Of a stretch of DNA of 64,000 nt, positions 1 through 64,000 are shown piece by piece. Position 1 is the first letter of the stretch. Each line of letters opens with the position of its first letter. Position numbers and translations under genes: made by a program. The notes below the pieces were generated by a model, which saw nothing but the letters and a program-made list of their open reading frames with translations, was not told where the DNA came from and searched no databases. This DNA comes from Neoechinorhynchus agilis (Eukaryota > Animalia > Acanthocephala): the NCBI GenBank assembly GCA_051530055.1, contig JBMGUZ010000004.1, positions 73,867 through 137,866 of the forward strand. Reading direction: 5' to 3'.

Positions 1-1810
1 GGTTATAGTTACGTCATCAAAAAATACGATTGACGTCAAAAAATTATTACAGTGACCTCATGAAAAATGAAGTGACGTAATCAAAAAATTTAAGTTGCGT
101 CATCAAAAAATTTGATTGACGTCATGAAAATTTTTTGATTCTTCCGCGCATGTTGCGACGTCATATGTAAGAGTAATGTCATCAAAAAATTTGAGGGACG
201 TCATCAAGAAATTGAGCGGCGTTATAAAAAAAATTTGAGCCGCAAAATGTTTTGGGACGTAAAAAGAATATTTGATGACGCCACTATATTTTTTATGACG
301 TCGCTTAAATTTTTGATGACGTCAAAAAAAATTTGATGACGTCACTAAAATTTTTGATAATGTCAAAAAAATTTGTTGATGATGTCATTCAAATTTTATA
401 TTTCGTAACTCGAATTGTTTAATGATGTCACAAAATTTATTGATGACTTCACTCAAATTTTTGATGACGTCACCTAAAGATATTGATGACGTCACTCAAA
501 TTGCTCATGACGCCACAACATTTATTGATGACGTCACTCAAATTTTTGAAGACATCACCCGAATTTTTGATGATGTAACAAAAATTATTGATGACGTAAC
601 TCAAATTTTTTTATGACGTAACAAAAATTTTTAATAACGTTACTAAAACTTTTGATGACGTCACTAGAATTGTCGATGACGTAACTGAGAATCTTTGATG
701 ACTTAACAAAATTGTTTGATGACGTCACTCAAATTTTTGATTACGTTACCCAAATTTTTTGATGACGACACGAAATTATATAATAACGTCACAAAATGTT
801 TTGATGACGTCACTCTATATGAGGTCACTCTAATTTTTGATGACGTCACAAAATTTTATTATGACGTCACCCAAATTTCCTATGACGTAACGCAAATTGT
901 TGATGACATCACTCAAATTTTTTGATGACGTCAATCACCTTTGTCGATGACGTCACTCAAATATATGATGACGTCGGTCGAATTATAAATTACGTCACTC
1001 ATATTTTTTTATGACGTCACCAAAATTGTTGATGACGTCACAAAAAGTTTTATGTCGTCACTCAAATTTGTCTATGACGTCACTACAATTTTTTATGACG
1101 TCAATCGGAATTTTCGATGATGTCGAAAAATTTGCTGATAACGTCACTGTAATTTTTTATGACGTCACTATAATTTTTCGATGACGTCGCTCAAATTTTT
1201 GATGCTGTCACAAAATTTGTTGATGACGTCACTCGCAATTTATATTACATCACACAGATTTTTTGATAACGTCACGAAAAAAATTTTGATGACGTCGCTC
1301 AAATTTTCGATGACGTTACTCCATTGATAAAGTCACTATAATTTTTCAAAACGTCTCAAAATTTTTTAATGGCGTCACTCAAATTTTTTTGATGAAGTCA
1401 CAAAATTTGCTGATGACGTCACTCAAATTTTTGATGACGTCAAAAAATTTTTGAGGCCGTCACCCAAATTTTTTATGTCGTCACTAAAATTCTCGATAAC
1501 GTCACAAAAAAATTTTGATGACTTCACTCAAATCCGCTAATAACGTCACAAAATTTTTTGATGACGTCACTTAAATTTGTTAAATACGTCACTCGAATTG
1601 TCGATCACGTAACTCTAATTGTTTGATGACGTCACAAAATTTTCGGATGATGTCACTCGAATTTTTGATTACGTCACAACATTTTTGATGACGTCATTCA
1701 AATTGTTGATGACGTCACCCAAATTTTTTGACGACGTCACAAAATGTTTTGATGCCGTCTCTCAAATTTTTGGGGCGTCACAACAATTTTATGTTACGTT
1801 ACTCAAATTT
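1..1810. repeat. Degenerate ~21-bp tandem satellite (consensus TTTTGATGACGTCACTCAAAT) containing the TGACGTCA palindrome
   Basis: Recurrent ttttgatgacgtcac(t/a)caaa units. The 7-aa periodic pseudo-ORFs (DDVTQIF) give a 21-nt period. Array polarity flips near 245. Confidence 0.9.
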
Positions 1811-2589
1811 TTTATTACGTCCACGCGTGCCACGTTTCTTTATAAGAGGAGCGTGATGGTGGTGGTATCAACGTAGACAAGTTAAATTGAAAAAGGTGGT
1901 CGTTGACTATCGTCATGAGCTGGCAACGTGGTTGAATACGCGTTTGTAATCGTCACAGTTGTGACTATATTCAAAAAACAGTGGGATCTTGGTAGTGACG
2001 TAGAGACAGTTGTGGTCGTGGTGGTCGTCGTCATCGTGAGTCTTTGTAAACCAAAGGTCATGATGGCGTGGTCGCGTACGTGTGCACAAGATGCGCACGT
2101 TCGAAGGCATGATGTTAATATATATAAATACACACAGTGTGCGGTGGATCACTAGGACCGTCGTTTGGTGAAGAACGCCGCAAAGTGCGATAAGTTCCGC
2201 GAAATGCAGATCTCCTGGAACGGAAAATGTTCGAACGCAAATGGCGACTGTGAATACAATATTCGCAGCCACATCCGACTGAGTAACGTTTAATGCTAAA
2301 GTGAGCAAGTGTGGGTGAATGTCAGTGGAAATAGATCTTCTGATCGTTGCCATTGACATTACGGTTACTGCGTTTGCCTTCGGGTGACGCGCAGGAAACT
2401 AAGATAAGGTAAATGATAAAAATCATTGCAGAGATGCTACTGCTAATATAGTTATGCAACACGTGAATCAATACTGTTCACGGTGAAAGGGTTCAATAAT
2501 TGTGAAGGGTGTTTAGCGGCGTCACGTAAAGAAGACGAAGTTTATTATTCTATTAACATTGTGGTGAATGCTTGTTGTCCCTGCTTTCA

Positions 2590-3327
2590 TTCGGGAAAAG
2601 GAAACTTCTTCCGCCTGCCCGTCATTCACGTGGAAGAAGTCGCCGCCACATACCTCCCCTCCAGTGTCGCCGCACTAATCCGTTCCGTCCTGGAAACGTG
2701 CCGGTCTTTCGAGTTGAACCTCGGTGTGATGACGGCGTGTTGCTAGCAGCTGGACCTGGTCAGGACGCTGACCAGGCCGGTCCCGTCGGGGAGGATCGAA
2801 CTACCAGGTGCCGTCTTTGGTCCGTTGTTTGTGGGCTGCGCCGACTGCCAGTGCTGAGGCATCGGTGACATTGGCGAACGCTGCTTGGCTCGTTGGGTTG
2901 GGCAAGGAGGTCCGCGTGTCACGACGCTGCGCTGGGCCTGATGTCGAGCAACCGAGTTGAACCTCGGTGTGATAACGGCGTGTTGCTTGCAGCTGGGCCT
3001 GGTCAGGGCGCTGACCTGGCCGGTCTCGTCGGGGAGGATCGAACTACCAGGTGCCGTCTTTGGTCCGTTGTTTGTGGGCTGCGCCGACTGCCAGTGCTGA
3101 GGCATCGGTGACATTGGCGAACGCTGCTTGGCTCGTTGGGTTGAGCAAGGAGGTCCGCGTGTCACGACGCTGCGCTGGGCCTGATGTCGAGCAACCGAGT
3201 TGAACCTTGGTGCGATGACGGCGTGTTGCTGGAAGCTGGGCCTGATCAGGACGCTGACCAGGCCGGTTCAGGGAAAGGAAGCTTCTTCCGGCTGCCCGTC
3301 ATTCACGTGGAAGAAGTCGCCGCCACA
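2590..3327. repeat. GC-rich 243-bp tandem repeat (~2.3 copies) bracketed by ~60-bp direct repeats
   Basis: gagttgaacc recurs at 2711, 2954 and 3197. Direct repeats ttc(a)gggaaaggaa..cttcttcc..gccgccaca at 2590-2650 and 3268-3327. Confidence 0.9.
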
Positions 3328-3424
3328 GGTGCGTTCTACTTTTGAATAGATGATGAGTTGTGTAAGATGAGGAGAGTACACGTTGTTGCATCATACTTTT
3401 ATTAGCAGAATTGGCATGAAAGTC

Positions 3425-4886
3425 ACGTTCTCAGTTCGAATGGGAGAATCCGCTGAACTTAAGCATATCAATAAGCGGAAGAAAAGAAACCAACAGGGAT
3501 TCCCATAGTAATGGCTAATGAACAGGGAATAGTTCATAACTGAATCGCGCTGACTTGTCAGCTGCGAATTGTGGTGTACGATCAGTTTGTGGGTTCAGTT
3601 GCGTGGTAATAAGTCCAGGTTGAACACGGCTTTGGCAGAAGAGGGTGATAGTCCCGTATTTGCTACGCCTTGACTATTGTTCCCTAGAACTGATTTGTGA
3701 GTCGAATTGTATGAGATTGCAATTCAAATATGTGTGGTAAACTCCATACAAAACTAAATATGACGGCGGTGCCGATAGCGAAGAAGTACCGTGAGGGAAA
3801 GTTGAAAAGGACTTTGAAAAGAGAGTTAAATAGTACGTGAAACTGCACATTGAAAAGCAAATGGGTACGCATAAGGTTCGGTCTTGGCAATTCAGATGTG
3901 TTATCTGCTGGTACATACACACACTCGTGTATGTGTACTGCAGCGTACATCGCAATTTGTTGGCTGACGCTCTGCATGACTTTGCCTCATCCGCAGACGC
4001 GTTGAACTTCAACTATTGACTTTGTCGATATTGGTGAATTGACATTGGATGAGTTCACAAGAGCACATATCTATGAGGTAGTCAAATTGCCTTTGCAGGC
4101 AACGGTCGGTTGAGGTTGAGTTTTTTAACTAAAATTGAGCATTCCAATGACGTAATCGCCAGCATCGTTGAATTCTTTCGGTGTTCTTTCACTCACTGTT
4201 TGGCTTGTTCGTCGATGTTGATTGCGGATTCAGTCGGATGTTCGAGAAGATAATGCGGGTAAAACGGCGGCATCATTTGAACCGTCTTGAAACACGGGCT
4301 AAGGAGTTCAACAAATGCGCGAGTTATCCAGATCAATAAAGCTGGATAGCATAGTTAACGCTAGTTTTTTAATGATTGTAATAACCAGCTGCGGTTATTG
4401 GCCGTTAGCCGGGTCATCACCTATGATAGATGGCACATGCAAGGTACTGTTGGTTGTTGTTCGCAATTGAACGTACATGTTGAGACCCGAAAGATGGTGA
4501 ACTATGCCTGAGTAGGATGAAGGCGGAGGAAACTCTGGTGTAGGTCCGCAGCGTTTTCGACGTGCAAATCAATCGTCAGATGTAGGTATAGGGGCGAAAG
4601 ACTAATCGAACAATCTAGTAGCTGGTTCCCTTCGAAGTTTCCCCCAGGAAAGCTGGGGTTGCATAAGACAGTTTTATCTGGTAATGCGAATGATTAGAGG
4701 CATTGGGGACGAATTGTCCTCGAACTATTCTCAAACTTTAAATGAGTAATAAGCTCGGTCACTTCTTCACAGTTGCTTATGCTGTTGCTGAGTGTTGCGT
4801 GTAAATGCGATGGCACCAAGTGGGCCATTTTTGGTAAGCAGAACTGGCGATATGGGATGAATCAAACGTTGAGCTAGGGTGCCAAA
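3425..4886 (+). rRNA. 28S: 28S rRNA 5' fragment (orphan, probably pseudogenic)
   Basis: Conserved LSU motifs ccgctgaacttaagcatatcaataagcgg, gtaccgtgagggaaagttgaaa, gacccgaaagatggtgaactatgcctg, gtaagcagaactggcg. Truncated into satA. Carries substitutions relative to the second copy. Confidence 0.95.
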
Positions 4887-7800
4887 TTAAAACGAAGCAC
4901 AAAGAGTGAGTAAACGAATGCGTTGTCAAATCTCTTGTTTTATTTGATTGATAATGTGTTCCGCAAGCGCGTCTAGATTGAAGTGAAGCACTAGGTGTGA
5001 GTACACGAATGCGTATAAAAACTTCTTATTTTTATTGCATTGATAATTTTTTCCAAAAGCGCGTCTAAATTAAAGCAAAGTACTTAGAGTAAGTAAATGA
5101 ATGCGTTTTCAAATCTCGACTTTTTGTTTAACTGATAATGTTTTCAAAAAGCGATTCGAAATTAAAGTGAAGATCTAAAAGTGAGTACACGAATGAGTTT
5201 TAAAATTGCTTGTTTTTATTGTATAGATAATGTTTTCCAAAAGCGCCTCTAAATTGCACCGAATATCTAAAAATTAGCACACGGATACGTTTTAAAATAC
5301 TGCGTTTTTATTGTATTGATAACGTTTTTTAAAAGCGCGTAAAAATTTAAGTATAGCACTAAAAGTGAGTACACGAATGCGTTTTCAAATCTCCATTTTT
5401 TACTAAAATGACAATGTCTTCCAAAAGCGCGTCTAAATTAAAGCGAAGCACGAAGAGTGAGTAAATGAATGCGTTTTACAATCTCGAGTTTTTGTTTGAT
5501 TGATAATGTTTTCCAAAAGCGTGTCTAAATTAAGGTAAGCACTAAGAATTAGTACACGAATGCATTTTATAATCTCTTCTTTTATTTGATTGATAATGTT
5601 TTCTAAAAGCGATTCTAAATTAAAGTGAAGATCTAAAAGTGAGTACACGAGTGCGTTTTAAAATAACTTGTTTTATTGTGAAGATAATGTTTTCGAAAAG
5701 CGCCTCTAAATTGCACAAAATATCTAAAAATTAGCACACGAATGCGTTTTAAAATTTCGAGTTTTTATTTGATTGATAATGTTTCCAAAAGCGCGTCTAA
5801 ATTAAAGTAAAGATCTAACAGTGAGTACAAGTATGCATTTTGTAATCGCTTGTTTATATTTGATTGATAGTGTTTTCGAAAAGCGCGTCTAACTTAAGTG
5901 AAGAACTTAGAGCGAGCAAACGAATGCGTTTTGAAATTTCGAGATATTATTTTATTGATAATGTTTTCCCAAAGCGCGTCTAAATTAAAGTAGAGATCTA
6001 AGAGTGAGTACACGCATGAATTTTTTAATCTCTTGTTCTTATTTGATGGATAATGTTTTCCAAAAGTGCGCCTAAATTAAAGTGAAGCACTGAGAGTGAG
6101 CACGCGAATGCGTTTTCAAATTTCGAGATTTTATTTGATTGATAATGTTTTCCAAAGGCGCGTCAAATTAAAGATCTAAAAGTGAGTACACGTATGAATT
6201 TTGTAATCTCCTGTTTTTGATTTGATTGATAATGTTTTCCAAAAGTTCGTCTAATTAAAGTGAAGCACTAGGAGTGAGCACACGATTGCGTTTTCAAATT
6301 TATAGTTTTTATATGATTGACAATGTTTTCCAAAAGCCCGTCTAAATTAAAGCAAAAATCTGAGATTGAGTACACGTATGTATTTTGTATACTCTTATCT
6401 TTATTTGATTGATAAGGTTTTCCAAAAGTTCGTCTAATTTCAGTGACGCACCAAGACTGAGCACACGAATACGTTTTTAAATTTCGAATTTTTATTTGAT
6501 TGAAAATGTTTTCCAAATGCGTGTCTAAATTAAAGTAAAGATCTAAGAGTGGGTACACGTATGAATTTTCTAATCTCTTGTTTTTATTTGATTGATAATG
6601 TTTTCGAAGAGCGCGTCACATTTAACTGTAGCACGAAGAGCGAGCACACAAATGCGTTTTCAAATTTCGAGATACTATTTATTTGATAATGTTTTCCAAA
6701 AGCGCGTCTGAATTAAAGTAAAGATCTAAGAGAGAGTACACGTATGCATTTTGTTATCTCTTGTTCTTATTTGGTCGATAATGTTTTCCAAAAGCGCGTT
6801 TAATTTAGGTGAAGCACTTAGATTGAGTACACGAATGCGTTTTAAAATTTCGAGATCTTATTATATTGATAATGTTTTCCAAAAGCGCGCCTAAATTAAA
6901 GTAAAGATCTAATAGTGAGCACACGAATGCGTTTTCAAATTTCGAATTTTTTTTGATTGATAAGGTTTTCCAAAAGCGCGTCCAATTTTAAGTAAAGATC
7001 TAAGAGTGAGTACACGTATGAGTTTTGTTATCTCTTGTTTTTATTTCATTGATAGTGTTTTCCAAAACGCTTCTAATTTAATTAAGCACTAAGAGCGGGT
7101 GCACGAATGCATTTTCAAAATTCGAGATTTTATTCAATTGATAATGTTTTGCAAAAGCGCGACTAAATTAAAGTAAAGATCTAAGGGTGAGTACACGTAT
7201 GAATTTTGTAATCTCTTGTGTTTATTTGATTGATAATGTTTTTCAAAACGCGTCTAATTTAATTAAGCACTTAGAGTGAGTACACGAATGCGTTTTAAAA
7301 TTTCGACTTTTCATTTGATTGATAGTGTTTTCAAGAAGTGCGTCATGCATTTTGTAATCTCGTGTTTTTATTTGATTGATAATTTTTTCCAAAAGCGAGT
7401 CTAATTTAAGTGAAGCACTAAGAGCGAGCACACGAATGCGTTTTCAAATATCGAGATAATATTTGATTGATAATGTTTTCCAAAAGCGCGTCTAAATTAA
7501 AGTGAAGCACTAAGAGTGAGCACACGAATGCGTTTTCAAATTTCGAGATTTTTTTAATTGATAAGGTTTTCCAAAAGCGCGTCTAAATTAAAGCAAGGCA
7601 CTAAGAGTGAATACAAGAATGCGTTCTCAAATCTCTTGTTTTAATTGTATTGATAATGTTTTCATAAAGCGCGTCTAAATTAAAGCGAATCACTAAGAGT
7701 TAGTACATTAATGCGTTTTAAAATCTCGAATTTTTATTTGATGGATAATGTTTTCTAAAAGTGCGTCTAAATTAAAGCGAGGCAGTAAGAGTGAGTACAC

Positions 7801-8765
7801 GAATGCGTTTTCATATCTCTTGTTTTTGTTGTATTGATGAGGTTTTCCATGAGCGCGTCGAAATTGAAGTCAGGATCTTTGGGTGAGAACACGAATGCAT
7901 TTTGTAATCTCTTGTTTTTATATGGTTGATAATGTTTTTCAATAGCGCGTCTGAGTTATGCATTTTGTAATCTCTTCATTTTATTTGATTGATAATGTTT
8001 TTCAAAAGCGCGTCTAAATTAAAGCGAAGCACTAAGAGTGAGCACGCGAATGCGTTTTAAAATTTCGAGTTATTATCTGATTGATAATATTTTCCAAAAG
8101 CGCGTCTAAATTAAAGTAAAGATTTTAGAGTGAGAACACGTATGCATTTCGTAATCTCTTGTTTTTATTTGATTGATAATTTTTTCCAAAAGCGCGTCTA
8201 GGTTAAAGTGAAGCACTGAGAGTGAGTACACGAACGCGTTTTCATCTCTTGTTTTTATTGTGTTGATAATGTTTTTCAAAAGCGCGTCTACTTTCTATTT
8301 TATTGTATTGATAATGTTTTCCGAAAGCGCGTCTAAATTAAGGTTAAGCACTAAGAGTGAGTACACGAATGCGTTTTGAAATCTCTTGTTTTTATTTGAT
8401 TGATAATGTTTTCCAATGCGCGTCTAAATTAAAGTGAAGATCTAAAAGTGAGTACACGAATGAGTTTTCAAATATCTTGTTTTTATTTGATTGGTAATGT
8501 TTTCGAAAAGCGCGTCTAATTTACAATGAAGAACTAAGAATCAGCGCACGAATGCGTTTTCAAATCTCGAGTTTTTATTTGATTGATAATGTTATCCAAA
8601 ATTGCGCCTAAATTTAAGATCTAAGAGTGAGTACACGTATGCATTTTGTAATCTCTTGTTTTTATTTGATTGATAATGTTTTCCAAAAGCGCGTCTAAAT
8701 TAAAGTGAAGCACTAAGAGTTAGCACACGAATGCGTTTTCAAATTTCGAGTTTTCATTTCGTTGA
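4882..8765 (+). repeat. 92-bp AT-rich satellite A array
   Basis: Unit aaattaaagtgaagcactaagagtgagtacacgaatgcgttttcaaatctcttgtttttatttgattgataatgttttccaaaagcgcgtct. Period 92, measured at 32111/32203. Confidence 0.95.
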
Positions 8766-10020
8766 AATGGCTCACAATCAGAAGATATTGCACGAGCACG
8801 TGTTTAAATTTTTAAATTTTATGACTTTTTGCAACGGGTAAATGGCGGACGAAACTTTGACTATCTTACTGCTAAACGCGTTAGGGATTTAACGTGTTTT
8901 CGATACGAACAACGAAAAAAATGAAGCAGCAATAAAACACTGAAGTTGATTACTGTTTTCCCGAACGTAATTTGCTCCAAATCACAAGATGTTGCTTAAG
9001 CACGTGTTAAATTTTTAAATAAATAACGTCATATTTTCGACATAAACAACAAAAAAATAAATCAGCAATAAAGCACCTAAGTCTGTTTCGGTTTTGCACT
9101 ATGTTTTTTTGTCAAAAAAAGAAGATTTTGCATGCGAACGTGAACTAATTTTTAAGCCGATGACATCTTGTTTGCGATGTAAAAAACGAAAAAACCCAAG
9201 CACCAATAAAACAATGCAGATAGTTTTTGTTTTCATGTATGTTATTTGCTGGAAATCGGAAGATATTGCATGAGCACGTGTTTTAATCTTTAAGCTGACG
9301 ACGCCATATTTTCGATGTAAGAAACAAATAAGCTAAAGCACAAATAAAACACTGATGTAGATTTCTGTTTTCCTGCATGTTATTTGTTCAAAATCAGAAC
9401 ATATTGCATGAGAGTGCGTTCTAATTTTAAAACTGGTGAGGTTTTTGGAACGGGTAAACGCCGGGCGTAACTGTAACTTTCTCAATGATTAACGCGTTAT
9501 GGATTCAACATGTTTTCGATATAAACAACGACGAAAATAAAGCGGCAATAAAACAAAGCAGTCGATTTCTATTTTACTGTATGTTATTTGCTCATAATCA
9601 GAAGATATTGCATGAGTACGTGTTTTAATTTTTAAGCTGACGACCTAATGTTATCGATATAAGAAACGAATGAACTAAAGCACAAATCAAACACTGCAGT
9701 CGATTTCGTTTTTCATGTATGTTATTTCCTCAAAATCAGAAGATATTGCATTAGCACGTGTTCTAATTTTTAGGCTCACGGCGCAATATTTTCGATGTAA
9801 AAAACTAAAGGCCCAAGAAAACACTGCAATTGATTTATGTTTTCATGTATGTTATTTGCTCGAAATCAGAAGAACATGTAATCGATGTAAACAACGAAAA
9901 AATAAAGCAATAATAAAACACTGCAGTTGGTTTCTGTTTTCCTGTATGTTATTTCCTCAAAATCAGAAGATATTGCATGAGCACGTGCTTTAATCTTTAG
10001 GCTCACGACGTCATATTTTC
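8766..10020 (+). repeat. Satellite B, mixed ~135-bp and ~205-bp units
   Basis: atcagaagatattgcatgagcacgtg recurs at spacings of ~132-139 or ~204-207. The long units carry a 28S-like insert. Confidence 0.85.
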
Positions 10021-10340
10021 GATGGAGAATTCAGAGCGACGGGAGATAGAATCGTATCAATACCGAAATGAACCGGAGGGTTGATGTATTTTGAGGGTGT
10101 TCCTCCTTTTGCTCTTGTTTCTACTCGCTCAGACGTTTCTTTGGCCTTTTGTTCGACCGTAGCTTTCTTAGTGGTTAATGAAGGTGAATCGCTTTCGCTT
10201 TTCCTATCGTTACCTTTTTTACAATTATCCATATCATACTCCGCAGTAATTTTAGAATCAGGTACAACATGATGAATATCCTCTAAGGCTGGTACCAAGT
10301 CCCTAGTAATTGTCGAAATATTCGCGGTCTTTACCAAAGC
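10021..10340 (-). other. Unidentified dispersed-repeat fragment with 108-aa ORF; internally deleted inverted copy at ~49640-49790
   Basis: gataggaaaagcgaaagcgattcaccttca...cccgtcgctctgaatt is shared with 49650-49790. No recognisable domain. Confidence 0.5.
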
Positions 10341-10734
10341 CGCATTCTCCTTTGTGGCCGCTTCACGATCCGATCGTTACGGGCTTCAATTTCGAACTGA
10401 ATAGCCTCCGCTATTATATTTTTAACTGTGCTCATCCCTTCAATTAATGAACCCTTTTGAGTTTCAGTAGCTCATTTAAAGCACTAATTTAGTGCAACAT
10501 CAACAAGAGCGAAATACTTGGTCAATTCTCATTTACCGTTCATTGATTAGAGCACGTTGACGAGAGAAAGAAAACGCTGACCTTGACGTTTAGAGGATGC
10601 TGACAAGAGCGAACGCTGTCGATAGAGAAACAGATCTTCCATTGTTTTCAACCAGAAAAATCCGTCTCGATGTACTTCATTCCCTCCAAGCAAAGGGAGA
10701 GCAATTGAGCACCATTTTTGGCATGTGAGAGCAA

Positions 10735-11145
10735 TTGAGCACCATTTTTGGCCTTCCAAAAAAAGGGACGGCAACAAAAGAATCCCACTCGGTGGAGTTG
10801 AAATGTGGTAGTCAATTATAAAATTGAGATATATTATGAACACTTTCTCTTTCTTGAAATAAAAAATGGAAGTTCTAAGGATGCGAACATATATCATCTC
10901 GAAAGTGTCTGGAGGCTACCACCATAGCGATAGAAATCACTTGACCCGATTTCCGAGAATTTAGAAAAATATGATTTTAAGCGTGAAAAGTGATTAAAAC
11001 TCATGCCTGTCTTCTAAGCTCATACTCGGCTAAAGTCCGTTGGTGAGGAATTGCGAACTATGTTAAATTATAGAGACTGTGAAGATCTCCTTGGGGAGCT
11101 TGGGATTTAGGAAGTCGCGAGAAAGGGAGAGCCATTTTTAGATTG
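10735..11145. repeat. Dispersed non-coding repeat (partial copies at 36043-36216, ~12165-12345, ~57361-57390)
   Basis: Near-identical gagcacca...gaaagtgtctg at 36043-36216. gatttaggaagtcgcgagaaagggag-like segments elsewhere. Confidence 0.65.
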
Positions 11146-11159
11146 TTAATTAAAACTTC

Positions 11160-11930
11160 ATTCTTCTTCTTACTCACGCATTTCTCTCTCTCTCTCGAGA
11201 GGTTGCGGTTCCTTCTGTTTGATGCAATCCATCCATCGTTTCCCCGGCCTTCCCCGACGGTGATTTCCCGTTATTTCCAGTTTCTCCGTGCTGCGCTGTA
11301 TGTGATCTGCTTCGCACTTCGAAACTTTGTCGTGCCAGCGCAACCTTCTTTGGACGATCAACTCTGAACAGCGGTAAGTGCCGAACAGCTCCCTGATGTC
11401 CACATTTCTTTTCTTGTCCCTTGGAGCGTACCCTGCTGCAAATCTAAGCATCCTCATCTCGTTCGTTTCTAATCTTCTGAGGTCGTTTTGCTTGGTCGTC
11501 CAAGTTTCTACGCCATATAACATAGCTGGTTGCACCACGGTCTCGAACACCAGCCCTTTCAGTTTCGGTGAGATCCCTTGGTCGCATAATACACTAGGCA
11601 TCTTCTTCCAGTTGAGGCACCCGCTTTGTATACGAGCAATTATTTCGGGTTCGAGCGAATTTGTCATATTTACTTCGCTGCCAAGATATTTCACTGTTCT
11701 TCTCATCGTCAAATCCACACCTTCTAACTTTAGCGTTTCTGGTCCATCGCATATCGTCTTCAACCTGTCTACTTTAAGACCGTCGGCTTCCAGTGCCGCG
11801 CACCACCCTTCCAGACTTCGCTAAGCCTCTTCACGTGTTTTAGCTGTCACAATCAAGTCATCAGCGAACAATAGTGTCCATGGAGGCTTTCGGGCGATTT
11901 GCTTAGAACCAACACATCCATGACGGAATA
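11160..11930 (-). mobile_element. RTE-clade LINE, 3' portion (RT C-terminus and (GAA)n tail)
   Basis: LFADD, YLGS, PAMLYGVETW, EMRMLR, RRLRW, RRGRP.KRW motifs. ttcttcttct at 11161 is a GAA tail on the minus strand. Confidence 0.9.
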
Positions 11931-11934
11931 AATC

Positions 11935-12120
11935 TCTTTAATGAGATGTGAGATGTTCAACAACCGTTACTGGTGAAAGAATGACTTGCTTGTAATAGTA
12001 AGATTTCGACAGTGTTGAATGTTCAGCTTTCACGACCAACTCATTATCTTTAAGAGACACCTGCACGTCATTTGGTGGTGATCGATATAAGCGTTTACAA
12101 TATCGTCGTAAAAGTGCCAT
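11935..12120 (-). pseudogene. Small heat-shock protein (alpha-crystallin/HSP20) fragment
   Basis: PPNDVQVSLKDNELVVKAEH...SKSYYYKQVILSP resembles alpha-crystallin beta4-beta8. Frame-disrupted and truncated by the RTE. Confidence 0.55.
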
Positions 12121-13635
12121 TTTTTACTGGGATTTTCTTACAAACCAAGGGAGTACTTGAGGCTTTCCACTATAGCCATTAAAATCGGTTGACTCGATTT
12201 CCGAGAGTTTAGAAGAAAGTTGATTTTACAGTTGAAAGCGATTGAAGCTCCTGTATTTTTCATCTATGAAGACCTCTTACGCTGAATTTAACTTTTTGTG
12301 AAGTTGGGGATTTAGGATGTCGTGAAATAGTGAAATCCATATTTGGTTCGTTAGGTATAACCTTATTGTTCCATAGATCAGATGATTTATTTTTTTACGC
12401 CGCTATTTTTGAATGAACGAGTCCGTTGGTAACGGTTTAATCATGATTGTTTAAGCTTGACCGGTGGCAATCTTTCATTGTGATAGGCAAGGAATTGAGT
12501 TTCTGTATGTGAGCCAAGGAGCGAGAGAGCAATCTCTGCTTCGAGGGTAGGTGAACCTTTATTAAATATTAGGTGGCCATTTGCAACCCTCCACTGCAAC
12601 GTTTGGTTGCAATTCCTTTAGCAAGAGCCCCATGCCCGGCAATGCGAAGTGGATTCGCCTGGTATGAGAATAGTTATTTGGTATTAAATTTAGAGGTTGA
12701 GCCTTTTCTAAGCACGTCAACTTGATTAGGTTTTTGATTGTAGATTATATGATAACAAATAATATCGTCTATACTTATCTGAACCCATTTAAAATCAGGC
12801 TTACAGGTACATAAAGCGGATCGTCCACTTCTAGATGGGATAAATCTGTAATCATGAATTTCATACCTTTGACCCCGTACTGAGGAGACTCAGGTTGCTG
12901 AAATCACCTTCTAGCCCATCATGGAAAACTTTTGGATCCATTGATTATGGATATTTTCTTGAGATTATTTTGATCTATATTTAAACTTTTCTATTTTTTC
13001 TTGTTGTACGGATCGAATTCCGAGAAATATTCTTATTACTTAATATTTCGTGGACAAAATTCACATCTTCAGACATCTACAAGATTGGTTTGTCGCGGTC
13101 TTCTTTTTGCAAAAATCAACCCGTTAGAAAAGGGACGAGATTGGCTGGTTTTATCAAAAAGAAACCGCGAAAATACCTACACGCGGAGTATACGAAATAG
13201 GATGTTTCGAATGCGATAAAAAGTATATTGGATAGACGAAGCAAGATCTGAGCAAACGCATCTAACAGCACAAATACGCGTGTAGGCGTTTTTGTAGATC
13301 TTCGGCAATATCTAACCACGAGCAGACGGCTAAAGACCGAGTTGACTTTGATGGTGCTGCTATGATGAGCATCGGTACAAGAAAAGCCGCGCCGGAAATG
13401 GAAAACAAAATATATGTTAAGGAAATGATAGCAATGGAAAATCGAATGAAATCGAATTCTTCGGAATATCGAATTTCGCAGTTTTCTTAAAATAACCACT
13501 GAGCTGACCTGGCATAAAGGTTAACTGATTTATTGAGTGAATAATAATCAATTTTGGTTAATTAGGAGATAGCAAAGTTGAGAATTTTCTCTTCGAATGC
13601 GATAAAAAGTATATTGGATAGACGAAGCAAGATCA

Positions 13636-16600
13636 GAATAACACAACAACTCAACAGCCTTTTGCATCAACAGCTGCTATAACCACTACAACAACAATAA
13701 TATACAATGTCGATCCAGATGGGGCCCTTAAGTGTTCTATGTGCAAAATTGCGGCCATTGGAAAGACGAAATTTCGCTTATTTAACGAACATCTGGCAAA
13801 AGTTCACGGAATTACTGGTCTTGTATGGCGGTGCCCGATATGTACAAAGTATGAACACTGTGAACATCGTAGCATGTCCGTTCATCTGAGAAAGTGCCAA
13901 TCGAATTATCCTGACAAGTACCGATTTCTACTCGATGATATATGCAAATCAAGTGTTCACATTAATGTTTTTGCTAGTCAATCGTCCGTGTTGTACATAC
14001 CCGGCGATGACAAACCAATTGAATGTTTGCTTTGCGACTACTCTGTGATTGGAACTGGGAAGTTCAATTCGATGGAGCATCACTTAACCTCGACTCACAG
14101 AGTGACGGACTGCCGATTTCGATGCGGATTGTGTCTCGCAAATTTTGGAACTCTACCTCAAGTACGTAGTCATTACAATCATTGCCGAACGAATATTGGG
14201 AATAGCAGCTCTAATGGTCCTATGGAGTCAAAAGAAAAGCTCGATGGCACTAGTACTGATATTCATCACTCAATGATTGACAAAGCGGATTACAGTAGCA
14301 AGTCAAATTGTGCATCCGATTTTCCCAGCGAGCCAAAAGCAAATTATAACGAAGCGAGCGATATCGATATCGAATCTGTTTATTCTAGTCAAACACAAGA
14401 TGAGAATTTATGTCTCAATAATCCGAATCGTGAAAGTCGGAACAGCGTTCTGCAAAATGAATACAGAACCGATGCAAGTGCTACAGCTACATTCGTTAAT
14501 GGGCATATTGAATTACCTACCTCGTCGTTCCGGCCTACAAACGATCACACCGAACGAAATGAATTGCCTACCTCATCGTTCCGGTCTACGTACGACCATG
14601 TTGAACAGATGGTATTGTGTACCCCTTCGCAACGTCGTGCGGACGACCATGTTGTAAATATCGAATTGTCTACCTCATCACACCAGCCTGCGTATGATTA
14701 CGTTGAGCAAACGGATAGGTCTACCTCATATAACCGGCCTATATATGATCATGCTGATCGAGTGCAATTACCTACCTCGCCTAATCACCTAAAGTTTTTG
14801 ATAGAATCTGGAGATCGTGATCCGAATGTCGCTCAAAATACCTCCGCCCCACACTCGACGATCTTCACAGTTGCTGAAGCTTATGAGTTCATTTTGACGT
14901 GTCTAAAGTCTTCGAATTTGCATCCTCGATATATATTTTTCCTCAAATCCATCGCCTCTCTACTTCGTGAGCGTCGACTTGAATTTGATCAGGCTTTTCT
15001 GGACAAAGTCTACGGTGTTTATTCGGACTACCTTCGATGCGGGGTCAAAAATAATCGCCCGTCTTTCACATCAGCAGCGAAAGCGATCGGGCTAAAGATT
15101 ATCAAGATAAGAAAGTCAAGCCGAATGAGCCTGAATGCAGTTGCATTTCACGTCCACTGTAACCCCGCACAAGGACACATCGTACAAAGGAAAATTCTGG
15201 AAAACCTTCTCGAGGAGAAAAGCTACTATGAATCAATTATGAAATATGTAACTGACACGTCCCTTTCATTGAATGAATTGATAGATAATATGCAAAAAGG
15301 TAGCATTATATCGGACTTACTTGTGCTGTGGGCTGCTGCTAACACATATAAGTGTGACTTCGATGTCCATGGATCCGATGGTCAGCACATACGGATTCGT
15401 GCTCGTCATACAGCTACGAACTGCTATTCAATGTGGCTCGAAGATTCGAATCTACTCCCTTGTGTTCGTAGCCGCGCCTTAAACCGAACACAACACCGTG
15501 CAATCAATCGAAGGCGTAATCGAGCGCTATACTTTGCGAACACTAAACAGCTCGCAAGTGAAGTATTTCGAGACGCCTCAATGAAAGATTGTAAATTGTC
15601 GGCAGGCGACATTGATTGTCACTTTCGAAAACTATTTGAAGAACCGGAGTCAGCCGATATGAATTTTGAGACAGGTGATCCGACGGGAAGCTCATGGTCG
15701 CTCGTAACGGCTGACGAAATCTGGTCGGCCATGAATGGAATTAATGCTTCAAGTGCGATAGGCGTGGATCGTATAAATGTTCGCCAGGTAAAAGCCTTCG
15801 ATAAGTTAATGGTTGGACCGGTTCTAATTTTTAACATCTCCCTCCAAATCGGATCTCCGCCTTCCGCGTGGGCAGAAAATAAAACGATACTGATCCCAAA
15901 GAATGGTGCTGATGCTCGTAAGCTAAAATCGATTGACGGTTGGAGGCCGATCACAATCTCGTCTGTGCTGATGCGAATCTTCCACCGGACAATCCTGTCG
16001 CGAATGAGAGCGTCTGTCGAGCTCGATGAAAGTCAAACCGCCTTCAAACAAGAAGCTTGTCACACTAATCTCCTTACGTTGAAGACCATTATTAAGGCAT
16101 CTCGGTCCAAAAAGGAAAAACTTTCCATTGCAATATTGGACATTAAGAACGCGTTTGACACAATCTCGCATGAAACACTTCGACTTGCTCTTGAAAGGAA
16201 GAATGTCGACAAGGTAATCAGCCGATACATAATGAAAATGTTCATGTCCAGCTTCACGAGAATCCACACACCTATGAGTCAGCCATCACAACCAATTCGT
16301 TTCGACCGGGGCGTGAAACAAGGAGATCCATTGTCGCCACTCCTATTTTCTATCTGCCTTGACGATGTACTAAAGGGCCTCAGAGAAACAGGGCTTGGTT
16401 ATCGACTCGGAACGTCTTACATCCCTCAAATTGTTTATGCCGACGACATCGTCCTGCTAGCTCGTACAGAGGAAGAGTTAAAGGAAATGATGCAAATTTT
16501 CTTCGACAAAATAAAATCAAAAGGGATGAACTTGTCGCCTAGCAAGTGTCGGTCCTACTCGCAGGCATACAAGAAAGGGAAGTTGTTTATAGGAACTGCA

Positions 16601-17643
16601 CCATTCCTGAACATCGAAGAGAGCCCGGTGGTTCCTGTTCTCGAAGGCGATCCAGTCAAGTATTTGGGGGGCACACCATGGTCAAATACCAGAAGGCAAG
16701 ACGTCATACACCGGATTGACGAACTGTTCGGCCGTACAAAAGTTGCCCAGTTGAGCCCAACGCAAGCCGCACATCTTTTGAATGATTACGGGATTCCAAA
16801 GCTGATAGCGGAGCTGCAGAGCGCAGTAGATCTTTCCATCACGGATCTGGAACACATTGAACAGCACTACAGGACATGCCTTAAAAGACTTCTATTTCTC
16901 CCGAATTATCTCAATAACGGCATTGTTTACCTACCCCTGGGTCGCGGCGGACTTGGATTCCGATCAATTAAATTTGAGGTAATGTCGTGTCGGGTGAGAG
17001 CCCTTATACAGTTAGAAAGTCGGTATCCTGAGCTAGCCGTCAATGCAACAATCAAACAAACAACTGCAGACTATCTTACGTCAATAAGCGCAGGCGATGA
17101 TTCTAATATAAGGAAGTGTTTCAATGCCCACCTAGAGTCGCAATGGAGGCAGGCTACCACGCAGTCGAACGGGATTAGAAGTTTCACACGTGGTCTGCTA
17201 GATCGTCGTCTAGTGTCCTTCCGCTATCGTCAGGGACCTCACACGCAATACAAAGAACAGGTCAAAATGCGATGTCAACTATTAGAAGTGAGATCTGTAA
17301 TGACCAGGGTAGACAACCGCTCAAACGATATGTGTCGACACTGCAACACTAGGAAGGAAACACCTGCCCACGTTTTAAATGGATGCGACAGAATGGGGAG
17401 AGCGATGACGACCAGGCACGATGCGGTGCAGCGTCGGTTCGTATGGGCGCTTAAGAAAAGGAGACCTGGTGCGGTAATCCTGGAAAAAAATAACATTTAC
17501 GACCCAGGTGGACGACTACACAAGCCCGATCTAATCGTAGTGGATACAAGCGAAAAGAAGGCAACAATAATTGATTTCGCTGTCTACTACGAGACAGATA
17601 ACGATAATAGGGCAGGTGAAGTAATGCTCGGGAAAGAAAAGAA
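13636..17643 (+). mobile_element. R2-like non-LTR retrotransposon 'D' (near full length, both termini lost)
   Basis: Four zinc fingers (13733-14185), RT (WRPITISS, GVKQGDPLSPLLF, YADD at 16436), CRHC..H..C knuckle, REL motifs RHD, KPD, DFA. Homology stops at KEK before the conserved KY. Confidence 0.93.
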
Positions 17644-17662
17644 GACCTGTACTGGTTTATAG
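13739..17662 (+). CDS. R2-like polyprotein (4 ZF, OTU-like domain, RT, REL endonuclease), 1307 aa; frame is open upstream to 13622, C-terminus truncated
   Basis: Uninterrupted ORF. The first ZF (CSMC) starts two codons before the annotated ATG. Confidence 0.9.
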   Translation: MCKIAAIGKTKFRLFNEHLAKVHGITGLVWRCPICTKYEHCEHRSMSVHLRKCQSNYPDKYRFLLDDICKSSVHINVFASQSSVLYIPGDDKPIECLLCDYSVIGTGKFNSMEHHLTSTHRVTDCRFRCGLCLANFGTLPQVRSHYNHCRTNIGNSSSNGPMESKEKLDGTSTDIHHSMIDKADYSSKSNCASDFPSEPKANYNEASDIDIESVYSSQTQDENLCLNNPNRESRNSVLQNEYRTDASATATFVNGHIELPTSSFRPTNDHTERNELPTSSFRSTYDHVEQMVLCTPSQRRADDHVVNIELSTSSHQPAYDYVEQTDRSTSYNRPIYDHADRVQLPTSPNHLKFLIESGDRDPNVAQNTSAPHSTIFTVAEAYEFILTCLKSSNLHPRYIFFLKSIASLLRERRLEFDQAFLDKVYGVYSDYLRCGVKNNRPSFTSAAKAIGLKIIKIRKSSRMSLNAVAFHVHCNPAQGHIVQRKILENLLEEKSYYESIMKYVTDTSLSLNELIDNMQKGSIISDLLVLWAAANTYKCDFDVHGSDGQHIRIRARHTATNCYSMWLEDSNLLPCVRSRALNRTQHRAINRRRNRALYFANTKQLASEVFRDASMKDCKLSAGDIDCHFRKLFEEPESADMNFETGDPTGSSWSLVTADEIWSAMNGINASSAIGVDRINVRQVKAFDKLMVGPVLIFNISLQIGSPPSAWAENKTILIPKNGADARKLKSIDGWRPITISSVLMRIFHRTILSRMRASVELDESQTAFKQEACHTNLLTLKTIIKASRSKKEKLSIAILDIKNAFDTISHETLRLALERKNVDKVISRYIMKMFMSSFTRIHTPMSQPSQPIRFDRGVKQGDPLSPLLFSICLDDVLKGLRETGLGYRLGTSYIPQIVYADDIVLLARTEEELKEMMQIFFDKIKSKGMNLSPSKCRSYSQAYKKGKLFIGTAPFLNIEESPVVPVLEGDPVKYLGGTPWSNTRRQDVIHRIDELFGRTKVAQLSPTQAAHLLNDYGIPKLIAELQSAVDLSITDLEHIEQHYRTCLKRLLFLPNYLNNGIVYLPLGRGGLGFRSIKFEVMSCRVRALIQLESRYPELAVNATIKQTTADYLTSISAGDDSNIRKCFNAHLESQWRQATTQSNGIRSFTRGLLDRRLVSFRYRQGPHTQYKEQVKMRCQLLEVRSVMTRVDNRSNDMCRHCNTRKETPAHVLNGCDRMGRAMTTRHDAVQRRFVWALKKRRPGAVILEKNNIYDPGGRLHKPDLIVVDTSEKKATIIDFAVYYETDNDNRAGEVMLGKEKKTCTGL

Positions 17663-17759
17663 GGATAGATGTTAACAGCCCTATAAATAAAGTTATTAAT
17701 AAGAGGGGAACTTACTTAAGACTAACCTGAGAAAATTGAAGGGATAAAAGGTTTCAAGG

Positions 17760-17850
17760 TCAACGTTCTCTCTCTCGTCAACGTTCCCTCTCTCGACAAC
17801 GTTCTCTCTCGTCAATCGTCAAAGATCAACGTTCTCTCTCTCGTCCGTCA
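17760..17850. repeat. Short minisatellite (caacgttctctctctcgt, ~4 copies) inside a ~240-bp filler between elements D and C
   Basis: Visible repeats at 17761-17845. Confidence 0.75.
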
Positions 17851-17884
17851 TAAACACTTGCAATCAATGCCGTAGCTAAAGCGC

Positions 17885-18226
17885 CCGATACGGAAATGTC
17901 ATGAGCTGCCTGAAGTTTTGCTATAATTTGGGGCAGTCCGTAGTCGTTAATTAGATGCACTGCTTGTGTTGGTCTTAGGCCTGCTTCCTTAGTTTTTAAG
18001 AATAAATGAGTAATATCATTCTTGATGGAGTCAATTGTTGTAGGCATCCAAGGAGTGCCTCCGAGATACTGCACTGGATCGCCGTTTAATATTGTGTTTA
18101 GCTTCATTCCATCGATTTCGAATTGAGGGTCGTGTGCAATTATTTTGTTGCCGTTAAAGTACGATTGGGAGTAAGTCCTACATTTGTGTGGCGAAAAATG
18201 TAAATCCTTTTCCTTTAAAAGAGATG
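17885..18226 (-). mobile_element. R2-like internal fragment 'C' (RT end and thumb)
   Basis: SPHKCRTY..GDPVQYLGGTPW..LRPTQAVHLINDYGLP..LQAAHDIS is homologous to D, A and B. Confidence 0.85.
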
Positions 18227-18260
18227 AGCCCAACAGGGTCTTCTTTCCCCGCTGTTACTC

Positions 18261-18294
<34 letters not shown>

Positions 18295-18352
18295 GCTGCA
18301 GACAGGGACAGTAGGAATCTCAATAATCCATTATGCACGTCACTATCGGCTA
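18227..18352 (-). rRNA. 28S: 28S fragment immediately downstream of the R2 site, with a small internal deletion
   Basis: Minus strand: tagcc|gatagtgacgtgcataatggatt...cagccaagggaacgggcttgg...gcggggaaagaagaccctgttg. The aaatgcctcgtcatcta segment is missing. Confidence 0.9.
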
Positions 18353-20839
18353 GGGACTCATTTATTATGTAAATATGTGTATACAAGGTTTACTATTAAA
18401 TAGGTGTTTGTCAGATGGATTGATTGAATTAGATTTCTTTGATTGCAGAAATGTTCTGATTGAATAAACTTGAATATTATTGGTTGTGTTGAATAGTTTG
18501 GCCGTTAATATGTGATTGGTATCTGCTTCTTGGCTTAGCTACATTATTCTCTCGAGTTGCAACGATCCCAGGGCAGCCACTTTCTACCCATGAACGAGCG
18601 ATACACCGTGAGGCTTTTTGAGGCTGATGTTTGGGCCACATTCTTCGCTGTGTTTTTCCCAAGACAAAACGAGCCTAGCCTGTCAATTAGCCTTCGGCTG
18701 TAGGTTCCGCGTGCACCGACCGCGATTCCGACAGTTGCTACTCTGTGATTCCGGATTTGAAATTGTGCAGCAACCTCCGGGATTATTGTCTGGTACTTTT
18801 CTTCTTTGGCCTTCATTACCTGCTCTGCGCGATCGCTTGAGGTTTCGTAGTAAGTCGCAAAGTCGATAATTTTTGCCTCTGCTTTTCTTTCATCGTAGAT
18901 CACCAGGTCCGGCTTCATTAGTTTGTTGTCGTTACTGTGATATCGGTTTGTATCGAAAATTTTAATGCGCTCGCCGTGCTTCTTTCTTAGGGCCCATACG
19001 AAACGCCTTTGAATCGCGTCGTGTCTTTTAATCATTGGCCCGTTATTCTGTCGCACTCGCAGATAGCGTGCAAGAGCGTTTCCCGAGGACAGCTGCAATG
19101 TCGGCAGGCCGTGGTTCTTTTATTGTCCATTCGGTTTAGTACGGTTGCCACCTCGAGTAATTGAAAGCGAAGTTTGACGTTCTCGACGTACGACTGATGG
19201 CGGTCTTGCCGATATCGAAAACTTATTAGTTCCTGATCGAAATTTCCGTCGTGAAAACATGTACTCCCCGTTGATTGGGTAATTGCCGCGCTCCATTGAT
19301 TGAGCCATTTGGAAATGAAGGCGTCTTTAAACGGGGGGAAGTTCTCTCCTTCTAGATTCATGATCTTATATGATTCCGCGAGCTTCTTATAGTCGTTAGA
19401 TTCGCTTACCAGCCTTTTCAACGCGTTGGAACGATTCGCCATCTCTCGCAGGGCTATTCGTCTCGAATCGATAACCGAGAGCAAGATGGATTTAAACCCG
19501 AGTCCGCCTCTAGAGAGTGGTAGGAAGATTACTCCGTCGTTCAAGTAGTGAGGTAGGAAAAGCAGCCTCTTCAAACGGGCTCTCCAGTACTGCTCCAAAT
19601 ATGTTAAACTCGTCAGTGAAATATCTTGCGCTGCTTGAAGTCTGAAAAGCACGCTTGGGAGGCCGTAGTCGTTTATTAAGTGTGCCGACTGGGTAGGGCT
19701 GAGGCCGATTTGTCTTGTAGCTCTAAAGAGATCGTCGATGGCTTTATTCATAGATGGAAGGTCGGTATCCTTAAATGGCGTTCCGCCCAAGTACTTGATT
19801 GGATCGCCGTCGAGTATGGTATTAATCGTATCCGTTCCAACCTTGACGCTAGGACGATACTCAATCACCATTTTCCATTCCTGAAGTTTTGGATGTAGGA
19901 TGCGCACTTCTGCGCACTCAACGACAGTCCCATTGAGCCCAAGAGGTCGACTGTAAGGCCTATCGTATGGTTCAGTTGCTCCGCATTGTCTGCCATGATT
20001 AGCATGTCGTCGGCGTATATTAGATGCGATATCCTGCCTGTGCCAAGGTCTATGCCTATGTTGTCCTGTCCGAGCTTGCCAACTAGCGTGTCGACGCAGG
20101 CGGCGAATAAGAACGGTGACAGTGGATCGCCTTGTTTTACCCCTCTAGAGATCCTAATCGGACCGATTGGTTTGCTAGCAGGATGGTGAATAGAGGTCTG
20201 TCCGGTGTTTAGCATATTTCTAACATATCGCTTGATGTAATGCGGGCAACCAAGATTCGTCAGACCGTTGACAACCGCACCGTGGCACACCGTATCAAAC
20301 GCGGACTTTATATCTAGAACTGCGAGAGCTAGTGGACGTTTGTTAGACCTTGTGTAGCGGATAATGTTTCTTAACGTCATTAAATTGGTTAAGCATGCAG
20401 CTGAGTCGAACGCTGTCTGACCCCGAGAAACTTGTCGAGTTTCCCAGCCTTGACAAAACGATCCTGTGAAGCACTCTCAGTAAGATCGAAGACATTGTGA
20501 TCGGACGCCAACCTCCGATAGTTCCTATGGATTCGTCGTTCGCACTGTTCTTAGGTAGGAGGACTGTTTTGCACATGTTCCACGAGCGAGGGCAATCTCC
20601 GCATTGCAGTATCGCATTGAACAGGACGCACGCGAAAGTCAGCTTATTATCGAACCGACTTATTTCTCTGAGTGAGATTCGGTTGGGACCGGGCGAAGAC
20701 GACGACTTCACTCCCCTCGTTGCAAGACGTACTTCCTCGATTGAAACTGGCGGAAAGGGGATTGCCGGTTCTAAAACCCGCGGGTACGACGAGTCGGGTT
20801 CGTGACCTCCGAAGAGTTGTTTGAAGTGGTCAGCGACGA
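18353..20839 (-). mobile_element. R2-like element 'B' (5'-truncated, frameshifted; RT to 3' UTR) inserted at the canonical R2 site
   Basis: ORFs 20343-20711, 19865-20380, 19032-19907 and 18544-19098 give RT (GVKQGDPLSP, YADD) and REL (RHD, KPD). 3' end aataaatgagtccc|tagcc. Confidence 0.92.
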
Positions 20840-23800
20840 GCGAGGGTTTTGGCTACTACCTCTTTGATGCACTTATAGTATGCTTCTTTTTGTGCAGCGA
20901 TTTCTTCGGCTCTGGTTTTTGTTGTTTCATAATAAACGGCGAAATCAATTATGTAAGCACGTTTCTCCGAGTTTTCGATTAGTATCAAATCGGGCTTATA
21001 AAGCCGTCCTCCGGGGTCGTGCACTCGGTTATCTGTGTGACATTCATAGCGTGAGCCCCACCGTTTTTTAACGCCCATATAAAGCGTTTCTGCACCGCGT
21101 CGTGGCGCTCAATCATAGCCTGTGTGATTCTAATGCATTCGTTGAATGCATGTAGTTGGCTCTCGATTTGTGCTGTGCAATGTCTGCATTTTTTGTCCTG
21201 TTTCTGTCCATTCGCTGCAGGTTTGCGCCCACCTCAAGCATATTGTATCTTGTCTTTACCAGTTCGACGTATTGGTGATGATTGTCCTGCCGGTAGCGGA
21301 ATGATAATGTCTAGTGGTCGAAATGGCCGTTGGTAAAGGCATCGATTCCTTGCGACTGTGTTGAAGTCTGTCGCCACTTATTCTCCTGATTTCGTATGAA
21401 ATATTGGTGCATTGTTTTTGATGATTTATTGTAAGATGCACCGCCAATAGTTAAGAGATAGTTGTCGATCTGTGTTTTTTGCTTCGTTTCCTTAATGAGT
21501 TCCGGGTAGCGACGCTCCACTGCATTAAGACAATTCAAACGGGCTGTCAGTATTGAGTACTTGATGGAAGTGAAACCAAGCCCTCCTCTGCTCAATGGTA
21601 AAAACATGATCCCGTCATTTGTTGAATGCGGCAGGAACAGCAGTTTTTTTAGTCGAGTCCTCCAGACATGCTCTAATTGCTCAAGGGCCGTGATGGAAAG
21701 ATCGTGGGCAGCTTGAAGCGACGAGATTAAGGCAAATATTCCGTAATCATTTAAGAGATGAGCCGATTGTGTTGGGCTAAACCCTGTTTTTTTTCGTACA
21801 ATTGAAAAGCCAATTAACTTCTTCGATCGCAGATGATACTTCGGTATTTTTCCAAGGCCTGTTGCCCAAGTACTTAACGTTGTCTCCGTCTAGGATTGTG
21901 TCAAGTTCAACGTTGCCTATTTTAACAGCAGGTACCACGTCGATCACCAACTTGTTATTCACAAAACGGTGCGAGTAAGAACGGCATTTGCTTGGTGAGG
22001 GTTGCAGTCCCTTTTTGGCGAGGCCTTCATGAATTATATCTAGCATTGTTTGCAGCTCTGAGGGATTATCCGCCATCAGTAGAATGTCGTCAGCATATAC
22101 TAGCTGGTTTATCCGCCCAAATTTGGTTGAGCATCCGGTCCCTAACTTATCTACTTGGCGTAGTACATCATCGATACAAAGTGCAAACACTAGAGGTGAA
22201 AGCGGATCCCCTTGTTTGACTCCCTGACGGAATGCGATGGGGTCGGAAGGTTTTGCGCTTGAGAGGTGAACCCTTGTATAAGACGATACGAATATTTCCA
22301 TTAGGTAGCGTCGTAGATGGTCAGGACATCCATGCTGGAATAAAGCTTCGTTTATTGTGCGGTGGCTCACTGTATCGAAAGCGGCGGTAATGTCCAATAT
22401 AGCAAGTGCCATTGTTTTCTTTTCAAGTCGTTTAGCTTTTACACATTCCTTCAATATGAAAGAGTTCGCGAGACATGCCGAACTGTCGGAAGCTGATTGG
22501 CTGGTATGTAGTTCGATTGACTTCTTAAGCCGCTCAGCAATGAGTCGGTGAAAAATTCTTAAAATAACCGACGAGATTGTTATGGGCCTCCAATTCGCTA
22601 TCGATTTTAACTCTTCGTCAGTCTTCCCATCTCTAGCCACGCGCGAGGAGGTTTTCTTGCTTGTAGAATAAAATTGAAAAGCGTGGTTAAGCCGGCCAGG
22701 TGTTTATCAAATGCTCTTATGCTCCTTACTGAAACTTTGTCGACACCTAGTTCGCTGTTGGATTTGATACCTTTCATTGCCGCCTCTATCTCTTCGGCCG
22801 TGACGGCGTGCCAGAGCTCTGGTATGCCTGGTTGGTGTTCCAATCGTGGCGCCGGAATGTACTCATGTGTTCCTTCAAAGACAGAGCGTAGATGCTGCAC
22901 TATCGAGTCGGAGTTGTGTGTCGGTTGGCGTCTTTCGTCGGATTTGAAGATCTGATTTGCCAGACGGCTGGTGTTATTGAAGTACAGGGTTCGATAGCGT
23001 CTTCGCATAAGTTCCAGTGACTGCCTTCTGTTTAATCCGCGTGAGCGCTCGCATGGGTAGCATCCTGACTCGTCAATCCAAACATTATAAGACGTTTTTG
23101 TCACTACTCGGGACCGAATACGTCTGGGATTTTCCGAGTGTTCGGTGTTTACTACGAAGTCACAACGGTAGGCTGAGGCTGCACTCCACAGAATGAATTC
23201 CTTCGAGATTTCCTGGTCCCTTTGAAGCCCAGTAACCATCTCCTCCAAGTTAACGTTCGCGTCTCGTATATTTCCTGCGATTCTCTGAAAATGCTCGGGG
23301 TCCCCGTTTATTTTATCCAATTCCTCCACTGAGCTGGATTCTTGCTCACATGAAATGCAATTGTTGCCATCGTTTGGATTGAAGATCGCCTTATTTTAAT
23401 AATTTTTAGACCCAGTGACTTCGCTTTAGACATAATAGAATTTCCGCCAGACTGGTGCCTTCCAGGGTTAAGATATCGGGTATAACGCTCACATACTGCG
23501 TTCACAAAATCTTGTCCAACATGGGTATCGCAATTACGCATCTCCTCACTTTCACTCTCTAAGAATCGCCTGTACCGACGGTGGAGCTATGGCCTCTTCA
23601 GGCAGTCATTTTAGAATTCCAGCGCTTCAGCTGTTGTAAAAGAGCCTGCGGACAGATCGCTCATATTCTGAGAAAAAACGCAAGAGTCTAAGGATTTACT
23701 TCTTGTTGTATCGTAAAATCCGGTCCCATTACTGCAATTATATGGGTTCGCAACTTGAATGCTGACCTCGCTGGGTTGGTTCCGAGTGTTATAGGAATCT

Positions 23801-24724
23801 GGGAACATAGTTTGGCATAGCCGACTGTCTTCATGGTCGTCGCTGTCTGAGATAAGCGTACCTTCGCGGTTGCAGAACGCTGGTATTTCTGCCACCTTCG
23901 AACTTGCGGCTGTACTTAAAAGGCACGCCTTGCTGTCCTCCATGGATAAGTCCGTTCTATGACTGTCGATTGTATCTACACTGCTAACTGACAACGGATC
24001 TGCTGCTAATAAAGGTCCGATCGTTTCGTCCGTAGTTTCCGTAATTCCGACACTGACCGAAGGGGGCGTAGGTGCATCGCCATCTTTGGTAATTGCTAAG
24101 CTACACTGATTGCAATGTGAACGCACAGCCGGTAGATTTCGAAAAGATTTGAGGCAGTTACAGCAAAGAAACGTTATTGTCTTGGCGCCATGCGAGCTTT
24201 TTGCGTGTGCCATAATACTGTTGTACCGCCCAATGCCTAAGAGAGACAACTGGCAGGCGGGACACCTAGCCGGCGTGTCATCTATGTTTGAGTACATTAT
24301 GCTTACGGAATCCCTGCGTTCCGAGTGAGGTGATTTTGTCGACGCTTCAGTCATTAACTGTCGATATCTGTTCGGGTATTTTTCCTTGCATCTTCTCAAA
24401 TGGATACCCACACTGCGAGATTCAATGTGTTCGTAGTTATCACATAATGGGCACTGCCAGGCTGCTACGACGGTGTTATGTTGTGCTCTTAGGTGCTCTA
24501 TATGTAGCTTGTTTCGCGTTCGGCCTATGAATTGATCCTCACACAAATGGCAAGCAATATTTTGGACCTCTGTCGACAAAGTAGCATAGCAGATGTTCGC
24601 GTAAGTTGAACTGTTTGCTGTTGTGCTGCTGACTGTCTCTCAGAATTATCTGGGACAAGAGTATCGTCGGTTGTCCTCTCCGCCTCATCATCTAAAATGA
24701 GAGCGGAGTACCTATGGCCTTCTG
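20840..24724 (-). mobile_element. R2-like element 'A' (5' junction in 28S, decayed ORF, 3' end lost)
   Basis: Follows 28S gcgcgggtaaacggtggac. 4 ZF at 24103-24552, OTU-like 23050-23412, RT 21777-22640, REL 20830-21120. Confidence 0.92.
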
Positions 24725-26949
24725 GTCCACCGTTTACCCGCGCTTAAATTAATTTCTTCACTTTAACATTCAGAGAACTGGGCAGAAATCACATTGCGTC
24801 AACACCGATTACAGCTATCGCAATGCTTTGTTTTAATTAAACAGTTGGATTCCCCTTGTCCATACCAGTTCTAGGCCAGCTGTTTAACGCTGATCGGATC
24901 CCCGCGCAAGAAGCGAGCGTACCCGTTTGGATACGTCGAACAAACGCGGAGCATTGCTATCGCTGCCCACAGTACGCAGCACCAAGTTCCGTCCTCGAAA
25001 TCGACTCTTTCGCAAGAGCAAATAACTGAGACAGATCCAAGAGTCGACAACATACCGCTTCTCGCGACAGCCCGGCCAGCTCAGCTTGTAGAGCCAATCC
25101 TTTTTCCGAAGTTACGGATCTAATTTGCCGACTTCCCTTGCCTACGTTTCCCTATCGACTAGAGGCTACTCACCTTGGAGACCTGCTGCGGAAATCAGTA
25201 CGAACAGGTACGGTCTCAATATTCTCGCACCCAGATTTTCAAGGACAATACGAAGCGCTCGGTACATCGCAGGAATCGCGCTGCATTACGGAACGTGTAC
25301 CCTATCAACAGACGATCTAATTCCAGGGATAAAGTTCCTAACAAAGAAGAGAAAACTCTTCCCCAGACTTCGTATAGTTATTCTCTGGGATTGCTCGTGT
25401 CACCACTTATGCTGAACATCATCTGCCCAAGAAGAACATCTGAATAGATCAAGCATAAACCGCATCCTGGCTCGGGAATATTAACCCGATTCCCTTTCGA
25501 TTGTATTGCGCAATGCAACACGCTTAATCACGAATTTGCACGTTTTCTTAGGATCGGCTGATCCATGTCCAAATGTTGTTCACATGGAACCTTTCTCCAC
25601 TTCAGTCTTCAATGCTCTCATTTGAATACTTGCTACTACCACCAAGATCTGCACTAGCGGCGGCTTAACTCCACCTCACGGTGCAAGTTTCAACACCACC
25701 GCATACGCCCTTCTACACGTCAAGCCATTTGTACATTTGTGTCTGGCATCGACGGTCAAGCATGGATATACGTCTCCAGCGCCATCCATTTTCAGGGCCA
25801 GTAAATTCGGCAGGTGAGTTTTTACACACTCCTTAGCGGATTCCTACTTCTGCGGCCACCGTCCTGCTGTCAATATCGACTGACACCTTTCATGGTATCT
25901 AATGAGAGGCACTTTTGGCACCCTAGCTCAACGTTTGGTTCATCCCACATCGCCAGTTCTGCTTACCAAAAATGGCCCACTTGGTGCCATCGCATTTACA
26001 CCCGACACTCAGCAGCAGCATAAGCAACTGTGAAGAAGTGACCGAGCTTATTACCCATTTAAAGTTTGAGAATAGGTCGAGGACAATTCGTCCCCAATGC
26101 CTCTAATCATTCGCTTTACCAGATAAAACTGTCTTATGCAACACCAGCTTTCCTGGGGGAAACTTCGAAGGGAACCAGCTACTAGATGGTTCGATTAGTC
26201 TTTCGCCCCTATACCCAAATCTGACGATTGATTTGCACGTCAAAAACGCTACGGACCTCCACCAGAGTTTCCTCCGGCTTCATCCTACTCAGGCATAGTT
26301 CACCATCTTTCGGGTCTCAACATGTGCGCTCAATTGCGAACAACAACCAACAGTACCTTGCATGTGCCATCCATCATAGGTGATGACCCGGCTAACGGCC
26401 AATAACCGCAGCTGGTTATCACAATCATTAACAAACTCGCGTTAACTATGCTATCCAGCTTTATTGATCTGGATAACTCGCGCATTTGTTGAACTCCTTA
26501 GCCCGTGTTTCAAGACGGTTCAAATGATGCCGCCGTTTTACCCGCATTATCTTCTCGAACATCCGACTGAATCCGCAATCAACATCGACGAACAAGCCTA
26601 ATGCTCAATTTTAGTTTAAAAACTCAACCTCAACCGACCGTTGCCTGCAAAGGCAATTTGACCACCACATAGATATGTGCTCTTGCGAACTCATCCAATG
26701 TCAATTCACCAATATCGACAAAGTCAATAGGTGAAGTTCAACGCGTCTGCGGCAGAGGCAAAGTCATGCAGAGCGTCAGCCAACAAATTGCGATGTACGC
26801 TGCAGTACACATACACGAGTGTGTGTATGTACCAGCAGATAACACATCTGAATTGCCAAGACCGAACCTTATGCGTACCCATTTGCTTTTCAATGTGCAG
26901 TTCCACGTACTATTTAACTCTCTTTTCAAAGTCCTTTTCAACTTTCCCT
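24725..26949 (-). rRNA. 28S: 28S rRNA fragment running up to the R2 insertion region
   Basis: Minus-strand motifs gcagcaggtctccaaggtg, agatccgtaacttcgg, gtgatttctgcccag, aagcgcgggtaaacgg. 5'-truncated at 26949. Confidence 0.95.
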
Positions 26950-26951
26950 TA

Positions 26952-27237
26952 GCATGAACTATTTTTAGACCACATGCTTCTCTGCCATGCTCAGAGAGCT
27001 CTCAATTACGTCAAACCACAATGAACCCCTTTTGTCACATGCTTCTCTGTCGCGCTCAGAGAGCTATCAATTAGGTCAACAACACGAACCTTTTTGCACC
27101 GCACGCTTCTCTGCCCAGCTCATAGAGCTTTCAATTACGTCACACCATCATGAACTCTTTTTACCACATGCTTCTCTGTCGTTCTCAGAGAGCTATCAAT
27201 TAGGTCAACAACATGAACCTTTTTGCACCGCACGCTT
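26952..27237. repeat. 64/65-bp tandem repeat (~4.5 copies, alternating 129-bp dimer)
   Basis: ca(t/c)gctt anchors at 26973, 27038, 27102, 27167 and 27231. Confidence 0.9.
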
Positions 27238-27835
27238 TCGAATATCACAGTTGTAGTTTAGGACGTCGGTCAATTTCGTACATCGCAACGCGCTGATTCC
27301 GAATCTGTATCCAGATTTGCGATAGCTGTAATGGTTCTTGAGTTATTTGTTGTTCAATTTTGAGACAAACTCCCTTGATTATTGATATTAAAACGTCGAT
27401 AAATTTAAGATAAAATGAACTTTTTTAGATCTACTTTTGACGCTGAATTCACCTGCAATAACGGTTTGATGTGGCTTTTTAAATTTTTACACTTAGTTTA
27501 AGGATTGAAGTTCATAAAAGGCACCTGAATTAAATCTGTAGTACTCGTTAGTGGTTACGAAATGATAAAACATTTTGAGCATATATAATGCGCTGATTTC
27601 AATGGTGTTTTCTAATTTTAATGAATCTTGCAAATTTAGTGATCTTTGACTCTTGTAACTTTTGACCAAATATGATAATGCGATTTCCGATTCGAATATT
27701 GCAGCTATAGTTTAGGACGTCGGTTAATTTAGTACATCGCAAAGCGCTGATTCCAAATCTGTATCAAGATTTGCGATATCTGTAATGGTTCTTGAGTTAT
27801 TCGTTATTTAATTTTTAGACAAACTACCTTGATTA
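27238..27835 (-). repeat. ~454-bp satellite C (partial)
   Basis: Matches the arrays at 43.2-44.8, 51.3-53.4 and 58.8-61.9 kb. Confidence 0.85.
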
Positions 27836-29770
27836 TAGATATTGTCAATCAATTTAAGATAGAGGAGAGGGGAAAGTACGGCGCCTTTGGGGACCCCTTT
27901 AAATATCGGTAGAGAAGAGGAGCAAGAAGTTCCACATTGAATATATTGTTTGTAGTTAGAGAGGAAAGAGGAAATCCAAGCGAGTTGCAAAGTTGGGAGG
28001 CCAAAGCAAGCACATGATTGGAGGAGAAGGGAGTGATCTACCGGCTCGAACGCCCTGGAAATATCCAGTTGCATGAGACGGACGGTTGATGCTGGCTTGG
28101 AATCTAAGCTGCGCCCAAGCGTATCGTAGATGCAGAGGAGGGCATCAGAACAAGAGTAATTGGGACGGAAAGCGAATTGGGAAGAGGAGATGTTTTTGGG
28201 GAAGAAGTGATGTAGACGGGTTTTAAAACATTTTTCTAAGATTTTAGAGAAAGGTGAGAGGATAGAGATGGGGCGATAGGATGTGGGGGAAATCTGCTTA
28301 TCGTTTTTGGGTAGGGGGACGACACGGGCTTCCTTAAGACACGATGGGAAAGATCCCAATAGAAAGCTAAGGTTCGTCATGTGCATTAGAGGATCGATAA
28401 GTTCCGGGATGATGAGGCGAACGGCCCAATTCGGGATAGTCGAATTAGGTGAAGAATGACGGGGCAGGCGTTTAACGATCTCTAGGATTTCGAGAGGGGA
28501 AACTAAGGAAGGGCATGTATGAATGGGCTGGTCAGAAAGTTAGAAGGGAGGTTGGGACAATAGATGGGAGGTTTAGGGAGGACAGAGGTTTTTATTCATG
28601 GAGTTAAGAATTGAGAGGAGATCAGATTTGGGGAGAGATGCGAAGGGGGCGGATCTACCAAGACCAGTGCCATTTTTTATTTCACGCCACCAGTTTTGAT
28701 TGGGGACGGACGAGATGAGAGGAATAATTTGCGGGCTATACGGATGCGTTTTGTCAGTCTGGAGTATAGGGAGGGGTAAGCAGGATTACCTGACCGGAAA
28801 GCTTTGGTCACCTGGATTTGAAGGGTTTTTAGAAAAGGCGAGAACCATAGAGGGTCGCGGTTCGAGATTCGTATTGTTTTGCGAGGAAAGGAGATCTTCA
28901 TCGTAGATTCTATTAGATTTAACAAAGAGCCCATTGCAATCGAGGGGTCGGTGCCAAAGATGGTAGAGCAGTTCTGCGTGATAAGAGTATTGACACATGC
29001 AGCAAAGGCTTGGGTATGATGATCACGTTTATCCCAGACAACGTAGGGGTCGGAAAAGGAACGTTTTTGAGGTGATGAGGGGGAGAGAAGGATGGAACAA
29101 TGGTCAGGTGAGGCGATCGGGGGAGTTCGGTAGTGCACGAGTATTGCCTGATGTTTGAGAAAATTTTATCAAGGCGGGAGGAGAAGCGTGTGGGGAAAGT
29201 AGCGAGTTGGGAGAGATGAGAGAGCGAGGGCAGGATCGGCAGTTTGTTAAAATCGCCCAATATGATGAAGTGATCTGAGGAAGTGGAAAGTAGGTCAGTA
29301 AATAAGGGGTCTATTTGTTGAAGTGTGTTGGGGATGTTTGAGGAAGGAGGGCGATAAAGGCCAGCGATAGAGATCTCACGTTGGCCATTGCGAAGGGGGA
29401 GATGAAGTTGGATGTGTAGCCATTCAAGATCGTCGGAGATGAAAAGGTAGGGTGAAGAGCAATGGTAAGGGAGAGAGGCGCGGATGAAGATCGATATGAC
29501 TCCCCCGTTTAGGAAGTCCCTTGTGAGGTTAAAAGCTTGAAAGTTCTGAAGGAAGACAGATAATTCGCTATGGGGTGAGAGCCATGTTTCCGTAATTACA
29601 AGGATGTCGGTGTTGCAAGAAGAGGCCACTATATAGAGCTATTCCAGTTTGGGGAGGAGGCTGTGGATGTTAGAATAAAAGATTATTGGAAAGGGATGTT
29701 TAGAAGGGACATGAGGGGTGGACACTGCCGGAGAGGGTTGAAGCTACGCAGAGAGAGAATGGATGGGAAT
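27820..29770 (-). mobile_element. Decayed L2/CR1-group LINE ORF2 (APE endonuclease and RT)
   Basis: NIHSLLPK..DILVITETWL, YRPP, ILGDFN, SPDH; YRPISILSPFSKILEK, QFAFRP, DISRAF, GVPKGAVLSPLL. Multiple frameshifts. Confidence 0.88.
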
Positions 29771-29789
29771 TGCGCGTCTGAACATACTG

Positions 29790-30725
29790 CTTCCATCCGC
29801 AATATTTCGAGAGTGGTTTTGCCGGATGAAGTCTTGGAGCTACTCAGCTATGGTCCGGATTTTATTCCCTACAATCGATCAAAGAGAATCAACTATAGAA
29901 TCAAGTTAGAAAATATCGCAATGAGAGTGGAAGTAGATAATCTAGATATCCCGATAAGGAAAATCGAGTGTTTCTATGAATCTGCCTTCAAGAGGAGAGG
30001 AGTGGATTCAAATGTTTCACGAAGGATGCTAAGAGGGGTGGATATGCTCAGGTTACTCACACAGATAGTTCCATTGAAGATCGATAAAGGATATGGGTAC
30101 TGTGTAGTTAGTCAGCAACAGTATATTGGTGCAAGAGAGGAAATCTTAAATGGAGCTGAATTTTCAGGATTGTCTAAATGCCCAACGTCCAGCCGTAAAA
30201 AGGTATTTAATTCCTTTCTTTTGAACCTCAAAAAAAGAGGCAGGCTTCCGGATGTGGATTATAAGATCCTTCGCTCTACCGATGCGAAAACGCCAAAAAT
30301 GTACTTGCGAAGGTACATAAAGAGCCTGCCAAGTTAAGACCAATAATTGCAGCACACTCCACTTTCTGCACGAACATCTCAAGGATAATGAATAGCTGGT
30401 ATGTTGAGGAGCCCAATGGGATCTTCGGACTGTAATAATTCCTTTAACCAAAACGACGGCTTTATTTCAACAAAAATGGAGTATAGGAAATGATGCGGCG
30501 CTAGTTAACATTCGCACCCAACTACGCATCGACACACTACTGATCTACGCATCGACACAATATTGATTATTATACCACGGAGAAGGTGTTGTCTTCGGGA
30601 GCTAACTTCGTATCAAGATTGAAATCATCGTGGAATTCCAAGTATAGAATGATGTCGGCAGATGTGGTTTCTCTGTTGACGAAAATTCCTATCGATGAAG
30701 TAATAGAACTCGCAGTTCCAATCCT
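29790..30725 (+). mobile_element. Penelope-like element RT fragment
   Basis: LSYGPDF, KIDKG..CVV, TPKMY..K..KLRPII, and DVVSLLTKIPIDEVI (~30660) match PLE RT motifs. Confidence 0.75.
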
Positions 30726-30769
30726 GTTTAACGAATGCTCATGGAATATCTAGTTTTGAGCAAATAACA

Positions 30770-31345
30770 TACAGGACAACAGCAATCGAGCTTGGTGTTT
30801 GATATCTGCTTTATTTTTTTCGTTGTTTACATCGAAAACATGTTTAATCAATAATGCGTTCACTATTCATGAAGTCATACCAACGTCCGCCTTTTACTCG
30901 TTTCAAAAACGTCACCAGTTTTAAAAATTAGAACACGTGCTCACGCAATATCTTCTCATTTTGAGCAAATAGCATACAGGAAAAAAGAAATCGACTGCAT
31001 TTTTTTTATTGGTTCCTAAGTTTTTTCGTTTTTAATATCAAAAACGTGACGTCATCAGCTTAAAAATAGTACACGTGCTCGTGTAATATCTTCATATTTT
31101 AGGCAAATAACATACAGGAAAACCGAAATCGAGTGCAGTGTTTTAGTGCTGCTTGAGCTTTTTCCTTGTGTAAATGGAAAACATGTTGTTACGTCCGCCG
31201 TTCACTCGCTTAGAAGGCGTCATCAGTTTTATAAATTCAAAGACGTACTCATGCAATATATTCAGATTTTTAGTAAATTACATACACGAAAAAAGAAATC
31301 GAATGCAGTGTTTCACTGGCGCTTCAGTTTATTCTCTTTTATTCC
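30770..31345 (-). repeat. Satellite B (inverted)
   Basis: cacgtgctcatgcaatatcttctgatt-type units. Confidence 0.8.
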
Positions 31346-31889
31346 GAAAACATGACGTCATCGATGCGGATCTTATGTCGAACAACAACTAACATGAGTT
31401 TAATTTTGATCGTTAAAACCAATCATCAGCCAATAATTAACATCATCTTATGTGACGTAATTATTTCCAATATCAACAAAGCTCCACCGAGAAATCAACC
31501 ATTGGTTAATTTCAACTCTAATGTCAATACATCGTAGCACAATGGCTATTTCGTCTTAATTAGGCGAGACAATTAAGCAAGCACCATATCACGGTTTACA
31601 CTACCAAATATAATACTCAGCATAGCAAAAGCCAATGCAGGCATTGGCGAAACGACGGCGGAAAGGGCAGCCATCTCATGTATAACAAGGTTTTGAACCC
31701 TGCTAAAAAAAAGGTGATACAACGTTTGCAAAAACACAGTTTTGGTTTGAAACCGAAACACTAAACATCCCTACTTCAACCAAGAACGATATTCAACATC
31801 CGTTTACGCCATTTATATGAGTCATCCGCAGTTCCAACTGACCCGTAGGCTAGACAATTTTTCACGTAAACAAAACACCATCGATTGGC

Positions 31890-34800
31890 ATGTTTTTATT
31901 CCATTGATAATGTTTTCCAAATGCGCGTCTAAGTTAAAGCGAAGCACTAAGAGTTAGTACACGAATGCGTTTCAAAATCTCTTGTTTTCATTTGATTGAT
32001 AACGTTTTCCAAATGCGCGTCTAAATTAAAGTGAAGAACTAAGAGTGAGTACACGAATGCGTTTTCAAATCTTTTGTTTTTATTTGATTGATAATGTTTC
32101 TCAAAAGCGCGTCTAAATTAAAGTGAAGCACTAAGAGTGAGTACACGAATGCGTTTTCAAATCTCTTGTTTTTATTTGATTGATAATGTTTTCCAAAAGC
32201 GCGTCTAAATTAAAGTGAAGCACTAAGAGTGAGTACACGAATGCGTTTTCAAATCTCTTGTTTTTATTTATTGATGATGTTTTTCAAAAGCGCGTCTAAA
32301 TTAAAGTGAAGCACTAAGAGTGAGTGCACGAATGCGTTTTCAAATCTCTTGTTTTTATTTGATTGATAATGTTTTTCAAAAGCGCGTCTAAATTAAAGTG
32401 AAGCACTAAGAGTGAGTACACGAATGCGTTTTAAAATCTCTTGTTTTCATTTGATTGATAATGTTTTCCAAATGCGCGTCTAAATTAAAGTGAAGAACTA
32501 AGAGTGAGTACACGAATGCGTTTTCAAATCTCTTGTTTTTTTGATTGATAATGTTTTCATAAAGCGCGTCCAAATTAAAGTGAAGCACAAAGAGTTAGTA
32601 CACGAATGCGTTTTAAAATCTCGAGTTTTTAATTTATTGATAATGTTTTTCAAAAGCGCGTCTAAATTAAATTGAAGCACTAAGAGTGAGTACAGGAATG
32701 CGTTTTCAAATCTCTTGTTTTTATTTGATTGATAATCTTTTCCAAAAGCGCGTCTAAATTAAAGCAAAGAACTGAGAGTGAGTACAAGAATGCGTTTTCA
32801 AATGTTTTGTTTTTATTTGATTGATAATGTTTTCCAAAAGCGCGTCCAAATAAAGGTGAAGCAATAAGAGTGAGTACACGAATGCGTTTTCAATTCCCTT
32901 GTTTTTATTTGATTGATAATGTTTTAAAAAAGCTCGTCTGAATTAAAGGGACGCACTAATAGTGAGTACACGAATGCGTTTCTAAATCTCTTGTTTTCAT
33001 TTCATTGATAAATTTTTCCAAATGCGCGTCTAAATTAAAGCGAAGCACTAAGAGTTAGTGCACGAAAGCGTTTTCAAATCTTTTGTTTTTATTTGATTGA
33101 TAATGTTTTCCAAAAGCGCGTCTAAATTAAAGCGAAGCACTAAGAGCTAGTGCACGAAAGCGTTTTCAAATCTTTTGTTTTTATTTGATTGATAATGTTT
33201 TTCAAAGGCGCGTCTAAATTATAGCGAAGCACTAAGAGTGAGTGCACGAATGCGTTTTCAAATCTCGAGTTTTCATCTGATTTATGATGTTTTCCAAATG
33301 ACCGTCTAAACTAAAGTGAAGCGCTAAAATTGTGTTCACGGATGCGTATTCAAATCTCTTCTTTTCATTTGATTGATAATGTTTTCCGAATGCGTGTCTA
33401 AATTAAATAGAAGCATTAAGAGTTAGTACACGAATGCGTTATAAAATCTCGAGTTTTCATTTGATTGATAATGTTTTTCAAAAGCGCAACCTAATTAAAG
33501 CGAAGCACTAAGAGTGAGTACACGAATGCGTTTTCAAATCTCGAATTTTTATTTGATTCATAATGTTTTTCAAAAGCGCGTCTAAATTAAAGCGAAGCAC
33601 TAAGAGTGAGTACACGAATGCTTTCTCAAATCTGTTGTTTTTATTTGATTGATATTGTTTTCCAAAAGCGCGATAAATTAAAGTGAAGAACTAAGAGTGA
33701 GTACACGAATGCGTTTCAAAATCTCTTGTTTTCATTTGATTGATAATGTTTTCGAAATGCGCGTCTAAATTAAAGTGAAGAGCTAAGATACAGTATACGA
33801 ATGCGTTTTCAAATTTCTTGTTTTTATTTGATTGATAACGTTTTCCAAAAGCGCGTCTAAATTAAAGCGAAGAACTAAGAGTGAGTACATGAATGCGTTT
33901 TCAAATGTTTTGTTTTTATTTGATTGATGATGTTTTCCAAAAGCGCGTCCAAATTAAGGTGAAGCACTAAAAGTTAGTACGCGAATGCGTTTTCAGATCC
34001 CTTGTTTTTATTTGATTGGTAATGTTTTCGAAAATCGCGCTAAAGTTAAAGCGAGGCACTAAGAGTGAGTACACGAATGCGTTTTCAAATCTTTTGTTTT
34101 TATTTGATTGATAATGTTTTTCATAAATCGCGTCCAAATTAAAGCGAAGCACTAAGAGTTACTACACGAATGCGTTTTAAAATCTCGAGCTTTGATTTGA
34201 TTGATGATGCTTTTCAAAAGCGCATCTAAATTAAAGCGAAGCACTAAGAGTTAGTTTACGAATGCGTTTTAAAATCTCGAGTTTTTATTTTATTGATAAT
34301 GTTTTTCAAAAGCGCGTCCAAATTAAAGCGAAGCACTAAGAGTGAGTACAAGAATGCGTTTTCAAATGTTTTGTTTTTATTTGATTGATAATGTTTTTTT
34401 AAAATCGCGTCTAAATTAAAGCGAAGCACTAAGAGTGAGTACACGAATGCGTTTTCAAATCTTTTGTTTTTATATGATTTATTATGTTTTCCCAAAGCGC
34501 GTCCAAATTAAAGCGAAGCACGAAGAGTTAGTACTCGAATGCGTTTTCAAATCTCTTGTTTTTATTGGATTGATAATTTTTTCCAAAAGCGCGTCCAAAT
34601 TAAAGCGAAGCACGAAGAGTCGGCACAGGATTGCGTTTTCAAATCTCTTGTTTTTATTTCATTGATAATGCTTTCAAAAAGCGCGTCTAAATTAAGGTCA
34701 AGCTGTAAGAGTGAGTACACGAATGCGTTTTCAAATATCTTGTTTTTATTTGATTGATAGTGTTTTCCAAATGCGCGTCTAAATTAAAGTGAAGCGATAA

Positions 34801-35400
34801 AATTGAGTTCACGGATGCGTATTCAAATCTCTTGTCTTCATTTGATTGATAATGTTTTCCGAATGCGCGTCTAAATTAAAGCGAAGCATTAAGAGTTAGT
34901 ACACGAATGCGCTATAAAATCTCGAGTTTTTATTTGATTGATAATGTTTTTCAAAAGCGCGTCTAAATTAAAGCGAAGCACTAAGAGTGAGTACACGAAT
35001 GCGTTTTCAAATCTCTTGTTTTTATTTGATTGATTATGTTTTCCAAAAGCGCGTCTAAATTAAAGCGAAGCGCGAAGAGTGAGTATTCGAACGCGTTTTA
35101 AAATCTCTTATTTTTATTTGATTGATAATGTTTTCCAAGTGCGCGTCAAAATTAAGGTGAAGATCTAAAATTGAGTACACGAACGCGTTTTGAATTCTCA
35201 TATTTTTATTTGATTGGTAATGTTTTCCAAATGCTCGTCTAAATTAAAGTGAAGATCTGGGAGTTAGCACAATAATGCATTTTGTAATCTCTTATTTTTA
35301 TTGTATTGATATTGTTTTCCAAAAACGCGTCCAAATTAAAGTCAAGCACTAGGAGGTTGTACACAAATGCGTTTTCAAATCTCGGTTTTTATTTGGTTGA
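31890..35400 (+). repeat. 92-bp satellite A array (homogeneous at its left end)
   Basis: Near-consensus units at 32.0-32.5 kb. Confidence 0.95.
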
Positions 35401-35880
35401 TATGGCTCACAATCAGAAGATATTGCATGAGCATGTGTTTAAATTTTTAAATTTTATGACTTTTTGCAACCAATAAATGGCGGACGAAAGTTTTACTAGC
35501 TTAATGGTAAACGCGTTATGGATTGAATGTGTTTTCGATATAAACGGCGGAAAAAATAGAGCAGCAATAAAACACCGGTGTCGATTTCTGTCTTTCTGTA
35601 GGTTATTTGCTCATAATCTGAAGATGTTGCTTAAGCACATGTTCTAATTTTGAAGTAGATAACGTCATATTTTCGATATAAACCACGAAAAAAATAAAGC
35701 AGCAATAATGCACCTAAGTCTATTTCGGTTTGCCACTATGTTATGTTGTCAAAATCAGAATATATTGCATGAGAACGTATTCTAATTTTTAAACCGATGA
35801 CTTCTTGTTTGCGATGTAAAAAACCCAAGCACCAATAAAACACTGCAGTAGATTTCTGTTTTCCTGTATGTTATTTGTAA
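35401..35880 (+). repeat. Satellite B
   Basis: Same satA/satB junction as at 8766 (atggctcacaatcagaagatattgc). Confidence 0.85.
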
Positions 35881-36217
35881 AGAAACGGAGAGGATCCCAA
35901 ATGGATTATAGACCGTGGAATCAAAAGCAGGAAGTACCACCCACACAACAACCACAACCAAAAATCGCCCGCAGAGCCTATATGTTTTGAAAGAGTGGAC
36001 TTCATCGATGATGAAACAAATCAAATGATATATTCCATTAGAGCACCAGTTTTTTGGCCTGCCCAAAAAGGAACGGCAATAAAAGAATCATACTCGGTGG
36101 AGTTGAAATGAGGTAGTCAATTATAAAATTGAGATATATTATGAACACTTTCCCTTTCTTGAAATAAAAAATGGAAGTTCTAAGGATGCGAACATATATC
36201 ATCTCGAAAGTGTCTGC

Positions 36218-37240
36218 GAACAATAGTGTTCATGGAGGCTTTCGGGCGATTTGCTTAGAACCCAACACATCCATGATCGTGACGAATAGGAACGGACTGA
36301 GAGCTGATCCCTGATGCAACCCAACTGTAACCTCAAAACAGTTTGTCTCTCCCAGACTGCATCTGACACATGTGCGGGAGCCTTCGAACATGATCATGAT
36401 TGCTCTTATGTATTCCTCGAACAGTTCTTTTTTCTGAGGCACGTCCATATTAGGTCTCTCGGCACTGTATCATAGGCTTTCTCAAGGTCCACTAATACAT
36501 TGTATAGAGGCTTTTGGTTTTTCATTGTATCTCTCGTACAATTGTCTGATTAGAAAGATCAATTCTGTTGTTCTCCACCCTGGCATAAAACTTCTCTGAT
36601 GTTTTCCATGCGGATATCTTCTCCCAGTCTACTCTTTAGAAGCCTTTCATATAGTTTCATTGTGTGACTCATAAGCTTTATGCCCCTATAGTTACTGCAT
36701 TGTTCAATATCTCCTTTTCGTAGATCGGAAAGCTTCGGGCATTTTCCCGATTTGTGATTACTTCGATATAGATTTGTCAACACTTGGATACCAAAATGAC
36801 AGAACGCTTTCCATATTTCGATCGGGATACCATCCGGTTCAACGCTTTTCCCCATTTTCATGCGTCCAAGCTCTCTCGCAACTTCATTGTAGGAGAACGG
36901 TCGCACTGCATTCGTGCTCAGGAGTTTATCGAAATACTCTCGCCATCTTAGAAGAACCTCGTTTTCGTTTCACAACGTACTTCCCGACGAATCCTTGATC
37001 CTTTTGATACTGGAAATATCCGTTGACTTTTGTCGCGAATTTGTGCGATCTTGAAGATCTTTCCACTCCCATTGCCTTTTTCTAGTGCCTCATAGATCTC
37101 TCTATCCGCCTCTCGCTTTGCCATCGCGCATTCCCTTCTCGCTTTTTCTTTTCCTGTTTTAAATCCTAATGAGATGCAACTGTTCGAGCCTGGTCCCATA
37201 TCTTCTTAGTTTCTTTTAACCCTTGGGTTCCACCACCACT
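36218..37240 (-). mobile_element. RTE-clade LINE, RT N-terminal/central fragment
   Basis: GKSVEPDGIP, NYRGIKLMSHTMKLYER, VGLHQGSALSPFLF. Overlaps the 11870-11930 copy. Confidence 0.88.
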
Positions 37241-37889
37241 TCTCTTTACCTGATGGAAGCGGTTTGCCTGATGCACATTACCAGACGAGAGGAGCTCAAC
37301 ACCCGAAATGGCAAAACCAGAGTCTGCAATCGATGCTGAACTGATTCGCGAGGAACGCGAGCTTTATAATCAAGAAGTAATTGCATACGGAAATCAATAC
37401 CCTGCCTCTGTCCGATCATCTTCACTGGTAAGTGGTACAAAAGTGCAAAGCCAGGTTTGCTATGTTCATCATACGCCACAGTCATTATGCCAGTGTGAAG
37501 GGACACAATAAAGGCAGACTGTAAAGTCGTGTCATTTTTTTACAGTGGTCGAGGCGTATTTGAGCGTACTGGTTGTTCTGTACAAGAAAAGCCTCCATCC
37601 AAGGTTCACGGGTTTTCTTGAGACGGAGATGCAAATCATCCGTTGACCGGAAGGATCAAGTAATGGGGATGTGTTAACGCTGCTGCTACGCGATATGCGC
37701 AGTATTGTCGGTGTGGCCGTAGTGTTGAGGTATCGGAAGTTATCCGGGCGCGACAGCTTGGTTTTAAAATCATCAAGTTTAGGGAGGGTCCGGTGGAAAA
37801 AGGTAGCTACGAAAATAAGAGGGGAGGTTCAAGACAAGGAGGATTACTATGCGCAAGTAGCGAAACAAGTGTGAACAGCACTGGAGTAC

Positions 37890-39011
37890 AAAACAGAAGT
37901 TGTTATTTCTCCCCCACTTTTTAAATGATGGGGTAATGTTATTGCCATTAAACAAAGGAGGACTTGGGTTCTCGTCAATTAAGCATTCCGTGATGAGTTC
38001 AAGAATGAAGAGTTACACTGCAGCAAATTCACACTATCGTGATTTGGACGAAGACCAGCGTGTTTACAAAAATCTCGAGGAATATGTTATCAGCATCGCT
38101 GGATAACCGTCCGACTTCTCAGTCGAGAACATGAGGAATATTTATACAATATACCTCGAGAAAAAGTGGAAGACGCAACTACTTAATCGCTGGGAGTAAG
38201 CGCAATCACGGGGGACATTTCAATCATTCGGCGCGAACTTTCCGATACCGTCAAGAAAACTACTACAATTATACAATGTGAGTAAAAATGCGGTATCAAC
38301 TGCTGGAGGTTGCATCAAATCTCTCCAGGATGGGCCAAGCCCGAAGCACTGAAGACACTGGATGGCACCAGCACAGACGCAACTTCATGTACTAAATCTC
38401 TGCCCGAAAAACACAACTAAAATGGTAAAGCACCACGATGAGGTCCAAGGACGCTTTACATGGGATCTACAGAAGCGATGGGGCTCTCGGTGGGAGATTG
38501 ATACCGAGAACCGTATTATCGGTTTGAAGTTCCAATTGAGAATTGTACCCACAATCCAGGAGGGCAGGTGTAAAAACCGGATGCAATATTAGTCGATTAA
38601 AACGGCAAGCGATCATAGTTGACTTTGCCGTCTATTACGAAAATACAAATGAACGCACAGAGGAAATTATGACTGCGAAAGAGGATAAATATAAAGCAAA
38701 TAAAGATGAGGTAGCCATATAGCTGGATTTTCCTAATGAAAGCGTTTCGACAATGGGGCTCGCTATTGGCTCATTGATCAAGCGGCTAAAAAAAATTCAA
38801 TTTGTCAATTAAAACCGAAGTTCGGCAGAGAGGAGCTTAAAGACGTTCCACCTATTAATGACACGAAGCAGAAGAATCAATAATCTTTAAATAACAATGC
38901 ATGGAACACAATTCAAATAAATGAAGAATCGGCTATGAAGAAATATGGAAAAAATTGATCAAAAGTATTAAACCCGTGTGAAAGAAAATATCTCCAAAAT
39001 AAATGCATGCC
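37890..39011 (+). mobile_element. R2-like 3' fragment 'E', decayed, ending at the canonical R2 site
   Basis: LFLPHFLNDGV.LLPLNKGGLGF, HVLNLCP..KHHDEVQGRF. 3' end aataaatgcatgcc|tagccaaatgcc. Confidence 0.88.

Positions 39012-39042
<31 letters not shown>
39012..39042 (+). rRNA. 28S: 31-bp 28S fragment (+1..+31 of the R2 site)
   Basis: tagccaaatgcctcgtcatctaattagtgac. Confidence 0.9.
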
Positions 39043-39790
39043 ATTTTGAATCGAAAAAACTTACAAACACGCGGGTAAATGGTGGACGTAACTATGACTT
39101 TCCTAATTTCCGACAAAGATTCCCTAGGACCCAAAGAAACTATCGAAACTAAAGAAAGCTCATCAGTTTACCCCCATCCGCCGGGTACGAAGCGCTTCCG
39201 CGCTTAAGATGGCGATCTTCCAAACAATCAACCAACTGTTTCAACTGCATCAACTGCTGATTCGACTTATTTTTTCACCCAAGAGACAAAAAAGTCGAGA
39301 GTTAACTCCACATCGACCGGAAGCGAAGCGCATTTTTCAGATGGCGCTTTTCCCGATGATATGGAAGCCAAAAAGCGTTTGAGTGCGACAATAGCAACAA
39401 CATCATCACATATTTCAACTTCTGATCGCCCAAACAAATCCAATGAACTCACAGACGAACTCGCAACGGTTCAGCGTACCGAATCTCACAACACCAATGT
39501 TAATGCCGTGAACTCTTCGCAAATCGAAGTCGCGTGCCCTCTTGAATCGGATAAGCCTCTTGAATGCCCAATCTGTTTATTGCAGGTTGTTGGAAGAACA
39601 AGAAATCGGATTTTTCTGGACCACATGGCCGTCATTCACAATAAGAATTTAATCTCGTGGGTATGTCAACTATGCAAATCGTTTCGTAGTGAAGTTCCAG
39701 GGAGTGTCGGCTCTCATTAGAAACTTACTAGCAAACCGCAAGAAGGATGTCTTACTTGAGCAAACAATTTTAATCGTTCATATCGTGCAT
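39043..39790 (+). mobile_element. R2-like 5' fragment 'F' with a degenerate 28S leader and zinc fingers
   Basis: 39069-39107 acgcgggtaaatggtggacgtaactatgactttcctaat; CPIC..HMAVIH and CQLC..H fingers. Confidence 0.75.
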
Positions 39791-40443
39791 TGCACGTTCA
39801 TTGAGGCTCCTAGGTACCATCACGGGTCATCGGTACAAAGGTTAAAACAAACCATCGGCTCCAAAATCGCTCAATTCATCAGCGAACAAAACAGAACGAT
39901 GCGCGGAATGTACAAACAGCGATAGGAAACAGACGGCGATTTGCAATGTACAAAAAAACGGAAGAAATATAGTCCGTGAAATTATTTGGCGCACGTATAA
40001 ATTTTTATCATCATTTTTTAATCGAAATAATTTGTGACATGCTCGAAGTCTTTAAATTATCATGGATTTTATTCTTTTTTAAGGTATTCCATGAAAAATA
40101 TTCATTATTGAATTAAAGTGCGGTTTTAAGTTTCTCCGAATGAAAATTTATAATCGATTTGTAAAGCTGACAGCATATAAAATATGTTTTAAACCAGATG
40201 GAACGATTGATGAAAAAGGATCTAGTTTCAAAAAATTTGCAAGCTTATTTTGCAGCGGAGGATGACAAACGGACACCTTATCTTAAAAAGGTTCACTTAA
40301 TCCCGGAGTAGAGAATGCAAAGACCCGATTTTACGCATCGTCCCTTCACTAAAAATAGGCTTAAGTGGCTTCTCAAATCTAACATCGATTTTATAGTTGG
40401 AGATTTTAATGATCCCTCACTTAAATCGATTAAATAAATAGTT

Positions 40444-41104
40444 TTTTTGAAGAGTTGCAAAAGTTTTTCTTAAGCAAGCATACATAATTTATAGTTTCAT
40501 CAACGCTCCCATTCATCGGCACTGGCCAAAATGCTGGCCGCATTGCCCCGCTGCACCGCAATGCTTATTTTTTGCGCCAAGAACGACGTCGATCTTTGCT
40601 CTCCAGTCGCTGCGTAAATTCGTTTCCCCAAGTCCTTCGGGAGGGCTAGTGCCGACCCTCCCAAGGCCCCATACGTTTCCACACCGAAGGGGACAAAATG
40701 GTAATTTCTTGTTAGCTCCCTGTATTTTGAGCATTTCCGATCCTCTGCAGCCGTCGCCGCTCCTCCTAGACCTTTCTTCGAGTGGCTGATGTTGGAGTTT
40801 GCCAACGTGTCCACACACGTTGCATCCCACAACAAACATTTCCCCTCCCGCCAAGGAAATACGGTCACGCGGTAAACTTGGAAATCTCCTTGCTGTCTTA
40901 GTCGCCTGGATCGCAGTATCCTTGAGATTAGGTCTACCGATTTGCATCCCGCATCGCTGTTGCTGCGGCACTATAGTGGACTCTTCGGGTAGACACGGTC
41001 TCATATGCAAGACGTCATCGGGACGATTTCCAAGGCATGCTGAAATCAATTCCATTCTGAGTAGGACTCTAAAAACGCTTTCCCTTCCAAACATTCTAGA
41101 ACCC
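40444..41104 (-). mobile_element. CRE-clade REL retrotransposon 3' end with 5' inversion, A-tail and 11-bp TSD
   Basis: Minus strand: TVFPWREGKCLLWDATCVDTLA..FVPFGVET..QRGNA. Plus strand: LRLGLP..CCCG..GRHGLIC..RH..IN..ILEP. TSD aataaatagtt at 40433 and 41105. Confidence 0.85.
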
Positions 41105-41425
41105 AATAAATAGTTAACGCAGTAAGAAATCTCGACTATACGATACCACTGACTCCCTCTTTTTATTTGGTCAGAAACAACACTCATTCATTCTCAGATC
41201 TCTTCGTACATAAGAGGAGTATTAATTTATTACTTCGAATCAAGTGAAGTATTTTTGTTTGACTTTGCTAGACACGACGTTGCACTATGATCCTGCCTAC
41301 CCAAAGACTCATTGCGTATAAGCTCACACTGAACGCGCTCTCTTTCGACGTTTTATTCATTTAAGAAGAACGATCCATACACTTGCCAACATCTATCTTT
41401 TCTGAAGGTTTCTGGATGTCGGATG

Positions 41426-42170
41426 TTAAGGCAGGGAGGGCGGACTTGTGTTTGAAGGAGTTTTACAGGAGAATGACCGATTGGGAGTCCTTCCTTGTTC
41501 TCCGGTTGTTAAGGAAAGATTTGGCTTGGGGGAGGAAAGATTTTTGGTAGAGGGTGGTAACGAGGGGGGATGAAAAAGGTTTGGGTTACGGGTGTTTACG
41601 AGGGAAGAGTATTTAGAGATGAGGGAAGAAAATTGTGGAGGGGGTTGAAGAAGACGGAGGGCGTTTTTGGAGAAAATGGAGTGGAGGTGGGCGTCGAGGG
41701 GAGGGAGTGAAGTCCCGCATATTCTCGCTGCTCTCTTGTAAAAGCTTTCGAGGGAATGAAGAGCATTGGCGGAAAGGGCGAGGAAAGTGCGGAAGGCGTA
41801 TGTAAGGATAGGGAGGATGGCCGAGAGATAAAAGTGGGCAAGGTGTTTAGGGGATACGCCGAGACGCCGGAGGAGTTTGAGGAGGTAAAGACGAGGGTTT
41901 GTTTTAGAGAGTGTAAATGAAACGTGGGCATCCCATTTATCAAGGCGGGAGGAGAAGCGTGTGGGGAAAGTAACGAGTTGGGAAAGATGAGGGAGCGAGA
42001 GCGGGATCGGCAGTTTGTTTAAATCGCCCAATATGATGAAGTGATCTGAGGAAGCGGAAAGTAGGTCAGTAAATAGGTCGTCTATCTGTTGAAGTGTGTT
42101 GGGCATGTTTGAGGAAGGCGATAAAGGCCAGCGATAGAGATCTCACGTTGGACATTGCGGAGGGGGAGCC
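41426..42170 (-). mobile_element. Internally deleted L2/CR1-group LINE (APE fused to the ORF2 C-terminus)
   Basis: ILGDLN..FPTRFSSRLDK|WDAHV..LYLLKLLRR. The APE part is near-identical to 29170-29400. Confidence 0.85.
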
Positions 42171-42447
42171 CGGTAAATGATTATTTATTAAGACGTTTGA
42201 TGATGAACCGGACGAGACGCGTTTTCAAATCTCGAGTATTTGTTTGATTGATAATGTTTTCAATAAGCGCGTCTGAATTAAAGCGAAACACTACAAGTGA
42301 GTACACGATTGGGTTTTTAAGTATCTATCACGGCCATTAGTCCACTTGACCACCTCGACACAACTACGAAATGTCAAACTCAGCCAGTTTATCGACTCAG
42401 GGTGAGCGCTGTGTTCTATTTTAGGTTTTACTGGCAATCCGGTATTG

Positions 42448-42920
42448 TTATCATCATTAAATTTTAGTCTGTCCCTTTCTTGTCCGGCTAATTTTTTTAG
42501 GCCTAAAGCCAAACCAATTACATCAGAGAAGTGATATAACCACATAGTCTCTAGTTCACGGCTAAGAGTTTGCACATTCCTCCGGATCCTCAGATACCTC
42601 CAGAGGCGGGACTCATCAGTGAGTTTCCTCCTTCAGCGGTATTTCGTCATGCCCGTGATCCCGGTTAGGGGTCAAGTGGTTCGAATCCGTTACCACCAAT
42701 GACGCACAGCCAAAGGGGACGAAATACCGCTGAAGGGCGGAAACTCGCTGATGAGTCCCGCCTCCTGGAGGTATCTGAGGATCCGGAGGAATGTACAAAC
42801 TCTTAACCGTGCATTAGAGACTATGTTGTTATATCACTTCTATGATGCAATTGGTTTGACTTTATGCCTAAAAAAACAAGCCGGACAAGAAAGGAATAGA
42901 CTAAAATTTAATGATGGTAA
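42448..42920. repeat. ~200-bp imperfect inverted repeat (42448-42648 / 42718-42920) with a 69-bp spacer and hammerhead core motifs
   Basis: Arms are roughly 90% identical by eye. Each carries GAC-GAAA and CTGATGA-GTCCC. Confidence 0.85.
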
Positions 42921-43213
42921 TGTTTTCGAAAAGCGCGTCTAAATTAAAGCGAAGCACTAAGAGTGGGTACACGAATGCGTTTCAATTCTCTTGTTTTTAT
43001 TTTATTGATAACGATTTTAAAAAGCGCGTCTAAATTAAAGTGAAACACTAAGAGTGAGTACGAAAATGCGTTTTCAAATCTCGAGTTCTAATTTGATAGA
43101 TAATGTTCTCCCAAAGTGCGTATAAATTAAAGCGAAGCACTAAGAGAGGGTACATGACTGCGCTTTAAATCTCGAGATTTTATATGATTGATAATGTTTT
43201 CCAAAAGCGCGTA
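42915..43213 (+). repeat. 92-bp satellite A (short array)
   Basis: Consensus units. Confidence 0.85.
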
Positions 43214-44820
43214 TGAATAACTCAAGAACCATGAAAGCCATCGCAGATCCGAAATCAGATTTGGAATCAGCGCGTAAAGACGTACTAAATGAAATGATTT
43301 AGCAAACTACAGCTGTATTATTCACGTCGGTAATCGCATGATCATATTTGGTCAAAAGTCAAAAGAGTGAAAGATCACTTAATTTGCAAGATTCATTAAA
43401 ATCGGATTACACCATTGAAATCAGCGCGTCATATATGCTCAAGCTGATATATATATCATTTTGTTACCATTTTTAAGCACCATGGATAAAATTCAGGTGT
43501 CTTATATGAACTTTAATCTAAAAACCAATTATAAAAATTAAACAAACAATAAGCCGTTATTGCAGGTGTATTCGGCGTCAAAAGTAGATCTACAAAAGTT
43601 TATTTGATCTGAAATTTATTGATGTTTTAATATCAATAATCAAGGTTATAGGTCTAAAAATAGAACAACGAATAACTAAAGAGCAAAGAAAGCTATCGAA
43701 TATCCGGATACAGATTTGGAATCAGCGAGTAAAGTTGTACTGAATGAACTGATTTAGCAAGCTACAGCTGTATTATTCACGTCGGTAATCGCATGATCAT
43801 ATTTGATTAAAAGTCACAATACTGAAAGATTACTAAATTTGCAAGATTAATTAAGATCGGATATTACCATTGACATCAGCGCGCCAAATATGCTCAAACT
43901 GATACATCATTTTGTTACCACTTTGAAGAACCATGGTTATAATTCAGGTGTCTAATATGAACTTTAATCTTAAAAATAATTATAACAATTTAACAAGCAA
44001 CAAGAAGCCGTTATTGCACGTGTATTCGGCGTCAAAAGTAGATATACAAAAGTTAATTTGGTCTGAAATTTATTGATGTTTTAATATCAATAATCAAGGT
44101 TATAGGTCTTAAAATTGAACAACGAATAGCTCAAGAAAATTGATAGCTATCGCAGATCTTAATACAGATTTGGAATCAGCGCGTAAAGATGAACCGAATA
44201 AACTGATTAAGCAAGCTACAGCGGTATTATTCACGTCGGTAATCGCATGATCATATTTGGTCAAGAGTCACAAGAGTGAAAGATTACTAAATTTGCAATA
44301 TTCATTAAGATCGGATAACACCATTGAAATCAGCGCGTCAGATATGCTCAAACTGATATATCATTTTGTTACCACTTTTAAGAACCATGGATATAATTCA
44401 GGTGTCTAATATGAACCAGAATCTTAAAACTAATTGTTAAAATTTAACAAGCAACAAGAAGCCGTTATTGCAGGTGCATTCAGCGTCAAAAGTTGATCAA
44501 GAAAAGTTAATTTTGTCTGAAATTTATTGACGTTTTAATATCAATAATCAAGGTTATATGTCTCTCAATTGAACAACGAATAACTCAAGAACCATGAAAG
44601 CCATCGCGGGTCCGAATAGAGATTTGGAATCAGCGCGTAAAGATGTACTAAATGAAATGATTTAGCAAACTACAGCTGTATTATTCACGTCGGTAATCAC
44701 ATGATCATATTTGCACAAAAGTCACAAGAGTGAAAGATTACTAAATTTGCAAGATTCATTAAGATCGGATAACACCATTGACATCAGCGCGCCGGATATG
44801 CAAAAACTGATATATAATTG
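43214..44820 (+). repeat. ~454-bp satellite C array
   Basis: gatttggaatcagcg recurs at ~43259, 43714, 44168 and 44621. Confidence 0.92.
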
Positions 44821-44827
44821 TTTGTGG

Positions 44828-45668
44828 TTAACTTCAATTAAGACGCGCTTTTATAAAATATTATCAATACAATAAAGATCGGATTTAAAGACGCATTCGT
44901 GTACTCACTCTAAGATCTTCACTCTAATTTAGGCGCGCTTTTAGAAAACATTATCTATTCAATAAGAACTCGAGATTTGAAAGCGCATTCGTGTACTAAT
45001 TAGTTGTGCTTCGCTTGAATTCGGACGCTCTTTTGGAAAACATTATCAATACAATAAAAACAAGAGATTTGAAAACGCACTCGTACACTTACTCTCAGCG
45101 CTTCACATTAATTTAGATGCGCTTTTTAAAACATCATCAATACAATAAGAACAAGAAACTTTAATACGCATTCGTGTACTCACACCTAGTGCTTCGCTTT
45201 AACTTAGACGCGCTTTTGGAAAACACTATCACTATAATAAAAACTGGAGATTTGAAAACGCATTCGTGTACCCACTCTTAGTGCTTCGGTGTAATATAGA
45301 GGCGCTTTTGGAAAACATAATCAGTAAAACAAAAACTCGAGATTTGAAAACGCATTCATTTACTCACTCATAGTACTTTGCTTTAATTTAGACGCGCTTT
45401 TGGAAAACATTATCAATGCAATAAAAACAAGAAAATTTTTTACGCATTCGTGTACTCACACCTTGTGCTTCACTTCAATCTAGACGCGCTTTCGGAACAC
45501 ATTTTCAATCAAATAAAACAAGAGATTTGAAAACGCATTCGTTTACTCACTCTTTGTGCTTCGCTTTAATTTGGACGCGCTTTTGGAAGACATTATCAAT
45601 TTAATAAAAACTGGAGATTTGAAAACGCGTTCGAATACTCACTCTTTGTGCTTCGCTTTAATTTGGAG
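44828..45668 (-). repeat. 92-bp satellite A (inverted)
   Basis: Reverse-complement units. 45340-45590 reproduces the variant order of 4885-5130. Confidence 0.9.
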
Positions 45669-46790
45669 CAGAAATAAAATTTGTAGAGATCGGGTGAAGG
45701 GGTTCCTAAATGTCGGAGGCGTTTGAGGGGATAAATTTTAAAGGTATTGTGCTTGAGGGGGAGAGTGATGCGGGAGTCCCATTTCAAATTTTATTGAAAT
45801 TGGATGCTCAAAATTCTTAGGGAGGTTACTCGTAGGATGTCATTTAGAAGCTCAGGGGATGATGTGGGGTTACAGGCGAAGGGGATCATTTCGAAGCATT
45901 TAGAGAAATTCAGGTGGAGTTGGTGATTGGTGCAGAAATCTTTTATGTGTGTGATTTCTTTAGTGGTTAAGGAAATGGAGAGGTGAGGTGGTGAATGGGT
46001 GGATAAGGGTGATATCGTCGGTGTATAGGAAGAGTTTAGAGTTGGAGGAGAAAGTTTTTAGGTCGTTTAGGAAAATATTAGAGAAGTGGTGACAAGACAA
46101 CACTTTGAGGTACGCCTTTGGTGAGGGATAGGCTGATAGAAGAGGTAGAACGGCAGTGAATGTATTGTTTGGATTGTGAAGATTCGAACCAGCGGATCTG
46201 CTACAAGTTGAGACCAAAATCGGAGCAGGCTCGGGGAAGGAGTGAATGTTCCACAATATTTCAAGTTAGATGAGGCCGGTGATGAGGGAGGGATTATTGT
46301 CGAGGTTACGTAGGAGCGTGTCATAAACACAAAGTAGGGCATCGGTTGCAGAAAATTTGGACCGGAAGCCGAATTGTAGGTTCGATAACTTGAAACATTT
46401 TTCGATGATTTTTTGAAGAGTGGGTGGAGTGGAAATTGGACGGAAGAATTCGGCCAAAATAGGATGTCCTTTTTTGGAACAAGGATAACTTTTGCAGTTT
46501 TCAGGCATGAGGGTAGATGCCACGTAAAAAGCTGAGGTTTATAATGTGGGTAAGAGGGCCGATGAGCTCGGGGATGATGCACCGAAGAGCCAAATTTGGG
46601 ATTTCGGATTGATAGTACGAATTTCCAGGCAATTTCTTGAGATACTGTTGTACTTCATATGATTACAATGGAGGTATTGGCGAGTTGACAACAGTTTCAG
46701 GTGTGGGCGTGAAAGATTGTATGGTGACTGGTGTGGAGCAGTGAATGTAATTTGAGTCAGGGAAGAAGTTCTGATTAATGGAATCTAGCG
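45669..46790 (-). mobile_element. Decayed L2/CR1-group LINE ORF2 fragment
   Basis: QFGFRSKFSATDALL, LFLYTDD, KWDSRI..IYPLKRLR. Paralogous to 58140-58845. Confidence 0.8.
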
Positions 46791-46799
46791 ACGACGCCA

Positions 46800-47335
46800 G
46801 CAATGTTGAATGCTCTAAGGCCGTTTCTTAGAGGAGCTATCAAATGGACTGCGATGAATTCTAGATCGGGTTTTGTAGAGAGCCTGTGCCGATGTTATCC
46901 TTCGAATACCTTTTATTCGCTTACATTCTGAGATGCAGATGAAACCGGGAGGAACTATGGAAAGTTTTGATCTGCGAATCGCATCGGTCAATACCAAGCA
47001 GTCTCACTATTCACCCCCTACTCTTTGAGAATTTGAGCGAAGACACGACTCCGATGGTAACCAAGTCGAGAAGGCACAATGAAGAAAATTCGACGTTTAT
47101 CCGTGCAGAAATCAATCGACTATTGCGAGATCAAGTCATAGAACCCGCGAACTCACCTTGGCGAGCCTAAGTGATTGTCGTCAAGCGCGAAAATGGGAAA
47201 AAGCGACTTGTCGTTGACTTTTCGCAGACTATAAATAGGTTCACGTACTTGGACGCTTATCCGCTTCCCAAATTAAGCTCTCTTGTAAACGAAATCGCAA
47301 AATATGGATATTTCAGCCACTTAGACCTAAAAGAC
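46800..47335 (+). mobile_element. Ty3/gypsy pol fragment (protease end and RT start)
   Basis: IEPANSPWRA.VIVVKRENGKKRLVVDFSQTINRFTYLDAYPLP..FSHLDL. Confidence 0.85.
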
Positions 47336-48340
47336 GAATTCATAAAGACCACCATTCGCTTTAAAAGCTGTAAAGATCCTATCCAGCCTGTTGATTGGTA
47401 TTTGATGGTATGCATGTCGAAGATCGATGGTCGTAAAATATTTATATTGTGTTACTTCTCGGGCTAGATCGTCGATTTTTGGAAGAGGGTATGCATCTAG
47501 TTCAGTATATTTATTGATTGTCGATGCATAATCAATCACCATTCGAGGCTTACTTGCGTTACTTTGAACAATCAATACCTGCGCCCACTACGGAGACTGA
47601 CTATATGTAATTATTCCTTCCGATAACATACGTTTAACTTCTTTAATGAAGACTTTATCAAGTTGACTATAATTCCTTGATTTCACCGCTATTGGTCGAC
47701 AACCTTGGTTGAGATTTGCAAAAAGACGAGGAGTCATCTCTCCATTCATTGCCATGCATTCAAGCGATCCATCTCCATCAAAAAGGAATTTTAATTCCTT
47801 GAACTTATTCATAAATGATCTTCCCAAAATTATATCGGTGCATAAATTTTTAAGCGCATACAGTTCGACATTTTTATAGATAATCCCTTTGTATTTAATG
47901 TCGGAACGGGTTATTCCGGTCGTGCTCCGTTCTATATCGTCCTTAAACTGGCAATTATTACCTAATAATCTAAGTTCGGTCACGCAATCCCTTATGGACT
48001 CTGATTCAGTCTGTGGTCGAGTTATTAGTCGATACCTCGCTGCAACGACATTTGTAATTCTGCAGTATTCTTTTTTTAAACAGTTTGTTGCCTCTTCATA
48101 TGTTTTGCAAGATTTGATTTGAGCATACACTCTCGATCCAACGAAGTTTATCAAACGAATCAATTTTCCTTTGCCATCAATTTCAAGATCTTCGATATAA
48201 TTCTCAAAAGTCGTAAACTAGTGTTCGAATATTTCATGAGAGTTGCTATCGCTTGGTATTGTGAGTAATCTATCGGGTTTCAATAGATTATTGGTAACTT
48301 TAAGCATGGTTGTCTCGAGCGTACTTGACATGAATGTCTT
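47336..48340 (-). mobile_element. Second Ty3/gypsy element, gag-pro-RT remnant
   Basis: KPDRL..FENYIEDL, NVVAARYRLITRPQ..ESI, DIILGRSF, SQSP, RMVIDY..DAYPLPKIDDL..IDLRHAYHQIP. Confidence 0.85.
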
Positions 48341-48529
48341 TGCTTCTTGTTGTTCAGCTTTTTTTTGTTTAATAAATTGTACTGCACTTGGAGAGTTTTA
48401 TTAAACAAAAAACAACGTTCGAATAATTAACGACAATTTAACTGTGCAAACAGGTACTAAACCGATCGATAATGTAATCGACCGTATGCACGCATTTACG
48501 ATCGATTACGAATGACCACTTTTATCACA

Positions 48530-49380
48530 CCTTCTGCCAATATCGGTCAATTTGGTTAAGGCCTGTTATTGACATGTCATGGGCACTTTGTAGTTTCGCG
48601 ATTACATGAGGGGAATTCCGTAATAATTCAATAGGTCGATCGCCTGCGTTGAGCTTGTTTTGTGCAAAACGTCAGGTCTTCAATCATACGGCAGACGGGA
48701 GATTATTGCGATAGCAGTTGAGAACGCAGTGATACACTGCGGCTCTGCCATTGGTTGCGTTTTCTTTAATACATCTTTTTCCCGACATTGGTTCACATGG
48801 CTGCGTGCAGATACGACATCGTTATATTTTTTATGATACGAGCCGCATTCAATCGCGACGATCGACCATTGGTGGTCCCTCTTTAAGCGGTCGGTCGACA
48901 ATTGCACTGCAGAAACCCAAACCATAGATTCTTTGATTACATATATCGCAAGCAACACGTTCATCGAATTCATCACTAATGCGTGACACCGGTTGTTGCA
49001 AATTCAATGATTTACATCGATTATTGCTTTCTTCTCTTACCCGTCCGCAATCTTTTCGTTTAAAAATTTAGAATGACCAGTGCAGGTGGGTATTTGCTTT
49101 AAAATATTTTGCCACTGCAGGAATTATTGCTCTATACTTATCCCCTTTATGTGCCATCATTTCTTCGCTCCGGTCGTTGTGAGATTCATAATATGTCAAT
49201 GACATTGACTTCATTTGTCCGACGGTCAAGAAGGGTAAGATCACGTTTGAGGGGTTTTCCGTCGACGGTTTGGAGCTTATAGTTTTCGACCAATTCCACG
49301 ACATCGAAGAACTTTGTCAAGAGGGTCCATCTGAGTCTGCGAAGTACTCCGTCTTGTCGGTATATCATGGCAGCAATCAC
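48530..49380 (-). mobile_element. R2-like debris: REL fragment, then ZF4-like fragment fused to a thumb fragment
   Basis: KP..L.LLDRR..VIDI.TYYE..EEMMAHKGDKY (49085-49300); CGSYHKKYNDVVSARSHVNQC (~48790-48850); TQAIDLLNYYGIP..IAKLQSAHDMSIT (~48530-48660). Confidence 0.75.
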
Positions 49381-49384
49381 TTTT

Positions 49385-49628
49385 GGACACTCGTTAATAG
49401 GATGGAGAAAGGTCTCGTGTGGACACGAGCAGGGCCTGAAAGCACCGGGTCGGTCTTTGTCTACTCGGTTTAAGAATGAGGAAGACGATATGCAATGGAC
49501 CGGAAACGCTAAAGTTAGAAGGTGTGGATTTTACGATGAGAAGAACAGTGAGATATCTTGGCAGCGAAGTAAATAATACAAATTCGCTCGAACCCGAAAT
49601 AACTGCTCGTATACAATGCGGGTGCCTC
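49385..49628 (+). mobile_element. RTE fragment (inverted copy of ~11600-11800)
   Basis: gaaacgctaaagttagaaggtgtggat...gggtgcctcaattggaggaagatg. Confidence 0.85.
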
Positions 49629-49784
49629 AATTGGAGGAAGATGTCTTAACGATAGGAAAAGCGAAAGCGATTCACCTTCAATAACCACTAAGAAAGCTAC
49701 GGTCGAACAAAAGGCCAAAGAAACGTCTAAGCGAGTAGAAACAAGAGCAAATCCCGTCGCTCTGAATTCGCCATCGAAAATATG

Positions 49785-50355
49785 ACGTCGTGAGCCTAAA
49801 AATTGGAGCACGTGCTAATGCAATATCTTCTGATTTTGAGGAAATAACATACAGGAAAACAGAAACCGACTGCAGTGTTTTATTATTGCTTTATTTTTTT
49901 CGTTGTTTACATCGATTACATGTTAAATCCATCAGTCAAAGTTACGTCCGCCGCTTACTCATTGCAAAAAACGTTATAAGTTTTAAAAATTAAAACACGT
50001 GCTCATGCAATATCTTCTGATTTCGAGCAAATAACATACAGGAAAACATAAATCAACTGCAGTGTATAATTGGGCCTTTAGTTTTTACATCGAAAATATT
50101 GCGTCGTGAGCCTAAAAATTAGAACACGTGCTAATGCAATATCTTCTGATTTTGAGGAAATAACATACATGAAAAACGAAATCGACTGCAGTGTTTGATT
50201 TGTGCTTCAGTTCATTCGTTTCTTATATCGATAACATTAGGTCGTCAGCTTAAAAATTAAAACACGTACTCATGCAATATCTTCTGATTATGAGCAAATA
50301 ACATGCAGTAACATAGAAATCGACTGCTTTGTTTTATTGCCGCTTTATTTTCGTC
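49785..50355 (-). repeat. Satellite B (inverted)
   Basis: Reverse complement of ~9500-10020. Confidence 0.85.
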
Positions 50356-50469
50356 GTTGCAGCCTCCAACTACGCCCCCGATTCTCGTGTCGAAAATGCC
50401 AACAATCTAGCTCGGACGACCCCATCGCGAGAACCTGAAAGTAGAGAGCTGTGAGCTCTTGCGACGAGA

Positions 50470-51250
50470 GGTCTCTCCCATGGTTAGCGCCTGTCTGAAG
50501 GGAGAATGCGATCTGGCCAAGAGGATCTCCTTGCTGCACTCCTATTTCAGACCAAATGAGGTCATCTTCGAAAAGCAAAGGAGTCGTGGTCCCGTAGGCA
50601 TTGATAAAATACTGGAACGCTTCTGGTGCGTGATCCCTAATTAAGCAGAACATGCATTCTCTATTGATAGAGTTAAAGGCGTTCTGAAAATCACACTTAA
50701 GAATCACGCACGGCTTGGAACTCCTCGCAGTAAAGTTTCGGAGCGCGTGAACAATAGCTTCCGCCCCGCAGCATGTGTAGCAGCCAAGTTGGACTGGGCG
50801 CAGTTACTGCCTGTTTTTTCTCTGGGATATGTTTACAGAGAATTTTTTCTGCAAGTCGGAGTATCGTCGAAGATACGGCGATGGGACTAATCCCACCTTC
50901 TTTTCCGTGAGGGCACATAATGATGCTCGGAAAAATAGGTCTTTTGCAACGGAATTCAGGTCCTCTCCATTCAGGCGGTCGACTACCCGACAAAGCGCAC
51001 TTTATGAGAGAGCTGCTTCACCACTTGTAAAGGACATCATGTCCTTTAGCTGCTGAAGCCTTAGCCCGTTAAACCCATGACCCGAACCATTTGCAAAAGA
51101 TGAGATGACAATTTTTAACTCTGAAATTTTAGTGAGTGTCCTGTTTTGTATGGGAGGAGATGGAATTTCAAAACTGCCACTACTGCAGGGGTGTTTTGAC
51201 CGGAGTATTTGTAGTGTCTCGCTGTCTCCTGCAAAACGCTACTCTGTATT
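50470..51250 (-). mobile_element. CRE-clade RT fragment
   Basis: GSGHGFNGLRLQQLK, GGISPIAVSSTILRL, LKCDFQNAFNSINR, GVQQGDPLG. Confidence 0.8.
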
Positions 51251-51289
51251 GATTCTGTGTGCTTCAATTCAGGCGAGCGTATTTAAATA

Positions 51290-53362
51290 ACAACCGATGA
51301 TTAAAAGTGGTAACAAAATGATACATCAATTTGAGCATATCTGACGCGCTGAATTCAATGGTTTTATCCAATTTTAATCAATCTTGCAAATTTAGTGATC
51401 ATTGACTCTTGTGACGTTTCACCAAATATGATCATGTGATTTCCGACGTCAATAATACAGCTGTAGTTTGATAGATCAATTCATTTAGTACATCTTTATG
51501 CGCTGATTCCAAATCTGTATTCGGATCTGCGATAGCTGTCATGCATCTTGAGTTATTCGTTGTTCAATTTTGAGACTTATAACCTTGATAATTGATATTA
51601 AAACATCAATAAATTTAAGATCAATCAACTTTTCTAGATCTACTTTTGACGCTGAATACACCTGCAATAACGGCTCCTTGTTGCTTGTAAAATTTTGACA
51701 GTAAGTATTAAGATTCTTGTTCATATAAGATACCTGAATTATATCCATGCTGCTAAAAAGTGGTAACAAAATGATATATCAGTTTGAGCATATCTGACGC
51801 GTTGATTTCAATGGTGTTATCCAACTTTAATGAATCTTGCAAATTTAGTGATCTTTCACTCTTATGACTTTTCACAAAATAATATCATGTGATTTCCGAC
51901 GTAAACAATACAGCTGTAGTTTGCTATATCTGTTCATTTAGTACACCCTTACGCGCTGATTCCAAATCTGTATTGAGGTCTGCGATAGCTTTCATGGTTC
52001 TTGAGTTATTGGTTGTTCAATTTTGCGACTTATAACCTTGATTGTTGATATTATAACGTCAATAAATTTCCGATCAAGTTAGCTTTTCTATATCTACCTT
52101 TGACACAGAATACACCTGCAATAACGGCTTCTTTTGCTTGTTAAAATTTGACAGCAAGTATAAGGATACTTGCTCATATAAAACACCTGAATTATATCCA
52201 TGCTGCTTAAAAGTGGTAATAAAACTATATATCAATTTGAGCATATCTGAGATGCTGATTTCAATGGTGTTATCCAACATTAATGAATCTTGCAAATTTA
52301 GTGATCGTTCACTCTTATGACTTTTAACAAAATAATATCATGTGATTTCCGACGTAAACAATACAGCTGTAGTTTGCTATATCTGTTCATTTAGTACACC
52401 CTTACGCGCTGATTCCAAATCTGTATTGGGGTCTGCGATAGCTTTCATGGTTCTTGAGTTATTGGTTGTTCAATTTTGCGACCTATAACCTTGATTGTTG
52501 ATATTATAACGTCAATAAATTTCCGATCAAATTAACTTTTCTATATCTACTTTTGACGCCGAATACACCTGCAATAACGGCTTCTTTTTGCTTTTTAAAT
52601 TTTAACAGTAAGTATAAGGATACTTGCTCATATAAAACACCTGAATTATATCCATGCTGCTTAAAAGTGGTAATAAAACTATATATCAATTTGAGCATAT
52701 CTGAGGCGCTGATCTCAATGGTGTTATCCAACATTAATGAATCTTGCAAATTTAGTGATCGTTCACTCTTATGACTTTTGACCAAATATGATCATGCGAT
52801 TACCTTCGTGTCCAATTGAGCTGTAGCTTTCTAAATAAGTTCGTTTAGTACACCCTTGCGCGCTGATCCCAAATCTGTTTTCAGATCTGCGATGGCTGCC
52901 ATGGTTCTTGAGTTATTGGTTGTTTAATTTTGAGACCTATAACGTTTTATTATTGATACTCAAACATCAATAAATTTCAGATAAAATTAACTTTTCTAGG
53001 TCTAATTTTGATGCTGAATACACCTGTAATAACGGCTTCTTGTTGCTTGTAAAATTTTGACAGTAAGTATAAAGATTCTTGTTCATATATAGCACCTGAA
53101 TTATATCCATGCTGCTTAAAAGTGGTAACAAAATGATATATCAATTTGAACATGTCTGACGCGCGGATTTCCATGGTGTTATCCAATTTTAATGAATCTT
53201 GCAAATTTAGTTATCGTTCACTCCTGTAACTTTTGACCAAGCATGGTCATGCGATTTCCGACGTCAATAATACAGCTGTAGCTTTCTAGATCCGTTCATT
53301 TAGTACGCTTTTACGCGCTGATTCCAAATCTGTATTCCGATTATTCGTTGTTCAATTTTGAG
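51290..53362 (-). repeat. ~454-bp satellite C array (inverted)
   Basis: gcgctgattccaaatctgtatt recurs at ~454-460-bp spacing. Confidence 0.9.
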
Positions 53363-53364
53363 AC

Positions 53365-56300
53365 CTTACGCGCTTTTAGAAAAACATTATCAATACAAAA
53401 AATACCCGAGGTTTTAAAGCGCATTCGTATGCTACTTCTTAGTGCTTCGCTTTAATTCTGACGCGCTTATGGAAAACACCATCAATAAAATAAATACAAG
53501 TGATTTAAAAACGCACTCGTGCACTTACTCCTAGTGCTTCAATTTACTTTGGACGCGAATTTGGCAAATATTATCAATCAAATAAAAGCAAGAGATATGA
53601 AAACGCATTCGTGTACTCACTCTTAATGCTTCGCTTAAACCTAGGGGCGATTTCTAAAAAAACATCATCGATACAGTAAGAACAATAGATTTTGAAGAGC
53701 ATTTGTGTACTCACTCTTAGTGCTACCCTTTAATTTTGAAGCGCTTTTGGAAAACATTATCAATACAATTAAAACAAGAGATTTGAAAACGCATTCGTGT
53801 ACTCACTCTTAGTGCTTCGCTTTAATTCGGACGCCCTTTTAGAAAACATTATCAATACAATAAAAACAAGAGGTTTGAAAACGCATTGGTGTACTCACTC
53901 TTAGTGCTTCGTTTTAATTTAGACGCGCTTTTGGAAAACACCATCAATCCAATAAAAACAAGGGATTTAAAAACGCTTTCGTGTACTCACTTATCGTGCT
54001 TCGCTTTAATTCAGACGCTCTTTCGGAAAACATTATCAATCCAATAAAAACAAAAGATTTAAAAACGCATTCGTTTACTCACTCTTAGTGCTTCCCTTTA
54101 AATTAGACGCGCTTTTGGAATATATTATCAATAAAATAAAAACTCAAGATTTGAAAACGCATCCGTGTACTCACTCATCGTGCTTCGCCTAAAATTAGAC
54201 GCGCTATTAAAAAACATTATTAATACAATAAAAACAAAAGATATGAAAATGCATTCGTGTACTCACTATTGGTATTTCACTTTAATTTAGACGGGCTTTT
54301 GCAAAACATTATCAATCAGATAATAACTAGAGATTTGAAAACGTATTATTGTACTAACTCTTAGTGTCTCGCTTTAATTTAGACGCGGTTTCGGAAAACA
54401 TTATCATTAAAATAAAAAAAGAGATTTGAAAACGCATTCTAGGCCTAACTCCTAGTGCTCCACTATAATTTGGACGCGCTTTTAGAAAACATTATCAATC
54501 AAATAAAAAAAGAGATTATAAAACGCATTCGTGTACTCACTCTTAGTGCTTCACTTCAATTTTACGCGCTTTTAGAAAAACATTATCAATTTAATAAAAA
54601 CCCGAGATTTTAAAACGCATTCGTTTGCCAATTCTTAGTGCTTCGCTTTAATTCTGACGCGCTTATGGAAAACACTATCAAAAAAATAAAAACAAGAGAT
54701 TTTAAAATGCATTCGTGTACTCACTCTTAATGCTGCGCTAAAACCTAGAAGCGTTTTCTAAAAACATTATCAATACAATAAAAACAATAGATTTTAAAAA
54801 TCATTCGTGTACTCACTAATAAAAACCAGAGATTTTAAAACGCATTCGTTAACTCAGTTTTAGTGCTACGCAATGATTTTGACGCGCTTTTGGAAAACAT
54901 TATCCATACAATTAAAACAAGAGATTTGGAAACGCATTCGTTTACTCACTCTTAGTACTTCGCTTATATTAGAGGCGCTTTTTAAAAACATTATCATTAA
55001 AATAATAACAAGAGATTTAAAAACGCATTCGTGTACTTACTCTCAGTGGTTCACTTTAATTTAAGCGCGCGCTCGGAAAGCAGTATCAATCGAATGAATA
55101 CTCGAGATTTGAAAACGCATTCGTGTATCAACTCTAAATGCTTCGCTTTAATTTAGACGCGCTTTTAGAAAACAATATCAATCAAATAAGAACAAGAGAT
55201 TTAAAAACACAGTCGTGTACTAACTCTTAGTGCTTCGCTTTATTTTTGACGCGCTTTTGGAAAACATTGTCAATACAATTAAAACTAGAGATTTTAAAAC
55301 GCATTCGTGTTCTCACTATTAGTGCTTCGCTTTGATTTAGATTCGCGTTTATGGAAAACATTATCAATAAAATTAGAACAAGAGATTTGGAAACGCATTT
55401 GTATACTCACTCTTGGTGGTTCGCTTTTATTTAGACGCGCTGTTGGAAAACATTATCAATTAAATAAAAACAAGAGAATTGGAAACGCATTCGTTTAAGA
55501 ACTCTGAGATATTCGCTTTGATTTTGACGCGCTTTAGGAAAACATCATCAATACAATAAAAACAAGAGATTTGAAAACGCATTCGTGTTCTAACTCTTAG
55601 TGCTTTGCCTTGATTTTGGACCCGTTTTTAGATTTAAAAACGCATTCGGGTACTCACTCCTAGTGCTTCGCTTTAATTTTGACGCTTACGGAAAACATTA
55701 TTAATCAAATAGAAAACAAGAGATTATAAAACACATTCGTGTACTTATTCCTAGTACTTAACTTTACTTTAGACACGCTTTTCGAAAACATTACCGATAC
55801 AATAAAAACAAGAGATATGAAAACGTATTCGTGTACTCACTTTTAGTTCTTCACTTTAATTTTTACTTGCATTTGGAAAATATTATTAGTCAAATAAAAA
55901 CAGGATATTTGAAAACGAATCTGTGTAGTCACTTTTAGTGCTTCGCTTTAATTTAGAAGCGCTTTTGGAATCCATTATCTATACAATAAAAACAAGAGAT
56001 GAAAACGCATTCGTGTACTCACTCTTAGTGCTTCACTTTAATTTAGACGCGCTTTTGGAATACCTTATCAACTTTATAAAAACTCGAGATTTTAAAACGC
56101 AGTCGTGCACCTTCTCTTAGTGCTTCGCTTTAATTTAGACGCGCGTACGGAAAAAATTATCGATCATATAACATCAAGAGATTTAAAAACGCGTTCGTGT
56201 ATCCACTCTTATATATTAGCTTTTATTTAGACACACTTGTGGAAAACATTATCAATCAAATAAAAACAAGAGATTTGGAAACCCATTCGTGTTCTCACTC

Positions 56301-57357
56301 TTAGTGCTTAACTTCAATTTGGGTGCGCGTATGGAAAACATTATCAATAAAATTAGAACAGGAGATTATGAAACGCATTTGTGTACTCACTCTTAGTGGT
56401 TCGCTTTAATCTAGACGCGCTTTATCAATCAAATAAAAACAAGAGATTTGGAAACGCATTCGTGTACTCACTCTTAGTGCTTAACTTCAATTTGGGTGCG
56501 CGTATGGAAAACATTATCAATAAAATTAGAACAGGAGATTATGAAACGCATTTGTGTACTCACTCTTAGTGGTTCGCTTTAATCTAGACGCGCTTTATCA
56601 ATCAAATAAAAACAAGAGATTTGGAAACGCATTCGTGTACTCACTCTTAGTGTTTATCTTTAATTTAGACGCGCTTTTGGAAAACATTATCAATCAAATA
56701 AAAATTCGAGATTTGAAAACGCATTCGTGTACTAACTCTTGGTGCTTCACTTTAATTGGGAAGGGCTTTTAAAGAACATTATCATTCAAATAATAACGCG
56801 AGATTTTAAAACGCATTCGTGTACTCACTCTTAGTGTTTCTCTTTAAATTAGACGCGCTTTTGCAAAACATTATCAATCATAAAAAACTCGACATTTAAA
56901 AATGCAGCCGTGTACGCACTCTTAGTGCCTCGCTTTAATTTTGACGCGCTTTTGGAAAACATTATCAATCAAATAAAAACTAGAGATTTGAAAACGCATT
57001 AGTGTACTCACTTTTTGTGCTACGCCTTGATTTTGACGCGCTTTTGGATTACATTATCAATCAAATAAAAACAAAAGATTAGAAAGCGCATTCGTGTACT
57101 CACTCTCAGTTCTTCGCTTTTCTTTAGACACGCTTTTGGAAAACATTACCAATAAAATAAAAACAAGAGATATGAAAACGTTTTCGTGGACTCACTCTTA
57201 GTTCTTCACTTTAATTTTTACGTGCATTTGGAAAACACTATCAATCAAAGAAAAACAAGAGATTTAAAAACGCATTCGTGTACTAACTCCTAGTGCTTCA
57301 CTTAAATTTAGACGCGATTTTGGAAAATATTATTAATCAAATATAAACAAGAGATTC
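53365..57357 (-). repeat. 92-bp satellite A array (inverted), with a recent 173-bp duplication at ~56.3-56.65 kb
   Basis: Reverse-complement units. Identical pseudo-ORF starts at 56381 and 56554. Confidence 0.93.
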
Positions 57358-58139
57358 CATAATGGATCTCCCGTTCTCGCGACTTCCTAAACAGTTTCCA
57401 AGACTTCACTTAGAGTTCAATTCCACGCCAACAAGCTTCAGCCGCTGGCACCCACACTGCCCCAACTTGATTCTCCTAAGTGCAACTATTTTGCGGGCGC
57501 TGGCCATGCCCCGGAAAAAAATGCCCTAATTTTTACAATAAATGATGTGTTAGCTGGCAGGGACCACCCTAGTCCTTCTTTAGGGATGCACCGAGTTAAA
57601 AGTTTTCGGCATAAACAAAAAAAACCGCTTCGTCGAGATCATGGGCTGCCCAAAATCGACGCAGTTTCCTCTTTTCATCAATACAGCATCGGTCACGTCA
57701 CAGCCTCAAGTAAAGTGTCAATTAGTTACATTGGAACACCTTGATTGACTATGGATTGACTATTTGGGGAAGCCTGCAGTAAGCTACTCACTATCATGTG
57801 GGCTCGTTTTACCGAATTAATAATAGCATGTTTCTTCTTGAAAGTACAAAGATAGAATAGGCGGACCCATGTACCTTTGGATCATCACATGCATCTATGT
57901 TCACAATTGTTCAAAAAAGAAAAGCGTATCCGTTAGGATGGGAATATCCAATCGAGGGATGTCCGTTCGGGTGGTAATATATGGTCGGAGGGATGTCTGT
58001 TTGGGTGGCGTTCGTTTGAGAATATCCGGTTGGATTGGAAGGTCCGTCCTCGAGGGAATTGGTGTTTATTGTTCGCAGGAGCGCTTGTAAGGTTAGCCTT
58101 TCCTCTAGTACATTTCACGTTCTGATACCCGAGAAAATT

Positions 58140-58845
58140 GGGCAGCATGCAAAAAAGGAGCGCAGGTACAGGGAGGAGCGAGGTTGATGGATGATGAAAC
58201 GAGTTAGGATTACGAGTGTTGTGCTCGTGTGAAGAGGGAGCGATATGTGGAAGAAATTGTGGTGGTAGGGTTGAGAGGCGTTTTGATTGTTTAATGAAAA
58301 TAGCATCAAGGCATTCGGTGAGAGGGAGAAAGTCAGCTGTGTAAATTTTAGATGCTCTTTTATGAAGAATTTCAAGACGGCGGATTTGAGATTTGGAAAG
58401 ATTGCAAAATAGGAGATAACCGTAGGTGGGGGAAGGTAAAATAAAGCAGAAGTAAAATTTGAGAGATCGGCTGAAGGGGTTCCTAAATGTCGGAGGCGTT
58501 TTAGGAGATAAATTTTAAAGGTATTGTGCTTGAGGGAGAGAGTGATGTGGGAGTTCCATTTCAAATTTTATTGAAATTGGATGCTCAAAGTTCTTAGGGA
58601 GTTACTCGTAGAATGTCATTTAGAAGCTCAGGGGATGATGTGGGGTTACAGGCGAAGGGGAATCATTTCGAAGCATTTAGAGAAATTCAGGTGGAGTTGG
58701 TGATTGGTGCAGAAATCTTTTATGTGTGTGATTTCTTTAGTGGTTAAGGAAATGGAGAGGTGAGGTGGTGAATTGGTGATAAGGGTGATATCGTCGCTGT
58801 ATAGGAAGAGTTTAGAGTTGGAGGAGAAAGGTTTTTTGGTCGTTG
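58140..58845 (-). mobile_element. L2/CR1-group LINE 3' fragment
   Basis: KWNSHI..KIYLLKRLRHLG..SYF. Near-identical to 45670-46050. Confidence 0.8.
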
Positions 58846-61800
58846 ACGCTGAATTCGCCTTCTATAACGGTTTGATGTGGCTTATTAAATTTTGAAACTT
58901 GCTTTTAGGATTGAAGTTCATAAAAGACACCTGAATCAAATCTGTAATGCTCGTAAGTTGTTACGAAATGAGAAAACATTTTGAGCGCATCTAACTCGCT
59001 GATTTCAATAGTGTAATTTAATTTTAATGAATCTGGACAAATTTGGTAATTTTTCACTCTTGTGAGTATTGACCAAATATGATAATGCAATTTCCGATGC
59101 GAATATTGCAGCAGTGGTGTACGGAATCAGTTAATTTTTTACATCTTAACCCGCTGATTCCGAATCTGTATTCGGATTAACGATAGCTACCATGGTTCTT
59201 GATTTATTCGTTGTTACAATTTTCGACCAACTACCTTGATTATTGATATTAAAACATCAACAAATTTAAAATCAAATTAACTTTTCTAGATCTACTTTTG
59301 ACGCTTTATTCGCCTGCAATAACGGTTTGATGTGGCTTGTTTAATTTTGACACCTAGTTTTAGGATTCAAGTTCATAAAGGACACCTGAATTACATCTGT
59401 GGTGCTCGTAAGTTGTTACGAAATGAGAAAACATTTTGAGCATATCTAATGCGCTGATTCCAATGGTGTTATCTAGTTTTAATGAATCTTGCAAATTTAG
59501 TGATTTTACACTTTTGTGAATATTTACAAAATATGATAATGCGATTTTCGATGCGAATATTACAGCTGCTGTGTACGGAATAAGTTAATTTAGTACGTCT
59601 TAACGCGCTGATTCGAAATCTGTATTCGATTAACAATAGCTGTCATGGTTCTTGAGTTATTCGTTGTTACATTTTGCGAATAACAACCTTGATTATTGAT
59701 ATTAAAACATCAACAAATTCAAGATAAAATGAACTTTTCTAGATTTTCTTTTGACGCTGAATTCACCTGCAATAACGGCTTTATGTGGCTTGTTAAATTT
59801 TTAAACTTATTTTTAGGATTGAAGTTCAAAAAAGACACCTGAATTATATCTGTGGTACTCAAAAGTTGTTACGAAATGATAAAACATTTTGAGCATATCT
59901 AATGCGCTGATTTCAATGGTGTTATCTAATTTTAATGAATCTTGCAAATTTGGTGATCTTTCATTCTAGTGAGTATTGACCAAATATGATAATGCGATTT
60001 CCGATGCGAATATTGCAGCCGTAGTGTACGGAATCAGTTAATTTAGTACATCTTAACGCGCTGATTCCAAATCTGTATTCGATTAACGACAGCTGTCATG
60101 GTTCTTGAGTTATTCGTTGTTACATTTTGCGAATAACAACCTTGATTATTAATATTAAAACATCAATAAATTTAAGATGAAATTAACTTTTCTAGATCTA
60201 CTTTTTATCCTGAATCAACCTGCAATAACGGTTTGATGTGGCTTTTTTAATTTTGACACTTAGTTTTAGGATTGAAGTTACTTAAACGAAACCAGAATTA
60301 TATCTGTGGTGCTCGAAAGTTGTTACGAAATGATAAAACATTTTGAGCATATCTGATGCGCTGATTTCAATGGTTGCAAATTTAGCGATCTTTCACTCTT
60401 GTGAATATTGACCAAATATGACAAATCGATTTCCGATGCGAATATTACAGCTGTAGTGTACGGAATCAGTTAGTTTAGTACATCTTAACGCGCTGATTCC
60501 AAATCTTTATTCGGATTTGCGATAGCTGTCATGGTTCTTGAATTATTCGTTGTTAGATTTTGCGAATAACTACCTTGATTATAGATATTAAAACATCAAT
60601 AGATTTAAGATAAAATAAACTTTTTTAGATCTACTTTTGACGCTGAATTCGCCTGCAATAACGGTTTGATGTAGCGTGTTAAATTTGGACACCTAGTTTT
60701 AGGATCGAAGTTCAAAAAAGACACCTCAATTAAATCTGCGGTGCTCGAAAGTTGTTACGAAATGATATAACATTTTGAGCAAATCTAATGCGCTGATTTC
60801 AATGGTGTTATCTTATTTTAATGAATCTTTCAAATTTGGTGATCTTTCACTCTTGTGAGAATTGACCAAATATGACAATGCGATTTCCGATGCGAATATT
60901 ATAGCTGTAGTGTACGGAATAAGTTAGTTTTTTACATCTTAACGCGCTGATTCCAAATCTTCATTGGGATTTGCGATAGGTGTTGTGGTTCTTGAGGTAT
61001 TCGTTGTTACATTTTCCGAATAACTACCTTGATTATTGATAATAAAACATCAATAAATTTAAGATAAAATAAACTTCTCTAGATCTACCTTTGACGCTGA
61101 ATTATCTTGCAATAACTGTTTGATGTGGCTTGTTAAATCTTGACACTTAGTTTTAGGATTGAAGTTCATATAAGACACCTTAATTAAATCTGTGGTGCTC
61201 GAAAGTTGTTACGAAATGATAAAACATTTTGAGCATATCTAATGCGCTGATTTCAATGGTGTTATCTAATTTTAATGAATCTTGCAAATTTGGTGATCTT
61301 TCACTCTTGTGAATATTAACCAAATATGACAATGCGATTTCCGATGCGAATATTATAGCTGTAGTGTACGGAATCAGTTAGTTTTTTACATCTTAGCGCG
61401 CTGATTCCAAATCTTTATTCGGATTTGCGATAGCTGTCATGGTTCTTTAGGTATTCGTTGTTACATTTTGCGAATAACTACCTTGATTACTGATAATAAA
61501 ACATAAATAAATTTAAGATAAAATAAACTTTTCTAGATCTACCGTTGACGCTGAATTCACCTGCAATAACGGTTTGATGTGGCTTGTTAAATTTTGACAC
61601 TTAGGTTCAGGATGGAGGTTCATAAAAGACACCTTAATTAAATCTGTGGTGCTCGAAAGTTGTTACGAAATGATAAAACATTTTGAGCATATCTAATGCG
61701 CTGATTTCAATGGTGTTATCTAATTTTAATGAATCTTGCAAATTTGGTGATCTTTCACTCTTGTGAATATTAACCAAATTTGATAATGCGATTCCCGATG

Positions 61801-61885
61801 CGAATATTACAGCTGTAGTTTACGGAATCAGTTAATTTAGTACATCATAACGCGCTGATTCAAAATCTGTGTGCGGATTTGCGAT
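58846..61885 (-). repeat. ~455-bp satellite C array
   Basis: About 6.5 units; anchors near 59153, 59608, 60061 and onward. Confidence 0.92.
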
Positions 61886-61909
61886 AGCTATCGAACAGAG
61901 CGTCGTGTC

Positions 61910-62055
61910 GGGCGATGTTCAAGACGTCATTCAACATTTTGTTGACGTCACCGAAACTTTTGATGATGTCACCGAAATTTTTGATGACGTCACAAAATTT
62001 TTGATGACGTCACAAATTTTTTTGATGACGTCACCAACATTTTTGATGACGTCAT
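61910..62055 (+). repeat. Short patch of the 21-bp TGACGTCA satellite
   Basis: ttttgatgacgtcacaaaat x ~6. Confidence 0.85.
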
Positions 62056-63111
62056 AAAGCACGCAGTAATGAGTGCGCGGTTTAAGACCTACACCGGAGC
62101 GAAAGCACATTATCGGGATCTTGATCAAGATAATCGTATTTACAAGAATATCCAGGACTATATATCCAGCATCGGCGGAACTTTATTGGATGAAACCGCT
62201 GTAAATTTGAAGCAAATGGTTATCCAGTACCATGAGAAAATGTGGGAGAACGCAATAATTCAATCCCTTGGAATGGAAGCGTTCACATCTGGACTTTTGG
62301 AGCATTCTCTGCTAAACTTTCGATACAGGCAAGACAGCCATCAAAGTTACACCATGCTGGTGAAAATGCGCTATCATCTTCTTGACGTAGCGTCAAGTCT
62401 TTCAAGGATGGACAAAACACGCAGTCGGAATTGCCGTCACTGTACGGCACCAGCAGAGACGCAAACTCATGTCCTTATCCAATGCCCGAGGAATACAACT
62501 AAAATGGTAGAGCGCCATGATGTGGTCCAAGGACGCTTTATATGGGCCTTACAGAAGCGATGGGGCTCTTGGTTGGAGATTCATACCGAGAACCGTATAC
62601 ACGATAAGCAAGGTCAGCTTTATAAACCGGATCTCCTCCTCATTGACCGACAGAAAAAGAAAGCGAACATCATCGATTTTGCGGTCTACTATGAGACAAC
62701 AAAGGACCGAGGGGAAAATATTATGGTGGAAAAAGAAAACAAATACAAACATATCGCAGAACAAATTGCAACGCTACACAATCTGGAACAGCACGACGTG
62801 AAAACAATCGGATTGGCAGTTGGAACGCGAGGCACGTACACGCTGGAATTACTGAAAAGATTACGCGCGTTCAACTTATCGGAGAAGACCGCGGTAAATA
62901 TGGCCCAAACAGTGGCCGAGAAGTCATTTCAAGTTTACAATAACTTTATGGACCACACTTGGTCACTGCGTTGACAGGGAAACAAATTACAATTGAATTA
63001 AAAAGAAATTAAGAGCAACAAAAAAGAAAGAAAACCTAAAAACGAAACAAAGCCAATGATTGGAAAGAATATAAAAATTATTTATTTGCAGACACCTAAT
63101 AAATGCGACTT
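62056..63111 (+). mobile_element. R2-like 3' fragment 'G' (open 301-aa thumb-knuckle-REL ORF, 62069-62974) ending at the canonical R2 site
   Basis: CRHC..ETQTHVLIQC, ERHDVVQ, YKPDLL, IIDFAVYYE, KENKY. 3' end aataaatgcgactt|tagcc. Same lineage as E. Confidence 0.92.
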
Positions 63112-63143
<32 letters not shown>

Positions 63144-63216
63144 TGCATGAATGGATTATTGAGATTGCTACTGTCCCTGTCTACAGCCTAGCGTAACCAC
63201 AGCCAAGGGAATGGGC
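63112..63216 (+). rRNA. 28S: ~105-bp 28S fragment downstream of the R2 site
   Basis: tagccaaatgcctcgtcatctaattagtgacgtgcatgaatggatt...cacagccaagggaatgggc. Confidence 0.92.
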
Positions 63217-63600
63217 GCAAAATCTACTGAGAAAACTGTCAACGTATATTCGAAGTAATTAGTGGCCCCGCGCCCATCGGTTACGAAGCGCTCATCTTTA
63301 GATGACGCTCATCGTACGGATCAACAGCAACCCCAACATCATCAAATGAACAAACAAACGAAAACCGAGTGTGGCCAAAGACCAAGCAGCAATAATCGGA
63401 CAAGCAAAAGAATAAGAATACATTGTCCGATCGATCAAATCAATACGCTTCTTTGCCCGGTATGCAGTCTCGGGTGTGTTGGGCAGTCAAAATTTAAGCT
63501 ACTACTCGCACACCTCCATGGGGCCCATGAATTTGCGGAGGTGATTTGGGTCTGTCTAATGTGTGACATTTTCGAGCATCGGGAATCTCCGAGTGTTGGA
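63217..63600 (+). mobile_element. R2-like 5' fragment 'H' (first CCHH finger and start of the CCHC finger)
   Basis: CPVCSLGCVGQSKFKLLLAHLHGAH, WVCLMCDIFEHRESPSVG align with ZF1/ZF2 of A and D. Confidence 0.78.
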
Positions 63601-63632
63601 CTACCCGCTTCGAATATTGCAGTTGTAGTTTA

Positions 63633-64000
63633 TCTTTGGTCCGTTGTTTGTGGGCTGCGCCGACTGCCAGTGCTGAGGCATCGGTGGCATTGGCGAACGC
63701 TGCTTGGCTCGTTGGGTTGAGCAAGGAAGTCCGTGTGTCACGACGCTTCGCTGGGCCAGATGTCGAGCAACCGAGTTGAACCTCGGTGCGATGACGGCGT
63801 GTTGCTGGCAGCTGGGCCTGATCAGGACGCTGACCAGGCCGGTCTCGTTGTGGTAAGGACAGCCGGGTATTGGAGGAGCAAGGCCTCGATGTTGTTGATG
63901 GGCCTGGTCAGGACGCTGACTAGGCCGGTCTCGTCGGGGAGGATCGAACTACCAGGTGCCGTCTTTGGTCCGTTGTTTGTGGGCTGCGCCGACTGCCAGT
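63633..64000. repeat. GC-rich 243-bp repeat family (same as 2711-3267), with a variant unit
   Basis: tctttggtccgttgtttgtgggctgcgccgactgccagt and flanking sequence. Confidence 0.9.

Follow-up and report, generated by a model that had tools for sequence, protein, structure and literature searches.

A 28S-derived half-target of R2 in the long units of a satellite, and its probable use as an ectopic R2 landing site

R2 is a model site-specific retrotransposon that is now under development as a gene-insertion tool, and the question of which parts of its target R2 needs in living genomes is of practical weight for gene insertion. The DNA analysed here (hereafter the window), which is the final 64 kb of a 138-kb contig (C4) of a 46-Mb assembly, raises this question outside the rRNA genes, in a satellite (satB) whose long units contain an extra segment similar to the 28S target of R2. 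An initial annotation had read this segment as the scar of a cut and deletion in 28S, amplified within the satellite and possibly acting as an uncleavable decoy for R2 protein. We asked from what the segment descends, where its 28S homology ends and whether R2 inserts into it. From our analysis, satB carries a copy of the 39-bp upstream half of the R2 target, which has been amplified with the satellite and is probably used as an ectopic landing site for R2.

Satellite B and its setting in the window

The window is a mosaic of rDNA pieces, R2 elements and three satellites. An intact 1307-aa ORF was taken as the reference for R2 identity; it contains an RVT_1 domain (E 6e-34), and in the PDB it is most similar to R2 retrotransposon proteins, among them R2Tg (E ~1e-76), which belongs to the A clade (PMC12222951), with R2Bm farther from it in the PDB search (E 4e-34). 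The features of the window are listed below, with 28S positions given relative to the R2 cut and a slash marking a cut or junction.

Satellites of the window: 92-bp satA, 138-bp satB and a 454-bp repeat
2133-2288: 5.8S, rDNA piece
3449-5024, plus strand: 28S 5' part, rDNA piece
8743-10025, plus strand: satB array of 138-bp monomers with two long units, directly after a 92-bp satA array
8835-8874, plus strand: 28S-like block (-37 to +2) of a satB long unit, 29/37 to canonical 28S and 24/28 to host 28S
8875-8893, plus strand: rest of the extra segment, aacgcgttagggatttaac, not demonstrably 28S (103 of 2000 shuffles score as well)
9451-9490, plus strand: 28S-like block of the second satB long unit, 30/37 to canonical 28S
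13739-17662, plus strand: intact R2 ORF of 1307 aa
24652-26946, minus strand: 28S 5' part, rDNA piece
24724-24740, minus strand: real 28S gene at its junction with an R2 5' end, 28S missing from about -21 onward
30738-31353, minus strand: satB array
30861-30900, minus strand: 28S-like block of a satB long unit
31188-31208, minus strand: truncated 28S-like block (-37 to -17), where an internal deletion fuses ...GTAAC to monomer AACATG
35382-35877, plus strand: satB array
35470-35509, plus strand: 28S-like block of a satB long unit
39012-39042, plus strand: 28S +1 to +31, directly after an R2 3' end (...aataaatgcatgcc/TAGCC)
39072-39099, plus strand: genuine 28S-type block (-37 to -10, GGTGG type), immediately preceding the 5' end of an R2 element in a head-to-tail chain of R2
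49787-50359, minus strand: satB array
49933-49961, minus strand: 28S-like block (-37 to -9), followed by a 19-nt deletion that takes out the cut-site region

A target deletion like the one at 24724-24740 occurs in one satB-borne insertion. Throughout the assembly, all 48 28S 3' halves that were found and inspected are preceded by an R2 end, and an assembly-wide search for R2 sites without an insertion, allowing up to three mismatches, returned none, so that no empty 28S site has been assembled. In the R2-interrupted 28S copies of the host, CGGGTAAACGGTGGACGTAACTATGACT stands directly upstream of the element, and at -23/-22 the host has AC instead of the GA of the universal eukaryotic sequence. 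Host positions -9 to -1 are unreadable from the assembly, and positions -9 to +2 of satB were compared with the universal eukaryotic sequence only.

By TRF, satB has a period of 138 bp in head-to-tail arrays, with long units recurring at spacings of 205, ~340 or 616 bp; the extra part of a long unit is ~67 bp and contains the 28S-derived block. The long unit at 9451 lies 616 bp from the first, which corresponds to four 138-bp monomers plus the extra segment, and the one at 35470 comes first after a satA array, an arrangement matching that at 8760. In the copy at 8835, the core (8835-8862) corresponds to -37 to -10 and the cut-site region is degenerate (cttaCTGCTA). The sequences quoted in the initial annotation are indeed present at 8835, 9451 and 35470 on the plus strand and at 30900 and 31208 on the minus strand, and its ungapped counts of 29/37 and 30/37 against the conserved 28S 37-mer were reproduced exactly; the further copy that it placed near 49925 also exists on the minus strand, although its position is 49961. 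The absence of TAGCCAAATGCCTCGTCATCTA from the satellite units was likewise noted correctly.

The core pattern occurs six times in the window against 0.33 expected, a number attained by none of 100 shuffles. Genome-wide, 18 copies were gathered by a DNA search and more were then added with a sequence-only model, which gave 135 matches, 28 of them full length and 25 of those distinct, on contigs C1, C2, C3, C4, C14 and C49. Full copies sit mostly in blocks of R2-riddled rDNA debris; the segment is amplified as part of satB and tied to the clustering of R2 and 28S debris, as had been supposed from the window.

A discrete block of 28S descent

The consensus of the extra segment reads tttttgcaa-CGAGTAAACGGCGGACGTAACTATGACTGTCTTAATGGTA-aacgcgttatggatttaac, with the part aligned to 28S in capitals. 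It matches host 28S at 26 of 28 positions, including the host-specific GGACG, and its Smith-Waterman score against host 28S is 24, compared with 12.4 ± 1.5 for dinucleotide shuffles, none of which (0/500) attained 24. Against canonical 28S from -37 to +2, the consensus of the 25 distinct copies matches at 35 of 39 positions with one inserted T, and the AC of the host at -23/-22 accounts for two of the four mismatches. Conceivably, an AT-rich satellite could resemble 28S by chance, and single copies do match it at merely 21-30 of 37 positions. This explanation can be practically dismissed: the observed score lies about eight standard deviations from the shuffles (z ~8), the block shares host-specific variants with the host 28S, and the consensus is nearer to 28S than any one copy. 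The 28S descent of the block, which the initial annotation had proposed, is thus secure on these comparisons.

The block has sharp ends. Upstream of -37 we tested for homology to 28S and found none. Downstream of +2, the comparison with the first 120 nt of 28S past the site scored 9 against 6.35 ± 1.22, a score attained by 103 of 2000 shuffles, with the best alignment falling elsewhere in 28S rather than at tagtgacgcgcatgaatggattaac; against the whole 28S 3' part, this downstream block was at chance level as well. With Rfam at a permissive threshold, positions 8000-10500 gave no LSU match, as so short and degenerate a block falls below what a 3401-position model can detect. From these alignments, the 28S-derived part is a single discrete block of 39 nt, from -37 to +2.

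These limits bear on the view that 28S was cut by R2 and repaired with a loss of ~27-30 bp, joining -37 to -1 to +28 to +50, and that the product soaks up R2 protein as an uncleavable decoy. The upstream block is real 28S ending at the R2 site, a deletion seeded by R2 cleavage is plausible, and the sequence after +2 has ACGCG and ATGGATT in the same order as 28S +29 to +47. The claimed likeness of the downstream part to tagtgacgcgcatgaatggattaac is nevertheless at chance, which leaves the 28S +28 to +50 half of such a scar statistically unsupported. The deletion of the cleavage-site bases holds for the degenerate copy at 8835 but does not extend to the family, as the cut-site part of the 25-copy consensus, GACTGTCTTAATGGTA, equals 28S -13 to +2 with one extra T and keeps GG/TA.

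The motifs of the block can be compared with those defined for R2Bm, whose target comprises RUM (-34 to -22) and RASIN (-6 to +1) according to cryo-EM and mutagenesis, and which tolerates one additional base between the two and retains wild-type cleavage and target-primed reverse transcription in vitro with +6 to +37 mutated (PMC10499050). R2Tg reads the same target region through different contacts (PMC12222951). In the satB consensus, RUM (GTAAACGGCGGAC) matches 11 of 13 positions of the canonical motif (GTAAACGGCGGGA) and 12 of 13 of the host motif (GTAAACGGTGGAC), and the cut site reads TTAATGG/TA against TTAAGG/TA in 28S, with the T at +1 kept. The extra T lies within RASIN, adds one to the spacing from RUM and puts -5 and -3 off by the rule of R2Bm (T-6 T N A N N T+1), which perhaps is not the rule in this host; by the R2Bm rule, the consensus site is suboptimal. 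Past +2, satB has none of the 28S sequence that follows the cut in the gene (TAGCCAAATGCC...), and the block is flanked on both sides by 138-bp satellite monomers, outside any 28S rRNA gene. Mean conservation by column is 0.85 in the 28S-like core and 0.83-0.87 in the satellite flanks; as the core is no better conserved than its flanks, nothing points to selection for function.

As to its origin, the block could be a captured piece of genomic 28S or a copy of the 28S leader of R2 RNA after ribozyme processing. For the leader, a ribozyme cut ~36 nt upstream would have given a cDNA carrying 28S -36 to -1, R2 would have integrated into an ordinary satB unit and the R2 body would later have been lost, a course compatible with the use of the block as a target. 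Several observations are in keeping with this: the homology in satB starts sharply at -37/-36; a separate mini-block in an R2-R2 chain (39070-39099), whose 28S homology begins at about -38/-39, starts within 2 bases of the satB block; R2 5' UTRs carry GTTTACCC (or TTTATCC) ~85 nt inside the element, an 8-nt motif complementary to 28S GGGTAAAC at -36 to -29, as a P1 stem would need; GATGGCGA farther in resembles, as read by eye, the HDV J4/2 region; and published R2 ribozymes cut at a distance of 9 to 36 nt upstream, with leader duplications of corresponding length at junctions (PMC3774820). Nevertheless, the minimum-free-energy fold has z = -0.6 (a nested fold, without pseudoknots), Rfam gave no ribozyme match and an HDV fold fitted by hand was unconvincing. 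Moreover, satB -9 to +2 matches universal 28S at 10 of 11 positions, a closer match than that of the 5' ends of the R2 lineages in this genome, which without exception lack 28S -9 to -1, and no R2 end matches the 19 nt that follow +2. We therefore consider a leader origin possible, with somewhat more doubt than belief.

R2-derived insertions at the homologous position

Insertions in satB were located by mapping partial matches to the model, in which position 47 corresponds to -37, position 74 to -10 and position 85 to +1. At least four R2-derived insertions occupy satB copies at the position that R2 takes in 28S:

Case (a), C1:19364476-19364875, with a 95%-identical duplicate at C1:4807940-4808341: insert between two halves of a satB unit
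Case (b), C1:239228-239305 and C2:547825-547901: satB-type upstream half joined at GACT to an R2 5' end
Case (c), C2:548 kb: junction ...aataaatgcatgcc/TAAGCGCGTTATGGATTTAAC (also ...gcgtaataaatgcatgcc/TAAGCGCGTTATGGATTTAAC; ...catgcc/TAAGCGCG), exactly at +1
Case (d), C1:19367030-19367429, thrice repeated in a 3.1-kb tandem repeat: R2 fragment between two halves of a satB unit

In case (a), the 5' half of the satB unit spans model 14-76, ends ...AACTATGACT or ...CGAGTAAACGGCGGACGTAACTATGACT and is followed by a 294-bp insert, after which the satB 3' half restarts at TGGTA (model 81-129). The final ~100 nt of the insert are 73% identical (E 3e-12) to the 28S-abutting R2 3' end in L009, and insert nt 30-100 correspond to ORF ends in several R2 copies; judging from these similarities, the insert is a 5'-truncated R2. 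Its 3' junction falls within 3 nt of +1 and is ambiguous by ~3 nt. In case (d), the satB 5' half extends to -21 and is followed by a ~297-bp R2 fragment with a CCHC region (55% over 42 aa against residues 1199-1240 of the window R2, E 3e-8), which ends ...aaataaaccgagtctc and joins TGAACGTGTTATGGATTTAAC at model 85, exactly at +1, the junction letters being ...gagtctc/TGAACGTGTTATGG (also given as /TGAACGTG). In both (a) and (d), a 3'-terminal or internally shortened copy lies between the two halves of one satB unit, with a target loss of 4-21 nt of the unit.

The upstream half in case (b) has the satB-type A at -35 and C at -26 instead of the 28S-type G and T. Its copy on C1 (L086) has an RVT_1 domain (E 1e-28) and, by tblastn against the window R2, is 39% identical in the RT over 500 aa (E 1e-103) and 37.5% identical in the CCHC/endonuclease (RLE) region. 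Case (c) is identified by position and by a 14-nt R2 terminus, which in identical form adjoins 28S TAGCCAAATGCC at 39011 of the window; R2 protein homology was not found upstream of the junction, and the R2 3' UTR has no detectable likeness to other R2 copies beyond the last 14 nt. A strict pattern search for more junctions between R2 3' ends and satB returned C2:548 kb only. One permuted satB long unit, 197 nt in length, lies between cases (c) and (b) at C2:547.8-548.0 kb, the remnant to be expected from two insertions into adjacent 205-bp long units.

Two of the three 3' junctions, those of cases (c) and (d), lie exactly at +1, and the third lies within 3 nt of it. The three R2 tails, the two complete filled sites and the 5' truncations together read as the signature of target-primed reverse transcription. 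As R2-derived insertions sit in the satB site, with two 3' junctions exactly at +1, the site is not uncleavable, and the reading of the segment as a deletion scar acting as a decoy is contradicted on this side too; along with the retained GG/TA and the chance-level downstream likeness, this makes it very improbable.

The regions in which R2 and satB meet are mosaics scrambled by recombination, and some junctions could have arisen otherwise than by target-primed reverse transcription. The junctions as a whole might then be products of ectopic recombination or gene conversion between R2-inserted 28S and the 28-nt satB stretch rather than of integration. The mosaic structure agrees with this, as do a satB 5' half fused to a 28S 5' domain (C2:81.4 kb), an internal R2 fragment fused to the end of a satB monomer (C1:19.364 Mb) and the duplication or tandem amplification of some blocks. 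However, the upstream halves that adjoin R2 have the A at -35 and the C at -26 of satB and not the 28S-type bases; three different R2 tails meet satB at +1 or at most 3 nt from it; and two short, 5'-truncated inserts have satB on both sides and rebuild one unit minus 4-21 nt. Recombination is the weaker explanation because the 3' junctions share just 1-2 nt with 28S, within which the crossovers would have had to fall, and we regard it as quite improbable.

Use of the half-target as an ectopic landing site would proceed as follows. The long variant of satB bears a 39-nt copy of 28S with the whole of RUM, an imperfect cut site and nothing beyond +2, which has been amplified, presumably passively, along with the satellite to at least 25 distinct full copies on six contigs. 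R2 protein would bind the upstream motif of the block and nick satB at or near GG/TA, R2 RNA would be copied into the nicked site by target-primed reverse transcription, and the outcome would be 5'-truncated and near-full-length R2 copies within satellite units. We infer that the insertions were made by the endonuclease and reverse transcriptase of R2 itself. Occupancy is low, with about four independent events in at least 25 copies, in contrast to the R2 end found before every 28S 3' half inspected; this low occupancy fits the flaw in RASIN and the lack of downstream 28S and suggests that the satB site is a poorer R2 target than 28S.

The site is presumably a by-product rather than a selected decoy or refuge. 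That the half-target is instead maintained as an off-rDNA refuge or sink for R2 is unlikely. If it were so, dozens of harmless R2 landing sites would exist outside the rRNA genes. Such sites would contribute to keeping up the unusually large number of R2 lineages in this worm, draw insertions away from functional rDNA and drive R2, 28S debris and satB to spread together; they would also be a natural in vivo demonstration that an upstream 28S stretch of 39 bp is enough for complete R2 integration without any downstream sequence.

Even as a by-product, ectopic landing sites in satB would explain the clustering of R2 and 28S debris with this satellite, and offer a concrete reason for such fragments to accumulate with one particular satellite and one route for R2 out of rDNA. 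They amount to a natural experiment in which a flawed 39-bp upstream half-target, with no downstream 28S, appears still to have received R2 from several lineages, in agreement with work in vitro and by cryo-EM in which targeting is driven by the upstream motif.

Comparison with known R2 targets

With the canonical 28S target (PMC10499050), satB shares the block from -37 to +2 and the T at +1, and in satB and in the 28S copies of this genome alike, R2 3' junctions lie at +1 and 5' junctions lose a few upstream bases. The satB site differs in lying within a non-coding 138-bp satellite, in having no 28S past +2, in the extra T inside RASIN and in being seldom occupied.

Short 28S blocks associated with R2 are known from 5' junctions, where upstream ribozyme cleavage causes duplicated or deleted 28S (Eickbush, Burke and Eickbush, 2013, PMC3774820). 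The satB block resembles these in its length, which fits a cut 9-36 nt upstream, and the propagation of uniform junction deletions described there is comparable to the uniform loss of -9 to -1 here. Those blocks, however, are found at R2 junctions in 28S, whereas the satB block mostly stands alone without R2. Within this genome, the head-to-tail R2 chains with short pieces of 28S share the layout of R2, target remnant and R2 with the locus at C2:547.8-548.0 kb, where the spacer is satellite with a 28S-like half-site, whereas the spacers of the chains are genuine 28S.

Our literature search for a satellite-embedded R2 target returned no such report but did return a precedent in Bombyx mori, in which rare R2Bm and R1Bm insertions occur outside 28S (Xiong et al., 1988; PMC10499050, PMC10257491) and in which the known non-28S R2 insertion has RUM and RASIN at the right spacing (PMC10499050). 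Both cases place R2 outside rDNA at RUM-like and RASIN-like motifs. The Bombyx site, however, is a single fortuitous sequence with limited similarity to 28S, whereas the satB site is a true 28S-derived copy that the satellite has multiplied to dozens, several of them hit by different R2 lineages. In essence, rare R2 insertions at RUM/RASIN-like sites outside rDNA are known already, and the satB case is a new variant of them.

Remodelling of satB long units

Sequence of the 138-bp satellite satB, whose long units carry in their extra segment a 28S-like block corresponding to the R2 target from -37 to +2 (numbered from the R2 cut site), occurs at the following loci on contigs C1, C2 and C3 of the assembly (G000).

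G000:C1:19366500-19373650 (locus L083): 3.1-kb tandem repeat, at least three copies
G000:C3:6142397-6142551 (L027): derived 98-bp repeat
G000:C2:81469-81545 (L076): 5' half of a satB long unit joined to the 28S 5' domain (GAGGGAAAGTTGAAAAGGACTTTGAAAAG...)
G000:C2:99141, minus strand (L071): satB long unit broken just past the cut-site region by sequence beginning TGTATTGTAGTGTATTGTATGCAACGG...
G000:C1:239380-239660, minus strand (L016): 28S, a retroelement-like 3' end and satB
L086:727-3489, minus strand: 920-aa ORF of an R2 insertion occupying a satB site (C1:239 kb)

The 98-bp repeat, which combines the extra segment's 3' part, starting at GTAAACGCG, with the satB monomer's first ~75 nt, shows that the long satB units are under ongoing remodelling. 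Each 3.1-kb unit includes a short fragment of R2 together with satB halves, and it also has 65/129-bp CTCTCTGAGC-type repeats which resemble those at window positions 26953-27237.

At L076, the fusion point falls inside the 28S-like block; the join is of recombinant type and does not represent an R2 junction. The interrupting sequence at L071 may belong to a further mobile element that uses the site or disrupts it. At L016, ~260 bp of 28S from downstream of an R2 site gives way to the 3' end of a different retroelement-like sequence, which meets satB at the AAC of ...GGATTTAAC, not at the R2 position. In the R2 copy at L086, likeness to R2 within the 920-aa ORF is confined to the last ~85 residues (CCHC region), the RT sits in a separate ORF, and the long intervening part had no match in Pfam or PDB.

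28S R2 sites in the assembly

A search of the whole assembly, covering all assembled 28S copies and allowing up to three mismatches, returned no uninterrupted R2 site. Every inspected 28S 3' half (e.g., L009-L018, window 39012 and 63112) is preceded by the 3' end of an R2 element. Many different R2 lineages are represented among these ends, which have a terminal AATAAATG-N6 motif in common. Functional rDNA is presumably missing from the assembly.

The assembled 28S copies flanking R2 (L001-L018) carry GGTGGACG, GGATTATTGAG, and CCCTGTCTGCAGCCTAGCG in normally invariant stretches, where the universal 28S sequence is GGCGGGAG, GGATTAACGAG, and CCCTATCTACTATCTAGCG, respectively. These variants are either lineage-specific rRNA changes or the decay of silenced copies. 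The canonical C at -26 is retained in satB.

Arrays of a 21-bp repeat adjoin 5.8S/ITS sequence, at the place expected for 18S/ITS1.

Window 1-1821 and 61923-62058: 21-bp repeat arrays with the palindrome TGACGTCA

R2 5' junctions

In all full-length R2 5' junctions (L001, L002, L018, L037, L041, and window 39072-39099), 28S stops at ...AACTATGACT and positions -9 to -1 are uniformly lost. This uniform loss, together with two features of the R2 5' UTRs, namely GTTTACCC, which is the complement of 28S -36 to -29, and a GATGGCGA motif similar to HDV J4/2, suggests that a ribozyme cleaves upstream and that the deletion at the junction has been propagated.
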